From positions 2,243,261 through 2,307,260 of the forward strand of contig JACKID010000001.1 of NCBI GenBank assembly GCA_020638675.1: 64,000 nt of DNA, in the 5' to 3' direction. This document shows, piece by piece, positions 1-64,000 of this stretch (position 1 is the stretch's first letter; the number at the start of each line of letters is the position of its first letter). Both the position numbers and the translations under genes were made by a program. The DNA is from Planctomycetota bacterium (GTDB lineage: Bacteria > Planctomycetota > UBA8742 > UBA2392). A model generated the notes under the pieces. It had not been told where the DNA came from. It searched no databases and saw only the letters and a program-made list of their open reading frames with translations.

Positions 1-1221
1 GTGCAGGTCGTCGTCAGCAAGAAGGACGTGCCCGAAGAAGTCTTCGAGACCGCCAAGCGCATCGGCTACGAAAGCAGCATCATCGTGCGCGGCAAGGTGA
101 CCAAGGATGACCGCAGCGCGCTCGGCGTCGAGGTGCAGGGCAGCGCTGTCGAAGTGATCCAGGAAGTCCACGACTACCCGATCCAGATCACCGAGGACGT
201 GCCCAACATCGACAAGCTGCTCGACCTGCGCCACCTGTGGGTCCGCAGCAAGCGCCCGCACGCGATTCTCAAGGTGCGCAGCGAAGTTGTGCAGGCGATC
301 CGCGATTTCTACTACGAGCGCGACTTCGTGCTGTACGACGCGCCGATCTTCACGCCCGCGAGCTGCGAGGGCGTCAGCACGCTGTTCGAGGTCCCCTACT
401 TCGAAGAGACCGGCTACCTGACGCAGAGCGGCCAGCTCTACGGCGAAACCGGCGCGATGGCGTTCGGCAAGGTCGTCGTGTTCGGGCCCACGTTCCGCGC
501 CGAGAAGTCCAAGACGCGCCGACACCTCACCGAGTTCTGGATGGTCGAGCCCGAGGTCGCATTCCTTGAGCTGGACGGAATCATGGACCTTGCCGAGCAG
601 CAGATCCAGTACGTCGTCGGGCGCGCACTCGACAAGTGCAAGGCGGAGCTGAAAGAGCTTGAGCGCGACACTTCAGTGCTCGAGCAGGTTGTTAAACCGT
701 TCCCGCGCATTCACTATGAAGAAGCGCAGAAAGTGCTGCAGCAGCTCAAGTCTGAGTTCGCCAAGTCCGACGACCCGGAGAAGGTCAAGCTCAGCGGCGA
801 CATCCTCAAGAACGGGCTCGGCGACGACCTCGGCGCGGCCGACGAAACCGCGCTGGGCATGCACTACAAGCAGTGCATCTGCATCCACCACTACCCGCGC
901 GAAGTGAAGGCGTTCTACATGAAGGCCGACCCGACGGGAAAATACGCCATGGGTGTGGACGTGATCGCGCCGGAAGGCGTGGGCGAAATCATCGGCGGCG
1001 GGCAACGCGAAGACAGCCTCGAGGTTCTTGAAGCCCAGATCAAGAAGCACAACGTGCCGCCGGAATCAGTTAGCTGGTACGTCGACCTGCGCAAGTATGG
1101 TAGCGTCCCCCACGGCGGATTCGGCATGGGCGTCGAGCGCTGCGTGCAGTGGATCACCGGCTGCCAGCACGTTCGCGAGGCCATCCCGTTCCCGCGCACG
1201 ATCTACCGCCTGACACCCTGA
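1..1221 (+). CDS. asnS: Asparaginyl-tRNA synthetase, C-terminal ~406 aa (5' end lies outside the window)
   Basis: Class II aaRS core with EFWMVEPEVAF and C-terminal GGFGMGVERCVQWITG...VREAIPFPRT motifs typical of AsnRS. The frame is open from base 1 and the stop is at 1219-1221. Confidence 0.88.
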   Translation: MQVVVSKKDVPEEVFETAKRIGYESSIIVRGKVTKDDRSALGVEVQGSAVEVIQEVHDYPIQITEDVPNIDKLLDLRHLWVRSKRPHAILKVRSEVVQAIRDFYYERDFVLYDAPIFTPASCEGVSTLFEVPYFEETGYLTQSGQLYGETGAMAFGKVVVFGPTFRAEKSKTRRHLTEFWMVEPEVAFLELDGIMDLAEQQIQYVVGRALDKCKAELKELERDTSVLEQVVKPFPRIHYEEAQKVLQQLKSEFAKSDDPEKVKLSGDILKNGLGDDLGAADETALGMHYKQCICIHHYPREVKAFYMKADPTGKYAMGVDVIAPEGVGEIIGGGQREDSLEVLEAQIKKHNVPPESVSWYVDLRKYGSVPHGGFGMGVERCVQWITGCQHVREAIPFPRTIYRLTP

Positions 1222-1230
1222 GGAAGCACC

Positions 1231-1908
1231 TTGCCGAACGCCATCATCATCGACATGCCGGACGTCCTGACGGACGAGGCGGAGAATGACCGCGAGGCGG
1301 CCGCGCTCGTGCGGCAGATCGTCGCGACCGCGGGCGTGCGCGTGACCGAGCAGGCATTCAACCAGGCAGACGAGTTCGCGATCCAGTCGTTCGCGCCGCA
1401 CCAGTTCGACGCGATGATCTTCAAGCTGGTCAACCGCGACACCACGCTGGCGCTGCGCTGCATCAGCGCGTTCAAGAAGAACTTCAAGCCGCGCGTGAAC
1501 CTGCGCAAGGAAGCGGGCGACATCCTGAACGCTTGCAGGCAGCGCGGCTGGAAGATCGGTATCGCCGGGCACCTGAGCGAAGACCAGCTGGCGGCGCTGG
1601 AGCGGGCGAAGCTGCTGCAGATGATCCACGTGAAGGGTCTGCCGAGGCAGATGAAGATCGACCTGCCGGACCCGCGCGTGATCGAGTTCCTGGTCGGGCT
1701 GCTCGGCACCAGCACCGGCGAATGCCTGATGCTCGGCACGCGCTGCGACAACAACGTGCGCCCGGCGAACATCCTGCGCATGCAGGCGATCCAGTTGCAG
1801 ATGGGGCGCTACGGCAAGCTGCAGTTGCCGCGCGACCTGCAGGACGTGCCCGACTACGAGGCGCCCGACGTCAACGCCCTGCTGAACGTGATTCCGACGG
1901 TTGTGTAA
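1231..1908 (+). CDS. Hypothetical protein, degenerate HAD-like hydrolase fold (putative)
   Basis: 225-aa ORF with a TTG start 5 nt after an AGGAAG SD. The N-terminal IIIDMPDVLTDE resembles HAD motif I but reads DxxD rather than DxD, and a GxxxND-like motif lies near the C-terminus. High GC3 codon usage. Confidence 0.45.
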   Translation: MPNAIIIDMPDVLTDEAENDREAAALVRQIVATAGVRVTEQAFNQADEFAIQSFAPHQFDAMIFKLVNRDTTLALRCISAFKKNFKPRVNLRKEAGDILNACRQRGWKIGIAGHLSEDQLAALERAKLLQMIHVKGLPRQMKIDLPDPRVIEFLVGLLGTSTGECLMLGTRCDNNVRPANILRMQAIQLQMGRYGKLQLPRDLQDVPDYEAPDVNALLNVIPTVV

Positions 1909-3362
1909 TGGCCACAGGCACGAAAACCGAGTACGAGCCGGTCATAGGGCTGGAAGTCCACGTCCAACTCAAGACCGCGTCCAAAATGTTCTGCGGCTGC
2001 GCCGTGCAGTTCGGCGCGCCCGCGAACTCGCTGACCTGCCCGGTCTGCCTCGGGCTGCCGGGCGCGCTGCCGATGGTCAACAGGCAGGCCGTCGAGTACG
2101 GCATCCGGGTCGGGCTGGCGCTGAACTGCCAGATCGCGCACCGGGTTAAATTTGACCGCAAGAACTACTTCTACCCGGACCTGCCCAAGGGCTACCAGGT
2201 CAGCCAGTACGACGAGCCCCTGTGCTTCGACGGCGAGCTTCAGCTGCCGATTCACGACGCGAGCGGCCAGCCCAAGATCTGCCGCATCACGCGCGCGCAC
2301 CTTGAGGAAGACGCGGGCAAGTCGATCCACATGGACGGCAGCACGCTGGTGGACCTGAACCGCGCCGGCACGCCGCTGATCGAAATCGTCGGCGGGCCCG
2401 ACCTGCGCAGCCCCGAAGAGGCCTACATCTACCTGAACACGCTAAAGCGGAACCTGAGCTATCTCGGGGTCAGCGACCTGAGCATGGAAAAGGGCAGTCT
2501 AAGGTGCGACGCTAACGTCAGCATCCGCCCGAAGGGGCAGGAGAAGTTCGGCGTGCGCAGCGAGATCAAGAACCTGAACAGCTTCCGCATGGTCCGCGCG
2601 GCGCTGGAGTTCGAGATCAAGCGGCATGAGCAGGTGCTCGAATCCGGCGGCACGCTCACCCAGCAGACCCTGCTGTGGGACGACGAAAAACAGGAGACCC
2701 GCAGCATGCGCAGCAAGGAGGAAGCAACCGATTACCGCTTCTTCCCCGAGCCGGACCTCGCCACGTTCGATGTACCGCGCGAATGGGTCGAGCAGGTCCG
2801 CGCCACACTGCCCGAGATGCCGGAAAAGCGCCTGCTGCGCTTTCTGGACGACTACAAGCTCAGTGAGCAGGACGCGGAGTACCTGGTCGGGGACAAGGCG
2901 CTGGCCGACTTCTACGAGACCGCGCTCAAGCTGATGGACGAGCCGCGCAAGGTCGCGGCCTGGGTGGTCGGCGAGGTCACGCGCGAGCTAAATGACCGCA
3001 ACGCCGCCATCGGCGACCTGAAGCTGACGCCCGAAGAGTTGATCGAGCTGATCAAACTGCTCGACGCCGGCAAGCTGAACAACATCACGGCCAAGGAAGT
3101 CTTCCACGCCATGGTCGAGACGGGCGAAGGCGCAATGACAGCAGCCCAGCGCCTGAACAAACTGATCGTGCAGGACGACGACGCAATGAACGCCGTGATC
3201 GACGAAGTCATCGCCGAGTTCGCCGACAAGGCCGTCGCCGACTTCAAGGCCGGCGAAGAAAAGGCACTTGGCTTCCTGATCGGGCAGTGCATGCGCAAGC
3301 TGAAGGGCAAGGCGAATCCGAAGGAGCTGGGACCAAAGATTGCGGCGCGGATCAACGGCTAG
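1908..3362 (+). CDS. gatB: Asp-tRNA(Asn)/Glu-tRNA(Gln) amidotransferase subunit B
   Basis: ATG at 1908 overlaps the upstream stop (TAATG). N-terminus MATGTKTEYEPVIGLEVHVQLKTASKMFCGC matches the GatB signature, and the protein is ~484 aa. The 609-aa ORF-track extension upstream from 1533 overlaps the previous gene and is rejected. Confidence 0.9.
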   Translation: MATGTKTEYEPVIGLEVHVQLKTASKMFCGCAVQFGAPANSLTCPVCLGLPGALPMVNRQAVEYGIRVGLALNCQIAHRVKFDRKNYFYPDLPKGYQVSQYDEPLCFDGELQLPIHDASGQPKICRITRAHLEEDAGKSIHMDGSTLVDLNRAGTPLIEIVGGPDLRSPEEAYIYLNTLKRNLSYLGVSDLSMEKGSLRCDANVSIRPKGQEKFGVRSEIKNLNSFRMVRAALEFEIKRHEQVLESGGTLTQQTLLWDDEKQETRSMRSKEEATDYRFFPEPDLATFDVPREWVEQVRATLPEMPEKRLLRFLDDYKLSEQDAEYLVGDKALADFYETALKLMDEPRKVAAWVVGEVTRELNDRNAAIGDLKLTPEELIELIKLLDAGKLNNITAKEVFHAMVETGEGAMTAAQRLNKLIVQDDDAMNAVIDEVIAEFADKAVADFKAGEEKALGFLIGQCMRKLKGKANPKELGPKIAARING

Positions 3363-3365
3363 CTC

Positions 3366-3444
3366 GCGATCAGCCCCGCCCAAGAGGGCGGGGATAGGTC
3401 AGACAGAATTGCCGCATCAATCCCCGGCCTTTCGGCCGGGGCGG
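3366..3444. repeat. REP-like double-hairpin intergenic element, copy A
   Basis: gcgatcagCCCCGCCCaagaGGGCGGGG, then 28 nt, then CCCCGGCCtttcGGCCGGGGcgg. It is nearly identical in both hairpins to a second copy at 24229-24306. Both copies sit directly 3' of a stop codon. Confidence 0.6.
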
Positions 3445-3457
3445 AGCGACTCGGCCT

Positions 3458-3877
3458 ATGTTCGAAGACCAACGCCCGTTGCGCCATGCCATCGTCGCCG
3501 TGATTGAGTCCGGCGACGAAATCCTGTTTATCGAACGCGCGGCCATGGACACCTGGCCCGGCTACTGGTCCACGGTGACCGGCCAGCTTGAGCCGGGCGA
3601 AGACCAGCAATCGGGCTGCGTGCGCGAAGCCTTTGAGGAAGTCGGGCTGCGCGTGAAGCCCGTTCGCAAGCTGTGGGAAAGCATGACGCGCCGCGCCCAC
3701 TTCGTGCTGCACTGGTGGCAGTGCGAGCTGACCGGCCCACGCGACGTCACGCCCGACCCCAAGGAAGTCGCCAACCACAAGTGGATTCACCGTCGCGATA
3801 TCCCGAGCATTCCGCTGATGTTCAGCGACTCCCGCTGGTTCTTCCGCGAGGTGTACCCGGGCGTCAGACATGCCTGA
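3458..3877 (+). CDS. NUDIX hydrolase
   Basis: Nudix box GQLEPGEDQQSGCVREAFEEVGL (GX5EX7REUXEEXGU pattern). 139 aa. Confidence 0.8.
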   Translation: MFEDQRPLRHAIVAVIESGDEILFIERAAMDTWPGYWSTVTGQLEPGEDQQSGCVREAFEEVGLRVKPVRKLWESMTRRAHFVLHWWQCELTGPRDVTPDPKEVANHKWIHRRDIPSIPLMFSDSRWFFREVYPGVRHA

Positions 3878-3886
3878 AGAGTGGCG

Positions 3887-4003
3887 CAGACAATCCTGTC
3901 TGCGGGGCGCGACGCGACCACAGACAAGATTGTCTGTGCCACCCAACCGACCACAGACATGATTGTCTCTGCCACTCAACCGACCACAGACACGATTGTC
4001 TGT
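3887..4003. repeat. Phased array of four 18-bp palindromes (ACAGACA-N4-TGTCTGT) at exact 33-bp spacing, candidate operator/iteron array
   Basis: Palindromes start at 3887 (degenerate: cAGACAatccTGTCTG), 3920, 3953 and 3986, a 33-bp period. The N4 cores are aaga, atga and cgat. The array lies between the NUDIX stop (3877) and the start of the membrane-protein gene (4032). Confidence 0.7.
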
Positions 4004-4031
4004 GCCACCCGAACGCTACTACACTCTGCCC

Positions 4032-4790
4032 ATGCCCCACGCCCTGCTTGCCCTGACAATTTCCAACGCGCTGGACATCCTGCGCCGGGGCGGCACCTGG
4101 GTTCTGGCCGCAACCGGCGTCGCGTTCATCCTGTCGCTGCGCTGGTTCAGCACGTTCGGGCTGGGCTACGAGGTCGTGCAGCTTGAAGAACTCGGCGTCT
4201 ACACCATCGGGCTGCTCGGCGCGGTGGCGGTACTGGTGTTCTGCCTGCCCGGCGAAGACGAAACCGATGAGCCCGAGGCGCTGCTACTGACGCGCCCGGT
4301 GTCGCGCTGGGTCCTGTCATTGGGCACGTTCTTTGGACGGCTGCTTCCGATCGCGTTGCTGTGCCTGCTCTGGAGCTTCGCGATCTTCAACGCGCTGCTG
4401 TGGTTTGAGCTGGAAGACCCCGGGCTCTTCAGCTACCGCGGCTCCAGCAGCGCATTGTCCGAGAGCGGCGGCCTGATCCTGCCGGTACTGGGGCAGTTGT
4501 TCGCCACCAGCATCCTGCTCGCGTTCGTGCAGCCGGTGGCCCGCCTGCGTCGTCCGGTGCTGGTGGGGCTGGCGACGTTGGGGCTGTACGTGCTCGGGTA
4601 TGCTGTGGCCGGGCTTGGCGGCGCCTGGTCGGTCATCCTGCCCGATCTCAGCCGTCACGACCTGACTTCGCTGCTGTGGGGACCCGGTTTGCAGGTTTCC
4701 ATGCCCGCCCTGCTAGTTCACGCTTGTGCGTGGTGTGCGGCCGGGGTAGCGTTGGACAGCATCGGATTAACAGTCAAGTCAGCGGCATAA
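4032..4790 (+). CDS. Hypothetical polytopic membrane protein
   Basis: The ORF is open from a TTG at 3963, but the first ATG at 4032 (MPHALLALTIS...) lies outside the repeat array. There are multiple hydrophobic helices and no recognised family. Confidence 0.5.
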   Translation: MPHALLALTISNALDILRRGGTWVLAATGVAFILSLRWFSTFGLGYEVVQLEELGVYTIGLLGAVAVLVFCLPGEDETDEPEALLLTRPVSRWVLSLGTFFGRLLPIALLCLLWSFAIFNALLWFELEDPGLFSYRGSSSALSESGGLILPVLGQLFATSILLAFVQPVARLRRPVLVGLATLGLYVLGYAVAGLGGAWSVILPDLSRHDLTSLLWGPGLQVSMPALLVHACAWCAAGVALDSIGLTVKSAA

Positions 4791-4919
4791 GGCACAATAC
4801 GGCGGGCGTTTGCATTCGTCTTGCCGGGTATGAAAGTAAAGGCTAGACTTTAATATTGGACCTCACGGGTCTACTTCTGTCCAACATCCTGTCACAGGTA
4901 CGCCTGCCGGGGGTCGGTT

Positions 4920-5645
4920 TTGCGGTACGCCATATTCGGTGACATCCACGGCAATATCGAGGCGCTGGATACAGTGCTGTCGCATTGCAAGAAAGAGGGC
5001 GTTGACCGCTACCTCTGCCTGGGTGATATCGTCGGCTACGGCGCCAACCCCGACGAGTGTTGCGACATCGTCCGCGAAATGGGCTGCCCCACCGTCGCCG
5101 GCAACCACGACTGGGCCGTCTGCGGCAAGCTCAGCATCGAATTCTTCAACACCTACGCCAAGCAGGCCGTCTACTGGACGCGCGACAACCTCAAAGAAGA
5201 GAACATGCAGTTCCTTCGCGAGCTGCCGCTGGTCCATGAGGTCAACGACGACATCACGCTTGTGCACGGCAGCCTGAACTTTCCGGACCTGTTCGACTAC
5301 ATCCAGACCAGCCAGGACGCGCGCCTCTCGCTTGAGAAGCTGCGCACGCGCGTCTGCTTTCTCGGGCACTCACACGTGCCGGTCACCTTCTTCAGCGGGC
5401 CGATGGTCAGCTACTCGATGTCCTACGAGATCAACCTCAAGGGCTTCGAGAAAGCGCTGGTGAACGTCGGCAGCGTGGGCCAGCCGCGCGACGAAAACCC
5501 GAAGTCGTGCTTCGCCATCTACGACAGCGACAAAGAGATGGTGAAGATCACCCGCCTCGAGTACGACCTGGAAACCACAGGCCGAAAAATCCTCGACGCA
5601 GGCCTGCCCGAAATCCTCGCCGAACGCCTGAAGTTCGGGCGCTAA
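4920..5645 (+). CDS. Metallophosphoesterase (calcineurin-like phosphoesterase family)
   Basis: N-terminal GDIHGN motif, then GDIVGYG, GNHD and GHSH metal-ligand motifs. TTG start at 4920 (no in-frame ATG upstream). Confidence 0.8.
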   Translation: MRYAIFGDIHGNIEALDTVLSHCKKEGVDRYLCLGDIVGYGANPDECCDIVREMGCPTVAGNHDWAVCGKLSIEFFNTYAKQAVYWTRDNLKEENMQFLRELPLVHEVNDDITLVHGSLNFPDLFDYIQTSQDARLSLEKLRTRVCFLGHSHVPVTFFSGPMVSYSMSYEINLKGFEKALVNVGSVGQPRDENPKSCFAIYDSDKEMVKITRLEYDLETTGRKILDAGLPEILAERLKFGR

Positions 5646-5818
5646 CTGCCGTCGTCAGGATAGGCAGGATTGAAGAGGATGGGTTCACTTCGCAGAGCGC
5701 TGTCGCCATTTGCCCCATGAAAGTTGCGACGTGCGACGACCGGTCGCCATCCACTCACATCCTGTAAATCCTGACCAATGGCCTTTGCGGTATTCAGTTG
5801 TCAAACAGCTCGCGCTCG

Positions 5819-6283
5819 TCATGAGCTGTTTTGGTCGTGGCATGTTTCCGGTGTTTCGTCGGCGATCGGCTCGGGGTACGGCTCGTCTTTCATCTCGGGG
5901 AAGTACTCGGGCACGGGCACATCTTCGGTCGGGCTTGCGCCTTCTTCCGCCGCGGCCTGCTTTTCGACGTCGTGCTCGATCATCTCGTCGAGGTCGGCAC
6001 GGCACTTCGCGAGCTTCTTTTCACGCTCCTGCAGCAGCATGCGCAGTTCACGCGCGGCCTTGGTGGCCTCGCTGATCGGGTCGCGCCCGCGCCCGTCTTC
6101 ACGCGGGATGTAGCGCTGGGCACGCTCCAGTGCGAGGTCGTGGGTGGCCTGCGTGGACTCGATCGCGCGGTCGATTTCCTTCCCGCCTGTCTCAAGGTAC
6201 AGGCGGTGTGAAGAAGCAAGCGCCTCGAAGACCAGCTTGCGGCTGCGGGGCTTGCGATTGCGAACGTTGGCGTAGCGGGACAT
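5819..6283 (-). CDS. Hypothetical protein with basic N-terminus and acidic C-terminus
   Basis: ATG at 6283 preceded by GGAG about 7 nt upstream. The codon usage is realistic (K/E/D-rich), and the plus-strand ORFs overlapping it look like antisense artefacts. It lies immediately downstream of moxR on the same strand. Confidence 0.5.
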   Translation of the reverse strand: MSRYANVRNRKPRSRKLVFEALASSHRLYLETGGKEIDRAIESTQATHDLALERAQRYIPREDGRGRDPISEATKAARELRMLLQEREKKLAKCRADLDEMIEHDVEKQAAAEEGASPTEDVPVPEYFPEMKDEPYPEPIADETPETCHDQNSS

Positions 6284-6501
6284 GGGACGGCTCCGGATGA
6301 CTGGGCGGGAACTGCCCGCCCTCAATCATCCCGAGCGATGGAGTGCGTTCGGATTTGACCATCGCGACGAGAGGTTTTTTCGCGCACGCAAGTGGGCGGT
6401 TCGGCGTGACTTCGGTGGAATCGATGAAATGGCGAAAAAGATTCTTTTCACGAACACGTACCATTCGCACGGACCACAAACGCCATGCGCGAAGGCAGCG
6501 A

Positions 6502-6548
6502 AGAAAAAGCCCGAAGGACGCGAAGTCTCTAGACTCTTCGCGTCCTTC
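6502..6548 (-). terminator. Rho-independent terminator downstream of moxR
   Basis: Perfect 13-bp stem GAAGGACGCGAAG / CTTCGCGTCCTTC (6513-6525 and 6536-6548). On the minus strand it is followed by GGGCTTTTTCTTC. Confidence 0.55.
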
Positions 6549-6577
6549 GCTTGTCTTCGCCTCTTCGCGTGAAGCCC

Positions 6578-7687
6578 TTAGACCTTGGCAGGCTTGCGCT
6601 TCTTTGACTTGCCCAGCAGCAGATCCAGCAGGAACTGGCCCGGGCTGCGCCGCGCCTTGCGCTCTTCTTCGCGAACGTCCCATGCCGGGCGCGGCACGTC
6701 CTTGATCAGCATGCGCACGATGTCGCGGCTGTTCACGCCGTCGGCTTCCGCGTGAAAGTTCGTCAGGATGCGGTGGTGCATGGCTGGCAACGCGATGGCG
6801 CGCACGTCGTCGGGCAGGGCTTCGTCGCGGCCTTCCAGCGCCGCGCGTGACTTGGCGCCGAGGATCAGCGCCTGTGTGGCGCGCGGGCTGCCGCCGCACT
6901 CGATAAGGTCTTCGACATCGGCGTTGAACTTGTTCTCGGGGCGCGTGGCGCGCACCAGGTCGATGGCGTACTTCAGCGTCTCGTCGCGCATGTTGATGCG
7001 GCGCACGACGTCGAGCATCTTGACCACCTGCGCCGAGTCCATGATCCGGTCCACCGGCGGCATTTCGCGGCTGGTGGTGCGGTACAGCATCTCCATTTCG
7101 TCGTACTGGGTCGGGTAATCGACCAGCACGGTGAACATGAAACGGTCCAGCGCGGCGGCCGGCAGAACGTACGTGCCTTCCTGCTCAATCGGGTTCTGGG
7201 TTGCCATCACGAAGTACGGGCGCGGCAGCGGGTAGCGCTTGCCGGCGACGGTGACGGCGAACTCTTCCATGGCCTCAAGCAGCGCGGCCTGCGTCTTGGG
7301 CGGCGTGCGGTTGATTTCGTCGGCGAGCACGAAGTTGGCGAAGATCGGCCCGCCCATGAACTGGAAGCCGCGGTCTTCTTTCTCGCCGACCAGCACGTCG
7401 CTGCCGGTGATGTCGCTCGGCATCAGGTCGGGGGTGAACTGGATGCGGTTGAACTTCATGCCCAGGATTTCGGAGAGCGTGCTGATCAGCAGCGTCTTGG
7501 CGAGGCCCGGCACACCCAGCAGCAGCACGTGGCCGCCGGCGAAGAAGGCCGTCAGCACTTCCTCAATCACCTGCTCCTGCCCGACGATGCGTTTGCCCAA
7601 CTCGGCGCGGATGGCCTTGTGGGTTTCGCCGATTTCACCGAGTACGCGGTAATCGTCGCCTGACAGTGACGGCTGTTCTCTGCCCAT
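6578..7687 (-). CDS. MoxR-family AAA+ ATPase
   Basis: Walker A GVPGLAKT, Walker B VLADEINR, and the ...RIVGQEQVIEEVL... arrangement typical of MoxR. The ATG at 7687 has a GAGGAA SD; alternative starts are the ATG at 7705 and the GTG at 7729. Confidence 0.85.
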   Translation of the reverse strand: MGREQPSLSGDDYRVLGEIGETHKAIRAELGKRIVGQEQVIEEVLTAFFAGGHVLLLGVPGLAKTLLISTLSEILGMKFNRIQFTPDLMPSDITGSDVLVGEKEDRGFQFMGGPIFANFVLADEINRTPPKTQAALLEAMEEFAVTVAGKRYPLPRPYFVMATQNPIEQEGTYVLPAAALDRFMFTVLVDYPTQYDEMEMLYRTTSREMPPVDRIMDSAQVVKMLDVVRRINMRDETLKYAIDLVRATRPENKFNADVEDLIECGGSPRATQALILGAKSRAALEGRDEALPDDVRAIALPAMHHRILTNFHAEADGVNSRDIVRMLIKDVPRPAWDVREEERKARRSPGQFLLDLLLGKSKKRKPAKV

Positions 7688-7750
7688 GGGTTCCTCGCGC
7701 GCCATTATGGAAACGCAAAGCCCGGCCACAAGCAGAGATAAATCCGGGGG

Positions 7751-8059
7751 CTAGTCCGGCTCGTTCGCCCGGGGCTTCCAGACCTCCGGGTCGCGGGCCG
7801 CATGCACGACGCCGACCACCAGGATGCGCTCAGGCTCAACCCGATACCCGATGGAGTATGGGAAGCGCCTAAGTCGCACCCGGCGCATGCTGCCGCGTAC
7901 TTCCGCGTATGCCAGGGGGCTTGCCTTTAAGCGCGAGACCGCCTCCCGGAATGCAGCCTCAAATGCGGCCTCCAGGTGCGGCGACAGGGCCTGGTAATAA
8001 CTGCGGATCTCGGAGACATCCTGGACGACGCGTTTGTCGAACTCCAACGCGCGGGTCAT
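7751..8059 (-). CDS. ParE/RelE-family type II toxin
   Basis: 102 aa. The C-terminal YRVEPERILVVGVVHAARDP matches the ParE/RelE pattern. Its start overlaps the upstream small ORF's stop in an ATGA (8056-8059). Confidence 0.7.
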   Translation of the reverse strand: MTRALEFDKRVVQDVSEIRSYYQALSPHLEAAFEAAFREAVSRLKASPLAYAEVRGSMRRVRLRRFPYSIGYRVEPERILVVGVVHAARDPEVWKPRANEPD

Positions 8060-8304
8060 TCCGACCAGCCCAGTTCGCGACAGAACTCTCGCCAGCTGAG
8101 CGCTTGCTCAGGCTCGGCGGCACGGCGTTCAAGCGCTTCCCACGTCGGACCGCGGACTGAAGCGGGGTCGTCGCCGGCAAGAATGCTTTCCATGATCTCG
8201 CCCACCAGCTTCAGCCGGTTCTCGACGCTGAGCTTGAGGTAAAACTTGGATTCCGCCGCCTCTGCCATGGCTTTATTGAACCACGTTAGTCCAGCGCGTT
8301 CCAT
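8056..8304 (-). CDS. Putative antitoxin (addiction-module component) paired with the ParE-like toxin
   Basis: Small ORF ending ...KFYLKLSVENRLKLVGEIMESILAGDD... with 4-nt translational coupling to the toxin gene. The start is uncertain (ATG at 8304 or 8268). Confidence 0.5.
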   Translation of the reverse strand: MERAGLTWFNKAMAEAAESKFYLKLSVENRLKLVGEIMESILAGDDPASVRGPTWEALERRAAEPEQALSWREFCRELGWSE

Positions 8305-8585
8305 ACCTTGGGGCGGCGCCAATTCAACCGAACCGGCCGGGATGGCTATCCGTTTCAGTTGTTGAGGAAATCCGAACACGCTTCAGCAGGCTTCAGCAGG
8401 CATCGGCGGCACGGCATTTGATGCATGCGGGTTGTGGGCCGAATTCGGCCCCGGAAGCGCCCGTTTGCTACGGTGCGGACACCTTCCGGGGGCCGTCATG
8501 TTACCTGTTGGTAGCATTGCGGCTTCCGTGCAGTGGACTAGACTGCTTGGGTACCCCCGCCCGGGAGCTGAAACGAGGAGGCAAC

Positions 8586-10274
8586 ATGCAGCGCCCGAAT
8601 CATTTCCGCTGGACACTGATGCTGTTTGCAATTGCGGCCGCGTTCCTGGCCTTAAGCGTCGCGCCCGCCACGGTGCGCGCGGATGACGACTTCAAGTCGC
8701 TCAAGAAAGAGTATGAGCAGGCCAAGGCAGACGGCTCCCGCACTACCATGGGCCGCCTCGTCGACAAGATGGCCCGAACCAACGAAAAGGATGCGGCCAA
8801 GTACCTGCTGAAAGAGCTGTCCGAAGACCAGGCCGCCCACAAGCGCGGCAAGGCGGGGCTGCCCGGCGACATCCGCGACAAGATCGTCAACGCGCTCTCC
8901 AGCTTTACCGATGAAGACAGCGTGGGGCTGATCGGCAAGGCCGCGCTGGATCTCAAGAGCGACAAGGACCCGACGCTGGCGCTCGACCAGTTCGACTTCT
9001 TCAAGTCGCTGGCCCGCATGACCGGCGTGGCGCCCGCTGACAAGACCATTCGCGAAGCCCTGTCCGAGACCAAGAACCCGTTCATCAAGTGCGCCGCGCT
9101 TGAGGCCGTGCGCCAGGCCGGCGCCAAGCGCTTCGCGCCCGACGTCATCGCGATCCTGATGGAAGAGAACGAGGAGTGGATCAAGAAGTGGCTGATCGTC
9201 CCGATCAACACGCTGGCCTGCCTCGAAGACATCGTGGATCCCGCGGACAAGGAGACGGTCATCAAGGTCGTGGACGCGGTCGTCGCGTTCCAGGAACGCA
9301 CCACCTGCGCCGATGAACGCGTACGCTTCTTCGGCGGCAAGATGCTCCGCAAACTCACCGGCGAAATCGCCGACATGGAAAGCACCTATTACTGGAAGTG
9401 GTGGTCCGCGCAGATGAAGGCCGTCGGCGCCGTCGACAAGTCCAGCAAGCCCGAGGGCAAGCGCAGCAAGACCGCGGCCGTGCCGCCGGTGTTCGACGCG
9501 CAGCCCGTGGGCCGGCGCTTCGTGTTCGTGATCGACGTCAGCAAGAGCATGGAGATGCCGCTCAAGATCACGCTTGAAGAGATCGAGAAGCGCAAGAAGG
9601 AACGGGACGGCCCGGTCACCAAGGGCCCCAAGAAGGAAGAAGGCGGCGAAGATCAGGACCCGGCCGACAAGGATGCGGACAACCCGCTGCGCCAACTGCC
9701 GTGGAAGGACATCAGCACCAAGATCGAGCTTGCGCGTGAAGAGCTCTCGCGCGCCATCAAGACCTTCGTAGGTGACCGCCAGTTCGCAATCGTCACCTAC
9801 TCGACAGAAGTCGAAGTCATCACCGGCGGCTGGGTCCAGGCGACGCCCGACAACTGCGAGAAATGGTCCAAGGAAGTGAAGACACTTGAGCCCGTGTCGC
9901 TCACCAACATCCACGGCGGACTGATGCAGGCCCTGCGCATCTCCGACAAGGGGCTCGACGCCGAGGCGCCGTCCGTTGACCGCGACTGCGTGCTGACGGG
10001 CGCCGACAGCATCATCTTCCTGACCGACGGATGGGCAAGCTGGGACGACCAGAGCCAGACCAAGGTCAAGGACAAGCGCAACGGCCAGGACGCAAGCGTC
10101 GGCGACGGCCCCTTCATCTACGGCGAGGACATCTGGCCTGACATCCTGCGCCAGAACCTTTTCCGCAAGGTCATCATCAGCACAGTCGGCATCGGCATGC
10201 ACGACAAGGAACTGCTGAAGGCGCTGGCAGACAAAACCGGCGGCACCTACGTGGACTGGGGCTTCCCCGAGTAG
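8586..10274 (+). CDS. Secreted HEAT-like repeat / von Willebrand factor A domain protein (paralog 1)
   Basis: AGGAGG SD 6 nt before the ATG and a signal-peptide-like N-terminus (MQRPNHFRWTLMLFAIAAAFLALSVAPATVRA). MIDAS motif FVFVIDVSKSM, a downstream TNIHGGL threonine and an FLTDGWA aspartate. Its C-terminal ISTVGIGMHDKELLKALADKTGGTY is shared with the three paralogs. Confidence 0.8.
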   Translation: MQRPNHFRWTLMLFAIAAAFLALSVAPATVRADDDFKSLKKEYEQAKADGSRTTMGRLVDKMARTNEKDAAKYLLKELSEDQAAHKRGKAGLPGDIRDKIVNALSSFTDEDSVGLIGKAALDLKSDKDPTLALDQFDFFKSLARMTGVAPADKTIREALSETKNPFIKCAALEAVRQAGAKRFAPDVIAILMEENEEWIKKWLIVPINTLACLEDIVDPADKETVIKVVDAVVAFQERTTCADERVRFFGGKMLRKLTGEIADMESTYYWKWWSAQMKAVGAVDKSSKPEGKRSKTAAVPPVFDAQPVGRRFVFVIDVSKSMEMPLKITLEEIEKRKKERDGPVTKGPKKEEGGEDQDPADKDADNPLRQLPWKDISTKIELAREELSRAIKTFVGDRQFAIVTYSTEVEVITGGWVQATPDNCEKWSKEVKTLEPVSLTNIHGGLMQALRISDKGLDAEAPSVDRDCVLTGADSIIFLTDGWASWDDQSQTKVKDKRNGQDASVGDGPFIYGEDIWPDILRQNLFRKVIISTVGIGMHDKELLKALADKTGGTYVDWGFPE

Positions 10275-10341
10275 TCGCGCAACGGGCTGGGATTCGGGGC
10301 GGAGTCGTCGGTCGAAGTCACGGCCGCTAGAAGGAAATCGA

Positions 10342-11736
10342 ATGCACAGGCAACTGGTTCTGGCACTGGCTGCGGTCGCGCTGCTGTTTGCGCCGCTGGC
10401 CGTAACCCACGTGGATGCCCGCAAAGTCGGCCCGGTGCTGGTCAAGGACGACCCCAGCGAGGCGTTCGAGACCTTCAACAGCATGCTTCCGCTGGTCGTG
10501 AACGGCGACGACGCGGGCAATGCCGCGGTGCGCGAGGCGCTAGACGACAAGTCGCCGTGGATCGTGATCGGCGCCGTGGAAGCCGTCCGCCAGGGCGAAG
10601 TCAGCAAGAGCGGCAAGGGCAAGGTCTACCTGCCCGAAGTGCTCGCGCTGATGGATGAAAAGCACAAGAAGCTGCACAAGGAAGAGATCGTCACCGTCAA
10701 CGTGATCGCGTGCCTCGGTGCGCTCGCCGTGGTGGATACACCGCAGGCGCTGCAGGTCGTGCAGGCGATCGTCGACTGGCAGAAGTGGTCTGAAAACGAA
10801 GTCGTGCGCCTGCGCCACATGGCTGAAAAGGTGCTGTTCGACCTCACCGGCGACGACTGCACGCTCAAGGCGGAAACCGTAGGCTTCTGGGAGTGGTGGA
10901 TTCGCAACAAGGCCAACGCCCAGCCGGACAAGGCGCCCGAGAAAAAGAGCAAGACCGCACCGATCCTCTTCAAGGAGCCCGCGGTCGGCACCCGCATCTG
11001 CTTCGTGATCGATGTGTCCGACAGCATGAAGTGGCCGATCAACGAAGAGGATCTGCCCAAGATCAAGAAGCTCACGCCGCACCTGGACTGGGCCAAGATG
11101 CCCGAGCCCTGCAGTGCGATGGACCTCGCCAAGGCCGAGCTGATGCACTCCATCGACGCGCTGAAGCCCGGCGCGGAGAACGCCGACGAAAAGGACGGCA
11201 AGAGCACCAAGTGGAGCAAGAACGACCCGGAGCGCCGCTATTTCTCGATCATCACGTACTCGCAGGAGGTCGTGAACTTCAGCGGCGGCTGGATCGAGGC
11301 CAGCGAGAAGAACTGCAACATCTGGAAGGCCAAGGTCGAAGAACTCGAGCCCGACTCCTACACGAACATCCACGGCGCGATCCTCATGGCCATGGGGCTG
11401 CACGACAAGGGCGTCAAGACCGACAACCTTGAGCTCGACAAGGAGTGCGTGCTTACCGGCGCGCACACCATCGTGTTCCTCACCGACGGCTACGCGACCT
11501 GGAGCAACGACTCCACGGACCGCACGGCGCAGGACCAGTTCGGCAATCCCGTCGGCAACGGCGAGTACATCAGCCGCGAGAAACTGGTCGAGCTGGCTGT
11601 GCGCCTCAACCGCTTCCGCAAGGTGGTAATCAACACAGTCGGCATCGGCAATCACGACAAAGAGCTGATGCGCGACCTGGCCAAACAGACAGGCGGCAGC
11701 TACCAGAACTGGTACTGCCGCATCGTGTACAAGTAA
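10342..11736 (+). CDS. Secreted HEAT-like repeat / vWA domain protein (paralog 2)
   Basis: Signal peptide [42 protein letters not shown], then TNIHGAI, VFLTDGYATW and [26 protein letters not shown]. Confidence 0.8.
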   Translation: MHRQLVLALAAVALLFAPLAVTHVDARKVGPVLVKDDPSEAFETFNSMLPLVVNGDDAGNAAVREALDDKSPWIVIGAVEAVRQGEVSKSGKGKVYLPEVLALMDEKHKKLHKEEIVTVNVIACLGALAVVDTPQALQVVQAIVDWQKWSENEVVRLRHMAEKVLFDLTGDDCTLKAETVGFWEWWIRNKANAQPDKAPEKKSKTAPILFKEPAVGTRICFVIDVSDSMKWPINEEDLPKIKKLTPHLDWAKMPEPCSAMDLAKAELMHSIDALKPGAENADEKDGKSTKWSKNDPERRYFSIITYSQEVVNFSGGWIEASEKNCNIWKAKVEELEPDSYTNIHGAILMAMGLHDKGVKTDNLELDKECVLTGAHTIVFLTDGYATWSNDSTDRTAQDQFGNPVGNGEYISREKLVELAVRLNRFRKVVINTVGIGNHDKELMRDLAKQTGGSYQNWYCRIVYK

Positions 11737-11811
11737 CCCCGCAGCGCGCCGCCCCCTCGGCGCAAGCCCGCCACAGGCTCTGGGAGGAGGCTGGACGGGA
11801 CTGAGGAATCC

Positions 11812-13362
11812 ATGCAGATCCGCATCGCTCTGATCGCGGCGCTGGCGCTAATGCTGACGCCCGCCCTCCTCGTGCACGCGGGCAACAAGGACGTCGACAA
11901 CGCCCGCGGGGCATACCAGCAGGCACAGGATGAAGTCGCCCGCAAGGCAGCCCTCAACGCGCTGGTAGCGACACAGCACGAAGAGGCCGTGGATTTCATC
12001 GTCGGGCGTATCGCGCGCGAAAACGATGAGGTGAAACACGCAGAGTTCATGGACGCGCTCGCCGGCTTCAGCGCCGACAAGCCGCTCAAGGCGCTTCTCA
12101 AGGCGGCCGAGGAAGTCAAAAGCGAAGAGGACCACCAGCTCGCTCATCACCAGTGCGACCTGTTCACGGCGCTTGCGCGCAATCGCAAGTCCGACCTGCC
12201 CGAGAAGTCCCTTCGCAAGATGCTCGACGACCAGCGCATGAAGCCCTGGGCGACCCTGGCACTGGTGGAGGCCATTCGCGCGGCCGACGTGGCGGATGCC
12301 GGCACCGGTCGTCGCTTCATCGCTGAAGTACGCGCCCTGCTCGACAAGAAGCAGGCCAGGCGGCTGGCGTTCGAAATCGTGACCGTGAACGTGCTTGCCT
12401 GCCTGAAACAGTTGACGCCCAAGGACTCGCCCGCCGAGCGCAACGCCACGGTAAAGGCGGTGGTCGAATGGCAGGCCTGGAGCCACAACACGCAACCCCG
12501 CCTACAGGATATGGCGGACCGGGTGCTTCATCACCTGACCGGCGAAACCTGCACCCTCAATGATGAGACGCTTAAGTTCTGGCGCTGGTGGCTGGCAAAC
12601 AGCCCGGACCAGCCCGACAAGCCAAAGCAACAGGCGCGGGGCACGGCGACACTGTTTGACCAGCCGGCGCTCGGCGACCACATCGTCTTCGTGATCGACG
12701 TGTCCGACAGCATGAAGTACGACGTCACCGACGAAGGACGCGCCGCGATCCGAAAGAAGTCCGAGCACCTGGATTGGGACAAGATCAAGAGCAAGCTCGA
12801 CCTCGCCCGGCAGGAGCTGATCTACTCGATCAACCAGCTCAACCCCGGCAGCGACGCGCCGGACGCCCGACGCCCCCGGTTCGCCATCATCGCGTACTCA
12901 GACCGCATCTACGGCTGCACGAACGGCTGGCTGGTGGCCGACGACGCGGGCTGCAAAGAAGGCGTCGAAGCGGCCGAGAAGTTGGAGATCAAGTTCACCA
13001 CCAACATCCACGACGGGCTTGCGCGCGCCTTTGCGATTCACGATGGCGGCAACAAGGCGGACCACCCGGACACTACCGAGGAGTGTGTGCTGACGGGCGC
13101 GCACACGATCGTGTTCTTGACCGACGGCTTCGCGACGGCCAACGAGGACAAGAAGCTGCTGGAACCGGAGAACATCCGCGCCTCGATCCGTCGCCTGAAT
13201 CGCTTCCGCAAGGTGGTCATCAACACCGTCGGCATCGGCAATCACGACGACAAGCTGATGCCAGACCTGTCTGATGACTCCGGCGGCAAATACACAGACT
13301 GGACATTCAAAGAGAACGTCGAAGAGAAGAAGGGCAACTTCGGATTGGTCCCACGGCGCTAA
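11812..13362 (+). CDS. Secreted HEAT-like repeat / vWA domain protein (paralog 3)
   Basis: Signal peptide [39 protein letters not shown], then [17 protein letters not shown] and [26 protein letters not shown]. Confidence 0.8.
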
Positions 13363-13414
13363 CCGACGGCTATTTGAAGTTGCGCACCCCTCCTCGGCGG
13401 GCTATCCCTCTGCC

Positions 13415-14101
13415 ATGGATGGCAAACCTGCAATCGTGCTGGTCAGCGGCGGGCTCGACAGCGCCACAGTGCTGGCAATGGCCAAGGCCGACGGCTACCT
13501 CCCCCACGCCCTGACCTTCGACTACGGCCAGCGCCACGACATCGAGTTGCAGGCCGCCAACGCCGTTTGTGCTTCCCTTGGCGTCGCCCCGCCGAAGGTC
13601 ATCAGGCTGGACCTGCGCGCCATCGGCGGCAGCGCGCTGACGGCCGACATCGAGGTCCCGAAGGACCGCCCCGAAGGCGCGCCGGGCATTCCCGTCACCT
13701 ACGTGCCCGCCCGCAACACCCTGTTCCTGAGCTATGCATTGGCCTTTGCGGAGGCCTCGGGCGCGCATGACATCTTCGTCGGCGTCAACGCCGTGGACTA
13801 CTCGGGCTATCCGGACTGCCGCCCGGAATTCATCCAGGCGTTCGAAAAGCTGGCCAATCTCGCCACACGGGAGGGGGTAGAGGGCCGCCTCATCCAGATC
13901 CACGCCCCGCTGATCCATCTGACCAAGGCCGAGATCATCCGCGAAGGCACAAGACTGGGCGTGGACTACGCCCTGACCCACTCGTGCTACGACCCCGTGG
14001 GCGACCTCGCGTGCGGGCGCTGTGACTCCTGCACCCTGCGCCGCAAGGGCTTTGCCGAGGCAGGCATAAACGATCCGACTCGATACGCCGATTCGGCTTG
14101 A
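13415..14101 (+). CDS. queC: 7-cyano-7-deazaguanine synthase
   Basis: PP-loop VLVSGGLDS and a C-terminal Cys cluster [16 protein letters not shown], as in QueC. The ATG at 13415 lies inside a longer ORF. Confidence 0.9.
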
Positions 14102-14159
14102 TTCCATCCGGGCCGTTACTACCTTGCCGTCCGTTAGAAGGCTCTGAGGAAACTGGTCT

Positions 14160-14777
14160 ATGCCGAACCAGCCGATTTCGATCAATCTCGACCGCATGGT
14201 GGATGCCATGCTCGACACCCGCACGCCCCACTACTGGGACCCCAAGCGATCGAAGATCGTGCGCGGCAGCAGCGAACTTGACGACGACCGCACCCGCCGC
14301 GTGCTGATCGACACGATCGGCAAGCGCAAGTTCAAGCAGCTCACGGACGGCTTCGCCAAGACCATCGATCCCAAGGATGGCAAGCTGGTGCAGGAGGCCG
14401 TCAAGGGCAGCTTCGACAAGTTCAACCGTCTGCTGCAGAAGCGCCTTGACCTGAAACAGGCCTGGATCGCTTACGCCGGCGTGGAACTCATGGACGCGGC
14501 CGTGGACTGGCTCTCGATGCAGGGCGTCGAGGAATTCATCGCGACCGGCGAAATCGCCAAGTTCGCGATCGAAGAAGCCGAGGCCGAAGAAGAGGCCGAA
14601 GACGAAGACCTCGACGAGGATGACGACGAGGAAGAAGAAGCCGAAGAAGAAGAGGAAGAAGAGGTCGAGGAGGAAGAAGAAGAGGAAGAGGAAGAAGAGG
14701 ACGAAGACGAAGAAGAAGAGGACGAAGACGAGGAAGAGGACGAAGATTCCCTCGATGAAGACGAAGACGACGAATAG
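14160..14777 (+). CDS. Hypothetical protein with an ~80-residue poly-Glu/Asp C-terminal tail
   Basis: GAGGAAAC SD. The N-terminal ~125 aa form a globular-looking region, and from ~14575 the DNA is a GAA/GAG/GAC microsatellite-like run encoding EEAEAEEEAEDEDLDEDDDEEEE... Confidence 0.6.
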   Translation: MPNQPISINLDRMVDAMLDTRTPHYWDPKRSKIVRGSSELDDDRTRRVLIDTIGKRKFKQLTDGFAKTIDPKDGKLVQEAVKGSFDKFNRLLQKRLDLKQAWIAYAGVELMDAAVDWLSMQGVEEFIATGEIAKFAIEEAEAEEEAEDEDLDEDDDEEEEAEEEEEEEVEEEEEEEEEEEDEDEEEEDEDEEEDEDSLDEDEDDE

Positions 14778-14853
14778 TCGGCAACGCTGATTCGTTACCA
14801 CCAAGCCCGGGTTGATCCCGGGCTTTGTTCACTCTCAAGCGTATACTCACGAG

Positions 14854-17800
14854 ATGGCGAGCGCCCGAGAACAACTGATCGAGGCTGCAGGCAAGCTCAT
14901 GGCCGGCAAGCAGGCCGTGGGCGGGCTTTCGGGCTGCGCGGTCAGCCTCGGCGTGGCGGCGCTTGCGGGCAAAGGCCTGCTGCTGTGCGTGACGCCCGGA
15001 CCGGAGACGGCGGAGGATGTCGCGCTCGACCTGGAAGCGCTGATGCCGGGGCTGACCTGCCTGACCGCCCCGGTGATGGACGACAACAACCCGGACAAGC
15101 AGGCCGCGTGGATCAGCCTGCTGTCGCAGGTGGCACACGCCGGCGGCCCGACCGTCCTGCTGACGCCCGCCGCCGCGCTGATTGAAGGGCTGCCCGCACC
15201 CGACGAAATCCGGACCGCCAACCTGAGCCTGCGGCCCGCGAACAAGCTGAAGCTCGACCCGCTGTTCAGCCAGCTCGTGGAAGCCGGCATGCAGCGCGTC
15301 GAGCAGGTGGACAGCCCGGGACAGTTCGCCCGCCGCGGCGGCATCGTCGATATCTTCCCGCCAACGCTGGCCAACCCGGTGCGCATTGAGTTGTTCGGCG
15401 ACGAGATCGAGAGCGTCCGCAGTTTTGACATCCAGACGCAGCGAAGCTTCGAAAGCCTCGACGCAGGCATCGCATTCCCGCTGGTGCCGGTCGAAGGCGG
15501 CAAGGACGCGATGCTGCTCGACTACTTGAAGTCCCCCACCGTGGTCGCCATTGAGCCCGAACGCGTCGCGGAAAGGCTCAAGACGCTCGCCAGCTTCACC
15601 GACGACCCCATACGCCACAAACGCGTTGAGGGCGCGCACAAGCTGCTCGCCACCGCGGGCGCGCTGACATCCGGGACGGCCGCGACCAACCTCGAGTGCG
15701 TCGCGCCGGTCAGCCTCGGTGATGGCTACGAAGGCGTCGCCAAGCTGTTGACCCCGCTGCTTGATTCCGGGCTGCGCGTGCTCGTGTTTGGCGGCACAGA
15801 AGCCGAGCTGCGCCCGGCGCGGGAAGGGCTCGAAGGCCAGGGGCTGAAGGAGTCCGCCAACCTGCAACTCCTGACCGGCGACGTCGAGGGCGGGCGCGTA
15901 CTGCCGGGGCTCGGCTTCGCGATCCTCAGTCTGCACGAGTTGCTTGGTCGTTCGCGTCGGCGCCTGCGCTTCGAGAGCTCCGACCGTCCGGACATGGGCG
16001 ATATGCTCGACGACTTCATTGAGCTTGAGCCCGGCGACTACGTCGTCCACCTGCAGCACGGCATCGCCCGCTTCAAGGGCATGGAAACACTCAACCGCGA
16101 GGGCCGCCCGGGCGAGTTCCTGAGCCTGGAGTTCGCCGACAACATCACGCTGCACGTGCCCGCGACCAACGCCGACGTCGTGCAGAAGTACATCGGGATG
16201 CGCGGCATGGTGCCGCAACTCAGCCGCCTCAACACGCAGGCGTGGTCCGAGCGCAAGCTGCGCGCCCAGCACAGCGTGCTGAAGCTCGCCAGCGACATGC
16301 TTGAGGTGCAGGCCATCCGCGCACACGAGGCCGGCCACCCCTGCCGCCCGGACGGCCCGGAAATGGCCGAGTACGAGGCGGCCTGCCCGTTCCGCGACAC
16401 CCCCGACCAGGCCAAGTCCAGTATCTCGATCAAACGCGACATGGAATCACGCAAACCGATGGACCGGCTGCTCTGCGGCGACGTGGGCTACGGCAAGACC
16501 GAGCTGGCGATGCGCGCGGCCTACAAGATGGTGCTGGAAGGCCGCCAGGTGGCGATCCTCGTGCCGACGACGGTGCTCGCACAGCAGCACTACCTGACCT
16601 TCAGCGAACGCTTGCGCAGCTTTCCGGTGATCGTCGATCTGCTGTCGCGCTTCCGCTCAGCGGGCGAGCAGCGCAAGACCATCGAGCAACTGGCCGAGGG
16701 CAAGGTCGACATCGTAATCGGCACCCACCGCCTGCTGAGCAATGACGTTCAGTTCAAGAATCTCGGGCTGGTCGTGATCGACGAGGAGCAACGCTTCGGC
16801 GTCGAGCACAAAGAGCGCCTGAAGCACATGCGCCGCACGGTGGACCTGCTGACGCTCAGCGCGACGCCGATTCCGCGCACGTTGCACCAGGCGCTGCTGG
16901 GGCTGCGCGACATCAGCAACCTCACCACGCCGCCGCAGGACCGCCTGTCAATCATCACGCGGCTGATGCACTGGAACGACAAGGAGCTGGCCGACGCTAT
17001 CCAGCACGAGCTTGCGCGCGACGGACAGGTGTTCTTCGTGCACAACCGCGTCTTTGACATCGACGTGATTGCCGAGCGCGTGCAGAAACTCTGCCCCGAC
17101 GCCCGCATCGCCGTCGGCCACGGGCAGATGCCGGAAAGCCAGCTTGAAGAGGTCATGCTGCGCTTCATGAACCGCGAGATCGACGTGCTGGTCTGCACCA
17201 CGATCATCGAAAGCGGCATCGACGTGCGCAGCGCCAACACCATCATCATCGACCAGGCGCAGAACTACGGGCTAAGCGACCTGCACCAGCTTCGCGGGCG
17301 CGTCGGGCGCTACCACAACCAGGCCTACTGCTACCTGCTGGTACCCGACGACGTGAGCCTGAGTGAAATCGCCGCCAAGCGCCTGAAAGCGATCCTGCAG
17401 TACTCGGCGCTGGGCAGCGGGTTCAAGATCGCCATGCGCGACCTTGAGCTGCGCGGCGCCGGCAACCTGTTAGGCCCGGAGCAGTCGGGCCACATCGCGA
17501 CCATCGGCTATGACCTGTACTGCCGCATGCTGGACCGCGCGGTGCGCAAGATGAAGCACCAGCCCGTGCCGCCCGAGGTGGACACCCAGCTTGATCTCGG
17601 CATCGACTTCCGCATCCCCCACAGCTACATCCCGTCGCAGAAGCAGCGCCTTGAGGTGTACCGCCGCCTCGCCCGCATCGGCGACGACCGCCAGTCCGAC
17701 GAAATCGGCGCCGAGATTCGCGACCGCTTCGGCAAGCCGCCGCGCGAGTTCGAGCAGCTCATGCAGGCCGCACTGGTGCGGTCACGCCTGGCGCGCCTCG

Positions 17801-18060
17801 GCATCACCAGCGTCAGTCGCGCCGAAGACCACATCAAGCTGCGCGCGCTGTCGGCTCCGCAAAGCCAGCGCAAACTCAGCCTCGCCAGCAAGTCGTTCCG
17901 CGTGCTGGATGAAACCACGCTCGCGCTGCCCCTGCGCAAGGGGCTGGAGCAGCCGCTGGACCAGCTTCGCTTCCTCGCCAACCTGCTAAGCGCGCTGGCA
18001 CGGCAGGGAGTGTTCGCCAACAAGCCGGATCCCGAGCCCGTCACGGCCGAGACCAGTTGA
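14854..18060 (+). CDS. mfd: Transcription-repair coupling factor
   Basis: Mfd helicase motifs (LLCGDVGYGKTELAMRAAYK, DEEQRFGV) and a TRCF C-terminal domain. ~1068 aa from the ATG at 14854. Confidence 0.9.
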   Translation: MASAREQLIEAAGKLMAGKQAVGGLSGCAVSLGVAALAGKGLLLCVTPGPETAEDVALDLEALMPGLTCLTAPVMDDNNPDKQAAWISLLSQVAHAGGPTVLLTPAAALIEGLPAPDEIRTANLSLRPANKLKLDPLFSQLVEAGMQRVEQVDSPGQFARRGGIVDIFPPTLANPVRIELFGDEIESVRSFDIQTQRSFESLDAGIAFPLVPVEGGKDAMLLDYLKSPTVVAIEPERVAERLKTLASFTDDPIRHKRVEGAHKLLATAGALTSGTAATNLECVAPVSLGDGYEGVAKLLTPLLDSGLRVLVFGGTEAELRPAREGLEGQGLKESANLQLLTGDVEGGRVLPGLGFAILSLHELLGRSRRRLRFESSDRPDMGDMLDDFIELEPGDYVVHLQHGIARFKGMETLNREGRPGEFLSLEFADNITLHVPATNADVVQKYIGMRGMVPQLSRLNTQAWSERKLRAQHSVLKLASDMLEVQAIRAHEAGHPCRPDGPEMAEYEAACPFRDTPDQAKSSISIKRDMESRKPMDRLLCGDVGYGKTELAMRAAYKMVLEGRQVAILVPTTVLAQQHYLTFSERLRSFPVIVDLLSRFRSAGEQRKTIEQLAEGKVDIVIGTHRLLSNDVQFKNLGLVVIDEEQRFGVEHKERLKHMRRTVDLLTLSATPIPRTLHQALLGLRDISNLTTPPQDRLSIITRLMHWNDKELADAIQHELARDGQVFFVHNRVFDIDVIAERVQKLCPDARIAVGHGQMPESQLEEVMLRFMNREIDVLVCTTIIESGIDVRSANTIIIDQAQNYGLSDLHQLRGRVGRYHNQAYCYLLVPDDVSLSEIAAKRLKAILQYSALGSGFKIAMRDLELRGAGNLLGPEQSGHIATIGYDLYCRMLDRAVRKMKHQPVPPEVDTQLDLGIDFRIPHSYIPSQKQRLEVYRRLARIGDDRQSDEIGAEIRDRFGKPPREFEQLMQAALVRSRLARLGITSVSRAEDHIKLRALSAPQSQRKLSLASKSFRVLDETTLALPLRKGLEQPLDQLRFLANLLSALARQGVFANKPDPEPVTAETS

Positions 18061-18133
18061 CCGGCTTCACGAATTCCCCCACACCCTTGCCCGCCAGCAC
18101 AATCCATCGCAAGCTGCCGGCCCCGGAGAAGAC

Positions 18134-19258
18134 ATGAAACGCATCCTGGCTGCCGCGCTGCTACTGATTGTCGTCTGCCCGCTGGTTGTGGCTGACGAGC
18201 GCTCCGACGGCGCCGACGAGATTCTCGCCGTCGTGAACGGCAAGGCGATCACGTACCAGCAGATCGTCGGCGACCTCGACATGCAGGCCGAGATCAATGC
18301 CACCCGCACGGTACAGCGCGTCCCGGCCGACATCGCCGACAGCGAGATCGAGCAGCAGCTGGTATTCCAGCGCCTGCGCAACTACATCCTGCAGCGGCTG
18401 CTGGATGCCGAGGCGGATCGCGTGCAGCTCAAGATCAGCGACTCGCAGATGCGCGGGATCATCATCCGCCAGAAGAAGAACCTGGGGCTGCGAGATGACG
18501 ACGTCAAAGCCTGGGCCAGCTACCTCAAGGAAAAGTTCAACCTGACTCCCGGCGAGTACCTGGAGCGGACACGCGGCGAGATCCGGCGCAACGAGATACT
18601 GAACTACATGGCCGGGCTGTACGGCCCGCTGCCGGCGCAGTTCCCGCTGGAAATCTACTTCTCGCTCTCCGTCACGCCGCGCGACGTGCGCGAAGAGTTT
18701 GACCGCACCGCCGACAGTTGGCGCATCGCGCGCAACATCGACTACCGACGTTTCCGGTTGCTGTACCCGCCGGAGGTCGCGCGCGAGAACCAGGCGAAGC
18801 TTTACTCGGCCGTGCTGAACGGTGACAACAGCGTGCGGGAACGGGTAATCAAAGGCGAATCGATGGAGCGCGCCTCAGACGGGCTGAAGAAGCTGATCGA
18901 GGATCTCGGCATACCCGGCGCACAACTGGAGCTCGGCGAGCGCAAGACAGCCAAGGACGACAGTGACCTCGACCCGCTGACCTACCAGATGGTGCTTTCG
19001 GTGCCGGCCAACGGCGGCATCAGCGAACTCGGCTACGCGGAAGACACCGACGACGAAGGCCAGAAGCTTGAGGGTTTCCAGTTCGTCCAGTTGTTCAGCC
19101 GCGAAGATGGTGACCGGCGCAACTACGAAAGCCCAAAGGTGCAGGAGGGCATCCGCGCCGCAATCGAGCGCGAACGCCTCTCGCAGAACCAGGCGAAGGT
19201 GGAGCGTGCGCTGCTGAAACGCGCGGCCATCGTGCCCGAGAAGCTGTTCCAGAGATAA
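18134..19258 (+). CDS. SurA N-terminal-domain-like periplasmic chaperone (no PPIase domain evident)
   Basis: Signal peptide, then ILAVVNGKAITYQQI as in SurA_N / PpiD-like chaperones. It follows mfd, a common mfd-surA neighbourhood. Confidence 0.5.
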   Translation: MKRILAAALLLIVVCPLVVADERSDGADEILAVVNGKAITYQQIVGDLDMQAEINATRTVQRVPADIADSEIEQQLVFQRLRNYILQRLLDAEADRVQLKISDSQMRGIIIRQKKNLGLRDDDVKAWASYLKEKFNLTPGEYLERTRGEIRRNEILNYMAGLYGPLPAQFPLEIYFSLSVTPRDVREEFDRTADSWRIARNIDYRRFRLLYPPEVARENQAKLYSAVLNGDNSVRERVIKGESMERASDGLKKLIEDLGIPGAQLELGERKTAKDDSDLDPLTYQMVLSVPANGGISELGYAEDTDDEGQKLEGFQFVQLFSREDGDRRNYESPKVQEGIRAAIERERLSQNQAKVERALLKRAAIVPEKLFQR

Positions 19259-19322
19259 TTCGCCATAGGCAAACCACTGCTGAAGAGTTAAGTAGCACAG
19301 CAAGCAGCCAGCGGAGCACCGA

Positions 19323-19589
19323 ATGCCAGCGCCACCCAAACGTTACAAGGTCGGCGAGATCATGCGCCACACGGGGCTGTCGCGGCAGACTATCCACAAC
19401 TACACGATGCTCGGGCTGATTCACCCGGTTGAGCGCACCGAGGCGGGCCACCGCCTCTACGACGAGGGCGTCTTCGACCGCATCCGCAAAATCGAGCTGC
19501 TGAAGATCCACCGCACGCTCAACGAAATCCGCGAGATGCTTGAGGAAGAAGACAAGAAGTCCGGCGACGGGCAGAGCGCCGCCGGCTAG
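19323..19589 (+). CDS. MerR-family HTH transcriptional regulator
   Basis: YKVGEIMRHTGLSRQTIHNYTMLGLIHPVERTEAGHRLYDE is a MerR-type HTH. 88 aa. Confidence 0.7.
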   Translation: MPAPPKRYKVGEIMRHTGLSRQTIHNYTMLGLIHPVERTEAGHRLYDEGVFDRIRKIELLKIHRTLNEIREMLEEEDKKSGDGQSAAG

Positions 19590-20662
19590 TTCGGAACCTT
19601 CAACTCGCGACGGCAAGCCGACAACACACGCGCAACCGAGATCGCGTCCATGCAGCGATGATCGATCGGGCATTCCTTCAACTGGCACGGCCATGCATAC
19701 GGCGAGCAATCCACGCGCTCGCGGATCACTTCACCGCGTTCGACGTCCGGCAGCGCCGTATACCGTGGGTCGTTCGGTCCCATGATGCAAACCACCGGCT
19801 TGCCCAGCGCGACGCCGATGTGCCGGGGCCCCGCGTCGTTGGTGAGTATCAGGGCCGCACGCTCATACACGGCCTTCAGCGTGCCGAGATCAAGGCCAAG
19901 GCTGGTCGGGAATTCACGGCCGGCCGCCATGTTCACCGTCTCGGCGTCCGCAATCTCGTTGGGCGCCACGCTCAGCAGGATCTTCGCGCCGTCGCCGTGC
20001 AACTCGTTCAGCACCTCGGCATAGCGCACCGGCGGCCAGAGCTTGCTGGGGCCAAACGCTCCGCCCGGCGCGCAAATCACCAGAGGCCCGCCATCCAGCC
20101 CGCGTTCGGCGATGAACTTCTCGGCCGCCTCACGCTCGCTTTCCGCAATCGGCAGGCTGGGGCGCAGCTCGCCGGGCGGTATGCCGACCTCGTCCAGCAA
20201 CTCCATGAAATAACGCCCGGTGTACTTGGGCAGGAACTTGCCGTCGTCGCCCATTTCGCGTGGACGCCCGGCATGCAGCAGGAAGCTGCGCCCGTCCTTG
20301 AAATAGCCCACGCGTTTCTTCACGCGCCCCTGAAAGAACTGCCAGGCGCTGCTGAAGCTGTTCGGGAAGATGAACCCGAGGTCGAAATGACGCTTGCGAA
20401 GCTCGGCCGCGAAGCGGTTGGCGCCCAGCATCCCCCGGTGGGCCCCCTTGCGGTCGTAGGGAATGACTTCCTTGAACCAGGCGTTGCCCTGAATCAGCGG
20501 CACCCCGGCGGGCAGACAGACCAGGCTGAGACGCTCCTGCCCGAAATGGTCGGCCAGGCGGGCGAAGGCGGGCGTCGCCATGACCAGGTCGCCCAGCGCG
20601 TTGGGCGCGCGTACGACTACGTTGCGGGAGTCCAGAAGGTCGCGTACCATCGAATCGATCAT
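19586..20662 (-). CDS. Glycosyltransferase family 9 (ADP-heptose:LPS heptosyltransferase-like)
   Basis: ~358 aa from the ATG at 20662 (MIDSMVRDLLDSRNVVVRAPNALGDLVMATPAF...), with the GT9 C-terminal TNDAGPRHIGVALGKPVVCIMGP. The longer 660-aa ORF-track N-terminus is rejected. Confidence 0.7.
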   Translation of the reverse strand: MIDSMVRDLLDSRNVVVRAPNALGDLVMATPAFARLADHFGQERLSLVCLPAGVPLIQGNAWFKEVIPYDRKGAHRGMLGANRFAAELRKRHFDLGFIFPNSFSSAWQFFQGRVKKRVGYFKDGRSFLLHAGRPREMGDDGKFLPKYTGRYFMELLDEVGIPPGELRPSLPIAESEREAAEKFIAERGLDGGPLVICAPGGAFGPSKLWPPVRYAEVLNELHGDGAKILLSVAPNEIADAETVNMAAGREFPTSLGLDLGTLKAVYERAALILTNDAGPRHIGVALGKPVVCIMGPNDPRYTALPDVERGEVIRERVDCSPYAWPCQLKECPIDHRCMDAISVARVLSACRRELKVPN

Positions 20663-20677
20663 ATCTGAAGGGCGTCC

Positions 20678-23299
20678 GTGCGCATCATCCGGGACGATTT
20701 CGACAAACTCGTGGAAAGCTTCGGCGCGTCTCGACGCATGGCGACGCGGCTGGGCGCGTTGGCGCGCAACCAGCTGCACGTCTCCGAGACTCTGCTTGAA
20801 TTCGCTCACGACGACGACGGCAAGCCCCTCAGCAAGCTGCTGCTGGCAAAGGCGCTGCTGGATGACGCGGCTGAGCTCGACGATGCCGGGCTGGCCCGTC
20901 TGGCAAAAAAGCAGGACGCCGACTTCTTTGAAGAAAACCCCATCGCACTGCGCCGACAGGACGGAGTACGCGTCATCTGCCTCGCCGAGGAAGCCCCGGA
21001 AGCCGAGCCGGCCGAGCCGCCCCAAGGCAATCTCGCCATGCTGCCGGAAGGCGGCGTCTCCGGCGTGATCGACAAGAACGAGGCCCGCAAGCTGCTCGGC
21101 ACGGACGAAGTTTCGCGCCTCAAGCTGGACCTGGTCACCAGCAGCGACGTCGGTCGAAGGCTTGAGGCCGTGCGCAAGCTCTACCTGACCGAGCTGCCGC
21201 CGGACGAGAAGCTGAAGTTGTTCCTTGCTGCGCTGCGCGATCGCGAGGCCGACGTGCGCGCCGAAGCCGCCCGGGCGCTGGGCGGGCTGGGGCTGGAGGC
21301 GTCGCTTACCGAGAATCTGGCCAAGGCCGCGCGCGGCGCAACCGACGAGCGTGTCGTCGCCATCAGCAACCTCGCCCGCGTGCTGGGCAAGATGGACGGC
21401 GGTCAGCGCAGGCTGGGGCTCAGCCTGCTGATCGAGTTCGTTACGTCCGGCGAGGACAAGGAAGTGGTGCAGGGCTCGCTCGGCGTACTTGCCAACCAGC
21501 TCGTGGAGATGGAAGGCGGCGCAACGCTGGCCCCCCACCTGCACAAGCAGTTGATCGAGCTGCTGCAAGTGCGCTTCAACATGTACGAGGACGCTGCGCG
21601 GAAGGTCTATGGCAGGCTCTATGACGCCGACCGCGAAGGCATGTCCGCCCTGCTGGTCACCAGCGTGGAAGAAGTCTCACAACCGGAGCTGCGCTTTTTC
21701 CTGCTGAGCCTGATTACAGAGCACGACCTGGCAGCCGCTTCGGCCCCGCCCGTGATTGCGCAACTGATCGACGGGCTGACCCACGGCTCCGAGCTCGACC
21801 GCAATTTCCAGGCCTGCTCCGGCGCGCTGACCCGGCTCGGAGAAAAGGCCGTTCCCGGGTTGCTGAAAGCGCTGGACCCCGCCGACGACGCGGCGCGCGG
21901 ACGCGTGATTGACTTGCTGGGGCACATGTTGCGCGGCAGCGACGCGGCCGAGTACCCGTTGAAGAAGGCGACCTCGGCAAAGATTGCGAACGCGTTGCTG
22001 GGGCTCTACTCCGACGCAACGCCTGAGGTCTGCACGGCGCTGCTGGAGAGCGGCTTCTTCGATCATTCGGCACTCAGCAATGAGGCCCGCACCAAGGCGT
22101 CCGAGTTGATCATTGAAAGCATGCACGAGTTCCGCTTCGAGCGGCAGATCGAGCTGGTGCACGCCGCGCTGGAACGCTGCGGGCACTTTGCGCTGGAGCC
22201 GCTGCGCGTTGCGATGCTGGAATCCGCCTACGACGTCACGCGCCTGGCCGCGGCAAAGCTGCTGCCCGAGATCGTCGAGCGCGTGCCGGAAGTATCGAAG
22301 AAAGAGCTGCTGCAACTGCTGGAGTCCATCCGCACCATCACCGACGCGGAAGAAACCGAGTTCCCCGACCGCGGCCCGTTGTACATCGCTCTCGGGCGCA
22401 TCGGCGCGCACGGCAACATGCCGGCCGAGAAAGCCAATGAGCTGGCGCAACTGATGCGCGACCGGCTCGGGCATTCCAGCAACGTTTACGACATCCTCGA
22501 GGGCCTGGGCTACCTCGCCGCGGGTGAGAACCTGGCGAAAGACGAGCGCCTTGAGGTCGGGTATCACCTGCTCACGGTCCTCAAGCGCGGGCTGCCGGGC
22601 ATGTCCGGGCGCATGCGCAAGAATGAAGAGGGCGAAGACGTACTGCACTTCGGGCGCGAGACCACCGCGTACACGGACATGATCCCGCGGATTCTCGAGG
22701 GGCTCGGGCGCATGATCGAGGCCAAGTCCACGCCGGACGTGCTGTTCGAGCGCATCGCCGAAGAGCTGATCAAGCTGTGGACGGAGATCACCGACTACAA
22801 GCGCGTCTGGGCGCCGGCCGCAACGATGACGCTGGCGCGCCTGCTGGGGCGCATCGCGCTGGGCGAGCGCTGCAAGCCGCGCATGGCCGACGACATCACC
22901 GACCTGCTGACGCGCAAGCTGGTGCTGCTGCCGGTGATGCAGGTGATCGCGCAGCTCGTACTTTCGGGCGTAGACAGCGAGCGGATGGACCTCATCGCCC
23001 AGCGCGTGTTCAACGAGCTGGCCAAACGCATCAACGAAGAACCCGGGCCCGAGCCGACCGAACGCCGCCAGATCCTGGAAACGATGACGGCCGTCGCGCA
23101 AAGACCGAAAATGGGCGAGCGCGAGAAGGACGTCGAGCACGCCCGCCGGGTCGTGATCGAGGCGCTGTTCGCCGCGTTGCGGGACCGCGTCTTCCAGGCG
23201 CGCACGATGCTGGAACAACTGGCGGCCAGCAAAGCGCTGTCAGAAACCATGCGAACGGACATCACCCGCCGCCTCAAACCCGCAGCCAAGCGCGGCTAG
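20678..23299 (+). CDS. Large cytoplasmic HEAT-repeat protein
   Basis: 873-aa ORF with a GTG start at 20678 (alternative ATG at 20738), no signal peptide, and repeated ...DVRAEAARALGGLG... HEAT-like units. Its start is 15 bp from the divergent heptosyltransferase. Confidence 0.6.
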   Translation: MRIIRDDFDKLVESFGASRRMATRLGALARNQLHVSETLLEFAHDDDGKPLSKLLLAKALLDDAAELDDAGLARLAKKQDADFFEENPIALRRQDGVRVICLAEEAPEAEPAEPPQGNLAMLPEGGVSGVIDKNEARKLLGTDEVSRLKLDLVTSSDVGRRLEAVRKLYLTELPPDEKLKLFLAALRDREADVRAEAARALGGLGLEASLTENLAKAARGATDERVVAISNLARVLGKMDGGQRRLGLSLLIEFVTSGEDKEVVQGSLGVLANQLVEMEGGATLAPHLHKQLIELLQVRFNMYEDAARKVYGRLYDADREGMSALLVTSVEEVSQPELRFFLLSLITEHDLAAASAPPVIAQLIDGLTHGSELDRNFQACSGALTRLGEKAVPGLLKALDPADDAARGRVIDLLGHMLRGSDAAEYPLKKATSAKIANALLGLYSDATPEVCTALLESGFFDHSALSNEARTKASELIIESMHEFRFERQIELVHAALERCGHFALEPLRVAMLESAYDVTRLAAAKLLPEIVERVPEVSKKELLQLLESIRTITDAEETEFPDRGPLYIALGRIGAHGNMPAEKANELAQLMRDRLGHSSNVYDILEGLGYLAAGENLAKDERLEVGYHLLTVLKRGLPGMSGRMRKNEEGEDVLHFGRETTAYTDMIPRILEGLGRMIEAKSTPDVLFERIAEELIKLWTEITDYKRVWAPAATMTLARLLGRIALGERCKPRMADDITDLLTRKLVLLPVMQVIAQLVLSGVDSERMDLIAQRVFNELAKRINEEPGPEPTERRQILETMTAVAQRPKMGEREKDVEHARRVVIEALFAALRDRVFQARTMLEQLAASKALSETMRTDITRRLKPAAKRG

Positions 23300-23395
23300 A
23301 AGCCGGAGGTTGGAGGTGAGAGGTTGGAATTGGGGCGTTTCCCGGCAGTTCCCCACCTACCGCCTCCAGCCTCCAACCTCCCGCAGTTTTCCACG
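23300..23395 (+). terminator. Long imperfect hairpin plus T-run after the HEAT-repeat gene
   Basis: GGAGGTTGGAGG...CCTCCAGCCTCCAACCTCC followed by cgcagtttt. Confidence 0.4.
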
Positions 23396-23488
23396 CCGTT
23401 CACATTTTCGAATGTCAGCAAACTTTTGACAGCTTTGCTGGCCCGTGTCGCGTGTATCGGTACGCTTGCGCGTCCATCGGAGACGAAC

Positions 23489-24226
23489 ATGCAAGCCCAC
23501 CACTACAAGTTGATGATCTGCGGCCAGCCCAGCTTCCGCGCCGTGCGCGACACCCTGCCCACGCTGGAGTACGAGCCGGGCATGCAGCGCGGCTTCCTGC
23601 TCAGCGCCGAGAGCACGCAGAACCGCGTGAAAGGCCGCTACATCTACACCAAGATCGGCAAGCTGGCCGAGATCGACCCAGAGTCGCTGGAAGTCAAGGA
23701 GACAGCGACGGAGTCACTGGCCGAGTGCGTATTCGAAATCGACCAGCAGAAGGGGCTGGCGAAGGTGCTGCAGCGCCGCGGCGAGCTGAACGCGCTGCAC
23801 GAGGCGCTGGACGCGATCCCGGGCGCGAACGTCGAGTTTGAAGACCTGAACCTGAACCTGTTGGACCTGATGCTCGAGGTGCAGGGCGCGTACAAGAAGA
23901 ATGTCATCAAGAGCCTGCGGATTCACGACTACCTGGCGCGCGAAAACATGCTCGCCAATGCGAGCTTCAAGATCATCGAGCCGCAGGATGGTGAGAAGAT
24001 CGCCGAGAAATTCAGCGACCAGCTTGATGCGTTCACACTCACGCTCAAGCTCCCCGACGGCGCCTGCGCACTGACAGTCACCCGCAAGGGCTCCGTGCGC
24101 GCCAGCGACGACGCGCCGGATGAGCTGCTGTCATTTGTGAAAGACCTGCTGCCCCGCTTCCACGAGGCTGAAGTAGAAACGGCCCAAGTGGTCGACCCGG
24201 TAGCCGCCCAGCGCAAGCGGAGGTAG
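23489..24226 (+). CDS. Hypothetical protein
   Basis: ATG at 23489 (MQAHHYKLMICGQ...). The upstream part of the ORF overlaps a hairpin and is low complexity. No recognised family. Confidence 0.45.
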   Translation: MQAHHYKLMICGQPSFRAVRDTLPTLEYEPGMQRGFLLSAESTQNRVKGRYIYTKIGKLAEIDPESLEVKETATESLAECVFEIDQQKGLAKVLQRRGELNALHEALDAIPGANVEFEDLNLNLLDLMLEVQGAYKKNVIKSLRIHDYLARENMLANASFKIIEPQDGEKIAEKFSDQLDAFTLTLKLPDGACALTVTRKGSVRASDDAPDELLSFVKDLLPRFHEAEVETAQVVDPVAAQRKRR

Positions 24227-24228
24227 AT

Positions 24229-24306
24229 GCGATCCGCCCCGCCCGATAGGGCGGGGTGACGCTCCCAAGATCAAACGCTGAATCCGCGGCCTTTCGGCCG
24301 GGGCGG
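24229..24306. repeat. REP-like double-hairpin intergenic element, copy B
   Basis: gcgatccgCCCCGCCCgataGGGCGGGG, then 27 nt, then CCGCGGCCtttcGGCCGGGGcgg. It is paralogous to 3366-3444 and lies between convergent genes. Confidence 0.6.
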
Positions 24307-24322
24307 GACGGAGCACTCCGAC

Positions 24323-25006
24323 TCAAACGTCCAGGATACGCGTGCAGTTGCGGCAGCGGAGGATTTCTTTACGGGCGCGGATCTGCATCTGTAGCTGCGT
24401 ATTCAGCTCGCTTTGGCAGCCGCCGCAGAACTCGCCCTCGAGGTGACAGAGCGCCTTGCCGGGGTGGCGGGTGTTTACTTCTTCGTACACCTGCAGCAGC
24501 TCCGGCACGACGTTGGCAACAGACTCCGCGCGCGTCTTGTATTCTGCCGCGATTACGGCCTCTGCTGACTTGATCACTTCCCCGTTGGCCGCGGCCGTCG
24601 CTTCGTGCGTCGTGCGGTAGGCTTCGGCTTCCGCCCTCGCGGCCTCAACGTTCTGCTCGGCCGTGGCGACGGCTGCGATGAGGTCCAGGCCCTTCATTTC
24701 CAGCTCGTCGATCTTGGCGCGCTGCTTTGCGGCCGCGTCCATGCCGGCCTCTGTGCCCTGGCCTTCGAGCTGCTTCACGCGCTCGTCCAGCCTGTGCAGC
24801 TCGCCTTCAAGCTCTTTGTGCTCGTTATGCAGCTTGCGCAGCTCTTCCTGCCGCTCGGCCAGCTTGGCCTGCCGTGCCTCCAGTTTGGCGAGGCTGGCGG
24901 CGGTATCGCGATTGGTCTTGTCGATGGTCTCCTGCGCGCGGACGATCGCACGATCGTGTTTCTGCACCGCCCACAGCGAGTCGAGGCTTTCAGCGAATTC
25001 GGACAT
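24323..25006 (-). CDS. Coiled-coil protein with C-terminal C4 zinc ribbon (COG1579/DUF164-like)
   Basis: A long heptad-rich central region and a C-terminal CHLEGEFCGGCQSEL...CRNCTRIL. Confidence 0.6.
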   Translation of the reverse strand: MSEFAESLDSLWAVQKHDRAIVRAQETIDKTNRDTAASLAKLEARQAKLAERQEELRKLHNEHKELEGELHRLDERVKQLEGQGTEAGMDAAAKQRAKIDELEMKGLDLIAAVATAEQNVEAARAEAEAYRTTHEATAAANGEVIKSAEAVIAAEYKTRAESVANVVPELLQVYEEVNTRHPGKALCHLEGEFCGGCQSELNTQLQMQIRARKEILRCRNCTRILDV

Positions 25007-25041
25007 GGCCCGGTTCTAGCCAACGGGCGGTACCCCCGTCC

Positions 25042-25072
25042 AAAACAAAAACCGGCGAGCTCTCGCTCGCCG
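25042..25072 (-). terminator. Rho-independent terminator of rpoD
   Basis: CCGGCGAGC-tct-GCTCGCCGG hairpin. On the minus strand it is followed by TTTTTGTTTTGG (A-run 25042-25051 on the plus strand). Confidence 0.6.
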
Positions 25073-25101
25073 GTTCTTGCGGGCGGGACGCCCGCATCAC
25101 T

Positions 25102-27129
<2,028 letters not shown>

Positions 27130-27238
27130 CTAACCTCTTCCTGTCGCGTTCTACGCGTGACTGTTCCCCCTGCCTTAACGAAGCAGAGTTCCTCGCCCCA
27201 TCCGCTTAATGCCGCCGAATCGATAATTCGGGCGGGCG

Positions 27239-28993
27239 TTATGCCCTTTTGCCGCTCTTTCTGCCCTTCTTTTGACGCAAAACTTCCAGTTTATCTGACG
27301 CACTTTTCGGCCGATTGTCCGCGGCCAGCTTCTGTATTTCCGAGACCAGCCTGCGTTCTTCCTCTTCCGCCACACCGGTGCCGAGGTCGGCGGGGATGCG
27401 TATATGTTCCAGCACCCTCTCCAGCTCGCCGCGGGCTTCGCCACTGACGTGTGACAACAGCGCCCCGGGCACCACTTCGCCATGCTCGTCCCACGCGTTC
27501 AGCATCTCGCGGTACAGCTCGCCCAGTGCCGCCGTTTCAAACGCTTCGGGCGCAAGACTGCTCGACGCCGTCGCCAGAATCTTCGGGTGCTCGAACAGCC
27601 GCCTCAGCACCTCGCGCTCATAGGCCGCGCGTGCGCCGCCGGGTGCCTCGGGCGTGCGCGGGCGTGGTGCTTCTTCGCGCAGCTTTGCTTCCGCGTGGCG
27701 GGCGTGCTCAGCCTCGACCGCGTTCAGAACCGCGCCTTCACGCACATTCAGCGCCGTCGCCGCGCGCCGCGAGTACAGCTCGCGCAGGCTTGGGCTGTCG
27801 GAGCGCCCGATCATGTCCGCCAGTTCGCGCAGTGCCTTCTCGGCCTCCACGGGGCGCTTCAGGTCGTAGCGGCTCGCGAGCACCTCCAGCTTGTAGTCGA
27901 ACGCATCTCTCGCCGCGTCGAGTACCGCCTGAAACGCCTCGGGCCCTTTGCTGCGCAGCAGGTCGAACGGGTCCTTCGCGCCGGTGATTGTCGCGATCTT
28001 CGCGTCCACGCCCATTTCGAGCACTACGTTCACGCCGCGCTCCGCCGCCGCCTGGCCCGCGTCGTCGCCGTCGAGCACCAGCGTGATGCCGTCGCCGTAG
28101 CGACGGGCAAGCGCCACCTGCTCGCGCGTCAGGGCCGTGCCGAGGGGCGCAACAGCGTTGTCGAAACCGGCCTGGTGGGCGGCGATGACGTCCGTGTAGC
28201 CTTCCATCAGCAGCACGCGCCCGGTTTCTTTCAGGCGCTGCGAGTGGGCCAGCTTTTCGACCGCGTATAGCAGCCTGGATTTGTGAAAGAGCAGTCCTTC
28301 GGCCGAGTTCACGTACTTCTGTGCCTTGGCGTCAGGGTCCAGCAGTCTTGCGCCGAAGCCGACGATGCGCCCCCGGGGGTCGCGGATCGGGAAGGTGATC
28401 CGCCCGCGGAAGAAGTCGTACCAGCCGCGGTCTCCCTTGCGGCATAGCCCGGTCGCAAGGATCGTCTCTTCGTCAAACTTCTTCAGGGCGGCGTCGCTTT
28501 GCCGGTGGTACTCGTCCGGCGCGAACCCCAGCCCCCAGTCTTCGGCCGTTTCACCGCCCAGCCCGCGGTCTTGCAGGTACTGTTGCGCGGGCTGGTTCTT
28601 GGCCAGGTTTGCGCGGAAGCCGCGCTGGGCCCACTCCATCATCTCCAGGGCGCGCGCACGTACGCTGCGTTCTTCCTTGCTGGGCCCGCGCCCGCCCTCG
28701 AAGGTGAGGGTGACTCCGCCGCGGTCGGCCAGCTTTTCGACGGCCTCGCGGAAGTCGAGTTTTTCGTAGGCCATCACGAAGTCGATGACGTTGCCGAAGA
28801 CGTTGCAACCAAAACACTTGTAGGTCTGCCGTGAGGGCGAGACCGTGAAGGACGGCGTCTTCTCATCGTGAAACGGGCAGTTGACCCAGAAAGCCGCGCC
28901 CTTCTTGGTCAGCGGCACGTACGACTGGATCACGTCGACGATATCGTTGGCCCTGCGAACCTCCTCGATGCTTTCGCGCGCAACTCTGCCCAA
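27239..28993 (-). CDS. dnaG: DNA primase
   Basis: Zinc finger CPFHDEKTPSFTVSPSRQTYKCFGC, a TOPRIM domain and a C-terminal helicase-binding region. It lies upstream of rpoD on the same strand, the classic dnaG-rpoD arrangement. Confidence 0.9.
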   Translation of the reverse strand: MGRVARESIEEVRRANDIVDVIQSYVPLTKKGAAFWVNCPFHDEKTPSFTVSPSRQTYKCFGCNVFGNVIDFVMAYEKLDFREAVEKLADRGGVTLTFEGGRGPSKEERSVRARALEMMEWAQRGFRANLAKNQPAQQYLQDRGLGGETAEDWGLGFAPDEYHRQSDAALKKFDEETILATGLCRKGDRGWYDFFRGRITFPIRDPRGRIVGFGARLLDPDAKAQKYVNSAEGLLFHKSRLLYAVEKLAHSQRLKETGRVLLMEGYTDVIAAHQAGFDNAVAPLGTALTREQVALARRYGDGITLVLDGDDAGQAAAERGVNVVLEMGVDAKIATITGAKDPFDLLRSKGPEAFQAVLDAARDAFDYKLEVLASRYDLKRPVEAEKALRELADMIGRSDSPSLRELYSRRAATALNVREGAVLNAVEAEHARHAEAKLREEAPRPRTPEAPGGARAAYEREVLRRLFEHPKILATASSSLAPEAFETAALGELYREMLNAWDEHGEVVPGALLSHVSGEARGELERVLEHIRIPADLGTGVAEEEERRLVSEIQKLAADNRPKSASDKLEVLRQKKGRKSGKRA

Positions 28994-29285
28994 GTTGTGT
29001 CCTCAGTCGGGTTGTGGGCGCCCTCCAAAAGCGCTCGCGCACTGCCGTATTGGCAGAAGCCCCGAATCATGGGAACGTATCACACGAATCCGGCATCGTC
29101 AAATGGGGGACTTGACAAGACCGGGTTTTCCCCAATCGGCTGAAAGCCTTAGTTCAATATGGTTTCAGCGCGGTTTCGCACACGGTGTTCGACCCGTGCT
29201 TGACATGGTTGAAACGCTGAATACCTTGTTTTGCTCGATTCTCGGCACCGTCAGGGCCGGGAATTTCGTTTGAGACTGACGCCCA

Positions 29286-29362
29286 GCCCCTATCGTCTAG
29301 CCGGCCTAGGACGGAGCCCTCTCAAGGCTCAGACACGGGTTCGAATCCCGTTAGGGGTACCA
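29286..29362 (+). tRNA. tRNA-Glu (anticodon CUC) with encoded CCA
   Basis: The cloverleaf was folded by hand. The acceptor stem is GCCCCTA/TAGGGGT, and the D-arm GTCTAGCCGGCCTAGGAC closely resembles E. coli tRNA-Glu. The anticodon stem GAGCC/GGCTC carries the loop CTCTCAA (anticodon CTC), followed by the T-arm ACGGGTTCGAATCCCGT and ACCA. Confidence 0.8.
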
Positions 29363-29370
29363 GACAGTGC

Positions 29371-29411
29371 GGGCCGCTTGGTCGCTTGCCGACTGGGCGG
29401 CCCATTTTTTT
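29371..29411 (+). terminator. Rho-independent terminator after tRNA-Glu
   Basis: GGGCCGC...GCGGCCC stem with an inner GTCG/CGAC pairing, followed by a T-run at 29405-29411. Confidence 0.6.
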
Positions 29412-29656
29412 GCGATGCGACCAGCTCCCCTCTCGCCCCGACACGGGGGAGAGCCATGGGCCATGAACGGCCTACGCGAGCGACACCTGCCAGTACGTTG
29501 CCGGCAGCGGTACAGAAATCCGCAAATTTACGACACCGTCGACTTGGACCGACTTGCCCTGATGTGACTTCGACGGTTGGACACTCGACCTAGTAGCCGC
29601 TGCCGCCGACCCGGAAGACGCGATCAAGCGCCTGCGGCATCGAGAGGGAGTCGCTC

Positions 29657-29920
29657 ATGAGGCGGATCCCCGGCAAACGCTGCAACATTCAAGGGTGCGA
29701 CCGCAAGGCGTCGCCCTCAAGCAGCTGGTGCGCATACCACCGCAAGCACTACGACGACATCGACCCTCCCGCCGAGCTGCAGCGCCCTCCCGACGCAGAC
29801 TTGCTTGACACCGGCATGCGCTCGACAGTGACCTGGCCGGCGCGGTTGGCAACGACGATGCCCTCATCGGGCTGCCGCTTGCCGTGCTCATCCTTACACT
29901 CCCAGGGACTCAGGCCGTAG
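29657..29920 (+). CDS. Small Cys-rich ORF (possible zinc-binding protein); mutually exclusive with a minus-strand ORF at 29749-29994
   Basis: GGGAG SD before the ATG and the N-terminus MRRIPGKRCNIQGCDRKASPSSSWCAYHRKHY (a CxxxxC...CxxH pattern). The overlapping minus-strand ORF (MMETKGLGMFDS...) has equally good GC3, so the two are unresolved. Confidence 0.25.
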   Translation: MRRIPGKRCNIQGCDRKASPSSSWCAYHRKHYDDIDPPAELQRPPDADLLDTGMRSTVTWPARLATTMPSSGCRLPCSSLHSQGLRP

Positions 29921-30199
29921 ATCTGGTCGACCTCGCTCTCGATCGCCGCATCGAGTGAATCGAACATGCCCAGCCCCTTGGTCTCCATCATATGCCGCGA
30001 CGGGCCCGGACTCCGGACGTCGTAGAGGTTGCACATATGAAGGATGTTACTTCCATGGCGCGCGTGGGCGCAATGTGACACGCATGCAATCTAGTGTCGC
30101 AGCCTAGCGAATGTTACATCTCTCCCCACTATTGCAACACGCCCTACCTTTCGTGTATGACCTGTTCCCCACACTCCCAAAGTTCAGGAGGACACAAGA

Positions 30200-30472
30200 A
30201 TGCCAGGAGAAGATGCCGAGCACATTAACAGGGTGTTTGTCGCCAACGACGCGAACCACCGCATTCCGGTGGAGGTGCCGTCGCTCGACGTTGGGTTGAA
30301 GTCCGGTGCAATGAACCCGTTCAAGGCTGGGAGCAAAGTATCCGTTCAAGGCGACGGTGAGTACGAGGTCGTCGCCACCAGCGGAGACTACGTCCTGATC
30401 AATGGCAAGTGGTGGTATGTGCCCCACCTGATGCAATTCGGCTTCAATAACTACTACATGACAATCAAGTAG
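30200..30472 (+). CDS. Hypothetical small protein (90 aa) in a lower-GC islet
   Basis: Strong AGGAGG SD 6 nt before the ATG. Local GC is noticeably lower than the surrounding DNA. A perfect 10-bp hairpin (CCGTCCGCTG/CAGCGGACGG, 30492-30515) follows the stop. Confidence 0.55.
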   Translation: MPGEDAEHINRVFVANDANHRIPVEVPSLDVGLKSGAMNPFKAGSKVSVQGDGEYEVVATSGDYVLINGKWWYVPHLMQFGFNNYYMTIK

Positions 30473-30567
30473 GCCCTGATGATTACCAGCAACGCCGTCC
30501 GCTGTTGGCAGCGGACGGTGATTGCACAGAGTAGCCAGCGGGTCGCACCGGAGCGACCAGATCATGG

Positions 30568-31170
30568 CTACCCCCGCGCTGGGCGCCGCTTCGAAACCGT
30601 ACCCTCTGGTGGTTCATCCCGCGGCTGCGTTGAAGCCCCATCGCCCTCGTCCAGCTGGCGGCGAATTCTCTCTTTGACTTCGACTGGAACGCGTGACGTG
30701 GAGCCAGTCCTTCGGTAGTTCCTTCGTTCTCGCGCCACAGCCGTGTATACACCGTCGACGATTTGGCTAAAGCGGCCCTGGAACTCGTCGCTCTCTCCTA
30801 TTGCCAGCCACGCATCCGTTACGCGCCAGCGAGCCGTGGCCATAGTCGTTCGGCTCACCAAGCCCAGCACGTTGAGGTATGCCAGAGAATACTCAGCTGC
30901 GAGCTTCCAGCCCTCCGATGGCTCGTCTTGGTCGTCTCCATACTCGCCGGCCAAGAAGCTCGCTACATCGACGGCTAGCAACTCTCCACGCATTCTCTGC
31001 AGGTAGGTCAAAACCGCGACCAGACCGTTCGACAAGGTGTCGAGAACGGCGTTGACCTCGTGGCCACTGGGCTCGCTGGTCGCCTTCTTGGCTCGCAGTT
31101 GCTTCGCCGCTTTGGTGAGGTAGCCGAACCAAGTGAGAACGGCCTCGGCAATGATCATTGGCTCTGCCAT
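30568..31170 (-). CDS. Hypothetical protein (~200 aa) in a lower-GC islet
   Basis: ATG at 31170 preceded by AAGGGA. This is the C-terminal, realistic part of an 847-aa ORF-track entry whose upstream portion is antisense to real plus-strand genes. Confidence 0.5.
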   Translation of the reverse strand: MAEPMIIAEAVLTWFGYLTKAAKQLRAKKATSEPSGHEVNAVLDTLSNGLVAVLTYLQRMRGELLAVDVASFLAGEYGDDQDEPSEGWKLAAEYSLAYLNVLGLVSRTTMATARWRVTDAWLAIGESDEFQGRFSQIVDGVYTAVARERRNYRRTGSTSRVPVEVKERIRRQLDEGDGASTQPRDEPPEGTVSKRRPARG

Positions 31171-31479
31171 GTTGTCCCTTTCCGATGTCGATTGACGCGC
31201 AACTATACACATCTCACCCCTGCGCCTGCAGTCAGGATTCGGCCCGTACTTCAACCCATGCGCGGCGTAGTGGTCTCCCAGTTTCCAGGCAAATGGGTGC
31301 ATCTTGGCAGAAGCGCTCAATGTAGTAGAGCTCGGCCGTGACGTCGGCGACGTGACTCTGCCTTCGAACGTTGAAAAGAAGATGAGCGTTTCGAGCGCCG
31401 TACAGGACGCAAGATAGAAGTTGGTGCGCCCCACGGGTTTACAAACGGTAGGATGCGGGCGAGATTTGGGTGGAGACTG

Positions 31480-32244
31480 ATGGCTGTCAGCCGGGAATCG
31501 ATTGTGTCGGCCTGTCGGAAGGCGCTGGAGGGCATACCCTCTGTGCAGGCCGCGTTTGTAGCGGGCAGTTCGGCGTTTGGACGAGAGGACGAGTGGTCGG
31601 ACATTGACCTGTGCTGTGTCGGGCCACAGTCGGAAATCGCGGCAGTGTACGATGCGCTGGAGTCGGGGCTGGAAGGCCTGTCCCCCATCGCGCTGAAGCT
31701 GGAAATGCCGCCGAGTGCCATGTGGCCCGGGCTGAGCCAGCGTTTCTACCGGCTGCGAGACACCGACGAATTCCTGATGATCGACTTCTGCCAGCTCACG
31801 CCCGAGCAGGTGGTGACGTTCATGGAGCCGCAGCGCCACGGCACGCCGGTCGTGCTGTTCGACCGTTCGGGCATCATCAAGCCGGCGCCTCTGGAAGCCG
31901 ATCACCACGAACGCCTGAAAAACCGCATCGAATGGCTGCGCAAGTCGTTCCCCATGTTCCAGAACCTGGTGCGCAAGGCCGTGCTGCGCGGCGACCTGAT
32001 CGAAGCCAAGGCCGTCTGGATGTCGCACAGCATGCGCCCGCTGGTGGATGCACTGCGCGCGCGCCACAACCCCGAACGGTTCGACTACGGCTTCCGCTAC
32101 ACACTGCACGACCTGCCGCACAAAGTAGCCAAAGAGCTCGAAGCCATGATGTGGCCCAAGGACGCCGAGGACCTGCTGTCCAAGCTGGACGTCGCGGCCG
32201 AGCTGTTCGACAGCACCATCGAGGCACTCTCGGCCGACCTCTAG
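31480..32244 (+). CDS. Nucleotidyltransferase-domain protein (ANT/LinB-like minimal NTase fold)
   Basis: GGAGA SD. The GSSAFGREDEWSDIDLCCV motif matches the polymerase-beta-type NTase signature [G]S...D.D. Confidence 0.6.
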   Translation: MAVSRESIVSACRKALEGIPSVQAAFVAGSSAFGREDEWSDIDLCCVGPQSEIAAVYDALESGLEGLSPIALKLEMPPSAMWPGLSQRFYRLRDTDEFLMIDFCQLTPEQVVTFMEPQRHGTPVVLFDRSGIIKPAPLEADHHERLKNRIEWLRKSFPMFQNLVRKAVLRGDLIEAKAVWMSHSMRPLVDALRARHNPERFDYGFRYTLHDLPHKVAKELEAMMWPKDAEDLLSKLDVAAELFDSTIEALSADL

Positions 32245-32262
32245 CCTTGCTAGATTGTCGCG

Positions 32263-33195
32263 ATGGTCGGAATTGACGACATTCGCAACGCCGCTGAGCG
32301 CCTGAAAGGGCTGGCGCACGTGACGGCGGTGCATACGTCGCGCATGGTGGATGCGCACTGCGGCGCGTCGGTGTTCTTCAAGTGCGAGAACTATCAGCGC
32401 GTGGGCGCGTTCAAGTTTCGCGGCGCCTACAACGCGCTGTCGCGGCTTCCCAAGGGGGCGGGCGTGCTGACCTACAGCTCGGGCAACCATGCGCAGGCGA
32501 TTGCACTGGCGGGCTCGCTGCTGGGGATACCCACGCTGATCGTCATGCCCGACGACGCACCTGCCGTGAAGCAACGCGCGACGCGTGAGTACGGCGCGGA
32601 GATTGTCCTGTACGACAAGCACACGACCACACGCGAAGAACTGGGCGCCAGGCTCGCACAGGATCGCGGGCTGACCGTCGTGCCGCCATACGACCACGCC
32701 GACATCATCGCAGGTCAGGGAACGGTCGCGCTGGAACTTCATGAACAAGTGTCGGAAATGGACGTACTGCTCGCACCCTGCGGCGGTGGCGGGCTGCTGT
32801 CCGGCAGCGCGATTGCAACCAAGGCGCTGCGGCCGAATTGCAGAGTCATCGGCGTCGAGCCCGCGGCCGCCGACGACGCTACACGCTCGTTCAAGACCGG
32901 TGAGCTTCAGTGGGTACACAACCCGGACACGATCGCGGATGGCGCGCGTACACCGTCGCTCGGCAAGCTTACGTTTCCGATCATTCGGGAGCTGGTGGAC
33001 GACATGGTCACAGTGGACGATGCCGCCATCATCACGGGCATGCGATTCATCTGGGAGCGCATGAAACTGGTCGTCGAGCCGACCGGCGCGCTCGCCTATG
33101 CGGCTCTGCACTCAGGCAGGCTGAAGTTTCCCGGCAAGAGGGTAGGCGTGATAATCAGCGGCGGAAACGTAGACGTCGCCGCCCTGCCGTGGTAG
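32263..33195 (+). CDS. PLP-dependent threonine/serine dehydratase family enzyme (threonine ammonia-lyase / serine racemase-like)
   Basis: PLP-lysine motif FKCENYQRVGAFKFRGAYNA and a glycine-rich GGGGL loop. 310 aa with no ACT regulatory domain. Confidence 0.8.
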   Translation: MVGIDDIRNAAERLKGLAHVTAVHTSRMVDAHCGASVFFKCENYQRVGAFKFRGAYNALSRLPKGAGVLTYSSGNHAQAIALAGSLLGIPTLIVMPDDAPAVKQRATREYGAEIVLYDKHTTTREELGARLAQDRGLTVVPPYDHADIIAGQGTVALELHEQVSEMDVLLAPCGGGGLLSGSAIATKALRPNCRVIGVEPAAADDATRSFKTGELQWVHNPDTIADGARTPSLGKLTFPIIRELVDDMVTVDDAAIITGMRFIWERMKLVVEPTGALAYAALHSGRLKFPGKRVGVIISGGNVDVAALPW

Positions 33196-33213
33196 CGACC
33201 GCGCAACCGAGCA

Positions 33214-35505
33214 TCAGTTGCCGCTGAGCGCCAGTTCGCGCTTCCGTTCCTTGAGTTCGTCCGGCAGAAGCCCGGTGACGCGAAGGCGATCGATCCACAT
33301 CTTCATGATCTCCCACCGGCCTTCGTCGCGTGCCCATTTTGCGCGCTCATTGGCGGACTCTGCCCTCAGGCTCAGGCCCTCTTTGTTGCCTGCTTCGAGC
33401 GCAAGTACGGCCCCGCCCTTGTCGTAGGCTTCTTCAAAGTCCTGGTACCCGAACAGCAGGTCGGCCTTGCCCTTGTTCATTGCGGCGTGGCCTTCTTCGA
33501 GCAGTCTCTCGCGCTGCTCTCTTAGCGCGGTTTCCTGGGCAGACTTCGCGCGCATCTTGCGAACATCATCGGCGGCTGTCTCCACGGCCGCCAGCCCGTT
33601 GGTGGCCGTCTGGTCGCCTTCATTCACGGCGATGACTTTCTGGAACAGGTTCTTGGCCTCGTCGATCTTCAACTCGGCCTCGCGGAACTTGCCATCCTTT
33701 GCCAGCGGCTCCCACTCCTGCATCAGGGCCTGCGCGTCATCGTTCAGCCCGAGGATCTTGTCCTGGTCGAGCTTCTTGATGTACCAGAGCGTGCCGAGGA
33801 TGCCGCCGACCACCAGCAGCAGTGTCGCCGCGACGCCGAGGACTTCCTTGCGGTTTCGGCCGATCCACTTCATGGCCAGGCGCAGGGCCGAGTATTCGAC
33901 CGAGCCCATGGCCCGGCCCTCGATGAAGTTGCGGACGTTCTCGGCCAACTCCGCCACGGTATCGATGCGGTGTTCGGGCTCTTTCTCAAGGCACTTCAGC
34001 GCAAGGCGCTCAAGCTCTGCGGGGACTTCGATTTCCGGGTTGCGCTCGCGCGGCTTGACGGGCGTCATTTCGCGCACCTGCTCAAGCACCTCGTCGCTGG
34101 ACTTGCCGGTCCAGGGCGAACGCAGGCAGAGCATCTCGTACAGGATGACGCCCATGCTGAAGATGTCGCTGTGGTGGTTGATCGCGTCGATGTCACCCTT
34201 GGCCTGCTCAGGCGACATGTAGCTGGGCGTACCGATGATCGCGCCCATCATCGTCTGCGACGCACCCATATCGAGGCGGTCGGTCAGCACAATGTTGCTG
34301 TCGCTGCTGCTGCGGAACTGGCGCCCGATGACCTTGGCCACGCCCCAGTCCATCACCTGCACTTCGCCGAATCGGCCTACCATGATGTTGGCGGGCTTCA
34401 GGTCTCGGTGGATCACGCCGCGGTTGTGGGCAAAGCTCATGCCTTCGCAAATCTTGATGAAGGTATCGAGCAGCCGCATGAGGTCGAACTCGCGCCTCAT
34501 GTCGCGGTTGCCCTCTCGCAGTCGCAGCAGGACTTCCGCGAGACTCAGGCCTTCGACGAATTTCATGGTGAAATACAGATTGCCGGCGCCGTCGACGCCC
34601 ATTTCGTGCACCGGCACGATGTTGGGGTGTTCGAGCTGGCCGGTGATCTGCGCTTCTTCCAGGAAGCGCTCGACAACGTCGCGACGCCCGAGTAATTCCT
34701 TGCGCAAGACCTTCAATGCGACGCTGCGACGCAGCTCGGTGTCTTCGACCTCGAGCACTTTGCCCATGCCGCCGCGCGCGATCTCACGCACTACCACATA
34801 ACGCTTCTTGTCGGTCGTCGCATCAGGCTGATATTGCGCGAGCGACGACTGCATCTTGTCGCTCAGCAGCTTAACGCCTTCGTCTATGCCGATTTTCTGA
34901 CGCACCTGCGCGATCGTCATTTCGCTGGCGGCAATGATGGTGCCCGCCGGCACTTCCTTGTCGTCGCGGCTCAGGGCGTCCGTGTCGCGGTGCAGGTTCC
35001 AGCCGCTCGCCTTGCCGGCGCCGGTGCTGCGCGCGGTGGTACTCTTTCCCGCATTGCTGTCTTCCACGGGACGTGTGGTGGGCCTGCGCGCTTCGTCGAT
35101 TCCGCTGGTCGGGCGCTTGTCGGTCGGCGTCGTGCTGCGATCCACCGCGTCGGTCGGGCGGCGATCGGTGGGGCGATTGGATTGCTCCACGGGGTTCGTC
35201 GGGCGGCGATCGGTGTGTCGGCCGGTCTGGCGCTGTGGCGCACGCCCTGTCTCCTCGTCGCCCATGTCCGGAAGCAGGGTGGGCTCGGACAGCACGCCCA
35301 TCATGGCGTCATACAACTGGTCGGCATGCGTCTTCGTCAGGTGACCCTTGTGGATCACCAGCTCGTGCATGGTCATCTTCTTCTGGGTGGCCTTGCGACG
35401 GCGCAACTCAGAACGCAGCGTCTCGGCCTCGAGGGCCGATACGTGCCCGCGCTCGTGCACGAAGTTCAGGAACGCTTCGTCGATTTCGGCCTGGGTGTTT
35501 GGCAT
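33214..35505 (-). CDS. Hanks-type Ser/Thr protein kinase with a long C-terminal transmembrane plus coiled-coil/TPR-like region
   Basis: Kinase subdomains are present (GGMGKVL, VALKVL, HRDLKPANIM, DWGVAK, and APE-like SPEQ). A TM helix precedes the C-terminal ~250 aa. Confidence 0.85.
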   Translation of the reverse strand: MPNTQAEIDEAFLNFVHERGHVSALEAETLRSELRRRKATQKKMTMHELVIHKGHLTKTHADQLYDAMMGVLSEPTLLPDMGDEETGRAPQRQTGRHTDRRPTNPVEQSNRPTDRRPTDAVDRSTTPTDKRPTSGIDEARRPTTRPVEDSNAGKSTTARSTGAGKASGWNLHRDTDALSRDDKEVPAGTIIAASEMTIAQVRQKIGIDEGVKLLSDKMQSSLAQYQPDATTDKKRYVVVREIARGGMGKVLEVEDTELRRSVALKVLRKELLGRRDVVERFLEEAQITGQLEHPNIVPVHEMGVDGAGNLYFTMKFVEGLSLAEVLLRLREGNRDMRREFDLMRLLDTFIKICEGMSFAHNRGVIHRDLKPANIMVGRFGEVQVMDWGVAKVIGRQFRSSSDSNIVLTDRLDMGASQTMMGAIIGTPSYMSPEQAKGDIDAINHHSDIFSMGVILYEMLCLRSPWTGKSSDEVLEQVREMTPVKPRERNPEIEVPAELERLALKCLEKEPEHRIDTVAELAENVRNFIEGRAMGSVEYSALRLAMKWIGRNRKEVLGVAATLLLVVGGILGTLWYIKKLDQDKILGLNDDAQALMQEWEPLAKDGKFREAELKIDEAKNLFQKVIAVNEGDQTATNGLAAVETAADDVRKMRAKSAQETALREQRERLLEEGHAAMNKGKADLLFGYQDFEEAYDKGGAVLALEAGNKEGLSLRAESANERAKWARDEGRWEIMKMWIDRLRVTGLLPDELKERKRELALSGN

Positions 35506-35613
35506 TCAGCCCGCCTGGTGCCAACGTCATAACCATTGTGTCGGACGGATCATACCGTTACCCCCCGACAGTGGGGATGGCAAATTCCTGTGAAATGCCC
35601 AATTCACGTGCGA

Positions 35614-38493
35614 TTAGTCGCTATTGGGCATAAGCTCCGCCAGAATCGTTGCAACCTCTTTCGCCGTAAGGGCGAATGTCCGCGTGCGGTCCGCGCGTGC
35701 GATGTTCAGCCCCACCAGGTTGCCCCTCAGGTCAAACACTGGGCAGCCCTGCTGTGACGGCAATGTCACACCGTCGTGCTGGATGACCTTCCCGAGGTGC
35801 GTGTAGCGGTCGTTGATAGGACCTTTCACGTTCGGGCGTCCCCCACCCGGAGGCGGCGGCGGGGCGTCTTCCTCGGCAAGCTCGACGTCCAACCGAGTTT
35901 CCTTGCCGTCGCGCAGCATCACGATCCCCACTGTGTCGCCGATTTTGTGGGCCTTGACCGCGTCGTCGATGTCGCGTTGCTCGGTCACGTCCTTGTCGTC
36001 GATCTTGAGCAGGATTTCGCCGCTGCTGACGCCGGCCAGCTCAGCCGGTGAGCCCGGCTTCACGTACCCGACCTGCACCCCTTTGCCTTCGGGCGCAGCC
36101 TTGGATTGGAAGATGCCGAGTTCCGGCTTGCCGGTACCCTTGCTGGGCACTTTCTGTCCCAGCGCTTCGGCGCGCGCCACGAGCTGGATTTCCAGGTCGA
36201 GCGTTTGATCGCCGCGCTTTACCGACAAGGTCACCTTGTCGGTCGGCTTGCGCCCGCGGATCATTGCGATCAGCCCGTTCCAGTCGTCCACGGTCTGGCC
36301 GCTCATCTTGAGCACGATGTCGCCGACCTTCACACCGCCCTTGTCCGCGGGCATGTCGGACGTGACGCTGGTGACTTCCGCGCCGCCGCCGTCGGCGTCC
36401 TTTGCCGAGATGCCGAGGAACGGGCTGTTCGGGTCCGGCTGGCCGGCGATCTTGTCGCTGTCGTACGGCGGAAGCGCGACGAACCCGTGCGCAAAGCAGT
36501 CGCCGTGCGCGTCCACACTGGCGAGCATCGTGCCGATCATCGGGAAGTCTTCCGTCGTGGTCCCCGCTTTGAAGTCGATCCACTTGGTGAACTTGCGGTC
36601 GCACTTCAGCAGCGCGATGTCGTGGCGGTCGTTGCGCCCCGCCACCTTGGCTTCGAAGCCGGTCGTGCCATCCAGCAGCTCGATCTTTTCCGCCTCGTCG
36701 ATCTCGCTGGCTTTGGTCACGAGGTAGCCGTCCTTGCCGACGACTGTGGCGAACGCGACCTGCTTGCCCTTCTGCTTGACCGGGAAGACGGTGCCCTTGG
36801 CTTTGCTTTCGAGCAGCTTGGCCCACAGCACCAGCAGATGGCTGCCCTGCTTCCAGTCATCGCGCGGGAGGCTGCCGTCGCCGCTGTCTTCGCCCCCTAC
36901 GTCGCCGGTGGAATAGCTGAACTTGATGCGCTCGCGCGAGTAGCCGCGCTTAACCTCAAACTCCGTCTCGCTATTGCCGTCGATCATCATCATCGCGTTC
37001 GCGAAATCAAGCGCGCCATCGATGTCGAGGTCGCCGACTTTCACGATCACGTCGTCCTCGCGCAGCCCGGCGTTGAACGCCAGTCCGCCTTCCATCAGCT
37101 CAATGATGCGCGCCCCGCCCTGGCCGAAAATGCGTGCGCCGAACGCCGGAACGCTGAGGTGCAGCACCTGCCGTTTCCCGCCGCGGCTGATCTTGATCTC
37201 CTGCTCTTCGACGATGCCGCGCGAAATCACCCATTCGACCCAGTCGGTTGCCTTCTCGACCTTGTCGCGATCCACGCGCTCGATGATGTCGTTGGCCTCG
37301 AACCCCGCCTTGCCGGCCGGTGAGTTCGGCAGCACGTCGTCCACTCGCACGCCCTTGTAGGACCGCACTGCCATACCCACGACGGGCCGTTTGCTGGCGC
37401 GGCGCCCGTTCTTCATCCACTCCTTGAAGTCGTCGCGGTCGCGCACGGGGTCGAGGTCCGTGTCCTGGCCCGCGTGGTCCATGTCGCGCCAGCCGGCTTC
37501 CGTGGACCGCTGCAGCGCGGAGATTGCCTTCTTGGCGGCTTCCTCGGCTTCCTTGCCCTTGAGCTCGGCCGAGTAGAGCGAATAGGCACAGGCCGCGTTG
37601 TACAGTACATCTGCTGTGCGCTTCTCGGGCTTGAGCAGGTCGTCAAACAGCTTGCACGCACGCTTCAGATCACGGTCCTGCAGCGCCTTTACGGCGTCCT
37701 GGTAGGTCTTCACTTCCTTGCCGGTCAGCTCGCCTTCGACCGGGACACGGTTGCCCTTGCCCCAACTGGGGTTGGTCGCGTTGCCGAAGGTCTTGCCGGC
37801 CTTCAGATCTTCCATCATCTCTTTCATCGCCTTGACCGGCGTGACATTGTTGATGGAGACGTTGTTGGTCTGGATGGACTGATTGATCGCGACCATGTTG
37901 CCGTCCAGGTCGAATACCGGGCCGCCTGAGTCACCGCTGATTACCGGCGCGTCCGTCACGATCATCCCGCGCCCGTTGTCCGGCGCGAGGCACCGGCCTG
38001 CACGCACGACCGGGTCGCGCCCGGCCTCGGGGCCCAGCGGGTGGCCCATCGGGATCAGCCACTGCCCGGCCTTAACCTTGTCGGAGTCCCCCAGAGGACA
38101 GAACGGAACTTTGGCCCCTTTGGTGTCCGCCTTGATGAGTGCGTGGTCGAAGTCTTCGTTCCAGCCGCAGGTGACGGCATCCAGCATTTCGCCGCCGAAC
38201 AGGACGATGCGGCACTTGGTGCCGACCTTGGGCCCGGTGACGTGACCGCAGGTCGAAATCCAGCCGTCGTCGCTGATGAAACAGCCTGAGCCGGACGAAT
38301 TGCTCATGCGCACGCCAACGACCGCGGGCCGCACTTTCGCGGCGACGGTCTGGATACGGCGTTCCAGTTGCAGATAGTCGTCAAACTTGCTGACTGGCTG
38401 CTCGGGCGCTGACTGCGCGCGCGTGAGAGACAGCAGACCGACGGCCGTGAGCACGACGGACGCCAGAAAAAATCGGGTCCCGATCTTCTTCAC
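35614..38493 (-). CDS. Large secreted trypsin-like serine protease with multiple PDZ domains (HtrA-related, 959 aa)
   Basis: Signal peptide. The first trypsin-like catalytic core contains GDSGGP (TDAPVISGDSGGPVFDLDGNMVAI), followed by further, possibly degenerate, trypsin-like segments and several PDZ-like GxGV motifs. Confidence 0.78.
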   Translation of the reverse strand: MKKIGTRFFLASVVLTAVGLLSLTRAQSAPEQPVSKFDDYLQLERRIQTVAAKVRPAVVGVRMSNSSGSGCFISDDGWISTCGHVTGPKVGTKCRIVLFGGEMLDAVTCGWNEDFDHALIKADTKGAKVPFCPLGDSDKVKAGQWLIPMGHPLGPEAGRDPVVRAGRCLAPDNGRGMIVTDAPVISGDSGGPVFDLDGNMVAINQSIQTNNVSINNVTPVKAMKEMMEDLKAGKTFGNATNPSWGKGNRVPVEGELTGKEVKTYQDAVKALQDRDLKRACKLFDDLLKPEKRTADVLYNAACAYSLYSAELKGKEAEEAAKKAISALQRSTEAGWRDMDHAGQDTDLDPVRDRDDFKEWMKNGRRASKRPVVGMAVRSYKGVRVDDVLPNSPAGKAGFEANDIIERVDRDKVEKATDWVEWVISRGIVEEQEIKISRGGKRQVLHLSVPAFGARIFGQGGARIIELMEGGLAFNAGLREDDVIVKVGDLDIDGALDFANAMMMIDGNSETEFEVKRGYSRERIKFSYSTGDVGGEDSGDGSLPRDDWKQGSHLLVLWAKLLESKAKGTVFPVKQKGKQVAFATVVGKDGYLVTKASEIDEAEKIELLDGTTGFEAKVAGRNDRHDIALLKCDRKFTKWIDFKAGTTTEDFPMIGTMLASVDAHGDCFAHGFVALPPYDSDKIAGQPDPNSPFLGISAKDADGGGAEVTSVTSDMPADKGGVKVGDIVLKMSGQTVDDWNGLIAMIRGRKPTDKVTLSVKRGDQTLDLEIQLVARAEALGQKVPSKGTGKPELGIFQSKAAPEGKGVQVGYVKPGSPAELAGVSSGEILLKIDDKDVTEQRDIDDAVKAHKIGDTVGIVMLRDGKETRLDVELAEEDAPPPPPGGGRPNVKGPINDRYTHLGKVIQHDGVTLPSQQGCPVFDLRGNLVGLNIARADRTRTFALTAKEVATILAELMPNSD

Positions 38494-38623
38494 GCTATCC
38501 TCCGGTTTTGGTGCTTGTGGACGCTTACGTCTTTATACAAGCCTATACGTACAAGTGGGATGCGAGAGGGTCACCTTACCGGCTTTGGCATCCCGGGATA
38601 TCACCGCCAGCTAATGGATTTTC

Positions 38624-39049
38624 ATGGCTACCATCTACCTGATCCGGCACGCCGAGGCCGACTACGAGTGGCACGGGCCTGACAGCGGGCGCCCGCTCTC
38701 TGCCCGCGGCGTCAAACAGGCACGCTGGATGGCCAGACGGCTGGCGGGGATCAAGCCTTCAGAGCTGCGGACCGCGCCTCACCAGCGCTGCCGGCAGACG
38801 GCGGCTGAACTCGGGCAAGTGCTCGGTATCAAGCCCGAAGTCGATGACCGGCTTCACATCGCACGCAGCTTCCGCGTGACCATTCCACCCGACGTCGCGG
38901 TCTGGGTTTCGCACAGCAACAATATTCCCGGCGCTCTCGAGGCCCTGGGCGTGCCATGCAACGCGTGCGGCCACGCCTCTGCATGGGTCGTAAAGTTCGA
39001 CGACGCGGGCGAAGTCGCAAGCTACGACTACATCGAGCCGGAGGTCTAG
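38624..39049 (+). CDS. Histidine phosphatase superfamily protein (SixA-like)
   Basis: N-terminal LIRHAEA (RHG-type motif). 141 aa. Confidence 0.7.
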   Translation: MATIYLIRHAEADYEWHGPDSGRPLSARGVKQARWMARRLAGIKPSELRTAPHQRCRQTAAELGQVLGIKPEVDDRLHIARSFRVTIPPDVAVWVSHSNNIPGALEALGVPCNACGHASAWVVKFDDAGEVASYDYIEPEV

Positions 39050-39051
39050 CC

Positions 39052-39825
39052 ATGCCGATCGAAGTCAACGTGTCAGACCGCATCGCGCATGTGGCGTTGA
39101 ACGCGCCGCCGCTGAACATTCTGACCTCTGCGCTGCAGAGTGAATTGCGCGCAGCTCTCGAAGCACTGCGCGAACGGGACGATCACAACGCGGTGTTTCT
39201 CACCAGCGCGCTCGACGGCAAGTTCTCGGCCGGCGCGGACGTGGGCGAGCACATTGGGCGCGACAACTGCAAGCGCATGCTGGAGGCGGCGCATGGATTG
39301 ATTGCGGAGCTGCTGCGCACGCCTGTCCCGACGCTCTGCTTTGTGGACGGACCCTGTCTTGGCGGTGCGTTTGAGTTGGCACTCGCCTGCGACCAGATTG
39401 TTGCGTCCGAGCGATCGACGTTTGGAACACCGGAGATCCAGCTCGGGTGCTATCCGCCTGCCGCGATGGTACTCATGCCGCAGAAGCTGCCGGCGGCCCT
39501 GGCGGCGGAGCTAATCCAGGGCGGACACGGGCTGACCAGCGTTGAGTTTGCCCAGCGCGGGGCGGGCATCCGGGTCGTCGATGAGCTGTCCAAGGCGCTC
39601 GAAATGGCCGGCAACAACTATCGCAACCTGCCACGAGGCGCCCTCGTAGAAGCGACCAGGCTGTTGCGATCCGGATCGCCCGAGCGGTTTGCCGCACAGG
39701 TGGGCGGCATTGAGCAGGCGTATCTCGAACGACTGACCGACTTGCAGGATGCAATCGAAGGCGCCGAGGCATTTTTGGCGAAACGAAAGCCGGTCTGGGA
39801 CCACAGAAGTGTTGGAGGCCGATAA
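39052..39825 (+). CDS. Enoyl-CoA hydratase/isomerase (crotonase) family protein
   Basis: GGAGG SD. Oxyanion-hole region FSAGADV...VDGPCLGGAFELALACD. 257 aa. Confidence 0.8.
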   Translation: MPIEVNVSDRIAHVALNAPPLNILTSALQSELRAALEALRERDDHNAVFLTSALDGKFSAGADVGEHIGRDNCKRMLEAAHGLIAELLRTPVPTLCFVDGPCLGGAFELALACDQIVASERSTFGTPEIQLGCYPPAAMVLMPQKLPAALAAELIQGGHGLTSVEFAQRGAGIRVVDELSKALEMAGNNYRNLPRGALVEATRLLRSGSPERFAAQVGGIEQAYLERLTDLQDAIEGAEAFLAKRKPVWDHRSVGGR

Positions 39826-39909
39826 CAGGCGGGTCAGCACCCCGAAAACCTGTAACCTGAAGCTCGGAAACTCGTTAGAGTTAATGAGGACAGAGGGCTG
39901 GAGGAAACC

Positions 39910-41571
39910 ATGAGGACTGTATCCATCCTGGCTGCATTTGCGGCCGTGGCGGTGATGCTGGGCTATTCACCCCAGCCGGTAGCCGCAAAGGACGACATCG
40001 ACAAGCGCGAGCAAAAGGCGGCCATGGCGGAAGCCGAGGGCCTGCTCAAGCGCGACAAAGAGGCGGTGGACGAAGTCGTGACGGCCATCGAGCGCCTTTA
40101 TGGGCTGCTCGATCACGACATGGCGATCGCACTGCTGGGCTACTTCGACGAGTGCGACAGCGCCTGGGACTCAGCCAGCGGCGACAAGAACGCACCGAAG
40201 GAAGCCAAGGGACGCCCCAAGCAGGCATACAAGATTGCAAATGCGATCCTGCAGTGCATCCGCAACATGACGCTGGCGGATGAAGTCGCCGAGTTCGAAG
40301 ACGACATCAATGAGCGCGACAAGTACTCGCTGCGCCCGCGCATGGCGATGATCGATGCGCTGGCCAACAACGCGGAAAACGAAGCCTGCCTGAAGGTGCT
40401 GGTCGACCTGGCCAAGAACGATAAAGGCAAGATGGACACCGATATGCGCGTGCTCGCGATCCAGCACCTGGGCAAGCACGCCAAGGTCGACGACGTATTC
40501 CACACGCTGATGAAGACCCTGAACGACGGAAGCTGGCGCATTCGCGAAGCTACGGCTGTTGCACTGATCGACGCCGACGGGCCGAACGAAGACCAGATCA
40601 TCGTCGCGCTGATCAACGACCTTGCCAAGGAAACCGGCAAGATGCGCAAGACGATCTCCGACGTCCTGAAAAAGATCACCGGCGTAGACAACGGGACAGA
40701 CCCGGACAAGTGGATCGACTGGTTCGCCAACAAGAAGCGCGAGGACCAGGGCCTGCCGCCGAAATCCGGCAAGGGCGACCGCGGGACGCGCGTGAAGGTT
40801 TTCGAAACCGAAACCTTCAGTGACCGCTACGTCTTCCTGATCGACACCTCGGTATCGATGACGGAAAAGATCACCGATGAAGAGAAAGAGAAGCTGAAGA
40901 AGTCCATCACCAGCGGCCCCGGCGACGACAAGGACCCGCGCCGCCCGCTCGACTGGAGCCAGATCAACTGCAAGCTCGACCTCGCACGCGAAGAAATGAT
41001 CCGCAGCCTTGAAGTGATGGACCCGCAGCGCACCACGTTCACGGTCATCTCGTTCGCCGAGAACGCAACGATCTGGAAAGATGAGCTGGTCCCGACCGAC
41101 GAAGACAATGTCGCCGAAGTGGCCGACTGGCTGCGCAAGATAAAGGGCCAGAAGCGCACGAACGTCTTCGGCGCGCTCGACGCGGCCTATGACCTGAGCG
41201 AGCGCATCGCCGGCACCGAAGTCGACAAGCGCAAAGAGAAGAAGAAAAAGAAGAAGGACGACAAGGACGGCCCCGTCACCGGCATGCACCGCGACGACGC
41301 GCTGCCGGACACCATCTTCCTGTACACTGACGGCTACGCCACCTGGGGCAAGTACTCCGGCGAAGACGTGCTGTGGGCCGGCAAGTCCAACGAAGAAAAG
41401 GCCAAGCTGTACGCACCGATCATGAAGTTGATGATCGACGAGGTCGAAGACCGAAACCGCATCGCCCGCATCACGGTCAACTGCGTGGGAGTGGGCCTGC
41501 GCCAGGACAACACGACTCTCAGCGCGCTTGCAAAGTCCTGCGGTGGCAAATACGTCGCGATCGGCAAGTAG
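39910..41571 (+). CDS. Secreted HEAT-like repeat / vWA domain protein (paralog 4, dispersed copy)
   Basis: Signal peptide MRTVSILAAFAAVAVMLGYSPQPVAA and MIDAS YVFLIDTSVSM. A lysine-rich insert (KRKEKKKKKKDDKDG) precedes IFLYTDGYATWG, and the C-terminal is VNCVGVGLRQDNTTLSALAKSCGGKY. The architecture matches the 8586-13362 triplet. Confidence 0.8.
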   Translation: MRTVSILAAFAAVAVMLGYSPQPVAAKDDIDKREQKAAMAEAEGLLKRDKEAVDEVVTAIERLYGLLDHDMAIALLGYFDECDSAWDSASGDKNAPKEAKGRPKQAYKIANAILQCIRNMTLADEVAEFEDDINERDKYSLRPRMAMIDALANNAENEACLKVLVDLAKNDKGKMDTDMRVLAIQHLGKHAKVDDVFHTLMKTLNDGSWRIREATAVALIDADGPNEDQIIVALINDLAKETGKMRKTISDVLKKITGVDNGTDPDKWIDWFANKKREDQGLPPKSGKGDRGTRVKVFETETFSDRYVFLIDTSVSMTEKITDEEKEKLKKSITSGPGDDKDPRRPLDWSQINCKLDLAREEMIRSLEVMDPQRTTFTVISFAENATIWKDELVPTDEDNVAEVADWLRKIKGQKRTNVFGALDAAYDLSERIAGTEVDKRKEKKKKKKDDKDGPVTGMHRDDALPDTIFLYTDGYATWGKYSGEDVLWAGKSNEEKAKLYAPIMKLMIDEVEDRNRIARITVNCVGVGLRQDNTTLSALAKSCGGKYVAIGK

Positions 41572-41594
41572 CCGGAAGCGTGAGCAGATTTGCG

Positions 41595-41622
41595 AAAGAG
41601 GACGGCCGAGGCCGTCCTCTTT
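41595..41622 (+). terminator. Perfect 13-bp hairpin after vWA paralog 4
   Basis: AAAGAGGACGGCC-ga-GGCCGTCCTCTTT. There is no extended T-run beyond the stem. Confidence 0.45.
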
Positions 41623-41648
41623 GCGTCGCGCGCGTTCTAGAATATGGC

Positions 41649-42143
41649 ATGGACGACAAGCAGAAACGCAAGGTTCGCAACATCGTCTCGGGCATCGTCC
41701 TGTCCGTGCTGGTGCTTCTGGTGCTGGCCTACTGCGGCGTGTTCGAGGGCGCGCAGTCGGACGAAGCACAGGTCCGCTCACTGCTGGAGCACAGCCGCGA
41801 AGAGATCAACGACAAGGACTGGCAGGATCTGTTCGATCTCTGCGATCTCACCGAAGCCGAGAAGCAGGCCTGGATCGAGGCGGTGCCCGCGCAGGCCGAC
41901 ATCGTTCAACTGGACTCCGTGGCGGCGGCCGAGATAATCAGCATCCCTGACGGCGCGACCGAGTATGAACTGGACGTCACCGTCACAGGCCACATCGGCA
42001 AGCTGTTCGTGAAGGGGCCGCAGCTCAACTCGGTCTCGTGCCACGTCTGCTTCGTCAAGAAGAACGGGCGCTGGTACATCGACATCAACAACCCGAAAGC
42101 GAACTTCGGGCCGTACGTGCAGAAACCAACGATGCCGAAGTAG
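41649..42143 (+). CDS. Hypothetical membrane-anchored protein (single N-terminal TM)
   Basis: The ATG at 41649 (MDDKQKRKVRNIVSGIVLSVLVLLVLAYCG...) gives a 164-aa protein. Unknown family. Confidence 0.5.
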   Translation: MDDKQKRKVRNIVSGIVLSVLVLLVLAYCGVFEGAQSDEAQVRSLLEHSREEINDKDWQDLFDLCDLTEAEKQAWIEAVPAQADIVQLDSVAAAEIISIPDGATEYELDVTVTGHIGKLFVKGPQLNSVSCHVCFVKKNGRWYIDINNPKANFGPYVQKPTMPK

Positions 42144-42145
42144 GC

Positions 42146-43306
42146 CTAGCGCTCCACGACCGCATTGCCCGGCTCGGGTGCATATTGCTCCGCCACGGGT
42201 TGCGGTGCGGGCTTGGCAGGATGCTGAATCGTGATCGGCAGCAGCGCCAGGGCAACCGCGGCGCACGCCATGCCGGCCTTCCAGAAGCTGCGGGTAACGG
42301 CCGACTCGTGCTTGCCACCGAACTGGTAGTGATGGTGCAACGGCGAGCAACGGAAGATGCGCTTGCCCCTTGTGGCCTTGAAGTAGGCGACCTGCAGCAT
42401 CACGGAACCGGCTTCCGCCACGAACACGCCGCCGGCAACCGCCAGTACCAACTCAAGCCGGGCGAGCGTGGCAATGAAGCCAAGTAGGGCACCCAGGCTC
42501 AGGCTGCCGGTGTCACCCATGAACACCTTGGCGGGGTGGCGGTTCCACCACAGGAAACCCAGCAACGCCCCGGACGCCGCCACGCCCAGGACGGCGCAGG
42601 TCCAACCCAGACTCGGGTCGGCACTACCAAACACTGCCATCAGGACGGCCGCGCCGCCCAGTGCGTAGAATGCTATCGCGCCCGTGCCGCCGGCGAGGCC
42701 ATCGAGCCCGTCCGTCAAGTTGTAGGCGTTGCTCGCCCCCACCATCACGAATGTGCCAAGCGGAATCATCAGCGCGCCCAGCGGAATGCGGGCAAACGGC
42801 AGCACCAGCACCGCGCCTTCGTCGCCGAGCAGGCGATACGCCGCCGTGCATGCAATGACTGCGATCGCCGTCTGGATCGCAAGCTTCTTCTTGCCAGAGA
42901 TGCCGTCCTTGCCGCGTTTGGTCAGCTTGCAGTAGTCGTCCCACAACCCCAGACCGGCGTGCGACAGCACCACGAATGCAGCCGCGCCCAGTGCAGGCCA
43001 GACGCGCGCAGCATCGGCCCCGCCCAGCGTGATCACAGCGCAACCGAGCACGGACGCAACCAGCATCGCGGGCACAAGGAACGCGCCGCCCATCGTCGGC
43101 GTGTTCTTCTTGTCGGCGTGCAGCATGTTGAGGTAGTCGCTGGCCTTGCGCTGCTCGCCGTCATTGAGCTTGCGCCGCACCAGCCACGGGATGACCAGCC
43201 GGCCCGCGAACGCGCTCAGCAGCACGCTCGTGAGGAATATACCGAACGCGCCACCAATCAGGATCGCGGCGAAGTTCCAGTTCAGTTCGGGGTTTGCAAG
43301 GTCCAT
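42146..43306 (-). CDS. mraY: Phospho-N-acetylmuramoyl-pentapeptide transferase
   Basis: Polytopic membrane protein with NAYNLTDGLDGLA and HHHYQ motifs. It is the last gene of the dcw cluster here. Confidence 0.92.
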   Translation of the reverse strand: MDLANPELNWNFAAILIGGAFGIFLTSVLLSAFAGRLVIPWLVRRKLNDGEQRKASDYLNMLHADKKNTPTMGGAFLVPAMLVASVLGCAVITLGGADAARVWPALGAAAFVVLSHAGLGLWDDYCKLTKRGKDGISGKKKLAIQTAIAVIACTAAYRLLGDEGAVLVLPFARIPLGALMIPLGTFVMVGASNAYNLTDGLDGLAGGTGAIAFYALGGAAVLMAVFGSADPSLGWTCAVLGVAASGALLGFLWWNRHPAKVFMGDTGSLSLGALLGFIATLARLELVLAVAGGVFVAEAGSVMLQVAYFKATRGKRIFRCSPLHHHYQFGGKHESAVTRSFWKAGMACAAVALALLPITIQHPAKPAPQPVAEQYAPEPGNAVVER

Positions 43307-43307
43307 G

Positions 43308-44828
43308 TCAGGCCGCCGCCGGGTTGCGTGTACGAGTCAGGATGTCGGGCAATGGATCGCCCACCGGGTGCTCACGGCGCGTGGGACGCAGCGGCATCAA
43401 AGATTCCGCGTCGTAGCGTTTGCGGAAGGCGTCGACGATGCGGTTCATCTTCATGCCGTTACTGCCCTTGATCAGCAGCAGGTCGCCGCTGCGGCACTCT
43501 TCCAGCAGGTGACCGGCCGCTTCCTCCGAGCTATCGAAGCTCCAGACGCAACCCTTGCCGTTGGCAAGGAATTGCTCTTGGTAGATCTCGCCCAGGGCCC
43601 GCATCTGTTTGCCGACCGTTACCACCAGATCGACCGGCTGCGTTGTGCCCAGGTAGGCGACTTCGCGGTGAAGACGCTCGGAATCCGGGCCCAGTTCAAG
43701 CATGTCCCCCAGCACGGCAATCCGCAGCCCTTCGCAGGGGAAACGTCCCAGCGTGCGAAGCGCCGCGCAGGTGCTGGCGGGGTTGGCGTTGTAGGAATCG
43801 TCCAGCACGCCGATGCCGGCGAAGTCGCGGTACTCAAGGCGGCGCCCGACGGGCTCGATGCGGCGCAGCGCGATCTGCATCTCGGCGATGGAAACGCCCC
43901 CCACCCAGCCGACAGCGATCGCCGCCAGCGCATTCAATGCGTTGTGTTCGCCGTGCAACGGCAGGCGGAATTCATGGCGTCCGTTGAGCATGAAGTGTGT
44001 GCCGAACTTGTTGCTGCGGATGTCGCCGGCACGCAGCTCACAGCGCTTGTCCGTACCGTAGCCGACCACGCGGCAGTTTGCGCGCTCGGCCGCGCGCACG
44101 CAGCGCGGGTCGTCAAAGTTCACGATGGCGATGCCGTCCGACGGCAGGGCCGCCAACAGCTCACCCTTTTCCGCAATGATGCCATCCAGGCTACCGAGCC
44201 CGCTCAGGTGGCTCTCGCTGACACTGGTCAGCACACCGCAGGTCGGGCCGGCGATGCGGGCGAGCTCGGCGATCTCGCCGGGCTCGCTCGTGCCCATCTC
44301 GATCACCGCAAATTCGTGGTGATCCGACAGGCGCAGAACCGTGTGCGGCACGCCGACGCGGTTGTTCTCATTGGCCGTGTTCTGCAGCACGGTGAAGTTG
44401 CGCTTCAGGATTGCGCTGGTCATCTCGCGCGTCGTGGTTTTGCCGTTGCTGCCGGTGATGCCGACCACAACCGCTCGCTGCATGTCGCGATAGCCGCGGG
44501 CCAGGCGACCGAGCGCCTTGAGCGAGTCTTTCACGAGGATTGTAGGAACGCTGGGGACGAAGCCGGCCGGAACGCGGTGCGTAACGAGACAGCGCGCACC
44601 CTTGGCCTGTGCTTGCGCGAGAAACTCGGAGCCATCGAAGTTGTCGCCCTTCAGCGCGATGAAGACGTCGCCCGCGACGATCTTGCGCGTGTCCGTGCAG
44701 ACCGCGCCGAACTTCACCGGCAGTGCGCGGGAGCTGTCGTCGGCCTCGCTGCCGTCCGCGCCGTCAGGCCGGCGAATCCACTCCCCGCCTACGGCCAGGC
44801 GTACATCCTGGACGGTCATGTTGTGCAT
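43308..44828 (-). CDS. murF: UDP-N-acetylmuramoyl-tripeptide--D-alanyl-D-alanine ligase
   Basis: Mur ligase P-loop GITGSNGKTTT and position between murE and mraY. Confidence 0.9.
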   Translation of the reverse strand: MHNMTVQDVRLAVGGEWIRRPDGADGSEADDSSRALPVKFGAVCTDTRKIVAGDVFIALKGDNFDGSEFLAQAQAKGARCLVTHRVPAGFVPSVPTILVKDSLKALGRLARGYRDMQRAVVVGITGSNGKTTTREMTSAILKRNFTVLQNTANENNRVGVPHTVLRLSDHHEFAVIEMGTSEPGEIAELARIAGPTCGVLTSVSESHLSGLGSLDGIIAEKGELLAALPSDGIAIVNFDDPRCVRAAERANCRVVGYGTDKRCELRAGDIRSNKFGTHFMLNGRHEFRLPLHGEHNALNALAAIAVGWVGGVSIAEMQIALRRIEPVGRRLEYRDFAGIGVLDDSYNANPASTCAALRTLGRFPCEGLRIAVLGDMLELGPDSERLHREVAYLGTTQPVDLVVTVGKQMRALGEIYQEQFLANGKGCVWSFDSSEEAAGHLLEECRSGDLLLIKGSNGMKMNRIVDAFRKRYDAESLMPLRPTRREHPVGDPLPDILTRTRNPAAA

Positions 44829-44842
44829 GGTGAAACCCCGAC

Positions 44843-46360
44843 TCAGTTGACGGCGAGTGCGCGGCGGCCGCTGCCGGCCACGCCCCAGAAATGCTCGAGG
44901 GCACTTCGGGCTTCTTCTCTGTCGTCAAAATGAACCGTGCGGTCTGAGAAAATCTGGTAGTCCTCGTGCCCCTTGCCGACGATCACGATGACGTCCTCCG
45001 GCGACGCCTCGGCGATGGCCTTCTGGATCGCCTCGCGCCGGTCGACGTAGACCTCGGCGGGCTTCTTCTGCGGGGGGAAGCCGGCGAGAATTTCCTCGAT
45101 GATGGCGCCCGGGTCTTCGCTGCGCGGATTGTCGCTGGTGACGATCGGGCGGTCGGCAAGCTCGGCGCCGATCGCGCCCATCTGCGGTCGCTTGGTGCGG
45201 TCGCGATCGCCGCCGCAGCCGAAGATGCAGGTCAGCTTGCGGCCTTCGCACACCTGCCGAAGTGTTGTCAGAACATTCTGCATGGCGTCGGGTGTGTGGG
45301 CGTAGTCCACGAACACCGACGGTGCCGGCTTGTCGAAGCGGACGCGCTCGAGGCGTCCCGGCGCGCCCTTGAAGTCCATCACGGCCGCGCGGATCTTCGG
45401 CAGCGGCAGGTCCAGCGCCAGCGCCATGGTGATTGCGCCGGAAAGATTCTGCACGTTGTAGCGCCCGGTCATGGGGCTGTGGAACATCGAGCCGCGGCTG
45501 AGCCAGCGCATACCGAAGCTCATGCCCTGCACGCCAAGGTTGATCTGCTCGACGTCAACGTCGGCCTCGGCATGTTCGCCCACGCCGAAACAGACGCTGC
45601 GCGCACGTGACGCCATGCGGGCGCCGTACGCATCGTCCAGGTTGACGACCGCGACGCTGCGCACCGGGTGCAGCATCTCAAACAGGCGCGCCTTTGCGTT
45701 GAAGTACCGCTCGAAGTCGCCGTGGTAGTCGAGGTGGTCGCGCGTCAGGTTGGTGAAGATCGCGCCGTTGAATTCTACGCCGGTCACGCGGTGCTGATCC
45801 AGCGCGTGGCTGCTGACCTCCATAACGCAGGCTTCCTGCCCCAGCGCCCGCATCTCGGCCAGCATCTTCTGCACGCTCAGGCTGCTCGCGGTCGTGAGCT
45901 TGGCCGTGCGTCGCTCGCTCCCGACGATGTTCCAGACCGTTCCCATAAGACCGCAGCGAATGCCGCAACGCTCAAAGATCTCGCGCATCATGAATGCGCT
46001 GGTGGTCTTGCCGTTGGTCCCGGTGATGCCGACCACCTTCATGTGCCGCGACGGGTGGCCGTACATCATGCTGGCCAGGTAGCCGAGAGTGCGGCGCGGA
46101 TCGTCCGTGACGATCTGCGGCACCAGTTTGAATTCCTTCAGCGGACGCCCGACCAGCAACGCACCCGCGCCACGGTTCAGCGCGTCGCGAACGAATCCCG
46201 TACCGTCGTGCTTGCTGCCCGGCAGGGCCGCGAACAGGTTCCCCGGCATGACTTCCCGGCTGTCGTCCACGACACCGGTGATCCGCAGGCGCTGGTCGTG
46301 CAGCACCCAGATTTTCGGGTCGAGCTTCTTGAGGTCACGTGCAAGCGACTGAAAGCGCAT
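44843..46360 (-). CDS. murE: UDP-N-acetylmuramoyl-L-alanyl-D-glutamate--2,6-diaminopimelate ligase
   Basis: GITGTNGKTT P-loop and a DNPR-containing C-terminal domain. Confidence 0.9.
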   Translation of the reverse strand: MRFQSLARDLKKLDPKIWVLHDQRLRITGVVDDSREVMPGNLFAALPGSKHDGTGFVRDALNRGAGALLVGRPLKEFKLVPQIVTDDPRRTLGYLASMMYGHPSRHMKVVGITGTNGKTTSAFMMREIFERCGIRCGLMGTVWNIVGSERRTAKLTTASSLSVQKMLAEMRALGQEACVMEVSSHALDQHRVTGVEFNGAIFTNLTRDHLDYHGDFERYFNAKARLFEMLHPVRSVAVVNLDDAYGARMASRARSVCFGVGEHAEADVDVEQINLGVQGMSFGMRWLSRGSMFHSPMTGRYNVQNLSGAITMALALDLPLPKIRAAVMDFKGAPGRLERVRFDKPAPSVFVDYAHTPDAMQNVLTTLRQVCEGRKLTCIFGCGGDRDRTKRPQMGAIGAELADRPIVTSDNPRSEDPGAIIEEILAGFPPQKKPAEVYVDRREAIQKAIAEASPEDVIVIVGKGHEDYQIFSDRTVHFDDREEARSALEHFWGVAGSGRRALAVN

Positions 46361-46361
46361 C

Positions 46362-48218
46362 TTAGTCCTTACTGGCGGTTTCTTCGGGCATGTCTTCCGG
46401 CACGCCCAGCTGCTTGAGGGATCGCAGAACTATTCGCGACATGGTGGGTGCGGCGACCGTGCCGCCGTAATGGCGGATCGGCCAGCCGTACTTGTTGAGA
46501 ACCTTGCCGTGGGCTTCGTTCACCACGACAATCACGCTGATGACCGGGTTGTCCGCGGGCGCATAGCCGACGAAGCTGCAGACCTTGTCTTCGCTGTACT
46601 GGCCGTTCTTGACCTTCATGGCCGTGCCGGTCTTGCCGGCGATGCGGTACTGCTTCAGTTGCGCGCCGGTTGCCGTGCCGTCCTCGACGACACCCTTGAG
46701 CGTCTCGTTCATCATCTTGCGGGTGACTTCTTCGGACAGCCCGCTCTCGACGAGGATCTCCGGCTTGCCCTCATGCAGCACCTTGCCGTCCGGCCCGACG
46801 ACGCGCCCGATCACCCACGGCTTGTAGACGTGACCGCCGTTTGCGATGGCGTTGAAGCAGTTCAACATCTGCATCGGCGTGACCTGCACTTCGTAGCCGA
46901 TGCTCACGCTCGGGATCGAGCTGGGTACGGTCCACTTGTCGAGCGGGCGCACAACGCCGGCGCTCTCGCCGAAACGGGGGCCGCCGAGATCGAAGCCGGT
47001 GCGACGTCCGAAGCCGCACTTGGTGATGGAGTCATAGAGCTCATCGCAGCCGAGCAGCAGCCCGATGCGGGTCATGACGGTGTTACTGCTGCTGACCAGA
47101 GCGCGGTTGACGGTCACGCAGCTTCGCCCGTTCCACTGCACCCAGTACTCGTTGGGTATCTCGTGCCCGTGGTCGGTGATCTGTTTCTTGCGCCCGGGGA
47201 TCGAAAGTTCCGGCGTGTATTCGACCAGGCTGGTCGGCGTCAGCAGCCCGCGCTGATAGGCGCTGCACACGATCAGCGGCTTGAACATTGAGCCGGGCTC
47301 AAACGGGTCGGTGATCGCAATGTTCTTGCGCGCCGCCGCGTCACTGCCGGGAGAGTTCGGGTTGAAGCTGGGGTAGTTGGCCAGCCCGAGAATCGCGCCG
47401 GTGTTGGTTTCCATCACGATGACGGACACCGTCTCCGGCTCCCACATATCCACCAGCGAGTGCAACTCATCTTCGACGATCGCCTGAATGCCTGAATTGA
47501 TCGTGAGGTAGACCGATGCTCCGTCCTGCGCGGCTTCGATGCGGTCGTCGATATTCTCGATCGGGTGTCCCAGCGCGTCGACTGCGATCACGCGCTTGCC
47601 TGGCTTGGCCGCGAGATAGCTTTCCAGCGCGCGCTCCACGCCTTCCTGCCCGTACATGTCGCGCCCGACGAAGCCGACGATGTGCGAGGCAAAGTTGCCC
47701 AGCGGATACTCGCGCGTCTCGATGGCGCGCAGCTCGATGCCCGGCAGGTTGCCCAGCCGCAGCTCGGCGTCGATCTTGGCCGTCGCATCGATCGCGACTT
47801 CGCGCTCAATGCAGTAGTAGTATTTGTCGCGACGCTCATAGAGCTGGTTCTCGACGTTGCGTGCATAGTCGCCGTCTTGTCCGAGCAGCGACGCAAGGCG
47901 CGTGGCCACCTCGGCACGCTGGTCGCCGGGCACGGCCCGGGGATTCGCCACCAGGGATGCACCCGAAAAAGTCGTCTGCCCGAGGCAAACCTTGTCTTCG
48001 CTGAAGATGCTGCCGCGAGTGCCGGGCAACGTCAGCGTGCGAGTGGAGTTCGCATGGCGCTGGGCGAGGTAGTCGTCGTGGTGCCAGACCTGCAGGCTGA
48101 ACAGACGCCCGCTGAGACCGAACAGCACCACAATCACGCCCCCAAGCACAATACGCGCGGAGCGCCGCGGAGAGACTCCGCCGCCTGTTTCACGCAGCAT
48201 CCAGAAGAGAAGCTTCAT
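46362..48218 (-). CDS. ftsI: Peptidoglycan D,D-transpeptidase (FtsI / class B PBP)
   Basis: N-terminal TM, a dimerisation domain, and transpeptidase motifs (SxxK region, SSN, KTGT in ...AGKTGTAMK...). Confidence 0.88.
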   Translation of the reverse strand: MKLLFWMLRETGGGVSPRRSARIVLGGVIVVLFGLSGRLFSLQVWHHDDYLAQRHANSTRTLTLPGTRGSIFSEDKVCLGQTTFSGASLVANPRAVPGDQRAEVATRLASLLGQDGDYARNVENQLYERRDKYYYCIEREVAIDATAKIDAELRLGNLPGIELRAIETREYPLGNFASHIVGFVGRDMYGQEGVERALESYLAAKPGKRVIAVDALGHPIENIDDRIEAAQDGASVYLTINSGIQAIVEDELHSLVDMWEPETVSVIVMETNTGAILGLANYPSFNPNSPGSDAAARKNIAITDPFEPGSMFKPLIVCSAYQRGLLTPTSLVEYTPELSIPGRKKQITDHGHEIPNEYWVQWNGRSCVTVNRALVSSSNTVMTRIGLLLGCDELYDSITKCGFGRRTGFDLGGPRFGESAGVVRPLDKWTVPSSIPSVSIGYEVQVTPMQMLNCFNAIANGGHVYKPWVIGRVVGPDGKVLHEGKPEILVESGLSEEVTRKMMNETLKGVVEDGTATGAQLKQYRIAGKTGTAMKVKNGQYSEDKVCSFVGYAPADNPVISVIVVVNEAHGKVLNKYGWPIRHYGGTVAAPTMSRIVLRSLKQLGVPEDMPEETASKD

Positions 48219-48520
48219 TCCTTCTTCTCCTTCTTCTCTTCTTCCTTTTCCTTCTTCTTGCCGGGCAGCGGCTTGATCTCGCCCTCAGGCGGCAGCAGCG
48301 GCAGACCGGCCTCGCGGGATTCGCGAATCATGCGGGCGGGGTCGCGCTTCTTGGCTACCTCGGCGCTGAGCACGCGATTGCGCTCGTTCAGCTCACGCAG
48401 CTCGCGATCCAGTTGCGCGGCCTCAAACCCGACGCTGCGGATGTTGAGCCGCTGGCCGACGATCACGGCCGCGAGCGAGACGCAGAAGATAAGGAAGATG
48501 ATGCCTGTCTTGACGTTCAT
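48215..48520 (-). CDS. ftsL: Cell division protein FtsL-like (bitopic, coiled coil)
   Basis: 101 aa with an N-terminal TM, a short coiled coil, and a K/E-rich tail. Its stop overlaps the ftsI start and its start overlaps the rsmH stop. Confidence 0.6.
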   Translation of the reverse strand: MNVKTGIIFLIFCVSLAAVIVGQRLNIRSVGFEAAQLDRELRELNERNRVLSAEVAKKRDPARMIRESREAGLPLLPPEGEIKPLPGKKKEKEEEKKEKKE

Positions 48521-49458
48521 GGATTCCGCCGGTGCTTCTTGCTGCGATACCTGTCGTCGCCCAGCTCCTGCTCGGGCTCGCCCCAGGCGAAGCGCCGCAG
48601 CTTGGCGCTGCGTGCACGGGGGTTGGCCGTGCGCTCCGATTCATCGGCGGTTATGTGCTCAGGCTTGAGGATTCTCCCCAACCCCTGTTTCTGCCAGTCA
48701 CGAAAGGTCTGCTTGACGATCCGGTCTTCCAGAGAATGGAAGCTGATCACGCAGATCACTGCGCGTTCGGCCATGCCGTCCGGCACGGCGGCGAGCGCCC
48801 GCTCAAGCTCGCCGAGCTCGTCGTTTACGTAGATGCGCAGGGCCTGGAATGTGCGGGTGGCGGGATCGATGCGGTGCTTACCCTTGGGATAAGCGCGCCG
48901 GCAGAGTTCGGCGAGGTCCGCGGTTGTGCTCAACCGGCCCTCGTCAATCGCGAGTTTGGCCTGGCGCGCGATGCGGCGCGATAGACGCTCCTCACCGTAC
49001 CGCCAGATCACACTCGCGATTTCATCTTCCGGCGCGCTTTCCAGGAACTCCAGCGCGGATGGACCCCCGCCAGGGTCCATTCGCATGTCCAAGGGTCCAG
49101 CATGTCTGAAGCTGAAACCGCGCTCAGGTTCATCGAACTGCGGACTGCTGACGCCTACGTCTAGTAGCAGACCGTCTGCGTGCTCCACACCCACGGCGCG
49201 GAGCTGTTCAGGCCACTCGCCGAACCGACCGTGCCGGACAACCGCACGTCCTCCGAATCTTCCAAGACGCTGAGTTGCATGTGCCACCGCAGCGGGGTCG
49301 CGATCGATAGCGACAACCCGGATGCCCGGATACCTCTCGAGCAACTCGGCACTGTGTCCACCGAGCCCGCAGGTACCGTCCACGACAGTCGCGCCATCTC
49401 CGAGTCCGGCAAAGGCTTCGGCAACCGCTGTGACAAGGACGGGTAGGTGTTCGGCCAC
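48517..49458 (-). CDS. rsmH: 16S rRNA (cytosine1402-N4)-methyltransferase
   Basis: SAM-binding VDGTCGLGGHS motif. GTG start at 49458. Confidence 0.9.
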   Translation of the reverse strand: MAEHLPVLVTAVAEAFAGLGDGATVVDGTCGLGGHSAELLERYPGIRVVAIDRDPAAVAHATQRLGRFGGRAVVRHGRFGEWPEQLRAVGVEHADGLLLDVGVSSPQFDEPERGFSFRHAGPLDMRMDPGGGPSALEFLESAPEDEIASVIWRYGEERLSRRIARQAKLAIDEGRLSTTADLAELCRRAYPKGKHRIDPATRTFQALRIYVNDELGELERALAAVPDGMAERAVICVISFHSLEDRIVKQTFRDWQKQGLGRILKPEHITADESERTANPRARSAKLRRFAWGEPEQELGDDRYRSKKHRRNP

Positions 49459-49465
49459 GGGCTGC

Positions 49466-49720
49466 TCACGCTACCTCCGCCAGCCGCGCACTTTCCTGCT
49501 TCTCGGCCGTGTTGATCATGCGCATGACGTAGGGGCTGAACTCGATGCCCGGGCTCAGCTCCTGCACGCGAGACAGCAGCTTCTTTACGCGCTGGATCTC
49601 CGGCAGGCGGTCGCTGACCTTCTTCTCGAAGTCGTCAGCCTTGCCCTGATCGAGCAGTTCGGCAACGGCGCGAAGCCCGTGCGGATCGTCTTCCTGGCGC
49701 GTGTTCGGAATGATGTGCAT
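49466..49720 (-). CDS. Small conserved-looking hypothetical protein (84 aa) inserted between mraZ and rsmH
   Basis: GGGGGGAG SD before the ATG at 49720, excellent GC3 codon bias, and a stop 8 nt before the rsmH start. Confidence 0.55.
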   Translation of the reverse strand: MHIIPNTRQEDDPHGLRAVAELLDQGKADDFEKKVSDRLPEIQRVKKLLSRVQELSPGIEFSPYVMRMINTAEKQESARLAEVA

Positions 49721-49947
49721 GTTTGCTCCCCCCTAGGGATTTCGGTACAGGCAAGGCGCGACCGGTGACGTGTGCACCACGCCGTCCTTGCCGGAGTTCG
49801 GTTCCGCCGCAGCTGCGGCAATTCGGTTGAGGTGACACCCTTGCGCCGGGTGTCGGGCGACCGGCTGTGACGCGGCCGGTAAGCGCCATGGTTTAGGCCA
49901 TGGGGCGCAGACTTCGCGCCGGGTTGGGGGCTTGCCCCCGCAACACG

Positions 49948-50433
49948 CTAGCCCTGCTCAGGTAGCGTGCTGTTGTAGATGCCTGATACCGCGCCCGGGT
50001 CCAGCTTTTCGATGTTCACGGGCACATTTGCCTTCTCGGCCTCGGTCGGATCGTAGAGCTGCATGTGATCGCCGTTGCCGCTGACCACCACCTCGGACGT
50101 CAGATTCGCGTACGCGACGTGGCTCTTTGGAAGCAGGACTCGGCCCTGTTTGTCGACCTCTACCTGCTCCACCATGGCAAGGAACTGCTGCCTCTGACGC
50201 TGCACGTCGCTGGGCAAACCAGCGTCGCCACTCAGCGCCTCGATGCGGCGTTCCCCGCTTTCCTGGTCAAAGATGTCAAGGTGTCGAAAATCCGCCCCGA
50301 GCATGACGTACAGCAGAACCTTGCCATCACTGGATGCCGGCAAGCGGGAGCGGAACTTGGCCGGGATTGTGATGCGGTTCTTCGAATCCATCGAAGTGGT
50401 GGCGAGTCCGAAATACTTGGGTGCACCCGCCAT
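49948..50433 (-). CDS. mraZ: Transcriptional regulator MraZ
   Basis: Two SpoVT/AbrB-like halves with DxxxR motifs (DSKNRITIP and DKQGRVLLP). GGAGGGG SD. First gene of the dcw cluster. Confidence 0.85.
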   Translation of the reverse strand: MAGAPKYFGLATTSMDSKNRITIPAKFRSRLPASSDGKVLLYVMLGADFRHLDIFDQESGERRIEALSGDAGLPSDVQRQRQQFLAMVEQVEVDKQGRVLLPKSHVAYANLTSEVVVSGNGDHMQLYDPTEAEKANVPVNIEKLDPGAVSGIYNSTLPEQG

Positions 50434-50458
50434 TTCCCCTCCGACACAAGGGAAGATA

Positions 50459-50477
50459 ACCCACTTCCACCCACTTG
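50459..50477 (-). promoter_or_regulatory. GTGGG-N5-GTGGG direct repeat (MraZ-box-like) immediately upstream of mraZ
   Basis: The minus strand reads GTGGGtggaaGTGGG with 10-bp periodicity. A second cluster of CCCAC/GTGGG motifs lies at 50666-50714. Confidence 0.4.
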
Positions 50478-50738
50478 TCCAACACAGAAGGTGGATTTTT
50501 CCTAAATCTTTTATTCAAAGGGTTTATGATGCATCACCCCAAAGGGGCTGGTATTTCAGTTGCATATTACCCTATATGTGGTGGTCATTTGTCCGAATAA
50601 CCATCCGAATAGAGTGCCTGAGCTCACCTTATCGGACGGACTTGGGGCGAAATCGACTCCAATTTGCCACTCTCACCCACCGGCGGGCAGAGAATCCACC
50701 CCCTTCCACCCACCGGGCTGCATCGCACAATCAAAATC

Positions 50739-51686
50739 ATGTCCAACCACTTCGCAGACCGCCTGCGGGCGGCCATCCAGGCCAAGGGCGCACCGATCTG
50801 CGCCGGCATTGACCCGCGCCCGGAATGGGTTCCGCAATCCTTCTACGACGGCGCTTTCGAGGAATTCGGGCGCACGCAGAAGGCCGTACGCTTCGCCGTT
50901 CGCAACTTCTGTATCGAGGTGCTGCGCCTCGTCGCGCCGCATGTGCCCGCCGTGAAGCCCCAGGCGGCCTTCTTCGAGTCGCTTGGCCCGGGCGGCTGGG
51001 CGGACTTTGCCGCCGTGTGCGCTGAGGCGCGGCGGCTGGGGCTGATCGTCATTGCAGACGTCAAGCGCGGTGACATCGGCAGCACGGCCGAAGCCTATGC
51101 ACAGGCGCTGTTCGGAAACCGCGAAATCAAGGGCGTCACGATCGAGTCCGCCCATGTGGACTGTGCAACGGTCAACCCGTATCTCGGCGCGGACAGCGTC
51201 GTCCCATTCGTTGCGGCCGCGCGAGAGAACGGCGCGGGGCTGTACGTGCTCGCACGCACCAGCAACAAGGGCAGCGCCGAATTCCAGCAACTCGAGCTGA
51301 AGCAGGGCGGTGCGCTGGTGGATGAAGTCGCCCGCAAGATCGACGCCTGGGGCGCGGAGAGCCTCGGGGAGTGTGGCTACAGCGACGTCGGCGCGGTTGT
51401 CGGCGCCACACACGTGGACGCCGCAAAGCATCTCAGGCGCCTGATGCCGCGCACTCCGTTCCTGGTACCCGGCTGGGGTGCCCAAGGCGGCCACGCTGCG
51501 GCCGTGCGTGCCTGCTTTGATGCCAAGGGCCAGGGCGCAATCGTGAACTCGAGCCGGGGCGTGATGCACGCCTACGCGGCAGGACCGCTGAAAGAGCACG
51601 GCGAAGCCCACTGGAAAGAAGCCGTCACGCAGGCCGTGAAGATCTTCCACCAGGAGATTGCACAGCTCGCGGCTGAACCCGCCTAG
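50739..51686 (+). CDS. pyrF: Orotidine 5'-phosphate decarboxylase (type 2)
   Basis: IADVKRGDIGSTAEAY catalytic-lysine motif. ~315 aa from the ATG at 50739. Confidence 0.85.
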   Translation: MSNHFADRLRAAIQAKGAPICAGIDPRPEWVPQSFYDGAFEEFGRTQKAVRFAVRNFCIEVLRLVAPHVPAVKPQAAFFESLGPGGWADFAAVCAEARRLGLIVIADVKRGDIGSTAEAYAQALFGNREIKGVTIESAHVDCATVNPYLGADSVVPFVAAARENGAGLYVLARTSNKGSAEFQQLELKQGGALVDEVARKIDAWGAESLGECGYSDVGAVVGATHVDAAKHLRRLMPRTPFLVPGWGAQGGHAAAVRACFDAKGQGAIVNSSRGVMHAYAAGPLKEHGEAHWKEAVTQAVKIFHQEIAQLAAEPA

Positions 51687-51779
51687 GCGCTCACACGTTC
51701 ATAGGGAAGGGCCCGGGGTTGTCTCAGGTGGATGATTTGGGCACACTTGGCCCACCCCATCCGGAACAGGAACACAGGC

Positions 51780-52868
51780 ATGCTGAGTTATCGACTTTCT
51801 GTCGCGATGATGGCTGTCGGGCTGCTGCTGGCCGGCACTCTCTATGCGGACCGCATTTCGTACATCCAGGGCTCGGGTGCTAAAGCCGAGATGAAGATGG
51901 ACGAAGACATCACGATCACCGGCTGGAGCGCCTCCAAGGTCGACTACAAGACCGCCGACGGCAAGGCCGCGAGCGTGAAGTACAACGACATCCTGTCGCT
52001 CGACCGGCACTACGGCAGCATGAGCGCGCAGCTTTCCGAGGCAATGGACCTCATCGCAGCCGACCCGGGCGACGCGATCGCCGCGCTGGCCGAGATCGCG
52101 GCCAACGGCAACGCGCTTGACCGCGAGGAAGCGGCCTTTCTGCGCGCGAACATTCTCGACAGCGAAAGCTACGCCGACAAGGCACTCCTGGGCCAGGCCG
52201 TGAAGGCCTACCAGGACTACGTGAAGAGCTACAAGGCGGGCTACTTCGCACGCGAGGTATACCGGGGGCTCTCCAACGGCCAGTTGCGCTCGAATGATGT
52301 CAGCGGCGCGCGGGCGACTTTGAAGGGCATGGTTCGGGCCGACAGCGCGCTCGAGCGCGAAGGCAACCAGCTGCTGGGTGAGCTGGAGGCCGGCGAGGCC
52401 AAGTGGTCCGACGCGATCGCTGCGTTCAAGGCCGCGCAATCGTCAGCCAGCAGTGAGAAGGACAAGAACCACGAATACCTCGCCAAGGCGTGGGAGGGCT
52501 GGTGCACGCTCAAGAACGGCAACGCCGCCGCGGCCAAGACGCTGCTGGAGTCGGTGACGGACGACGACGGCTTCGACGACCCGAACAGCACGGTTGACGA
52601 GGCTGCTCTCGGTGTTGCGTACCCCGCCCTCGGTGATTGCTATTTCGAAGGCGACAACTTCCAGAAGGCCTACGACGCGTACGTCAAAGGTGCCTATTTC
52701 GCCTGGTGGTCGGCGGGAACGCGCGAAGGCTACTGCCTCGGGCAGGCCTACCTGTGCGCCAAGAAGAACGAGAGCACCGGCGACAAATGGAAGAAGCGCA
52801 TGACCAAGCTGCGCACCGCACTGGCGCTCGGCTTCCCGCGCGTGCTGGCGGAAGTGGACAAGCAGTAG
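51780..52868 (+). CDS. Secreted TPR-like repeat protein
   Basis: The ATG at 51780 gives a signal peptide (MLSYRLSVAMMAVGLLLAGTLYA). The rest is A/L-rich helical repeats. Confidence 0.55.
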   Translation: MLSYRLSVAMMAVGLLLAGTLYADRISYIQGSGAKAEMKMDEDITITGWSASKVDYKTADGKAASVKYNDILSLDRHYGSMSAQLSEAMDLIAADPGDAIAALAEIAANGNALDREEAAFLRANILDSESYADKALLGQAVKAYQDYVKSYKAGYFAREVYRGLSNGQLRSNDVSGARATLKGMVRADSALEREGNQLLGELEAGEAKWSDAIAAFKAAQSSASSEKDKNHEYLAKAWEGWCTLKNGNAAAAKTLLESVTDDDGFDDPNSTVDEAALGVAYPALGDCYFEGDNFQKAYDAYVKGAYFAWWSAGTREGYCLGQAYLCAKKNESTGDKWKKRMTKLRTALALGFPRVLAEVDKQ

Positions 52869-52880
52869 GGCTACGCCAAA

Positions 52881-52920
52881 TGAAAACGAGGGACGCCCGC
52901 TGGCGTCCCTCGTTGCGTTT
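52881..52920. terminator. Bidirectional terminator hairpin between convergent genes
   Basis: CGAGGGACGC-ccgctg-GCGTCCCTCG, flanked by an A-run on one side and TTGCGTTTTG on the other. Confidence 0.55.
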
Positions 52921-52928
52921 TGCATCCC

Positions 52929-53903
52929 CTACTTCATCTCGACCTTGGTGGCCTCCAGCACGGTTTCACCGGACTTGGTCTTCTTCACCAGCTTGATGAG
53001 CGCGCCTTCGGAAATCCACTCGCTGGTTTCCGTTCCAGCCTTTTCGTCCTTGGACTCGAAAACGTCGCAGACGAACTCGCCGGCCGCGACCGTCAGCTTG
53101 ACGCCGGTCTTTGTTGGCTTGCCGTATTCCTTGTCCCAGGTTTCCTTGTCGGTCGTCTTGTCCACCGCCTTGGCGCCTTCGCTCGGGACGCCCGCTTCGT
53201 CACAGGCCACGGCCGACCAGGTCGCTGACTTGGCCTCAACGGCGCCGACCTTGCGCAACTGGTAGCTCTGGTCCCGCCCCGGGACGGTGATCTTGAGAAT
53301 GACGTAGTTGTCGGTCGCGGCATAGAAACGCGGCATCTCGGACTTCACGGTCTCGACCGGATCCGGGTCCTTGGATTCCGCACTGCCCTTCTTGTCACTG
53401 TGGAAGCTCACTAGCCAGACAACATCCTTGCCGTTCGTAACCTGCTTGACGACGCCGCCGCACGGGACGTCTTTGCAGTAGTACGCTTCCGTGGTCGCCT
53501 GGCCGATGGTCCACTTGGCTTTGTCGCACTTGAGTTCGATTTCGCCCAGGGTGAGCGTCTCCTCAGTCCACTCGACCTCTTTTTCCTTACCGTACGGCAT
53601 GCGGATCTGGATCTTGATGGAGGCCCAGTCGCGCGTCTTTTCCTGCTGCGCGGTCTGCTTGCCGTTGGCGAACATCGTGTGCGTGTACGTGATCTTGCCA
53701 GCGTTCACCCGGGTTACTTCGTCCTTGAAGGTGATCCCGTTGCCGAGTGAGTACTCGGCCCAGTCCCCCTTCTCGGCATCTTTCCAGGTGTTCCAGCCGT
53801 CCGCCCAGTCGCCTTCCTTGGCGTCGGCGTGAATCGCGGACTGCTGCCATGCAAGCAGTGCCAGCACGGCGCAAAGCATTCCTGCGCGAAAAAGTTGGTG
53901 CAT
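52929..53903 (-). CDS. Secreted paralog-family protein P5 (unknown C-terminal domain)
   Basis: GAGGAGGAGGA SD and a signal peptide. The C-terminus AGEFVCDVFESKD...SEWISEGALIKLVKKTKSGETVLEATKVEMK is homologous to the P1-P4 C-termini. Confidence 0.6.
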   Translation of the reverse strand: MHQLFRAGMLCAVLALLAWQQSAIHADAKEGDWADGWNTWKDAEKGDWAEYSLGNGITFKDEVTRVNAGKITYTHTMFANGKQTAQQEKTRDWASIKIQIRMPYGKEKEVEWTEETLTLGEIELKCDKAKWTIGQATTEAYYCKDVPCGGVVKQVTNGKDVVWLVSFHSDKKGSAESKDPDPVETVKSEMPRFYAATDNYVILKITVPGRDQSYQLRKVGAVEAKSATWSAVACDEAGVPSEGAKAVDKTTDKETWDKEYGKPTKTGVKLTVAAGEFVCDVFESKDEKAGTETSEWISEGALIKLVKKTKSGETVLEATKVEMK

Positions 53904-53969
53904 TCCTCCTCCTCCTCAAAAGGGGGTGCTGCGGCCCGGCACCAGTGTATACGGACGAGCTGCGCCCGC

Positions 53970-55310
53970 CTACTCCATCTTCAGCTCGGTCAGCTCGATT
54001 GTGTGCGGGTCCGCGCCTGCGACTGTGGTCTTCGCGAGGATGACAATCCCGTTCCAGCTCCAGCTTTCGGTGTGTCCGTAGGCTTCGCTAACGGAATACA
54101 GCGCGGGATATGTGCCCGCTGGCGTCTCGACCATCTGCTCGATTTCGCCCGCGTAGGCTGCCGGCTCTTCTTCGGCCTCGCCCGGAAAGGTGTGCTTCAA
54201 CGTGTCCTTGCCCGTCTCGTTTCCCGCGGCATCGGTGACGGTCATCGTGTACGTCGCCTCGGTCTCGGTCACCTCGGTGACTTCGACGCGAACGGTCCTT
54301 TCCGGCTTCTTTTCGCCGTTTGCGGTCGTGTAGCTGCTGGTGACGTAGTAGTTGCCCAGCGTGCGGTAGAACTGGTGCTCGTCGTGGCCGAGGTCAAACA
54401 CCTCCAGGTCCATGCTGTAGTTCTTCATCTTTGTCGCTACGGTCAGCCCGGGCCAGTAGACGCTGGTCCAGCTTTCGAAACCCGCGTCATTCATGTGGTA
54501 GCACTGGAAGTCGCCGGCCGGGCAGTTCTTGGTGACCATCTCCATGTTGGATGAGGTTCCACCACCCATGGCCATGGCGGGCGCACTGAAGCTCATTTCC
54601 GTGTCCTGGCTGAACATGGACTTGCCGGTGTTGTCGAGGACGGAGAGCGTGAATGTCGCGCCGTCCGCGCGTACTTCCTTGACCTTGTACTCCATCGACG
54701 TCGAGGTTTTCCCACCGCCGGCGCCTGAGGTGGTGCGGATGGTCCAGCGCCTGCCTTCCTTGCGATAGAGCTGGTACGGGTCCACATCCGCGGCGTCGAA
54801 CCAGGTGAGCTTGGAAATCTGAGTCGAGCTCGAAGCAATCTTCAACTGCTTCACGACCAGCGGGTGATAGTCAACGCTCACCCACGTGGTGGTCTGCAAC
54901 GTCTCCGTCTTCGTCACGTGCTTGCGGCACTTGAACTTGCGGAAGCCCATATCGAGGGTCTCTTCGGTCAGGCCGGCCGCGGCGTAGCCCAGCTGCTCCG
55001 GTGATGGTGACTTCAGGTCGACTGTGTAGCTCGACGACGTGTAGCTGTTGCCGCCATCGGACACCGTCTCGTCAGTGATTTTCGCCTTGCCGTCCTTGTA
55101 GCTGGTCACCTGCACCGTCCGCTTGCTGACTTCGGGGGACTCGCCGCGTGTCCAGTCCACCACGCGGTAAGACCAGTTGCGGCCCTTCTTCGCGTACACG
55201 TCCATCAGCTTGATCGTCGGGTCGAGTTTGACTTCCGGTTCGGCGTCCTGTGCAAGCACGGCCGGGAACGCGAGCAGCAGCAGGAAGGCGGACAGGATCA
55301 GGCGTTTCAT
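53970..55310 (-). CDS. Secreted paralog-family protein P4 (internally duplicated)
   Basis: GGGGAGAT SD before the ATG at 55310 and a signal peptide (MKRLILSAFLLLLAFPAVLA). The conserved DPYQLYRKEGRRWT motif is present, with an N-terminal second partial copy (KGRNWSYRVVDW). C-terminus ...SWSWNGIVILAKTT...IELTELKME. Confidence 0.6.
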   Translation of the reverse strand: MKRLILSAFLLLLAFPAVLAQDAEPEVKLDPTIKLMDVYAKKGRNWSYRVVDWTRGESPEVSKRTVQVTSYKDGKAKITDETVSDGGNSYTSSSYTVDLKSPSPEQLGYAAAGLTEETLDMGFRKFKCRKHVTKTETLQTTTWVSVDYHPLVVKQLKIASSSTQISKLTWFDAADVDPYQLYRKEGRRWTIRTTSGAGGGKTSTSMEYKVKEVRADGATFTLSVLDNTGKSMFSQDTEMSFSAPAMAMGGGTSSNMEMVTKNCPAGDFQCYHMNDAGFESWTSVYWPGLTVATKMKNYSMDLEVFDLGHDEHQFYRTLGNYYVTSSYTTANGEKKPERTVRVEVTEVTETEATYTMTVTDAAGNETGKDTLKHTFPGEAEEEPAAYAGEIEQMVETPAGTYPALYSVSEAYGHTESWSWNGIVILAKTTVAGADPHTIELTELKME

Positions 55311-55382
55311 GGCATCTCCCCTGGCGACGGCTTGACCAGTGTAGTCGCCCTGTCCGCAAGTCGCCAAATCATTGCGCAAATG

Positions 55383-55407
55383 AAAGCGGGCGCCCGAAGG
55401 CGCCCGC
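55383..55407 (-). terminator. Cloned terminator hairpin, copy 1 (after P3)
   Basis: AAAGCGGGCGCCCGAAGGCGCCCGC, with a perfect 9-bp stem and a CGAA loop. It is identical to copies at 56462-56486 and 57533-57557. Confidence 0.6.
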
Positions 55408-55422
55408 CTGAGTGTCGTTGCC

Positions 55423-56376
55423 CTAGTCTACGTATTCAATCAGTTCAGTCGTCATCGACCCGCTTTCCATCTTGACCAGCAGGCCGGGGTATTTTTTCGA
55501 CATCCAGGATTTCGTGCCGCTCACTTCCGTCACAGTGCACTCAAACTCGCCTGCCTCAACCTTGATCGTTTCCTCGGTCGTCTTGACCTCAGGTCTGTCG
55601 CCCCAATCGTCTTCCGCTTCGCGGAACTCAATCTCTGTCTCGTTTGCCGGCAAGCCTGCCATCGGCTTCCTGTCCTTGTCCAGAACCGTGTATGACACCG
55701 TGGCACTGTTGGCACCGACTTTGATGACTTCCGCCTTGAAGTACGAGATTATGTCGTCCATGCCCTCAAGCTTCGTAGTGGTCTTCGCAGTCCATTTGCG
55801 TCCCTTCTTTTTGTAGAGCACATACGGGTCAGGCTTGTCCTTGTCTACGGCATAGCCCTCGCCGAAGTTCACGTCCGGGCTCGCTTCCTTCAGCTTCGCC
55901 AACGTGTCGAACCAGCGGACGTCACCTTCTCCGCGCGCCCACGGGAACACAAGAATCCCGAAGCGCTTGTTGATCTTGTCTTCGGCGACGATGGCCGCCT
56001 GTTCTACGCGCTGCAAGCGCTTGGCCGCATAGACGGCGTCGTGGACTTTGTAGTTGTCGGTTTCCATCACGTCGCTTGCGACGTCGCAGCCCTTCTTGTC
56101 CCAGGATGCATGCAGCGTCTCGGGTGGACTGCCGTTCCGTGCGTAGCTGATACGCGCGCTGTCGCGCATCCCGAAAAGGACCTTCTCCGTCTTTTCGGCC
56201 GCGAGTTCTTTCTCGGCCTTTGCGAGCCTGTCTTCGAGTACCTTGACTCGTTCCTCCAGCTCCTTGAGCCGCTCTTCGACAGTCTTGGAGGTCGTTTTCT
56301 GAGCAACGGTCACTACCGGGGCGATCGCCAGCAACACGCCAACCAACGCCGCAATCACTGCCGTCCTGATCATCAT
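55423..56376 (-). CDS. Secreted paralog-family protein P3
   Basis: AGGAGA SD, signal peptide MMIRTAVIAALVGVLLAIAPVVTVA, and a coiled-coil stretch. Motifs DPYVLYKKKGRKWT and ...AGEFECTVTEVSGTKSWMSKKYPGLLVKMESGSMTTELIEYVD. Confidence 0.6.
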   Translation of the reverse strand: MMIRTAVIAALVGVLLAIAPVVTVAQKTTSKTVEERLKELEERVKVLEDRLAKAEKELAAEKTEKVLFGMRDSARISYARNGSPPETLHASWDKKGCDVASDVMETDNYKVHDAVYAAKRLQRVEQAAIVAEDKINKRFGILVFPWARGEGDVRWFDTLAKLKEASPDVNFGEGYAVDKDKPDPYVLYKKKGRKWTAKTTTKLEGMDDIISYFKAEVIKVGANSATVSYTVLDKDRKPMAGLPANETEIEFREAEDDWGDRPEVKTTEETIKVEAGEFECTVTEVSGTKSWMSKKYPGLLVKMESGSMTTELIEYVD

Positions 56377-56461
56377 CGTCTCTCCTGTGTGTTCGGAATG
56401 CTCCAAACAGCTTCGTGGGCATTAGAGTTGTGAGCTTGCTGAACAGCAAGTCTCAAAAAAG

Positions 56462-56486
56462 AAAGCGGGCGCCCGAAGGCGCCCGC
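56462..56486 (-). terminator. Cloned terminator hairpin, copy 2 (after P2)
   Basis: The identical 25-mer AAAGCGGGCGCCCGAAGGCGCCCGC, preceded on the plus strand by an A-run (a T-run on the minus strand). Confidence 0.6.
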
Positions 56487-56502
56487 TTGTCTTCACACTG
56501 CT

Positions 56503-57426
56503 CTAGTCTTCGTCGCCTTCGTTGAACTCAACCAGTTCCATTGCCTCGCTCTTGACGATGATGCCCGGGTACTTCTTCATCATCCAGGTCTTGCCGTCGT
56601 CGTAGCTGATCGCCTCAAACGTGCCCGCCTTGCACTCAATCTCCTTTTCGATCGACTTCGGCGCGGGCGGCATTTCGCCCGACCCACGCTCGGCCGTCTC
56701 GAACTTGAGCGCCGTCGTGTTGGCCGGGCCCATCGCCTGGCCGTTCATGTACATCTGCGTTTCCATGTCGCAGCCGTCATCGGTTACGTTCTTGATCGTG
56801 GTCTTCATCTTGAAGCCGCCGGTGATTTCGTACGTCCAGTTGCGGCCTTCCTTGCGGTAGGCTGCCCATGGATCGATCTCGCCGTCGCCCTCTTTGGCGT
56901 CTTTGCCCTCGCCTTCAGCTTCCTTGCCTTCCCCCGCGTCCGTGGTCTTGTCTTCGATCTTCACCTCCTTGTGCGCTTTCTTGAGCTCGTCAAGCGAGGC
57001 GTACCAGTCGACCTTTGAGTCACCGCTCGCCCACTCAAACGTCATGATCGCGAAGCCATCTTTGCCGGCCACGTCTTCCACTATCAGCGCTGCGCTTCCC
57101 CGCTTGTCAGTTACGGCGTAGACTTGGTCGTGCATCTTGGCGTAGTCACCCTTCAAGTCTTCCGCAGTCGCACCACACCCTTGTTTGCCCGCCTCGCCGG
57201 TCAGCGTTTTCGGTGCTTCACCGGATTTTGCATAGGCAACGCGAGCCAAGTCCCTCATCGATCCGATGATCTCCTCGCACTCCTTGCGGCGATCCTCCTG
57301 GCTGGTCTGCTTGGGCTTCACTTCTGCGGGCTCCGCCTCGTCCTTGGCTTCCTGTGCAAGTGGAGCCTGGGCAACAAACACGCACGCAACGAGTGCGGCC
57401 AAGAGCATCGTGAATGTGTTTTTCAT
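56503..57426 (-). CDS. Secreted paralog-family protein P2
   Basis: GGAAGGAAA SD and a signal peptide. Motifs DPWAAYRKEGRNWT and ...KAGTFEAISYDDGKTWMMKKYPGIIVKSEAMELVEFNEGDED. Confidence 0.6.
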   Translation of the reverse strand: MKNTFTMLLAALVACVFVAQAPLAQEAKDEAEPAEVKPKQTSQEDRRKECEEIIGSMRDLARVAYAKSGEAPKTLTGEAGKQGCGATAEDLKGDYAKMHDQVYAVTDKRGSAALIVEDVAGKDGFAIMTFEWASGDSKVDWYASLDELKKAHKEVKIEDKTTDAGEGKEAEGEGKDAKEGDGEIDPWAAYRKEGRNWTYEITGGFKMKTTIKNVTDDGCDMETQMYMNGQAMGPANTTALKFETAERGSGEMPPAPKSIEKEIECKAGTFEAISYDDGKTWMMKKYPGIIVKSEAMELVEFNEGDED

Positions 57427-57532
57427 AGTCAGTTTCCTTCCCTAGCGCGGCAGACGCCGCTCGTCAGTAAGGGCCAAATTAGACACCTGAGGGCATAGTG
57501 TGTCCATCTTCACAATTGATCCACCAAACAAA

Positions 57533-57557
57533 AAAGCGGGCGCCCGAAGGCGCCCGC
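57533..57557 (-). terminator. Cloned terminator hairpin, copy 3 (after P1)
   Basis: The identical 25-mer again, AAAGCGGGCGCCCGAAGGCGCCCGC, with a T-run on the minus strand (TTTTTTGTTTGG). Confidence 0.6.
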
Positions 57558-57581
57558 TCGGTACTGCTACCGGGAATTCAA

Positions 57582-58124
57582 CTATTCCTTGAACTCAACC
57601 AGCTCGGACTTACCGGCGGCCGACTCCATCTTGACCATCAGGCCCGGGTACTTCTTGGACATCCAGGTCTTGGTGCCGGAAACTTCGGTCATGGTGCACT
57701 CGAACTCACCCGCACCAACCTTCACGGTCTCGTCCTTGGTCTCAACCTTGGGTGCGGCATCCGCCGGAGCCGTGGTATCAGCCTTCGTGAACGGGATCTT
57801 CGTCGGCTCGGGCTCAGGCATGCCGGCCATGGGCTTCATGTCGGCGTCGAGAGTCCACATCTTGACCATCGCGTGATCGTCGGCCACTTCAACAACTTCG
57901 GTCTTGCTGTGGCTGATGTTTCCACTGAAGTCGTTCTTGACGACCCAGATGCGGCCCTTGGACTTGTAAAGAGCGTACGGGTCTGATGCGGTCTCGCCAC
58001 CGCAACCACCGCCACAAGCGGCCGTGTTGCCGCCGTTGCCGCCTGCAGCGTTGTTGCCGCCGCCACAAGCAACTGCCACGACTGCCACCAGGCAAAGAAG
58101 GCTGAAAAGGATGCTCTTACGCAT
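57582..58124 (-). CDS. Paralog-family lipoprotein P1 (shortest member)
   Basis: GGGAGAA SD and a signal peptide with a lipobox-like VAVAC, followed by a Gly/Asn/Ala-rich linker. Motifs DPYALYKSKGRIWV and ...AGEFECTMTEVSGTKTWMSKKYPGLMVKMESAAGKSELVEFKE. Confidence 0.6.
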   Translation of the reverse strand: MRKSILFSLLCLVAVVAVACGGGNNAAGGNGGNTAACGGGCGGETASDPYALYKSKGRIWVVKNDFSGNISHSKTEVVEVADDHAMVKMWTLDADMKPMAGMPEPEPTKIPFTKADTTAPADAAPKVETKDETVKVGAGEFECTMTEVSGTKTWMSKKYPGLMVKMESAAGKSELVEFKE

Positions 58125-58321
58125 GAAATTCTCCCTGATAATTTAGGTTAGCTGCCAATCCTGCTCAGATACGTGGCTTGCGAACAAGCACAAGATATGC
58201 CATATCTAATCAGAGTGTCATGGAGCCCTTGAATTAGGGCTCAGGGGGCGATTCCGCCTTCTGGAATGCCGGGTAGTCCATGTCACGTTATGTGTGCAAG
58301 TGTAAGAAAAGTTGACACGCC

Positions 58322-58561
58322 ATGCCCATCTACGAATACCGCCACACAGGCAAGATCGGCGACACCTGCGAGGAGTCGTTCGAGATCTTTCAGAAGATGT
58401 CCGACGAATCGCTCACCAAGTGCCCGGTGTGCGGAAAGCCCGTCGAGAAGATACTGTCGAGATTCTCCGGCGGTGCCGATAAGATGGCACCCAGCCGCCT
58501 GAAAGAGCTTGGCTTCACGAAGCTCGTAAGACGCGACAAGGGCGTCTACGAAAAAGAGTAA
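58322..58561 (+). CDS. FmdB-family zinc-ribbon protein with a degenerate first Cys pair
   Basis: MPIYEYRH...C matches the FmdB signature MPxYEYRCxxC, but only one Cys remains in knuckle 1. The second knuckle CPVCGK is intact. Confidence 0.6.
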   Translation: MPIYEYRHTGKIGDTCEESFEIFQKMSDESLTKCPVCGKPVEKILSRFSGGADKMAPSRLKELGFTKLVRRDKGVYEKE

Positions 58562-58588
58562 CCCCGCACGTCCCCCACTGAGCCTTAG

Positions 58589-59827
58589 ATGATGCGTCAG
58601 CGATTCGTCCTTTCCGCGTGCATGGCACTCTGCCTGGCCGCATGCGGCCAACCTGAAGAAGACACAGAGCCCGTCAAGCCCATCAAGGTCACCGTCGGCG
58701 TCGCGCTGGAAGAGCCGATGATTCCGACAGACCCGGCCGTCGACCCTGCCGTGGCCTATGACGGCACGCGCGTACACATGGTCTACAGCCAGTCCAACGG
58801 GACGCAGTACAATCTCATGTACACCCAGCGCCTCGGTGGCGGCAGCTTCACGGCGCCATCGCCGGTTTTCCCGGGCTCTACGGGCAACAGCCGCAACGCG
58901 CACGTGTTCATGGACAGCGCGGGAACGCTGCACATCGTCTGGGAAGAAGGCACAACGCCCAACCGCGAGATCTACTACGCCACGCGCACCAGCGGCGGCG
59001 TGCTGAGCACCCCGGTCGACATGACCAACACCAGCGAGGACGAGGCCGACCCGCGCGTGCACGTCGACAGCACCGGGCGCATCCACATCATCTGGACCGG
59101 CTCGACTGTCCCACCCAACCCCACAACGGCGATCTACTACAGGCGCACGCAGGGTTCGATCTTCCTGTCCGCGACGATTCTGCCCAAGGGCACAGGCAAC
59201 CAGCCGGCCGAAATGGGCGACATCTGCACCGACGCCGGCGACCGCATTTACGTGGTCTGGGCCGAAAGCGACGGGGCGTCCCGCAACATCCGCATGGTCC
59301 GCAGTGACGACAACGGGCAGAATTTCGGCGGTGTCGGCAGCGGCTTTGCCGCTAGCGGCTCGGTCGACATGACCCAGCCGCGCGTGCAGGGCGGCACCGA
59401 CGGCGAAGTCTTCCTCACGTTCGTGGGCCAGGCGCAGAACGGCGACCGGGCGTTGTTCGTCACATACACGCGCACGGGCGGCACGTTTGCCAGCCCGGGC
59501 CAACTGGTCAGCAGCCAGACGCTCGGCATACGCGACCCGGAAATCGCCGCCTTCGACCGCGGCTCGAACGACTACAACGTCTTCGTCGTCTGCAACGACG
59601 GCTCCACCGCGGGAGGAGCAATTCTACTGTTCAGCAGCCACGACAACGGCGAGAACTGGTCCGAGGACCCTGTGGACATGAGCCAGGGCAACTCCCAGCC
59701 CGTGACAAACGTTTCCCCGGCCGTGGCGCTGGACGACAACGAGGTCATCGTCAGCTGGGCGGCGCAGCCCCAGGGGGGTGGAATCGTCCGGACCTGGACC
59801 TCGACCAGCGACTACAGCTTGCCCTAG
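58589..59827 (+). CDS. BNR/Asp-box repeat lipoprotein (sialidase-like beta-propeller)
   Basis: Lipoprotein signal (LAAC). Asp-box SxDxGxxW motifs appear as SDDNGQNF and SHDNGENW. Repeated ...IYYA/IYYR... blades. Confidence 0.65.
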   Translation: MMRQRFVLSACMALCLAACGQPEEDTEPVKPIKVTVGVALEEPMIPTDPAVDPAVAYDGTRVHMVYSQSNGTQYNLMYTQRLGGGSFTAPSPVFPGSTGNSRNAHVFMDSAGTLHIVWEEGTTPNREIYYATRTSGGVLSTPVDMTNTSEDEADPRVHVDSTGRIHIIWTGSTVPPNPTTAIYYRRTQGSIFLSATILPKGTGNQPAEMGDICTDAGDRIYVVWAESDGASRNIRMVRSDDNGQNFGGVGSGFAASGSVDMTQPRVQGGTDGEVFLTFVGQAQNGDRALFVTYTRTGGTFASPGQLVSSQTLGIRDPEIAAFDRGSNDYNVFVVCNDGSTAGGAILLFSSHDNGENWSEDPVDMSQGNSQPVTNVSPAVALDDNEVIVSWAAQPQGGGIVRTWTSTSDYSLP

Positions 59828-59964
59828 GTGGCCGCGAGCGGAAAATTACCTCAACGAACGTGCTCCCCATTGACACGGTAGGCGCAAACCCTATCGTTTT
59901 CTGCCCTTGAGAGATCGCTGCCTCGTCGCGCACTGTGGCGAGGCGTCGTTTATTGGAGTCATGA

Positions 59965-61251
59965 ATGTCCACCGCGGTTGCCTCCGACCTGCTGACCGAA
60001 GTTACCGAGACAAAATCACCTGACATCAAGCACCTGCTGCAGCTGCGCGAGCAACTGCTGGCGGAGCCCGGGCTGCGCAAGACCGCAGACGCCGCGCTTG
60101 ATAACTGGACCGCATCACGCGAACGCCAGGGCGTGCTGCTGTACCTGCTCGGGCGCCTTGAGCGCTCGCTGACTATCCTCGAAACCGAGGCCGCCAGCGC
60201 ATGGAGCAAGCACTTCCTCGCGCGCGCCTACGTTGACTGCGGCTTCTACGCCAAGGGCGAAGAGCTGCTCAGCGGCGAGCTGAAGAACAACAAGGACCTC
60301 GAAGTCGTCATGCCCCTGTACCGCTCACAGGTCATGCAGGGCAAGTACGACGAGGCCGCGAAGACACTCAAGGCCTTCAAGGGCGATCACCCGTCCGTCA
60401 AGGCCGGCTTCATTGAGCTGAAGTACCGCGAAGGCGACCTCGAGACCGCGATGGATGAAATCGTCGCGCTTTACAACGATGTGCAGGACGACCGCATGGT
60501 CGCGTTCGTCTACGGCCAGATCGCGCAGGCCGCCGGTGACGACGAAGCCGCGCGCCGCGCCTATGAGCAGATCGCCCAGCACCCGCCGGTAGCGGTGGAC
60601 GTGTTGATTAACCTCGGCACGCTGTATGAAGACGAGTCGCACTGGGAACTCGCCATCAAGTGCTATGAGACGGTGCTGGCTGCATACCCGACGCACTCGC
60701 GCGCCCGCCTTTACAAGCGCGACGCGGAAGCCAGCAAGAACATGTACTACGACGAAGATCGTGAGCGCAAGGAAGACAAGCGCCTGCAGATCCTGCGCAC
60801 GCCGGTCACCGACTTCGAGCTTTCGGTGCGCTCGCGCAACTGCCTGCAGAAGATGAAGATCGACACGCTCGGCGACCTGATCCTGAAGACCGAGTCCGAG
60901 CTGCTGAGCTACAAGAACTTCGGCGAGACCAGCCTGCAGGAAATCAAGTCCATCCTCGGCTCCAAGGGCCTGCGACTGGGCATGCGCACCGAGGACGCGC
61001 TCGCCTACGCTCCGCCGGAAGACGGCAGCGCACCGGTCATCACGGGCGACGACCAGCTGGCGCAATCGATCGACGCGCTGGAGCTTTCCGTGCGCTCGCG
61101 TCGATGCATGGAGCGACTTGGTATCAAGACTGTCGGCGAATTGGTCGACAAGACAGAGGCCGAGCTTGTGGCCGCGCCGAACTTCGGCCAGACCTCGCTC
61201 AACGAAGTGCGCCAGAAGCTGGCCGAGATGAACCTGTCGCTCAAGGGCTAA
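59965..61251 (+). CDS. TPR-repeat protein with two tandem RNA polymerase alpha-subunit C-terminal-domain (alphaCTD)-like modules
   Basis: An N-terminal TPR-like helical region, then two HhH modules: ELSVRSRNCLQKMKIDTLGDLILKTESELLSYKNFGETSLQEIK and ELSVRSRRCMERLGIKTVGELVDKTEAELVAAPNFGQTSLNEVR. Confidence 0.6.
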   Translation: MSTAVASDLLTEVTETKSPDIKHLLQLREQLLAEPGLRKTADAALDNWTASRERQGVLLYLLGRLERSLTILETEAASAWSKHFLARAYVDCGFYAKGEELLSGELKNNKDLEVVMPLYRSQVMQGKYDEAAKTLKAFKGDHPSVKAGFIELKYREGDLETAMDEIVALYNDVQDDRMVAFVYGQIAQAAGDDEAARRAYEQIAQHPPVAVDVLINLGTLYEDESHWELAIKCYETVLAAYPTHSRARLYKRDAEASKNMYYDEDRERKEDKRLQILRTPVTDFELSVRSRNCLQKMKIDTLGDLILKTESELLSYKNFGETSLQEIKSILGSKGLRLGMRTEDALAYAPPEDGSAPVITGDDQLAQSIDALELSVRSRRCMERLGIKTVGELVDKTEAELVAAPNFGQTSLNEVRQKLAEMNLSLKG

Positions 61252-61272
61252 AGACAACTCGAAATGAACAAT

Positions 61273-61325
61273 GCAAAATCCAAAATTGGACCGCACGCCT
61301 GAGTCCATTTTGGATTTTGCAATTT
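61273..61325 (+). terminator. AT-rich long hairpin after the TPR-alphaCTD gene
   Basis: GCAAAATCCAAAATTGGAC ... GTCCATTTTGGATTTTGC (~18-bp imperfect stem), followed by aattt. Its composition is unusual for this GC-rich locus. Confidence 0.45.
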
Positions 61326-61345
61326 GAAGTCCCTGCGGAGCTGTG

Positions 61346-62647
61346 ATGTCGGATGCCACGGGCACAGTTACCGACCCTCTCGAATTCAGAGAGGGCCGCG
61401 GCGCCCTGGACTTTGGCCTGCTCGCCGTTCGCAACGGCTTGCTGACGGCCGAGCAGCTTGAAGATTGTCGCGCCAAGCAGGCGGCCAGCGCCAACCTCGG
61501 CGAAAACAAGACACTCAAGGACATCATCCTCGCCAGCCGCCTCATGACCGAGGAAGAGTGCCTGCGCGTCGAGCGTGCGCAGCAGCACCTGACGCAGGAC
61601 CGCGAGCGCAAGCAGGACCTCAAGTTCAAGGGCTACGAGATCATCAGCACGCTCGGTGAAGGCGGGCTGGGCAGCGTGTTCAAGGCGCGCCAGGTCAGCA
61701 TGAACCGGCTCGTCGCGTTCAAGGTGCTGCACAACCAGTGGATCAGCGACGACGAGTTCCGCAAACGCTTCGTGCTTGAGGCCCGCATCGTCGGCAAGCT
61801 GAGCCACCAGAACCTGATTCAGGTCTACGACGTCGGGCGCGAGGCCGACTACTACTACTTCAGCATGGAGTTCGTCGACGGGCGTACGGTCGAAGACCTC
61901 GTGCGTGAGGCCCCGCGCAAGCAGATGGAAGTCGCGCGCGCCGTGGACATCTGCATCCAGACGCTGCGCGCGATCAACTACTACAAAGACTTCGACATCG
62001 TCCACCGCGACATCAAGCCCAGCAACATCATGATCACGCGCTCGGGCCTGGTGAAGCTGGGCGACTTCGGCTTCGTGAAGAGCAAGCTGGACAAGGAGCT
62101 GGGCTACGAGGGCATGGTGCTCGGCACACCGGACTACATCGCGCCCGAGCAGGCCATGGGCAAGGAAGACGTCGACTATCGCGCCGACATCTACAGCATG
62201 GGCGCGACGCTGTACCACATGCTCACCGGGCGTCCGATGTACGACGGCACGCCCAGCAAGGTCATGCTCGCGCACACGCGCACGCCAATGCCGGACCCGC
62301 GCACGTATCGCCCCAGCCTGGGCGACGACGTGGTCAACGTGCTGCAACGCATGCTGGCGAAAGACCCCAACCAGCGCTACGCGAACATCAACAGCCTGTT
62401 CGCCGACCTCGAGGCACTGCGCGATGCCCACAAGGCCAAGGCCGCAACGAAGTACGAGATCGGCAAGAGCAGCATCATGCGCGCGCTGAACATCGAAAAG
62501 AGCCGCCACAATGAGCTGGCCGAGCGCATCAAGACCGCCGAAGCCAAGGCCGACGCCGCCTCCGCCGCGGCAAAGCTGGCCTGGGGAGTGGCCGCCGGCG
62601 CGGTTATCGCGGCGCTGACCTTCCTGATTCTCTGGCTGGCTACGTAG
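61346..62647 (+). CDS. Hanks-type Ser/Thr protein kinase with C-terminal TM anchor
   Basis: GGAG SD before the ATG at 61346. Kinase motifs present: GEGGLGSV, AFKVL, HRDIKPSNIM, DFGFV, and an APE-like APEQ. A C-terminal hydrophobic helix. Confidence 0.85.
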   Translation: MSDATGTVTDPLEFREGRGALDFGLLAVRNGLLTAEQLEDCRAKQAASANLGENKTLKDIILASRLMTEEECLRVERAQQHLTQDRERKQDLKFKGYEIISTLGEGGLGSVFKARQVSMNRLVAFKVLHNQWISDDEFRKRFVLEARIVGKLSHQNLIQVYDVGREADYYYFSMEFVDGRTVEDLVREAPRKQMEVARAVDICIQTLRAINYYKDFDIVHRDIKPSNIMITRSGLVKLGDFGFVKSKLDKELGYEGMVLGTPDYIAPEQAMGKEDVDYRADIYSMGATLYHMLTGRPMYDGTPSKVMLAHTRTPMPDPRTYRPSLGDDVVNVLQRMLAKDPNQRYANINSLFADLEALRDAHKAKAATKYEIGKSSIMRALNIEKSRHNELAERIKTAEAKADAASAAAKLAWGVAAGAVIAALTFLILWLAT

Positions 62648-63097
62648 ATGCCGCCGCCAGACGGAACCCGCTTTCACGCATCACTAAGCCGCTGGACAAT
62701 CGGCCTCCTGGTCGCGACCGCGTTCGTAGTCGCCGCGACATTCGGCATTGAGACTCTGCGCTCCGACTGGGTTCTGGTCGGCGTGGTCGTGCTGGCTGCA
62801 TCGGTCGCCGTGGCCGTGGCAGGCGAGGTCTTGCTGCACTTCGTGGCCGGCCCGCGCAGTTACGTGGTGAATGACACGGGGCTGTGGTTCGGTCGCGGCA
62901 GCAATCTGACGAAGCTGTTCGACTGGAGCGAAGTAACTTCCTGGAAGCTCATCACGCAGCGCAACGGCAACGACCGTTGGAAGATTGAAACGGATGACAA
63001 GGTCTTCACCATCCGCAAGCTCGACGTGGAGCTTCCCTCGGCAGACAATTTCGCACGCGAACTTGAAACACGGATCAGTACCCCGCGATCCGCTTGA
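62648..63097 (+). CDS. Hypothetical membrane protein (two N-terminal TM helices plus a small soluble domain)
   Basis: The ATG immediately follows the kinase stop (TAGATG), suggesting co-transcription. No recognised family. Confidence 0.5.
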   Translation: MPPPDGTRFHASLSRWTIGLLVATAFVVAATFGIETLRSDWVLVGVVVLAASVAVAVAGEVLLHFVAGPRSYVVNDTGLWFGRGSNLTKLFDWSEVTSWKLITQRNGNDRWKIETDDKVFTIRKLDVELPSADNFARELETRISTPRSA

Positions 63098-63099
63098 GC

Positions 63100-64000
63100 T
63101 CATGGGCGCGGATAGAGGCGCGCCCAGTACTCCCAGAACGTGGGGAAGCTCTTGGCGACGCACTCCGGGTGTTCGATCTTGATCGCCGTACGCAGGCCGG
63201 CGATGGCAAAGCTCATTGCCATGCGGTGATCGTCATACGTGGATATAGCAACCGGCTTTGAGTGCGAAGCGTCAGCGATCGGCCCGTCCACTTCCAGCCA
63301 GTCGCCACCTGCCAGTGTTTCTACGCCAAGTTTCTTCAACTCGGCCTGCAATGCCGCAATCCGATCCGTCTCCTTCACCCGCAGCGTGCTCAGCCCTTTC
63401 AGGCGTGAAGTCCCCTGCGCAAAGGCGCACACGACCGCGAGTGTTTGGGCGCAATCCGGCAGGCCAGAGAGATCCGCTTCAATCGCACGCAGTGGTGCAC
63501 CCTTCACACCAAGACCGTTCGGGAACTCCAGCACTTCGCAACCCATCTGCTCCAGCAGGTCGACAAAACGTACGTCCCCTTGCACGCCGCCCCGCGCCAA
63601 GCCATCAATCACGCATGTGCCGCCAGTGACAGCCGCCGCGCCCCAGAAGTAGCTCGCGGCCGTGCCATCCGGCGGGCAGGTGTAGTGCGTCGGCCGATAG
63701 TTTGCTTCGTGGATGTGAAAGCGCCGATAGCCGTCGCGCTCGATGTTGCTCTCGGGAATGCCGAACGCCTTCATCACTTCCAGCGTGATGTCCGCGTAAG
63801 GCTTGCTGACGAGATCACCCTCGATTTCGATCTCGATTCCCCCACCGCGCGTCGGTGCAATCATCAGCAGTGCAGACAGGAACTGGCTGGAGACGTCGCC
63901 TCGCAGAGTGCATTTGCCGCCGCGCAATGACGCTCCTTCGATCTCCAATGGAACGCAGCCCGACGCGCCCGCCTCAGTGATCCGCGCTTCCAACTGCCGA
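63100..64000 (-). CDS. aroA: 3-phosphoshikimate 1-carboxyvinyltransferase (EPSP synthase), C-terminal part; 5' end beyond the window
   Basis: LRGDVSSQFLSALLMIAPT and downstream EPSPS motifs. The ORF remains open at the window edge. Confidence 0.88.
   Translation of the reverse strand, partial: RQLEARITEAGASGCVPLEIEGASLRGGKCTLRGDVSSQFLSALLMIAPTRGGGIEIEIEGDLVSKPYADITLEVMKAFGIPESNIERDGYRRFHIHEANYRPTHYTCPPDGTAASYFWGAAAVTGGTCVIDGLARGGVQGDVRFVDLLEQMGCEVLEFPNGLGVKGAPLRAIEADLSGLPDCAQTLAVVCAFAQGTSRLKGLSTLRVKETDRIAALQAELKKLGVETLAGGDWLEVDGPIADASHSKPVAISTYDDHRMAMSFAIAGLRTAIKIEHPECVAKSFPTFWEYWARLYPRP

Follow-up and report, generated by a model that had tools for sequence, protein, structure and literature searches.

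The locus studied here lies in a 64-kb stretch of planctomycete DNA (hereafter the window, by which we mean the whole stretch that was analyzed), and comprises two genes on the plus strand with an array of short repeats between them. The upstream gene (3458-3877) encodes a NUDIX hydrolase (Pfam PF00293, E = 5e-18), while the downstream gene (4032-4790) encodes a conserved hydrophobic (membrane) protein of 252 aa that belongs to no Pfam family, and whose extent was defined by the lengths of its homologues. A TTG start at 3963 was considered for the latter gene and rejected, since a length of 251-252 aa, shared by 23 of the 25 best homologues, corresponds to the ATG at 4032; the homologues with the best naming come from metagenome-assembled genomes of Planctomycetes. 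The array is consequently noncoding and lies between the NUDIX stop and this ATG, as an earlier note on this DNA had proposed. A consensus scan of positions 3300-5000 revealed no sigma-70-like promoter, T-run or intrinsic terminator. Regarding structured RNAs, only a tRNA located elsewhere was recovered from the whole window at Rfam 15 gathering scores, and a permissive Rfam search of positions 3800-4100 returned only chance-level miRNA and sRNA matches (all E >= 0.24).

Architecture of the repeat array

The array occupies positions 3881-4008 and is constituted by four hairpin-forming units, the first in one orientation and the following three arranged in tandem in the other. The palindrome ACAGACA-N4-TGTCTGT, allowing up to two mismatches, has four matches in the 64-kb window, all of them within the array (0.12 expected), and none of 100 shuffled sequences reached four; no further copies of the element were found elsewhere in the window. 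A 33-bp period was identified by TRF, with 2.9 copies and 90% matches over positions 3915-4010. The earlier note had described the array as four 18-bp inverted repeats perfectly phased at 33 bp. The array itself is real, and its three downstream copies (starting at 3920, 3953 and 3986) are exactly 33 bp apart, but the upstream copy is 34 bp from the next one, and its sequence (GCAGACAATCCTGTCTGC) starts at 3886 instead of 3887. Moreover, the copy at 3953 (ACAGACA-TGAT-TGTCTCT) is imperfect, with one stem mismatch, and the N4 cores, previously read as aaga, atga and cgat, are in fact AGAT, TGAT and CGAT, with GAT conserved.

The palindromes do form hairpins; however, the unit that is repeated exceeds 18 bp and is asymmetric, with 25 nt and the consensus CC-RCAGACA-NGAT-TGTCTSY-GCCAC. 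As its flanks reveal, the upstream copy (3881-3905, GTGGCGCAGACAATCCTGTCTGCGG) is the reverse complement of units 2-4 (CCACAGACA.GATTGTCTGTGCCAC), and is thus opposite in orientation to the others. Complementarity of unit 1 reaches 88% to both unit 2 and unit 4 (25 nt each) and 85% to unit 3 (27 nt), and the whole unit of 33-35 nt, including an 8-nt linker, is repeated at 91% identity.

All four units carry a GTGG tag. In unit 1 (3881-3905, plus strand), which reads GTGG-CGCAGACA-ATCC-TGTCTGCG-G, the tag is 5'-most on the plus strand and starts 3 nt past the NUDIX stop codon (TGA, 3875-3877), with the stem located 7 nt past the stop. A 12-nt spacer (GGCGCGACGCGA, 3906-3917) separates it from unit 2 (3918-3942, minus strand), which reads GTGG-CACAGACA-ATCT-TGTCTGTG-G on the minus strand and fits the collection-wide consensus GCACAGACAGGATTGTCTGTGCCAC. 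Unit 2 pairs with unit 1 in the dimer and also opens the tandem series of three; it is followed by an 8-nt linker (CCAACCGA, 3943-3950) that is part of the 33-bp duplicated unit; by unit 3 (3951-3975, minus strand), which is degenerate due to one stem mismatch (TGTCTCT); by a second 8-nt linker (TCAACCGA, 3976-3983) of the same direct-repeat family; and by unit 4 (3984-4008, minus strand), which ends 23 nt short of the membrane-protein ATG.

When folded as single-stranded DNA, the units display stems of 8-9 bp with a 4-nt loop and energies of -5 to -9.3 kcal/mol, the most stable being unit 1 (-9.3 kcal/mol, z = -5.5), followed by unit 4 (-8.0 kcal/mol), unit 2 (-7.5 kcal/mol) and the weaker hairpin of unit 3 (-5.0 kcal/mol). 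A single unit folds into an unpaired GTGG followed by an 8-bp stem. Units 1 and 2, which constitute a head-to-head inverted dimer, fold jointly into one long hairpin (-25.7 kcal/mol, z = -7.2), and the array region as a whole folds far better than shuffled sequence on both the plus (z = -5.6) and the minus (z = -6.5) strands. Inverted dimers and clusters are likewise the organization of REP and REPIN elements.

The locus in related genomes

Relatives keep the gene order HAD, GatB, NUDIX, membrane protein, metallophosphoesterase and MoxR, but not the sequence between the NUDIX and membrane-protein genes. An identical array was found only in two contigs of the same species (L001 and L008), the latter of which breaks inside the array. 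Samples SRR12358676 and SRR17907852 contain this organism. In a relative with 78% protein identity (L005), merely 10 nt (2991-3000) lie between both genes, which suggests that they are co-transcribed; the NUDIX and membrane-protein genes probably form an operon. In two relatives with 79% identity (L002 and L003), the gap is occupied by an unrelated 80-nt hairpin (GAGCCCGAAGCGTAAGCG...CGCTTACGCTTCGGGCTC; 2841-2918 in L002), and the leader GCTACACTCTGCCC-ATG of the membrane-protein gene is common to these loci and the window. In two further relatives (L009 and L010, 85-89% identity), the gap contains GTTGACGGTCAAC-type and GTCGAC-rich repeats (approximately 405-480 in L009 and 1640-1715 in L010). 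The array is hence absent or replaced in L002, L003, L005, L009 and L010, and the orthologous region does not display the conservation that characterizes an operator. Since the locus is not conserved among relatives, sequence comparison indicates that the array is a recent, lineage-specific insertion and not a conserved regulatory region, and the gap between both genes resembles a hot spot at which palindromic repeats insert.

Dispersal of the 25-nt element

For the search in other genomes, the pattern CAGACANGATTGTCTNNGCCAC was scanned in one genome per species; this pattern fixed most consensus positions, including GCCAC, so that conservation can be judged at the free positions. The 25-nt element (GTGG followed by CACAGACA-ATCC-TGTCTGTG) was recovered in at least 119 stretches, compared to about 4.3 expected by chance. 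The earlier note had stated that its reading would be undermined by a palindrome that occurs nowhere else and a region that is not conserved in relatives; the locus is indeed not conserved, but the element clearly recurs elsewhere. The matches listed belong to Acidobacteriota, Planctomycetota (Pirellulaceae, Gemmatales, and the relatives HKST-UBA88 and HKST-UBA84) and Verrucomicrobiota, with single ones in two other groups. Some genomes hold several copies: at least 26 in one metagenome-assembled genome (MAG) of Pirellulaceae, at least 4 loci each in HKST-UBA88 and HKST-UBA84, and at least 6-8 loci in several others.

Among the matches listed, sequence beyond the 25 nt is unconserved, and the free pair -1:16 covaries, being A-T in 98, G-C in 15 and C-G in 4 matches, while position -2, opposite a fixed G, is C in 120 of 125 matches; these free positions extend the stem to 9 bp. 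Compensatory change was also apparent outside the selection imposed by the pattern, as dimer partners carry the variant CAGGCA/TGCCTG, and a looser search in which the tail was not fixed recovered the stem variants CGGACA/TGTCCG and CAGGCA/TGCCTG. The same looser search returned tails reading CTAC (GTAG on the other strand) besides CCAC, and GTAG tags are present in the copies of L054 and L033, described below.

The position of the element relative to genes is biased. For the matches listed, and as judged by crude gene calls made from ORFs, the tag-side neighbor has its 3' end facing the element in 61 of 84 cases (p = 4e-5), and convergent gene pairs around the element outnumber divergent ones (29 vs 3). 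Transcription factor sites show the opposite of this convergent and 3'-end bias, whereas REPs show such a bias. A sigma-54 promoter (GTGGCAC-N5) was contemplated as a separate candidate and dropped, since its -12 GC element is missing and the 25-nt element is mostly found downstream of genes. When the ORFs located up to 3 kb from the element were clustered across the 119 loci listed, a RAYT-like cluster was present in 5 loci and one cluster, which we assume to be a generic family, in 9; all others were present in 4 loci at most. In the Pirellulaceae MAG CAZWSX01 (e.g., L012, L018, L023, L075 and L104), a semi-conserved ...CCACCGCGCA precedes the REP and a T-run follows it, an arrangement resembling an intrinsic terminator, and a second hairpin variant, GGACGGACAGGATTGTCCGTCC, is often found about 25 nt further on in the same orientation.

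A search of the full-text literature with the core sequence in both orientations returned only unrelated primer matches, and the consensus of the GTAG-17 to GTAG-20 families is given by Di Nocera (2013; PMC3733652) in a figure only.

Dimers and clusters in other genomes

In the lineage of the window, the element recurs as a conserved dimer with the arrangement GTGG-CACAGGCA-ATCC-TGCCTGTG-GGGCTGAGCG...GCCGCGAC, followed by CACAGACA-AGAT-TGTCTGTG-CCAC, where a conserved spacer of approximately 47 nt ends in GCCGCGAC. This dimer of about 95 nt is present in the relatives L130-L137 and also in L013, L036, L100, L107, L116 and L119. The left REP of the relatives' dimer has the compensatory CAGGCA/TGCCTG stem, and the spacer holds a second hairpin (GTCGCGGC...GCCGCGAC). 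The junction GCGACCA-CAGACA is common to this dimer and the window, and the 12-nt window spacer keeps both ends of the long one (GGGGC... and ...GCGAC), of which it is probably a shortened remnant, as judged from this sequence comparison.

A layout equivalent to that of the window was identified in a Puniceicoccales MAG (L054, 4059-4211), where a GTAG-tagged REP and a spacer hairpin are followed by three tandem inverted REPs with a period of 35 bp. The earlier note had interpreted the 33-bp spacing as about three helical turns that place all palindromes on the same face of the DNA; since 33 bp is the length of the duplicated unit, and the same one-plus-three layout occurs at 35 bp in L054, the phasing is a consequence of duplication and not of selection for a helical face.

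Association with RAYT transposase genes

RAYT sequences taken from Di Nocera (2013; PMC3733652, Additional file 5) were used as tblastn queries against a database composed of the 119 listed loci and the window. Matches were obtained in 5 of the 119 loci, and no RAYT gene was detected by tblastn in the 64-kb window. All five loci match Pfam Y1_Tnp, and for the four RAYTs that were scanned, the NCBIfam model NF047646 (REP-associated tyrosine transposase) gives a much better match than that of IS200; with NF047646, L124 and L111 score above the cut-off and L061 just under it, the remaining one being a partial ORF. Furthermore, the RAYT ORFs near the element display the motifs HVH, WQ..FDH..R and Y...NPV, and their homologues are named RayT in database sources.

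A REPtron arrangement, in which the RAYT gene lies directly between inverted copies of the exact element whose GTGG tags face outward, is present in L061 (Ca. Acidoferrum) and L124 (Ca. Acidiferrales), and in L033 (Verrucomicrobiota) dimers of a GTAG-tagged variant (CCGAGACA-ATCC-TGTCTCGG) lie on both sides of the RAYT gene. Such element-flanked genes amount to only 2-3 of the RAYT genes sampled. Five other RAYT loci, corresponding to three proteins obtained by protein search (L138-L142), have no flanking perfect hairpins (stem of at least 6 bp, 4-nt loop, within 400 nt), and a metagenome scan with a lineage-specific pattern yielded 8 short contigs, in each of which the conserved dimer, but no RAYT gene, was found. 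As for the RAYT ORF of L061 (approximately 4094-4658), its start is probably upstream of the ATG used, as RRNLPHW is in frame from about 4094; with this upstream start, the ORF would be separated from the left REP by only about 45 nt and from the right one by 3 nt.

In the window, the candidate RAYT substrate is the single-stranded tagged hairpin GTGG-CACAGACAATCCTGTCTGTG. By comparison with the genomes above, we infer that a RAYT would exist, and would have acted, in the organism from which the window derives.

Discussion

We consider it highly probable that the array is a GT[AG]G-tagged REP cluster, in which a REP/REPIN dimer was inserted between two probably co-transcribed genes and one of its partners was then amplified. 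The array is therefore an ordinary kind of feature, and not a gene-specific control site. In the sequence of events that we propose, units 1 and 2 would be a REPIN-type head-to-head dimer with a shortened spacer that landed in the short intergenic gap, and units 3 and 4 would have arisen from unit 2 and its 8-nt linker by further tandem duplication, through slippage or unequal recombination. RAYT (TnpA-REP; an HUH/Y1 transposase) would recognize the tag and the hairpin in single-stranded DNA, and is thought to spread these elements, a role to which the genomic association in other genomes points. A REP cluster also accounts for the break of contig L008 inside the array and for the spurious repeated-peptide ORFs of the six-frame translation, which the earlier note had rightly regarded as artefacts of the repeats.

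GTAG-tagged REPs, REPtrons, REPIN dimers and BIME-like clusters have reportedly been described by Nunvar in 2010, by Bertels and Rainey in 2011, and by Ton-Hoang in 2012. The element resembles GTAG-tagged REPs and REPtrons in its 25-nt unit, with an unpaired 5' GT[AG]G tag and a hairpin of 8-9 bp, and in its dispersed and mostly extragenic copies; with REPtrons and REPINs it shares inverted dimers with a conserved spacer, tandem clusters, and, in other genomes, inverted copies that flank a RAYT gene. A 5' GT[AG]G is the canonical foot of REPs (Quentin, 2018; PMC6006769). GTAG-tagged REPs, including those of PVC bacteria, are covered in a previous survey, which describes head-head, tail-tail and head-tail dimers as well as clusters formed by tandem reiteration (Di Nocera, 2013; PMC3733652). 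The tag of the present element differs from that of GTAG-tagged REPs in being mostly GTGG, which is also the case for most GTAG-20 elements of Opitutus terrae according to that source. The placement of several REPs in a short gap between co-directional genes, with hairpins just past the upstream stop, is similar to that of E. coli BIMEs (e.g., malE-malF); however, BIMEs alternate REP orientation, have defined linker motifs, and bind IHF and gyrase, whereas the window displays one unit followed by three in the same orientation, joined by simple duplicated linkers.

The earlier note had favored an operator or iteron array, in which a dimeric regulator would bind the phased palindromes cooperatively and control the membrane-protein gene. 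Palindromic units located immediately upstream of a gene, three of them exactly 33 bp apart, are what such a reading would predict, and short repeats with a regular spacing near integral helical turns are indeed shared with the iteron or operator arrays of plasmids and regulons. We nevertheless regard it as very improbable, as orthologous loci lack the array or hold other sequence in its place, and the element adjoins unrelated genes in many genomes, where, apart from RAYT, a single neighbor family reaches 9 of the loci listed and the others 4 at most. The scarcity of the element in divergent promoter regions among the matches listed, the one-sided GT[AG]G tag and asymmetric loop, which would be unexpected for a symmetric dimer site, the equivalent array with a 35-bp period, the lack of a sigma-70-like promoter in 3300-5000, and the copies flanking RAYT transposase genes all argue in the same direction. 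Unlike iteron and operator arrays, this one has no association with replication or regulator genes and is not conserved at its locus, and it is built of asymmetric, tagged units that are scattered across genomes and associated with a transposase. A gene-specific structured RNA leader of the membrane-protein mRNA, such as an attenuator or a riboswitch-like element, is equally hard to credit: the region folds better than shuffled sequence on both strands, as such a leader should, but this strong folding is fully explained by the repeated palindromes, and Rfam offers no relevant family at either gathering or permissive thresholds; orthologous genes are not preceded by a conserved copy of the element, which occurs in both orientations, mostly downstream of genes. 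CRISPR arrays consist of direct repeats of 24-48 nt with unique spacers of similar length; a CRISPR-like array, or any other spacer-bearing repeat locus, would share with the window a regularly spaced palindromic repeat, yet the probability of this reading is negligible, since one repeat is separated from the next by 8 nt that are themselves repeated, there are only three tandem units plus an inverted one, and single copies of the repeat are dispersed over more than 100 sites. In this respect, the earlier note had correctly set CRISPR aside.

A further possibility is compatible with the REP cluster and concerns its present use: the hairpins may have been retained locally to set the ratio of NUDIX to membrane protein, by protecting the 3' end of the mRNA, by partly terminating transcription, or by stalling the termination of translation. 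In E. coli, REPs stabilize the upstream mRNA, as in malE-malF, and those located up to about 15 nt from a stop codon reduce the expression of the upstream gene. The BIME-like placement of the array just past the upstream stop makes similar effects on the NUDIX/membrane-gene transcript plausible, and the repeated RNA stem-loop that the earlier note had offered as an alternative agrees with this known behavior of REPs. On this mRNA, the hairpins could act as a barrier to 3' exonucleases or as a partial terminator after the NUDIX gene, decoupling the downstream gene, and the first stem, 7 nt past the stop, might impair termination of NUDIX translation and possibly lower NUDIX translation. Such local exaptation is favored by these E. 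coli precedents, by the co-transcription that the 10-nt gap in L005 suggests, by the preference of family members for positions just past stop codons, and by the independent presence of palindromes at the same site in three lineages. Even so, we judge it rather unlikely, as positions 3300-5000 hold no T-run or intrinsic-terminator signature, inserts turn over rapidly among close relatives, which speaks against any particular sequence being under strong selection, and the 3'-end bias may simply mark where insertions are tolerated.

REPs, REPINs and RAYTs are already well known, and the less ordinary aspect of the REP cluster described here is the near-identity of its core across three phyla. 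Most REP families are species- or genus-specific, whereas this core (GTGG/GTAG followed by CACAGACA-ATCC-TGTCTGTG) is nearly identical in Acidobacteriota, Planctomycetota and Verrucomicrobiota. It is conceivable, although on balance doubtful, that these copies represent a single, undescribed and unusually broad REP family. The near-identical core could reflect either the movement of REPtrons between phyla, a conserved recognition code between RAYT and REP, or a host function that freezes the sequence. If not described before, such a family would lend itself to the study of how REPINs and RAYTs co-evolve and spread horizontally among bacteria of soil and fresh water. Its documentation in uncultured Planctomycetota bears on the question of vertical versus horizontal inheritance of REPIN-RAYT systems, and the gap between the NUDIX and membrane-protein genes constitutes a small natural experiment, in which the same site is either empty or occupied by differing palindromic inserts, depending on the sister lineage. 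For the annotation of the window, recognition of the REP cluster averts a false regulon or operator call.

Other features of the window

Apart from the array, four features were observed in the window. A 19-nt palindrome (6512-6549; 89% complementary, with no gap between the arms) is located just past the stop of the minus-strand MoxR AAA gene, and may correspond to a terminator-like hairpin. Positions 14574-14746 are taken up by a long tandem repeat rich in GAA, GAG and GAC, in which several periods overlap; if coding, it would presumably specify an acidic low-complexity segment. A 96-nt tRNA-Gly(gcc) was called by ARAGORN at 36354-36449, with an Rfam tRNA score below the gathering cut-off, and may be either a false positive or an unusual tRNA. 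Lastly, a perfect 15-nt AT-rich inverted repeat (TGCAAAATCCAAAAT / ATTTTGGATTTTGCA) is found at 61272-61321, with 20 nt between its arms, in a window that is otherwise GC-rich.

Follow-up and report, generated by a model that had tools for sequence, protein, structure and literature searches.

Predicted exported solenoid-vWA proteins of a Planctomycetota family encoded near a MoxR-type ATPase gene

The MoxR-HV locus

The window, by which we mean the whole 64-kb stretch of DNA that was analysed, carries a gene for a MoxR-type ATPase opposite three consecutive genes, HV1, HV2 and HV3, and the fourth paralog described in the earlier note, HV4, was found at a separate locus with an intact MIDAS motif (Table 1). 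The three consecutive genes are co-directional, with intergenic gaps of 67 and 75 bp. HV2, HV3 and HV4 share 27-39% identity with HV1, and HV2 is a clear homolog of the other HV paralogs (38-43% identity), its orthologs coming after HV1 in related genomes. HV3, whose nearest paralog is HV2 (43% identity), was seen only in the window genome and its closest relative (L005) when the relatives' loci were compared, and it represents a 50%-identity cluster of its own.

Table 1. Genes and upstream elements discussed in the text, with window coordinates
Feature	Position	Strand	Description
168-aa ORF	5819-6325	-	Downstream of MoxR; poorly conserved; no Pfam/NCBIfam family
MoxR-type AAA+ ATPase	6578-7687	-	369 aa; AAA_3 + AAA_lid_2
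Sigma-70-like element	7704-7731	-	Directly upstream of MoxR: TTGTGG, 16 nt, CATAAT, then AGGAA ribosome-binding site
ParE toxin	7751-8059	-	ParE_toxin 41.4 bits, cutoff 23
Putative antitoxin	8056-8379	-	107 aa; upstream of ParE gene, 4-bp overlap
Conserved putative cis-regulatory block	8403-8515	+	Upstream of HV1
HV1	8586-10274	+	562 aa; HEAT-like solenoid + vWA/MIDAS, predicted exported
HV2	10342-11736	+	464 aa; shorter paralog, MIDAS motif intact
HV3	11812-13362	+	516 aa; lineage-specific third paralog
HV4	39910-41571	+	553 aa; distant paralog, separate locus adjoining dcw (cell-wall synthesis) cluster

The MoxR translation contains Walker A (GVPGLAKT) and Walker B (DEINR) motifs, shows 100% identity to a 369-aa NCBI entry named 'MoxR family ATPase' and matches Pfam AAA_3 (196.2 bits, E 2e-58) and AAA_lid_2 (61.7 bits), the AAA_3 match (196 bits) being far stronger than that to bpMoxR (37.8 bits). 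As stated earlier, moxR is followed by no DUF58 or vWA gene; DUF58 was also absent among the window proteins scanned, and the downstream ORF belongs to no family. This ORF had been described as an unrelated acidic protein; it has indeed no Pfam family, but its N-terminus is basic and it is acidic in its C-terminal half only. It is 36-48% identical in three relatives (L002, L005, L007), is absent from the loci of the others, and sits where MoxR orthologs encode an RDD extension. This C-terminal RDD membrane domain (PF06271) was found in several MoxR orthologs (P0074 and P0103 at 55 bits), the fusions occurring in three branches of the MoxR ortholog tree, which constitutes a new lead; in L010 such a MoxR-RDD fusion adjoins HV1-HV2. 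The window MoxR ends at residue 369 without RDD, and a profile made from 11 fused orthologs detected no RDD ORF in the whole 64-kb window. Among outgroup MoxRs, the nearest (L039, L040; about 54% identity) belong to a MoxR-DUF58-BatA/VWA_2 cassette.

The strands and coordinates given earlier for MoxR opposite the HV triplet proved correct, but here the divergent genes do not adjoin each other directly, a ParE/antitoxin cassette (7751-8379) lying between them. The ParE gene is accompanied by an ORF that gives a weak antitoxin-family match (16.7 bits against a cutoff of 23.3). The cassette is a clean insertion of about 640 bp, with boundaries read from the alignment, and is found in none of the related loci; it is strain-specific and splits the MoxR and HV1 promoter regions.

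Within the block upstream of HV1, positions 8408-8422 (YGGCAYG-N4-TTGRT) are like a sigma-54 -24/-12 element, but with TTGA/TTGG in place of TTGC, and the block also holds GGGCC, GCTAC and the inverted repeat GTTACC-N4-GGTAGC (8500-8515). The spacing of the invariant blocks is fixed at 90-92 nt in 15 loci, and within the window the motif occurs at this intergenic site only. Neither covariation nor an Rfam match was detected for this block. On the MoxR side, the CATTATGGAAACG block is kept in relatives, and the sigma-70-like element, read by eye from the sequence and not called by a consensus promoter scan, would be the putative MoxR promoter. The conserved upstream elements of MoxR and HV1 are separate and dissimilar.

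Architecture and predicted export of the HV proteins

The AF2 model of HV (pLDDT 87.5, pTM 0.85) comprises a helical solenoid of about 15 helices (residues 36-279) and a Rossmann-like alpha/beta vWA fold (residues 311-558), in agreement with the HEAT plus vWA arrangement proposed earlier; in HV1, residues 343-364 form a charged, disordered insert. As modelled, the N-terminal region is a HEAT-like alpha-solenoid, a description met by the fold and by the sequence just marginally: Pfam HEAT_2 matched the HV proteins at 14-24 bits, under its cutoff of 27.7, and alpha-Rep proteins were matched both by the HV family profile (E 1.9e-4) and, with Foldseek, by the model (about E 1e-3). The earlier note had assigned a signal peptide, HEAT-like repeats and a vWA domain with MIDAS to each of the proteins; motifs and fold bear this out, but the paralog alignment shows that HV2 is short of the first approximately 100 residues of the helical region.

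Pfam supports the vWA assignment above cutoff for HV1 (VWA_3, 29.8 bits; cutoff 27) and for HV3 and HV4 (VWA, 26.8 and 26.0 bits; cutoff 23.8); HV2 scores below cutoff (21.6), and its top match pairs its C-terminal stretch with VWA_3 positions 118-154. The MIDAS motif is complete, with DxSxS, the T further downstream and the TDG-loop D, and its residues (D317/S319/S321/T440/D481) do not vary among 53 family sequences, the four window paralogs among them. The nearest matches of the vWA fold are extracellular vWA domains, namely those of ITIH4/ITIH1, CaV alpha2delta, CLCA1 and Mfa5. The Pfam search of the HV proteins gave no VIT match, and the N-terminus is all-helical in the model. The C-terminal signature, which had been put forward as an unrecognised motif, is the ordinary last strand-helix-strand of the vWA domain; this stretch best matches VWA_3 positions 118-154 of 155. 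Taken alone, its best alignment is to 'IYTVGIGA...DEDTLTKIATMTGGQYF' of PDB 4rck, which we take to be a vWA domain, at E 0.24 and thus not significant by itself.

In 53 sequences, examined manually and by Kyte-Doolittle hydropathy, the N-terminus has basic residues followed by a hydrophobic core and then an AxA site, and no second hydrophobic segment was seen. In nearly all orthologs a small-x-small site (AxA/VxA) immediately precedes the conserved mature N-terminus DDFK, and the sequence upstream of the site diverges fast, as signal peptides do. These features of the sequences suggest that the HV proteins are exported by means of a Sec-type signal peptide. Since positive charges precede the hydrophobic core, the positive-inside rule predicts a cytoplasmic N-terminus with the remainder of the protein outside, even if the segment were uncleaved.

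Family distribution and gene-order conservation

The HV family is matched at E<=1e-30 by 281 50%-identity clusters, many of them over full length, and every named member among these is annotated as 'hypothetical protein [Planctomycetota bacterium]'. In Pfam and NCBIfam searches, no named family spans the whole HV protein, so that no well-characterised family of the kind the earlier note had named as a possible refutation was found. The family that comprises HV1-HV4 is undescribed and restricted to Planctomycetota. Tandem HV pairs also occur among distant members without MoxR (L026, L027, L028, L033), and one family protein consists of two fused HV units; the paralog pairs and sets probably arose by repeated tandem duplication.

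The divergent MoxR/HV1-HV2 order is conserved in about 15 related species-level MAGs, down to 49% identity for HV1 and 70% for MoxR, embedded in a long syntenic block. The expected conservation of the neighbourhood in relatives was thus seen for MoxR-HV1-HV2, but the full triplet is confined to the window and L005, the two that have HV3. All MoxR orthologs of at least 69% identity with visible context adjoin HV genes, with the exception of SJ126, in which HV1 and MoxR are both kept but lie on different contigs. No conserved third gene accompanies MoxR and HV in the related loci. The orthologs of HV4 are found in a conserved ECH-HV4-MraY-MurF order with no MoxR within 10 kb, and the distant family members, the distant tandem pairs included, likewise have no MoxR nearby. 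Because the functionally unrelated neighbourhood of HV4 is equally conserved, synteny appears to be generally stable in this clade, and the adjacency of MoxR and HV is therefore uninformative. A functional link between MoxR and HV does not follow from these data, the adjacency being seen only inside the conserved block, broken in SJ126 and absent for HV4 orthologs and distant members.

Proposed role and relation to MoxR-vWA systems

The opposition of a MoxR gene and secreted vWA proteins had been regarded as a topological mismatch, on the assumption that MoxR works with cytoplasmic partners. This assumption is too narrow. The vWA domain of Borrelia BB0173, a MoxR-adjacent protein, is exposed to the periplasm (PMC5700661), and MxaR, the founding MoxR, takes part with vWA proteins in inserting Ca2+ into the periplasmic methanol dehydrogenase (PMC12276312). 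Since these precedents exist, an envelope-side vWA protein beside MoxR is already known and the mismatch is neither new nor a surprise; the HV family presents a modest novelty, not a paradox.

Bat-type clusters such as that of BB0173 (PMC5700661) resemble the present locus in that an AAA_3-type MoxR lies beside vWA/MIDAS paralogs that have their vWA domain on the periplasmic side, as predicted for HV from its export signal. However, these clusters have DUF58, BatA_N and multi-pass anchored vWA proteins, all three of which the HV locus lacks, whereas HV proteins would be soluble, with a cleavable-type signal peptide and an N-terminal HEAT-like solenoid, and the HV and MoxR genes are divergent instead of co-transcribed. 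The classical Bat cassette does exist in other Planctomycetota, beside MoxRs 54% identical to the window MoxR. In MxaR-MxaS/C/L, NorQ/NorD, CbbQ/CbbO and RavA/ViaA, a MoxR-class ATPase gene is likewise found near MIDAS-vWA genes. MxaR ultimately serves a periplasmic enzyme, whereas no target enzyme gene lies near the HV locus; unlike these metal-insertion chaperones, HV proteins are predicted to be exported, have no known MoxR-docking element, and their linkage to MoxR is not kept in every genome.

The vWA components of MoxR-vWA ternary conflict systems are cytoplasmic. Such systems combine vWA with HEAT/TPR repeats next to MoxR, the repeats occupying a C-terminal 'effector position' (Kaur et al. 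2020, PMC7159879). They differ from HV in having C-terminal repeats and a third component; HV proteins carry their repeats at the N-terminus, are predicted to be exported and are accompanied by no third gene. PADLOC returned no significant match. ITIH1/ITIH4 and other VIT-vWA proteins are secreted, MIDAS-dependent binding proteins, and in HV the VIT domain would be replaced by the HEAT-like solenoid, although the vWA domains share only about 20-25% identity and HV is bacterial and found in one phylum.

We favour, with moderate confidence, the reading that HV proteins form a Sec-exported, soluble MIDAS binding or scaffold family, and that MoxR lies beside them through inherited gene order rather than as a partner they require. 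Once the proteins are exported, a divalent cation bound at the MIDAS (Mg2+, Mn2+ or Ca2+) would capture a ligand protein by one of its acidic side chains, and the rigid solenoid might offer a second protein-binding surface. In the periplasm or cell envelope, HV proteins could thus serve as binding or scaffold modules that depend on a metal, probably working in paralog pairs or sets. MoxR, on the opposite strand and presumably with its own promoter, would adjoin HV probably because the gene order is conserved in the lineage. The earlier note had suggested an exported family, metal-dependent in adhesion or scaffolding, that grew by tandem duplication, and this agrees with the signal peptides, the intact MIDAS, the solenoid, the extracellular-type fold and the recurring pairs. 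Separation of the two genes in SJ126, the HV4 synteny, the tolerated toxin-antitoxin cassette and the dissimilar upstream elements speak against an obligatory link to MoxR.

An unlikely alternative is a trans-envelope, Bat-like system in which MoxR, held at the inner membrane by RDD in its ancestral form, would assemble, metal-load or remodel HV1/HV2 by using ATP hydrolysis, acting before or during export or via the membrane domain, with the divergent pair as one unit without DUF58. An RDD anchor would bring orthologous MoxRs to the membrane and near exported proteins, and the fusions in three branches, including that beside HV1-HV2 in L010, are consistent with this, as are the conserved divergent order in about 15 MAGs and the HV neighbours of MoxR orthologs of at least 69% identity, SJ126 excepted. 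Moreover, the window MoxR has no DUF58/BatA cassette or other obvious partner beside it, whereas the outgroup MoxRs (about 54%) have one, and BB0173 (PMC5700661) and MxaR with MxaS/C/L (PMC12276312) provide precedents. However, the linkage is broken in SJ126 though both genes are kept, HV4 orthologs and all distant members have no nearby MoxR, RDD is lost from the window MoxR with no separate RDD ORF in the 64 kb, the toxin-antitoxin insertion separates MoxR from HV1, different conserved elements lie upstream of the two genes, and adjacency is uninformative where unrelated neighbours are equally conserved.

We consider it quite improbable that MoxR instead serves an unlinked partner unrelated to HV, either a DUF58/vWA pair elsewhere in the genome or a large VWA/VWA_2 protein (843-862 aa) that is encoded beside AspRS in L001, L002 and L036, about 8 kb away. 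The window begins inside the AspRS gene, which places the position of the relatives' large vWA gene just past its left edge; however, this protein has neither a BatA_N nor a DUF58 domain, and housekeeping genes (AspRS, HAD, GatB, NUDIX, Metallophos) lie between its gene and MoxR. That the HV hydrophobic segments are uncleaved anchors of cytoplasm-facing vWA partners of MoxR would fit their being single and transmembrane-like (Kyte-Doolittle at least 1.6 over 19 residues), but it is highly implausible in view of the positive-inside rule, which puts the vWA domain outside even without cleavage, the AxA/VxA site before a conserved mature N-terminus, the fast evolution of the segment and the extracellular vWA domains that are the nearest folds.

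Architecture, predicted export and distribution of the HEAT-vWA proteins

The gene order of the window, derived from an ORF map and Pfam/NCBIfam scans, is given in the table and agrees with the coordinates and gene calls of the earlier note, which had placed the MoxR ATPase opposite a tandem triplet of secreted HEAT-vWA proteins. The ParE/antitoxin pair between MoxR and the triplet had been overlooked, and the observation as a whole was largely right; the two points of novelty attached to it, an unrecognised C-terminal motif and a topological paradox, do not hold.

Features of the window and of related loci (window positions unless a locus is named)
Feature	Position	Strand	Basis or remark
AspRS	cut by window edge		ORF map, Pfam/NCBIfam
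GatB, then 275-aa membrane protein	between AspRS and Metallophos		ORF map, Pfam/NCBIfam
Metallophos phosphoesterase	4920-5645	+	Pfam/NCBIfam
168-aa ORF, family-less	5819-6325	-	Pfam/NCBIfam
MoxR	6578-7687	-	369 aa; AAA_3 196 bits, AAA_lid_2
TTGTGG-16-CATAAT, conserved MoxR element	7731-7704	-	directly 5' of ribosome-binding site
ParE toxin	7751-8059	-	Pfam/NCBIfam
Small putative antitoxin	8056-8379	-	Pfam/NCBIfam
YGGCAYG-N4-TTGRT (GGCAC-N5-TTGA)	8408-8422	+	conserved 5' of HV1
GGGCC and GCTAC blocks	within 8403-8515	+	conserved 5' of HV1
Inverted repeat GTTACC-N4-GGTAGC	8500-8515	+	conserved 5' of HV1
HV1	8586-10274	+	
HV2	10342-11736	+	
HV3	11812-13362	+	
QueC, then protein with poly-acidic tail (14160-14777), then Mfd	3' of HV3		
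HV4	39910-41571	+	flanked by enoyl-CoA hydratase gene and MraY/MurF cell-wall cluster
MoxR-RDD fusion	L010 8065-9699	-	
MoxR-RDD fusion	L038 8001-9704	+	

The four HEAT-vWA paralogs, HV1-HV4, are homologous as judged by alignment, in which HV2, HV3 and HV4 are 39, 34 and 27% identical to HV1, respectively, and HV2 and HV3 share 43% identity. The residues D317, S319, S321, T440 and D481 (HV1 numbering) are invariant across a 53-sequence alignment and make up a complete MIDAS, the metal-binding motif of the vWA domain. A confident AlphaFold2 model of HV1 (pLDDT 87.5, pTM 0.85), for which the same alignment served as input, shows a signal-peptide helix followed by about 15 helices arranged as a solenoid (residues 36-279) and a vWA fold (311-558) with a disordered charged insert (343-364). 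Foldseek and profile search concur on both domains, the N-terminal part matching alpha-Rep (HEAT-like) proteins, and neither search found a solved structure that joins the two. Within the vWA domain, Cys424 and Cys468 of HV1 (window ~9855 and ~9987) occur together in 39 of the 53 family members, a hint of a disulfide such as an exported protein might carry.

The C-terminal signature VxNTVGIGxHDxxL...TGGxY, reported in the earlier note as unrecognised, is by profile alignment the usual closing strand-helix-strand element of a vWA domain. In HV2 and HV4 this segment is best aligned to positions 116/118-154 of the 155 in VWA_3, the last 37 of the Pfam model. The best alignment of a profile built from the motif only was "IYTVGIGA ... 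DEDTLTKIATMTGGQYF" in PDB 4rck (E 0.24, alone not significant), which we take to be a vWA domain.

The N-termini of HV1-HV4 and their orthologs, analysed manually, carry a short basic stretch followed by a hydrophobic core of 15-20 residues, often closed by P or G. Immediately before the conserved mature N-terminus, which in HV1 orthologs reads DDFKSLKKEYE, comes a small-x-small site (VRA, VEA, VQA, GAQ), and the segment before cleavage diverges fast while the mature end does not. Most members have no further hydrophobic segment of transmembrane grade, and even an uncleaved segment would, by its charge distribution, leave the vWA domain outside the cytoplasm. From this by-hand analysis we infer, with good support, that the HV proteins are exported.

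A word-indexed search returned about 58 close relatives, all unnamed or annotated as "hypothetical protein [Planctomycetes bacterium]", and an exhaustive profile search returned 281 clusters at 50% identity (E<=1e-30), many of which align across the full 560 profile positions. Of ten clusters sampled, the six with a name entry were unnamed Planctomycetota or metagenome proteins. Among the variants (P0225 and P0237) are two units fused into one protein of 1027 aa and a protein of 1019 aa with EF-hand matches, and tandem pairs of HEAT-vWA genes occur in distant Planctomycetota (L026, L027, L028, L033). Literature searches found no paper on a HEAT-vWA family of planctomycetes, and the HV family is therefore undescribed, although assembled from known domains. 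HV3 was found only in the window genome and its closest relative; the "triplet" is therefore an ancestral pair that was extended locally.

Relationship between MoxR and the HV genes

In about 15 species-level metagenome-assembled genomes the order membrane protein, Metallophos, MoxR(-), HV1(+), HV2(+), QueC, acidic protein, Mfd is retained, and the arrangement persists in the more divergent locus L036, in which MoxR and HV1 are 70 and 49% identical to the window proteins. This conservation is evidence for a link. Several observations, however, make the adjacency uninformative. The 15-kb block of unrelated housekeeping genes is conserved throughout in the same way, and equally so is the block HtrA, His-phosphatase, ECH, HV4, MraY, MurF around HV4 orthologs, within 10 kb of which no MoxR gene was found. 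In genome SJ126 the two are split: the HV1 ortholog (50% identity) is on its own next to GatB/DUF2203, and the MoxR ortholog (73%), together with Metallophos and the membrane protein, lies on a different contig, where it faces two unrelated genes. These two, of 469 and 163 aa and divergent from MoxR-RDD, were considered as diverged HV genes and rejected, as they matched neither the HV profile nor Pfam. Likewise, MoxR is absent from the 10 kb around more distant HEAT-vWA genes, which are often paired in tandem and are flanked, among others, by genes for TPR/PEGA and HEAT-only proteins, one of the latter adjoining the L028 pair. Furthermore, the ParE/antitoxin cassette (~640 bp, edges ~7745 and ~8395) is cleanly inserted between MoxR and HV1 in the window, is missing from all 15 related loci, and has the direct repeat GCTTCAGCAGG x2 at its right edge (8380-8401). 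The restriction of HV3 to two genomes points in the same direction. An adjacency kept within one slowly rearranging clade should thus not be taken for functional coupling.

We consider it fairly probable that HV1-HV4 are exported proteins that would bind or scaffold in a metal-dependent manner in sets of paralogs, and that MoxR would be their neighbour by synteny. If so, they represent an uncharacterised family specific to Planctomycetota and, with hundreds of clusters, fairly large, in which exported MIDAS proteins carry a HEAT-like solenoid; it would help the annotation and study of the unusual planctomycetal envelope and would hold no conceptual surprise. The finding would gain weight only if the link to MoxR is real.

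Divergent from AspRS, L001 (159-2690(-)), L002 (1-1633(-)) and L036 (15699-17140(+)) encode a large VWA/VWA_2 protein of 843-862 aa, about 8 kb from MoxR in these relatives and just past the left edge of the window; it is a possible alternative partner of MoxR.

Membrane-anchored MoxR orthologs and known MoxR-vWA systems

Eleven MoxR orthologs (73-85% identical; P0070-P0076, P0088, P0091, P0103, P0105) reach 530-567 aa through a C-terminal RDD transmembrane domain (PF06271, 55 bits vs cutoff 24). The fusions hold three separate positions in a neighbour-joining tree, one of them a grade giving rise to the RDD-less subclade of the window, which suggests that the fusion is ancestral and was lost repeatedly, also by the MoxR of the window. 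The poorly conserved 168-aa ORF of the window stands where the RDD extension would be. No RDD remnant or stand-alone RDD gene was found in the 64-kb window, and at the other loci RDD was present only as the fusions in L010 and L038; literature searches yielded nothing relevant on a MoxR-RDD fusion or link. The nearest MoxRs outside the clade (~54% identity) belong to the classical MoxR-DUF58-BatA/VWA_2 cassette, which the window MoxR lacks.

A membrane-anchored MoxR adjoining exported vWA proteins keeps alive a Bat-like model, in which an ancestrally RDD-anchored MoxR and an exported HEAT-vWA pair would form a previously undescribed, DUF58-less system across the envelope. The cytoplasmic AAA+ motor would govern how MIDAS scaffold proteins in the periplasm are assembled or loaded with metal, with the sigma-54-like leader of HV1 as regulatory input. 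We regard this as unlikely, since the anchored MoxR does not overcome the SJ126 split, the HV4 synteny, the MoxR-less distant pairs and the cassette insertion. It would nevertheless be the interesting outcome: an RDD-anchored MoxR beside exported vWA proteins could offer a tractable handle on how MoxR exerts influence across a membrane, a question shared with the Bat and Mxa systems.

The "topological mismatch" itself is not unprecedented, because in Borrelia the gene of BB0173, whose vWA domain is exposed to the periplasm, adjoins MoxR (PMC5700661), and the periplasmic methanol dehydrogenase depends for Ca2+ insertion on MxaR acting with three vWA proteins, MxaS, MxaC and MxaL (PMC12276312). 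The window arrangement differs from the Bat cassette in having no DUF58, no BatA_N domain and no co-directional operon, and it lacks the defining features of MoxR-vWA ternary conflict systems; unlike VIT-vWA proteins, the HV proteins have no VIT domain. Membership in a defence system was rejected, PADLOC giving sub-threshold noise only. The arrangement is best classed with exported MIDAS/vWA proteins, as a variant of new architecture.

Control regions and further features of the window

Invariant blocks with a fixed spacing of 90-92 nt precede HV1 in 15 loci (window 8403-8515(+); at the same position in L001, L005-L015, L018 and L036). The YGGCAYG-N4-TTGRT element has the -24/-12 geometry of sigma-54 promoters, but TTGA/TTGG replaces the consensus TTGC, and no rpoN or enhancer-binding protein gene is encoded within the 64-kb window. 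A structured RNA was rejected, as the stems were invariant, with an RNAalifold covariation term of -0.01, and Rfam gave no match; the blocks are most likely protein-binding DNA sites. A consensus scan of 5600-14200 called zero sigma-70 promoters, and terminator-like sites were no more frequent there than expected by chance. With distinct conserved elements upstream of each gene, the control regions of MoxR and HV1 thus appear separate and dissimilar, which is mild evidence against simple co-regulation.

The 205-aa protein at 14160-14777(+), always in the QueC/Mfd interval, has no Pfam family; its N-terminal 137 residues are 66-97% identical among relatives and its long C-terminal tail is almost pure Glu/Asp. 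The 324-aa ORF at 52929-53903(-) matches the LlaMI restriction endonuclease with a borderline score (25.2 bits vs cutoff 25) and adjoins three family-less ORFs (53970-57426). An 873-aa protein (20678-23299(+)) carries HEAT_2 repeats without vWA and was missed by the HV family profile, and a 428-aa protein (59965-61251(+)) has the unusual architecture of TPR repeats joined to a duplicated C-terminal domain of the RNA polymerase alpha subunit (two copies).

Follow-up and report, generated by a model that had tools for sequence, protein, structure and literature searches.

Five adjacent genes on the minus strand of a Planctomycetota contig encode cell-envelope proteins that, on good evidence, are exported by Sec and form a set specific to their lineage, an uncultured Planctomycetota clade; in this set one domain of about 135 amino acids occurs in eight copies. 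The evidence also supports well the assignment of this domain to the DUF3108-like/YmcC-fold group within the LolA-like superfamily, as a highly divergent branch and not a new fold. The genes lie in a window of 64 kb, by which we mean the whole stretch of DNA analyzed.

Five exported proteins share a complete domain

A preliminary description of this DNA had reported a tandem array of exported paralogs with one common module at positions 52929-58124 of the minus strand, here called P1 to P5. All five ORFs are present at those coordinates (Table 1), each with a hydrophobic N-terminal signal sequence (5/5) and an SD-like site 5' of its start (GGGAGA, GGAAGGA, AGGAGA, GGGGAG and GAGGAGG), and profile matches bear out the common module. 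The lipobox and Gly/Asn/Ala linker of P1, the coiled coil of P3 and the position of the last conserved block, at most 10 residues from the stop, had likewise been read correctly; within the lipobox, A19-C20-G21 is invariant in 49 orthologs. P1 is 100% identical to NCBI H6839_09925, from a Planctomycetes MAG.

Table 1. Features of the five-gene array and its terminators, in window coordinates.
Feature	Position	Strand	Description
P1	57582..58124	-	180 aa; signal peptide + lipobox VAVA↓CGGG, disordered Gly/Asn/Ala-rich linker, one barrel domain
P1 barrel domain	57585-57989	-	residues 46-180
Hairpin 3' of P1	57534..57559	-	intrinsic terminator; GCGGGCGCC-TTCG-GGCGCCCGC, then T run
P2	56503..57426	-	307 aa; signal peptide, pilin-fold N-domain, acidic Lys/Glu/Gly linker, one barrel domain
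P2 pilin-fold N-domain	56932-57294	-	about residues 45-165
P2 barrel domain	56506-56880	-	residues 183-307; P1-type profile match
Hairpin 3' of P2	56463..56488	-	terminator; identical to P1 hairpin
P3	55423..56376	-	317 aa; signal peptide, long charged helix into pilin-fold head, one barrel domain
P3 helix (coiled-coil heptads) + pilin-fold head	55822-56295	-	modeled residues 28-185
P3 barrel domain	55426-55836	-	residues 181-317
Hairpin core 3' of P3	55388..55405	-	terminator; same 18-nt palindrome as P1/P2 hairpins
P4	53970..55310	-	446 aa; signal peptide + three tandem barrel domains
P4 barrels	54810-55217, 54393-54788, 53973-54389	-	P1-type profile, three matches
P5	52929..53903	-	324 aa; signal peptide + two degenerate barrel domains
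P5 barrels	53397-53807, 52932-53345	-	P1-type profile, two matches
Hairpin 3' of P5	52885..52914	-	terminator; different sequence, 13-bp stem

Using a search profile built from P1-type orthologs only, we obtained matches in P3 (E = 2.3e-53), P2 (2.8e-37), P4 at three separate places (1.6e-12, 3.8e-26 and 5.1e-10) and P5 at two (5.2e-5 and 7.3e-5), mostly spanning most of the profile. These E-values, together with an hhalign comparison between a P1/P3-type profile and a P5-ortholog profile (93.6% probability, E = 2e-7, for the C-terminal P5 copy), confirm that the similarity is positional and not compositional, as had been proposed. The shared unit is not the C-terminal block of about 60 amino acids first described, but a complete domain of about 135 amino acids that begins with the DPYxLYKKxGRxW block and ends with the ELVEF strand. 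The two sequence blocks noticed at the outset are real, though they turn out to be the first and last strands of this domain and not separate units. There is one copy in each of P1, P2 and P3. P4, for which a single internal duplication had been claimed, carries three, and P5 carries two degenerate copies that lack a clear first block. In the AF2 model of P1 the module has nine strands, and the domain is predicted confidently (pLDDT >90) but the linker with pLDDT <50.

It is well supported that P1 is a lipoprotein with a single barrel, tethered to the membrane by a flexible Gly-rich leash, that P4 (three barrels) and P5 (two) are soluble proteins, and that P2 and P3 are optional members with a pilin-fold head on one C-terminal barrel.

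Terminators and transcription units

An 18-nt palindrome forms the core of the hairpins that follow P1, P2 and P3. It occurs three times in 64 kb (0.03 expected), each time directly 3' of one of these genes, and a genome-wide repeat element was rejected on that ground. The shared hairpin is a terminator conserved among orthologs: it also follows P1 orthologs in other MAGs, where its stem carries compensatory variants. P1, P2 and P3 are, on good support, separate transcription units, each ending in this strong hairpin. The 66-nt gap between P4 and P5 contains no hairpin, and these two genes are therefore probably co-transcribed as one transcript.

The domain is a divergent LolA-like barrel

When P1-P5 were searched against Pfam and NCBIfam, no curated model reached its cutoff on the shared module. 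A sub-threshold signal came from PF21347 (DUF3108_like), which scored 19.6 bits (E = 8.7e-4) in P4 and 11.6 bits in P3, below the 27-bit gathering cutoff, and had no match in P1, P2 or P5. The signal is stronger among 90 relatives, where DUF3108_like matches 18 at E<=0.01 (best 1.1e-6) and DUF3108 matches 7 (best 3.7e-7). Extrapolating from its E-value, we estimate that the best relative would score about 29 bits against DUF3108_like and would pass the cutoff of 27. One further match, RE_LlaMI in P5 (25.2 bits versus a cutoff of 25), was treated as spurious, since the protein is an exported one and the match takes in 61 of the 266 positions of the model.

The model of the domain is an unclosed or partly closed antiparallel beta-barrel of the LolA-like kind, with the same fold as the solved members of the DUF3108 group (YmcC-like beta-barrel). 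The top nine Foldseek matches are all MucB/RseB (probability 0.99-1.0), and closed barrels (the FABP-like UnaG, and nitrobindin) are also listed at E 0.15-0.4. A family profile searched against PDB sequences gave a sole match at E<=10, to 4fvs, whose motif ESITTPAGTFDCAKV corresponds to AGEFEC here; a P1-only profile gave nothing but spurious matches (to urocanase, interferon gamma and a parvovirus capsid protein). 4fvs is presumably a member of PF21347; PF21347 and PF11306 (DUF3108) share the YmcC-like fold, as in 3FZX. The models for LolA, LolB, MucB_RseB and LppX_LprAFG in Pfam and NCBIfam had no match in P1-P5 at E<=1, and none of them is among the 22 families matched by the 90 relatives. 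Because no window protein reaches a curated cutoff, the homology rests on structure together with weak sequence signals. The domain had previously been called unrecognized, with a Pfam family or DUF of assigned function as the outcome that would undo that view. It does lack a curated model at cutoff, but structure and the weak signals give it a place in the DUF3108-like/YmcC-fold/LolA-like group, and the DUF to which it weakly maps has no assigned function.

N-terminal heads

The N-terminal domains of P2 and P3 are homologous to each other and differ from the barrel module. Each has a pilin-type fold, with an alpha-1 helix packed on an antiparallel sheet, and neither has a Pfam pilin or N_methyl match; the N-termini, MKNTFTMLLAALVACVFVAQAPLAQE and MMIRTAVIAALVGVLLAIAPVVTVAQK, are without the Gly-1/Glu+5 motif of class III signals. 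Among the 90 relatives, 26 have EF-hand arrays as the N-terminal part.

Gene order is conserved in eight other Planctomycetota MAGs

An exhaustive search of metagenomes found 1187 cluster representatives (50% identity) at E<=1e-3; a homolog search with an alignment of all eight units had yielded P1-like proteins only. Every named family member is a Planctomycetota MAG, the taxonomy being drawn from close relatives and named members, with the weak tail (E 1e-10 to 1e-3) outside the taxonomic sampling; the database records encountered are all named 'hypothetical'. The order P1-(0-2 P2/P3-type)-P4-P5 is kept in eight other Planctomycetota MAGs, and orthologs of the three-copy P4 and of the two-copy P5 were each found at seven further distinct loci in MAGs. 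A second array type, [2x]-[2x]-[head+1x], is likewise conserved and is present in L007 and L014. This conserved order fits a conserved multi-protein set and not a hypervariable or sorting-tag family.

The preliminary description had suggested diversifying selection, as in a hypervariable family of adhesins or decoys. The array does evolve faster than its surroundings (33-69% identity between MAGs versus 47-94% for flanking genes), and MAGs differ in how many P2/P3-type genes they have (0 to 2). We nevertheless consider such a family very unlikely, given one-to-one orthologs in fixed order in eight MAGs and the conservation of motif residues (W60, W154, G57, K165, E174 and L175 in P1). The near-identical AGEFEC...KKYPGL block of P1 and P3 differs in DNA at many synonymous sites, which led us to reject recent gene conversion between these genes and which indicates purifying selection instead.

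A second suggestion was that a dedicated system reads the C-terminal module as a tag for sorting or secretion, in the manner of the T9SS CTD, PEP-CTERM/exosortase or LPXTG/sortase. The module does lie at the extreme C-terminus (<=15 residues from the end) in 203 of 209 family proteins, and all the proteins are exported. That much of the original picture, a variable N-terminal part on a conserved C-terminal module, holds, except that the P2/P3 N-domain is common to both proteins and not simply divergent. The module is a folded, highly charged domain of 135 amino acids without a terminal hydrophobic helix or known motif. It is repeated in tandem inside P4 and P5, and P1 has no other globular part. 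In fold it agrees with ligand-binding barrels and not with the beta-sandwich of the T9SS CTD, and the T9SS CTD, PEP-CTERM and LPXTG models of Pfam and NCBIfam had no match in P1-P5. The preliminary description had advised looking for a sortase, exosortase or secretion system; the scan of 28 window proteins and of the genes adjoining the relatives turned up none. A tag function is therefore extremely unlikely.

Proposed function in the cell envelope

The fold makes it somewhat probable, in our judgment, that the barrels bind a lipid or other hydrophobic ligand in the envelope. In the way of LolA/LolB, LppX/LprG and the RseB/MucB N-domain, each barrel would hold an acyl chain or some other envelope ligand of hydrophobic or amphipathic character, for which lipids, glycolipids and lipoprotein anchors are candidates. 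The proteins may bind, carry or tether this ligand in the periplasm or at a membrane surface, and the heads, pilin-like here and EF-hand arrays in relatives, might add a second interaction that is protein- or Ca2+-dependent. The lack of lipid-transport, Lol or Lpt genes nearby counts against a ligand carrier, as do the size of the barrel, smaller than LolA and lidless, and the closed barrels among the Foldseek matches.

Met content reaches 6.7-7.6% in P1, P2c and P4b, compared with 0.9-3.5% in neighboring proteins. Such Met-rich barrels are weakly suggestive of a flexible hydrophobic pocket. They could also be read as periplasmic binders of soft metals (Cu(I)/Ag(I)), small barrels resembling the CusF/CopC type with an MxxMxxM loop, and about 50-65% of P1-type orthologs do have the loop M96-K-P-M99-A-G-M102 and the H84/M86/M89 strand. 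Metal binding is very improbable indeed: the Met/His positions, conserved by half only, are missing from P3, P4a, P4c and P5; there are no genes for metal resistance, such as cop or cus, in the neighborhood; and the fold matches are to families other than CusF/CopC.

An unlikely but credible alternative to ligand binding is a structural scaffold, in which the barrels are modules of protein-protein assembly and not ligand carriers. P1 would anchor the complex to the membrane, P4 and P5 with their five barrels would form a hetero-oligomeric envelope or surface structure, and the single-barrel fusions would dock through the C-terminal barrel and display pilin-like or EF-hand heads. The arrangement of a C-terminal module behind varied N-terminal parts (pilin fold, EF-hand, coiled coil) agrees with this, as do the per-gene copy numbers (1, 3, 2) fixed across MAGs, the second array type and the long coiled-coil-like helix of P3. 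Against it, the fold relatives are mostly monomeric ligand binders, and the form represented by P1 alone (leash + barrel) is the most widespread, which suggests that the barrel has an activity of its own.

We regard as distinctly improbable a more ambitious version, in which the conserved proteins P1, P4 and P5 (six barrels in all, with a lipid anchor on one) and the optional pilin- or EF-hand-headed members make up a Planctomycetota-specific envelope machine. One possibility would be a chain of LolA-like barrels across the periplasm, carrying lipids or lipoprotein anchors from one membrane to the other, with the heads giving Ca2+-dependent or filament-like attachment. If true, a known fold would here serve a new type of envelope system for trafficking or scaffolding.

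The Planctomycetota cell envelope is unusual and has been little studied. The array, in which six to eight LolA-like barrels form a conserved and operon-like group, some of them with pilin-fold or EF-hand heads, offers a concrete candidate either for the handling of lipids or lipoproteins in the envelope or for a scaffold at the surface. An uncurated family here gains a fold, domain boundaries and a superfamily home, which would warrant a Pfam entry of its own within the LolA/DUF3108 clan. The fold itself is a known one, the nearest families are without a function, and nothing points to a new biochemical principle.

Comparison with known systems

Type IV pilins and T2SS pseudopilins carry a class III prepilin signal (G↓F/M-T-L-x-E) cut by prepilin peptidase, whereas P2 and P3 have an ordinary Sec-type signal peptide. 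Pilins use a hydrophobic alpha-1N as a membrane anchor; in P2 and P3 the first half of the helix is charged, and coiled-coil-like in P3. Also unlike pilins, the P2/P3 head is fused to a C-terminal barrel.

Members of the LolA-like superfamily (LolA/LolB, the RseB/MucB N-domain, LppX/LprG and VioE) have the same periplasmic or lipoprotein location as the array proteins, but no sequence similarity to the array module (identity 4-10%). LolA has about 180 amino acids and a helical lid, compared with 135 and no lid for the array barrel, and no Lol or Rse partner genes are nearby.

The DUF3108 reference families have no assigned function (PMC4364669), and a literature search on DUF3108, 4FVS/BDI_3050 and LolA-like proteins with Planctomycetes found no functional information. 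The closest solved relative, the putative lipoprotein BDI_3050 of Parabacteroides distasonis (4fvs), resembles the array proteins in its exported/lipoprotein context, its all-beta barrel and the T-x-PAG-x-F-x-C motif common to it and the array family. The array unit is shorter, at about 135 amino acids, than the DUF3108 model (about 200 positions) and the 4fvs chain (214 amino acids). It is further set apart from the DUF3108 families by its tandem repeats, its multi-gene arrays, its fusions to pilin-fold and EF-hand heads and, judging by named members, its restriction to the Planctomycetota.

An array of five exported paralogues

The array of five consecutive genes, P1 to P5, is real, and the preliminary description of it is mostly correct: its open reading frames match exactly, a purine-rich Shine-Dalgarno site lies 5' of all five start codons, each protein opens with the claimed hydrophobic signal sequence, and the two motif blocks said to be common to the family fall in register in a five-way alignment. 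The lipobox assigned to P1 is also present, its A-C-G residues being invariant in 49 orthologues. The five proteins are exported and P1 is lipid-anchored; P1 is 100% identical to H6839_09925 of a Planctomycetes/Planctomycetota MAG.

The P1 leash carries a lipobox-like A-C-G-G-G a second time (VACGGG ... AACGGGCGG); the orthologue consensus also keeps this additional Cys and the Gly run after it. The Cys might form a pair with the C of AGEFEC, the conserved Cys of the barrel, or the repeat might be a relic of duplication. Over P1-P4 the G+C content is only 58-60%, lower than the 62-66% of most of the window; a Lys/Glu/Thr/Met-rich composition is the probable cause, and foreign origin seems unlikely given the conserved synteny.

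Features of the array, its neighbours and the MoxR region, with matches to the P1-type module profile
Feature	Position	Strand	Length (aa)	Remarks
P1	57582-58124	minus	180	1 copy, E 2.3e-61 (P1 part of profile)
P2	56503-57426	minus	307	1 copy, E 2.8e-37
P3	55423-56376	minus	317	1 copy, E 2.3e-53
P4	53970-55310	minus	446	3 copies, E 1.6e-12, 3.8e-26, 5.1e-10
P5	52929-53903	minus	324	2 copies, E 5.2e-5, 7.3e-5
P1 barrel	57585-57989	minus		Met-rich
P2c, C-terminal barrel of P2	56506-56880	minus		Met-rich
P4b, middle barrel of P4	54393-54788	minus		Met-rich
P1 leash	58004-58067	minus		second A-C-G-G-G
RE_LlaMI match in P5	53616-53801	minus		residues 35-96
Low G+C region	54001-58000			P1-P4
Hairpin after P1	57534-57559	minus
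Hairpin after P2	56463-56488	minus
Hairpin after P3	55388-55405	minus
TPR-like protein	51732-52868	plus	378	exported
Zn_ribbon_8 protein	58322-58561	plus	79	FmdB-type, CxxC...CxxC; divergent from P1
Lipoprotein	58589-59827	plus	412	exported; BNR-like, propeller-like signals
TPR protein	59965-61251	plus	428	two RNA polymerase alpha C-terminal domains (PF03118, 1.6e-44)
Ser/Thr kinase	61343-62647			C-terminal TM helix; next after TPR/PF03118 protein
MoxR-type AAA+ ATPase	6578-7729	minus
Weak VWA match	8418-10274	plus
Weak VWA match	11812-13362	plus

The common module is a diverged DUF3108-like barrel

A 137-position profile built from P1-type orthologues only matched all five proteins, most matches covering most of its length, and an independent profile-profile comparison linked the C-terminal copy of P5 to the P1/P3 type (93.6% probability, E 2e-7). 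The common unit is therefore a domain of about 135 aa, running from DPYxLYKKxGRxW to an ELVEF strand a few residues short of the stop. The eight copies in the array share 14%-54% pairwise identity. The coding DNA of the block conserved between P1 and P3 differs at synonymous sites; thus the protein-level conservation reflects constraint, and recent gene conversion was rejected as its source. A Pfam RE_LlaMI match in P5 narrowly passes its cutoff (25.2 bits against 25, E 1.4e-5), but the W/D/G-rich first strands are almost certainly giving a false positive: the match to this restriction endonuclease model covers 61 of 266 model positions, and the protein is exported.

AlphaFold2, given the 49-sequence alignment, modelled the P1 domain as all-beta with nine strands (pLDDT >90 over residues ~47-180), preceded by a disordered Gly-rich leash. 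Below the top structural match came MucB and RseB (6.9), TTHA1012 (6.9) and VioE (6.4), with further matches to CT021, YmcC (6.2), LppX, several LolA and LolB structures, and LprG; Foldseek places 1-9 were all MucB/RseB (probability 0.99-1.0). No Pfam or NCBIfam model reached its cutoff on the barrel domain of P1-P5. Below cutoff, PF21347 (DUF3108_like) touches P4 (E 8.7e-4) and P3 (E 0.25), and among 90 diverse relatives DUF3108_like is matched by 18 (best 1.1e-6) and DUF3108 by seven (best 3.7e-7). When the family profile was compared with all 177,635 distinct PDB sequences (E<=10), the single match was 4fvs, the structure of the Parabacteroides distasonis putative lipoprotein BDI_3050, which aligns on ESITTPAGTFDCAKV, the counterpart of AGEFEC in the P1-type module. 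Structure and sequence converge, and the module is therefore a far-diverged member of the DUF3108-like/YmcC-fold group within the LolA-like superfamily. The domain had been taken for an unrecognised one; its fold is already known, and it forms an uncurated branch of that superfamily, restricted to Planctomycetota. The families nearest to it are likewise uncharacterised; one paper describes DUF3108 only as YmcC-fold beta-barrel proteins (PMC4364669).

Architectures of the family

An exhaustive HMMER search over 1.84 billion cluster representatives returned 1187 proteins at E<=1e-3, 301 at <=1e-10 and 90 at <=1e-30; every member with a source name comes from a Planctomycetes/Planctomycetota MAG. 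Among 209 proteins, 132 carry one module copy, 40 two, 34 three and three carry four, and in 203 of them the C-terminus lies <=15 residues from the end of the last copy. N-terminal to the module stands a lipoprotein leash alone, extra copies, a pilin-fold domain or EF-hand arrays, the last in 26 of 90 relatives (for example P0063, P0066-P0068, P0071 and P0072). The pilin-fold domain occupies residues ~45-170 of P2 and P3, a region in which the two proteins show homology with one another and with about a dozen relatives. Its AF2 model (pLDDT 90.5) packs a 49-residue helix, charged in its N-terminal half, on a four-stranded sheet; in P3 that half has coiled-coil heptads. Unlike type IV pilins, P2 and P3 have ordinary Sec signal peptides rather than prepilin signals. 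The main rival to the ligand-binding role proposed below is a structural one, in which barrels at the C-terminus assemble with one another and present variable heads.

Conservation and transcription of the array

The gene set of the array is conserved. A collinear neighbourhood recurs in eight other MAGs (the distinct loci number nine with L007, which has only a second array type): aroA, Ser/Thr kinase, TPR/RpoA-CTD protein, 412-aa lipoprotein and Zn-ribbon come first; the array follows as P1, zero to two P2/P3-type genes, P4 (three barrels) and P5 (two), and beyond it lie the 378-aa TPR-like protein, pyrF and mraZ. Locus L006, a short contig, spans only the TPR/RpoA-CTD gene to a P2-type gene, and L001 has the array block in reversed orientation with respect to pyrF and aroA. 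What varies is the P2/P3-type gene: four of these MAGs lack it, four have one and the window has two. A second conserved array type, encoding two two-barrel proteins and then a head with one barrel, occurs elsewhere in L007 (5066-8402) and in L014 (5906-9560), where the closing protein joins an EF-hand array to one barrel.

Array proteins are 33-69% identical between genomes, compared with 47-94% for flanking proteins, and therefore evolve faster; they are one-to-one orthologues in fixed order. The preliminary description had proposed a family under diversifying selection, with the module perhaps a sorting tag. Both readings are disfavoured. Module copies repeated in tandem inside single proteins argue against a tag, as does a scan of 28 window proteins that found no sortase or secretion gene; diversification is at odds with the conserved orthology.

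The same hairpin, GCGGGCGCC-TTCG-GGCGCCCGC followed by a T run, lies 3' of P1, P2 and P3. This terminator, the 18-nt palindrome GGGCGCCTTCGGGCGCCC with a UUCG-type loop, occurs three times in the 64 kb (0.03 expected), all at these sites. In other MAGs it also trails genes of the P1 and P2 types, exact or with compensatory stem changes (L001 10562-10579, L006 3078-3095, L008 8442-8459, L013 6338-6355), where the orthologous proteins are merely 40-70% identical. P5 has its own terminator and the 66-nt gap between P4 and P5 has no hairpin; the transcription units are therefore likely to be P1, P2, P3 and P4-P5.

The Zn_ribbon_8 protein keeps its position in eight related MAGs (74-86% identical). 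In the seven MAG loci that cover both sides, the array lies between the 412-aa lipoprotein, which has a sub-threshold match to the NCBIfam 'PDIAV motif lipoprotein' (1e-13), and the 378-aa TPR-like protein. Synteny extends over the whole region in this clade, so linkage to flanking genes is uninformative on function. Elsewhere in the window, three large plus-strand genes follow the MoxR gene (region 6578-13362), two with weak VWA-domain matches; the region resembles an envelope cluster of the BatA/MoxR-VWA type.

A proposed role in the envelope

The barrels of P1, P2c and P4b contain 6.7-7.6% Met, against 0.9-3.5% in neighbouring proteins, which would fit a pliable hydrophobic pocket and could equally hint at soft-metal binding. 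The M-K-P-M-A-G-M loop and DDHAM strand of P1, about 50-65% conserved among its orthologues, recall the Met motifs that bind Cu(I); no metal-related genes lie near the Met-rich barrel genes. The barrels are of LolA-like/DUF3108-like fold, and by analogy with LolA/LolB, LppX/LprG and RseB/MucB, those of P1-P5 probably bind a hydrophobic or amphipathic ligand of the envelope.

Follow-up and report, generated by a model that had tools for sequence, protein, structure and literature searches.

Identical hairpins behind the diverged paralogs of a planctomycetotal secreted-protein array are best read as conserved intrinsic terminators

REP/BIME elements are short GC-rich intergenic palindromes, perfect or imperfect, that can stabilise the upstream mRNA, terminate transcription or act as recombination sites; a genome has tens to hundreds of REPs, which point either way and are scattered over loci that have nothing to do with each other. 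The C(UUCG)G motif is known as an extra-stable UNCG tetraloop. Intrinsic terminators are defined by a GC-rich hairpin that is immediately followed by a U-rich tract of 7-9 nt (PMC3993855), and the reported positions of RITs peak at +10 to +20 after the stop codon (PMC3152330). The Tuberculosis Rho-independent terminator (TRIT), described in Mycobacterium by Gardner et al. 2011, is conserved in both sequence and structure, for which an extra binding factor was suggested; in M. tuberculosis its 147 copies are dispersed, mostly bidirectional and overlap the coding end (at about -8) (PMC3152330). For Planctomycetes, a brief literature search gave little on termination signals and nothing specific.

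The window (i.e., the whole 64-kb stretch of DNA that was analysed) carries a tandem array of five paralogous genes for secreted proteins or lipoproteins, and the exact 25-mer AAAGCGGGCGCCCGAAGGCGCCCGC is present in three copies within it (55383-55407, 56462-56486, and 57533-57557, plus strand), as the first-pass annotation had reported. No fourth site was found in the 64 kb at up to three mismatches, and 100 dinucleotide-preserving shuffles of the window gave no match at the same tolerance. We read these 25-mers as canonical intrinsic terminators that were passed down along with the members of an ancient tandem family of secreted proteins, found in one group of Planctomycetes, and were preserved by selection, a reading to which we give a probability of roughly 0.85. 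The genes and predicted terminators of the array are, in the order of transcription:

57582..58124, minus strand: paralog 1 (180 aa), a predicted lipoprotein with a signal peptide ending in ...VAVAC-GGG and one family domain
57524..57557, minus strand: predicted terminator copy 3, stem-loop GCGGGCGCC-UUCG-GGCGCCCGC at 57557-57536 plus one A-U pair, U-tract UUUUUUGUUUGG
56503..57426, minus strand: paralog 2 (307 aa), which has a single family domain ("A-type") besides its signal peptide and N-terminal region
56453..56488, minus strand: predicted terminator copy 2, the same 22-nt stem-loop as copy 3, lengthened by two A-U pairs to 11 bp, U-tract UUUCUUUUUUGA
55423..56376, minus strand: paralog 3 (317 aa, counted from the ATG at 56376), with one family domain ("B-type")
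55375..55407, minus strand: predicted terminator copy 1, the identical 22-nt stem-loop with the weaker U-tract UUUCAUUUG
53970..55310, minus strand: paralog 4 (446 aa), in which the family domain is repeated three times in tandem
52929..53903, minus strand: paralog 5 (324 aa), which closes the array and has two family domains
52885..52914, minus strand: predicted end-of-array terminator, AACGAGGGACGCC-AGCG-GGCGTCCCTCGTT, 3' of paralog 5

Read on the minus (coding) strand, all three copies consist of GCGGGCGCC-UUCG-GGCGCCCGC followed by a U-run, the 3' tails being UUUUUUGUUUGG, UUUCUUUUUUGA, and UUUCAUUUGCGC. The stem is a perfect 9-bp helix built entirely of G/C pairs (10-11 bp when the A-U extension is included) and closed by the 4-nt UUCG loop, with a predicted free energy of -21.2 kcal/mol for the isolated hairpin. 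The folds of the hairpin regions are dominated by this structure (-26 to -32 kcal/mol, z-scores of -3.5 to -4.6). The copies lie 24 nt (copy 3, after the 180-aa gene), 16 nt (copy 2, after the 307-aa gene) and 15 nt (copy 1, after the 317-aa gene and upstream of the 446-aa gene) past the respective stop codons, so that their placement downstream of the paralog stops holds and the range of 15 to 40 nt first proposed is narrowed; their covariance-model scores are 53.5, 57.2, and 53.5 bits, respectively. U-tracts follow directly 3' of the hairpin in all three copies and on the coding strand only, UUUCAUUUG being the weakest, and copy 1 is absent from a simple terminator scan because of this weaker T-run. 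Since the 5' side has no A-run, the terminators are predicted to be unidirectional. Taken together, the GC-rich stem-loop, the U-tract, the position after the stop codon on the strand of the gene and the compensatory changes described below are the features by which intrinsic terminators are recognised, and four of the five strong terminators predicted in the window belong to this one gene family. A scan of the 52.5-58.6 kb region against Rfam 15 yielded no family, as the best matches reached 23-29 bits (E of 0.2-0.7) against gathering thresholds of 55-59.

A syntenic array was recovered from nine other distinct Planctomycetota genomes or assemblies (L002, L061, L121/122, L123-125, L126, L128, L132, L133, and L134), and in these orthologous arrays every gene that precedes the three-domain gene has a hairpin 3' of it, with one to three hairpin-bearing genes per array depending on the genome. 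A solo gene of the family, found in two more genomes (L129-L131) and followed by an unrelated convergent gene (YceI), likewise carries the hairpin. An alignment of 20 copies from 12 loci was compiled, in which the three copies of the window equal the consensus. Pairing is retained in 99.5% of the cells, and double-sided changes occur at three pairs (the outer G-C replaced by A-U or C-G, and two inner G-C pairs replaced by A-U), amounting to nine compensatory cells vs. 1.2 in shuffles; none of the 500 shuffles reached the observed covariation score. The 20 copies include two G·U wobbles and five different loops (UUCG, UGCG, UUAU, GCAG, and AAGA), together with UUCC in the shortened copy L128_b, and every variant of the hairpin stays at -17 to -22 kcal/mol. 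The U-tract positions T31, T32, and T38 are invariant in all 20 copies and conserved on one side only, while the orientation and the short distance past the stop codon are constant in all orthologous loci. The hairpin is also present in arrays whose other proteins are 37-54% identical to those of the window. The inner stem CGGGCGCC/GGCGCCCG hardly varies between lineages with protein identities of 40-70%, unlike the end-of-array terminator, which was swapped out in several of them. This conservation exceeds what hairpin stability strictly needs and leaves room for a sequence-specific role or for homogenisation by conversion.

According to our preferred reading, the terminator would have been copied along with the gene when the array arose, well ahead of the divergence of the Planctomycetota lineages sampled, and would since then have been under purifying selection for hairpin stability, as any single change is expected to destabilise a perfect stem that is all G/C and has a UNCG loop. 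The three copies of the window would be identical because all of them retain the ancestral (consensus) sequence, and the fact that identity stops at the edges of the hairpin points to purifying selection. The structure and covariation of the 20 copies from 12 loci make selection on the hairpin the best account of the identity among those offered initially. Each copy would end the transcript of one single-domain gene, and the next gene would most likely restart from its own promoter in the spacer of 73-107 nt. Judged from sequence, three sites could serve this purpose or start the array as a whole:

58192..58221, minus strand: promoter-like site ATGACA-18-TATCTT, 5' of paralog 1, with which the array begins; a consensus match only
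57478..57506, minus strand: candidate promoter TGGACA-17-TCTAAT, 3' of terminator copy 3 and 5' of the 307-aa gene
55338..55367, minus strand: candidate promoter TTGGCG-18-TACACT, 3' of terminator copy 1 and 5' of the 446-aa gene

The first of these sites is kept in L002 and L061, a TGTGGACACA motif is found at the position equivalent to the second in L002, L128, and L121, and a TAGACT-like box occupies the position equivalent to the third in 10 out of 10 orthologous loci. The last two genes are likely to be organised differently. No hairpin follows paralog 4, the 66-nt spacer between paralogs 4 and 5 (fold z-score of +0.63) contains a GGAGGAGGAGGA ribosome-binding site, and the two genes are probably co-transcribed as a single transcript that would end at a different terminator. 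A decayed copy of the hairpin was considered in this spacer 3' of the 446-aa gene, which starts with GCGGGCGC, but was rejected because its fold is no better than that of shuffles. The terminator at the end of the array, which can also be written as AACGAGGGACGCC-AGCG-GGCGUCCCUCGUU plus UUUCAUUUGG, is the "related but distinct" hairpin noticed earlier; it is real, lies at 52885-52914 after the last paralog, and is only distantly related to the array hairpin, scoring just 23 bits with the model of the latter; it is located 16 nt beyond the stop of a convergent gene on the plus strand (51732-52868). In L061 and L121 the orthologous hairpin carries a compensatory change, and the same position is occupied by unrelated hairpins in L126, L128, and L132-134. 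Another, terminator-like hairpin of the window (59919-59945) was considered as a non-family control for the conservation of terminators but was unusable as such, since it proved to lie in a 5' leader, downstream of a strong promoter, and to be conserved there.

The proteins themselves belong to a poorly annotated family. Paralog 1 is identical to P0007 'H6839_09925 [Planctomycetes bacterium]', and its structure model (pLDDT > 90 across the domain) gave a weak match to LolA/RseB/MucB-like open beta-barrels, while paralog 3 has a signal peptide or membrane anchor and a coiled-coil-like segment ahead of its domain. Searches of the five paralogs and a neighbouring gene against Pfam returned no credible family, as the DUF3108-like matches were weak and below threshold, and a match to RE_LlaMI (25.2 bits vs. 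a cut-off of 25) was disregarded, covering a 62-residue stretch of a secreted protein. A profile search of metagenome contigs with an alignment of five domain sequences recovered only one further lineage, and the family at present numbers just 46 proteins.

The alternative that fares best, which we nevertheless hold to be improbable, is that concerted evolution is the main cause of the identity, with short-tract gene conversion or template switching homogenising the copies in place of independent selection. Two genomes speak for it: in L121 a stretch of 40 nucleotides, with the UGCG loop and some of the flanks in it, is identical between two hairpins, although the domains encoded upstream are only 34% identical, and in L126 both copies have the derived A-U outer pair within 34 identical nucleotides, where its sister L123 has A-U and C-G. 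Furthermore, copies without a partner in the same genome (those of the single-hairpin arrays L132 and L134 and of the solo genes L129/L131) are all changed in the stem and, except for L132, in the loop; the equally partnerless L133, with a single G·U change, is a counter-example. Derived states common to the copies of one genome are thus seen in L121 and L126, whereas the copies of the window are all in the consensus state, which conversion and plain retention would leave alike and for which conversion is unneeded, and their identity ends exactly at the hairpin where conversion tracts would be expected to drag flanks along, as they do in L121 and L126. Moreover, conversion alone accounts neither for the conservation between genomes nor for the compensatory changes. 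Gene conversion, one of the explanations first put forward, is therefore visible elsewhere in the clade but is not needed for the window, and under the terminator reading it may add to the identity of the copies in some genomes. The identical copies could also double as direct repeats for the loss or gain of whole units: the unit of the 317-aa gene is absent from the closest relative (L002), and the breakpoints of this indel fall inside the hairpin repeats. This one mappable gain or loss lends weak support to the earlier suggestion that the element seeds duplication.

A more elaborate proposal, which we regard as unlikely, combines several of these elements, with the hairpin being a family-specific cis element that accompanies a secreted domain restricted to Planctomycetota, the inner stem CGGGCGCC/GGCGCCCG being bound by a putative dedicated RNA or DNA factor that coordinates the paralogs, and the copies being kept uniform by conversion and acting as recombination boundaries for the gain and loss of cassettes of gene plus terminator. 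Slightly less credible still is the narrower view that GCGGGCGCC-N4-GGCGCCCGC is primarily a sequence-specific site, either the operator of a dimeric regulator or a protein-bound RNA stem, with termination being secondary or regulated. The near invariance of the inner stem in 20 copies over a deep divergence, set against the turnover of the end-of-array terminator, and the distance of 73-107 nt from the element to the start codon that follows would fit such a role, for which the mycobacterial TRIT offers a precedent, being a terminator motif whose sequence is conserved and for which a binding factor was proposed (PMC3152330). However, genes 1 and 5 of the array have no such element upstream, and the element also follows the solo gene whose neighbour is unrelated and convergent. 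G·U wobbles spoil the symmetry of the DNA and preserve the pairing of the RNA, conservation of the U-tract is one-sided, and no Rfam family was matched.

The first-pass annotation took the hairpins for a footprint of recent unit duplication. On such a view, gene and terminator would be recent copies whose coding parts evolved rapidly afterwards. The tandem layout, the similar length of the units (hairpin spacings of 1079 and 1071 nt) and the number of hairpin-bearing genes, which differs between genomes, are what such a history would leave. The coding sequences have indeed diverged substantially, as the shared domain of ~135 aa is 33-52% identical among the three hairpin-bearing paralogs, but the same three domains are individually 62-78% identical to their orthologs in other genomes, and since orthologs are closer than paralogs, the units predate the species splits and are ancient, not recent. 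A segmental duplication would be recognised by unit-wide identity and by paralogs that are closer to each other than to their orthologs, and neither is seen here. Nucleotide identity between units reaches a maximum of 76% over 129 nt, no repeat structure was found around the copies beyond the hairpin, and the comparison of flanks between units showed that outside the hairpin and T-run nothing aligns, including the intergenic sequence. The hairpin is, in addition, shared with arrays whose other proteins have only 37-54% identity to those of the window, and we consider a recent duplication very improbable.

The distribution of the hairpin depends on the scale at which it is viewed. In ~225 kb of clade DNA (the 64-kb window and ~160 kb of related sequence), the covariance model recovered it at the 3' ends of family genes only, with the sole exception of an adjacent terminator next to the array in L133, and a relaxed regular expression for the core, run over 266 kb, likewise gave no match away from the 3' side of family genes, except for one beside an array. 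On the basis of the 64 kb and the related loci, the hairpin is array-specific within this clade. The exact 22-mer core was, however, found at at least 117 unrelated loci, so the concern that the motif might recur widely was justified in part, but these loci lie in many other phyla, usually with one copy per locus, and mostly have a downstream T-run: in the UUCG orientation, 72 of 125 have at least five T in the next 9 nt, and an upstream A-run alone occurs in only two. As far as sequence can tell, the 22-mer is a generic hairpin that was reached by convergence and repeatedly adopted as a terminator. In 859 kb around the foreign matches, the query itself was the only UUCG-capped hairpin found whose stem consists of nine perfect G/C pairs. 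The suggestion that the element is a REP-like or miniature mobile element, a dispersed palindrome inserting between genes and seeding rearrangements, has in its favour the exact palindromic and intergenic repeat, the L002 indel and an element of ~630 bp in the unrelated genome of Ca. Porisulfidus (OZ220480.1; at least five copies across ~70 kb), which has the 22-mer in its terminal inverted repeats of ~75-100 nt, but is dismissed as highly implausible given that all three copies in 64 kb are 3' of family genes, that the related DNA has no others bar the adjacent terminator, that the two relatives in the species collection, HKST-UBA87 and HKST-UBA88, each show only their array locus among the 119 stretches listed, that orientation, post-stop position and one-sided U-tract are constant, that positions are orthologous between genomes and that the 22-mer was not found in viral contigs.

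Outside annotation, the importance of these observations is slight. They illustrate that identical short GC-rich hairpins after diverged paralogs need not mean recent duplication or mobility, as a perfect G/C stem with a UNCG loop may be an evolutionary dead end that selection can freeze over the very long term, and the same 22-mer appears to have been attained independently in many phyla. For Planctomycetota, they provide clean, covariation-supported examples of predicted canonical intrinsic terminators. They also delimit a narrow, uncharacterised family of secreted domains in a dynamic array, where the boundaries of unit gain or loss coincide with the terminator repeats.

Compared with known systems, the array hairpins differ in nothing essential from the L-shaped intrinsic terminators with a stable tetraloop, their activity being predicted, and their location at +15 to +24 is near the RIT peak of +10 to +20 (PMC3152330). 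What is unusual here is the identity among paralogous copies and the clade-wide conservation of the inner stem. The hairpin resembles TRIT, a terminator-associated hairpin whose many copies within a genome are conserved in sequence as well as structure, but there are just three copies of the array hairpin, all of them belonging to a single gene family, placed entirely 3' of the stop codon and predicted, with their one-sided U-tract, to work in one direction. Being a short GC-rich intergenic palindrome, it is also similar to REP/BIME elements, from which it differs in being limited to the 3' ends of one family, at orthologous positions and in fixed orientation across 12 loci. Finally, the derived states shared within L121 and L126, the variation between one and three units and the repeat-bounded indel of the 317-aa unit are reminiscent of concerted evolution, but the homogenised patch is 26-40 nt long and non-coding, and the adjacent coding sequences are 33-52% identical.

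The 25-mer AAAGCGGGCGCCCGAAGGCGCCCGC noticed in the first-pass annotation was confirmed as three exact copies, at 55383, 56462 and 57533, and no further matches with up to three mismatches were found in the 64-kb window, nor any in 100 dinucleotide-preserving shuffles. On the minus strand every copy reads GCGGGCGCC-UUCG-GGCGCCCGC, with UUUUUUGUUUGG, UUUCUUUUUUGA or UUUCAUUUG directly 3' of the stem-loop, and begins 24, 16 or 15 nt past the stop codon of the 180-aa, 307-aa and 317-aa genes, respectively, in an array of five paralogs:

58124-57582, minus strand, gene 1: 180 aa, one family domain, lipobox
57533-57557, minus strand, hairpin copy 3
57426-56503, minus strand, gene 2: 307 aa, one family domain
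56462-56486, minus strand, hairpin copy 2
56376-55423, minus strand, gene 3: 317 aa, one family domain
55383-55407, minus strand, hairpin copy 1
55310-53970, minus strand, gene 4: 446 aa, three family domains
53903-52929, minus strand, gene 5: 324 aa, two family domains
52885-52914, end-of-array hairpin

The hairpin dominated the predicted folds (-26 to -32 kcal/mol, z-scores -3.5 to -4.6), and no structure was predicted between the fourth and fifth genes (fold z = +0.63). Two of the three copies and the hairpin after the fifth gene were the top terminator-like sites of a consensus scan; the remaining copy (55383-55407), which has a weaker T-run, was not listed. Perfect hairpins with a stem of at least 8 bp numbered 16 in the whole window, only five with a T-run, and four of these five belong to the array. 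Strong canonical terminators are thus rare in these 64 kb, the single T-run hairpin outside the array being located at 25050-25075 (minus strand). Near-identical short GC-only hairpins without T-runs were also seen at 3374-3393, 3422-3441 and 24237-24256 (CCCCGCCC-aaga-GGGCGGGG, CCCCGGCC-tttc-GGCCGGGG and CCCCGCCC-gata-GGGCGGGG).

The paralogs (52929-58124, minus strand) and their orthologs form a very narrow family comprising secreted proteins and lipoproteins. All five have signal peptides, the first with a lipobox, and share a C-terminal, all-beta domain of ~135 aa (DPYxLYKKxGRxW ... AGEFEC ... WMSKKYPGLxVK) present in 1-3 copies per protein. No Pfam family matched the array proteins credibly at threshold, and searching 5.8 billion proteins with a profile recovered only 46 relatives, the majority without a source-given name and the others all named as Planctomycetes, including the window's own 'H6839_09925 [Planctomycetes bacterium]'. 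The AlphaFold model of the 180-aa protein (pLDDT >90 over the domain) weakly resembles the open beta-barrels of MucB/RseB/LolA (TM about 0.45). On one side the array always adjoins divergent genes, namely a Zn_ribbon_8 gene and those for an unknown protein of 411 aa, a TPR/alpha-CTD protein and a Ser/Thr kinase. At 59870-59964 (plus strand), a strong sigma-70-like promoter (TTGACA-16-TATCGT) lies ahead of a conserved hairpin in the 5' leader, TGCCTCGTCGCGCACTGTGGCGAGGCG (59919-59945); UCGUUUAUUGGAG comes next, immediately before the ATG of a 428-aa TPR and RNA-polymerase-alpha-CTD-domain protein. This candidate attenuator or regulatory leader is conserved, with its promoter, in three related loci (L002, L061, L128) and has co-varying stems in three others (L123, L132, L134).

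The 22-nt core of the hairpin was scanned in one genome per species, and among the at least 119 stretches recovered, orthologs of the window locus occurred in two Planctomycetota MAGs, HKST-UBA87 (L002) and HKST-UBA88 (L061). Further orthologous arrays came from metagenome contigs (L121/L122) and from homolog look-up (L123-125, L126, L128, L132, L133, L134), the latter also yielding a solo family gene in another genomic context (L129-L131). In every array, the same hairpin with a U-tract lies 13-27 nt past the stop of each gene preceding the three-domain gene.

Stem variants of the hairpin in related loci (_a and _b, hairpin copies within a locus)
L123_a, L126_a/b: ACGGGCGCC/GGCGCCCGU
L123_b, solo genes: CCGGGCGC(C/U)/GGCGCCCGG
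L128_a: GCGGACGCC/GGCGUCCGC
L132, L134: GCAGGCGCC/GGCGCCUGC
L133: single G·U wobble

Loops were UUCG in 12 of 20 copies and otherwise UGCG, UUAU, GCAG, AAGA or UUCC. In the 20-copy alignment 99.5% of cells were paired (30-54% in slid controls), double-sided changes at three pairs filled nine cells against 1.2 expected (0/500 shuffles), and predicted stability was kept in all variants (-17 to -22 kcal/mol). Pairing, covariation and retained stability together mark an RNA hairpin under selection, so that selection, one of the explanations offered at first pass, appears right. The consensus of the 20 copies is the sequence of the window's three, which is most simply read as retention of the ancestral state in each of them.

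Gene conversion, another of these explanations, would be a minor contributor. The two copies in L121 share 40 identical nt, loop and flanks included, with upstream domains only 34% identical, and in L126 a derived A-U pair is common to both copies, as are 34 nt; this system therefore does undergo short-tract conversion, but it is not required for the window's copies. Recombination, both between paralogous domains and between terminators, also appears to have rearranged the array; unit number varies from 1 to 3 across genomes. L002, the closest relative, lacks the 317-aa unit, and its alignment with the window leaps from hairpin copy 2 to copy 1, so this unit was probably lost or gained between terminator direct repeats. 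The segments compared are L002 4340-5966 and window 55383-58124, with one unit fewer in L002 and breakpoints within the hairpin repeats. The first L002 gene joins the 180-aa protein's signal peptide to a domain that is 'A-type', as in the 307-aa protein.

Recent duplication was rejected, since the domains just upstream of the three hairpins, of at least two old types, share 33%, 35% and 52% identity with one another vs. 77% (L123_a), 78% (L002_b) and 62% (L121_b) with orthologs, nucleotide similarity between units reaches at most 76% (over 129 nt of coding sequence), and intergenic alignment stops at the hairpin and T-run. A mobile module is not supported either, as REP/MITE features were absent from the window and related loci, and clade scans (relaxed core pattern, 266 kb; covariance model from the 20 copies, 225 kb) placed the element after family genes only, with one adjacent exception.

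This exception, L133 10987-11030 (minus strand; CCGGGUGCC-UGCG-GGCACCCGG, then a U-run; 42 bits with the covariance model of the family hairpin), lies at the end of the array's convergent non-family neighbour (361-aa gene) and is either an inverted array-terminator copy or a sign of clade preference for such stems. The end-of-array hairpin scored only 23 bits against the covariance model and can therefore be no more than a distant relative. L061 and L121 retain its counterparts, with one compensatory change, and unrelated hairpins take its place in L126, L128 and L132-134; the internal hairpins are thus better conserved than the terminal one, the sole aspect that simple stability selection does not fully explain.

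Outside the clade, the listed 22-mer matches included Alpha-, Beta- and Gammaproteobacteria, Actinomycetota, Acidobacteriota, Gemmatimonadota, Verrucomicrobiota and others, and a locus among the at least 119 stretches nearly always held a single copy. Viral contigs contained no copy. Among these listed matches, 72 of 125 UUCG-orientation instances had at least five T in the next 9 nt and only 2 had an A-run upstream alone; the sequence has therefore come into use as a terminator on many occasions, which makes the 22-mer an optimum reached by convergence rather than a marker of lineage. In the unrelated Ca. Porisulfidus MAG OZ220480.1 (192-264 kb; L039, L046, L060, L094, L104), the 22-mer lies within ~75-100-nt terminal inverted repeats of a ~630-bp, possibly MITE-like element with at least five copies, 73-88% identical, over ~70 kb.

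Terminator function and promoters are proposed here from sequence features. Every single-domain gene would form its own transcription unit, with a conserved promoter-like site ahead of gene 1 and candidate promoters in the 73-107-nt spacers 3' of the hairpins (TGGACA-17-TCTAAT, and a TAGACT-like box before the three-domain gene, conserved in 10/10 loci). The hairpin and U-tract would release RNA polymerase after each gene, and genes 4 and 5 would be co-transcribed up to the 52885-52914 hairpin.

The hairpins have all the sequence-testable properties of intrinsic terminators (PMC3993855), and the feature is, as far as sequence can tell, a group of ordinary intrinsic terminators, well conserved and tied to a narrow planctomycete gene family; what novelty is left lies in the unusually frozen inner stem and the repeats' putative role as cassette boundaries. 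The nearest precedent for a multi-copy terminator with conserved sequence is the mycobacterial TRIT motif (PMC3152330), from which the array hairpin differs in the TRIT features of dispersal and copy number (147 dispersed copies), bidirectionality (mostly bidirectional) and overlap with stop codons.
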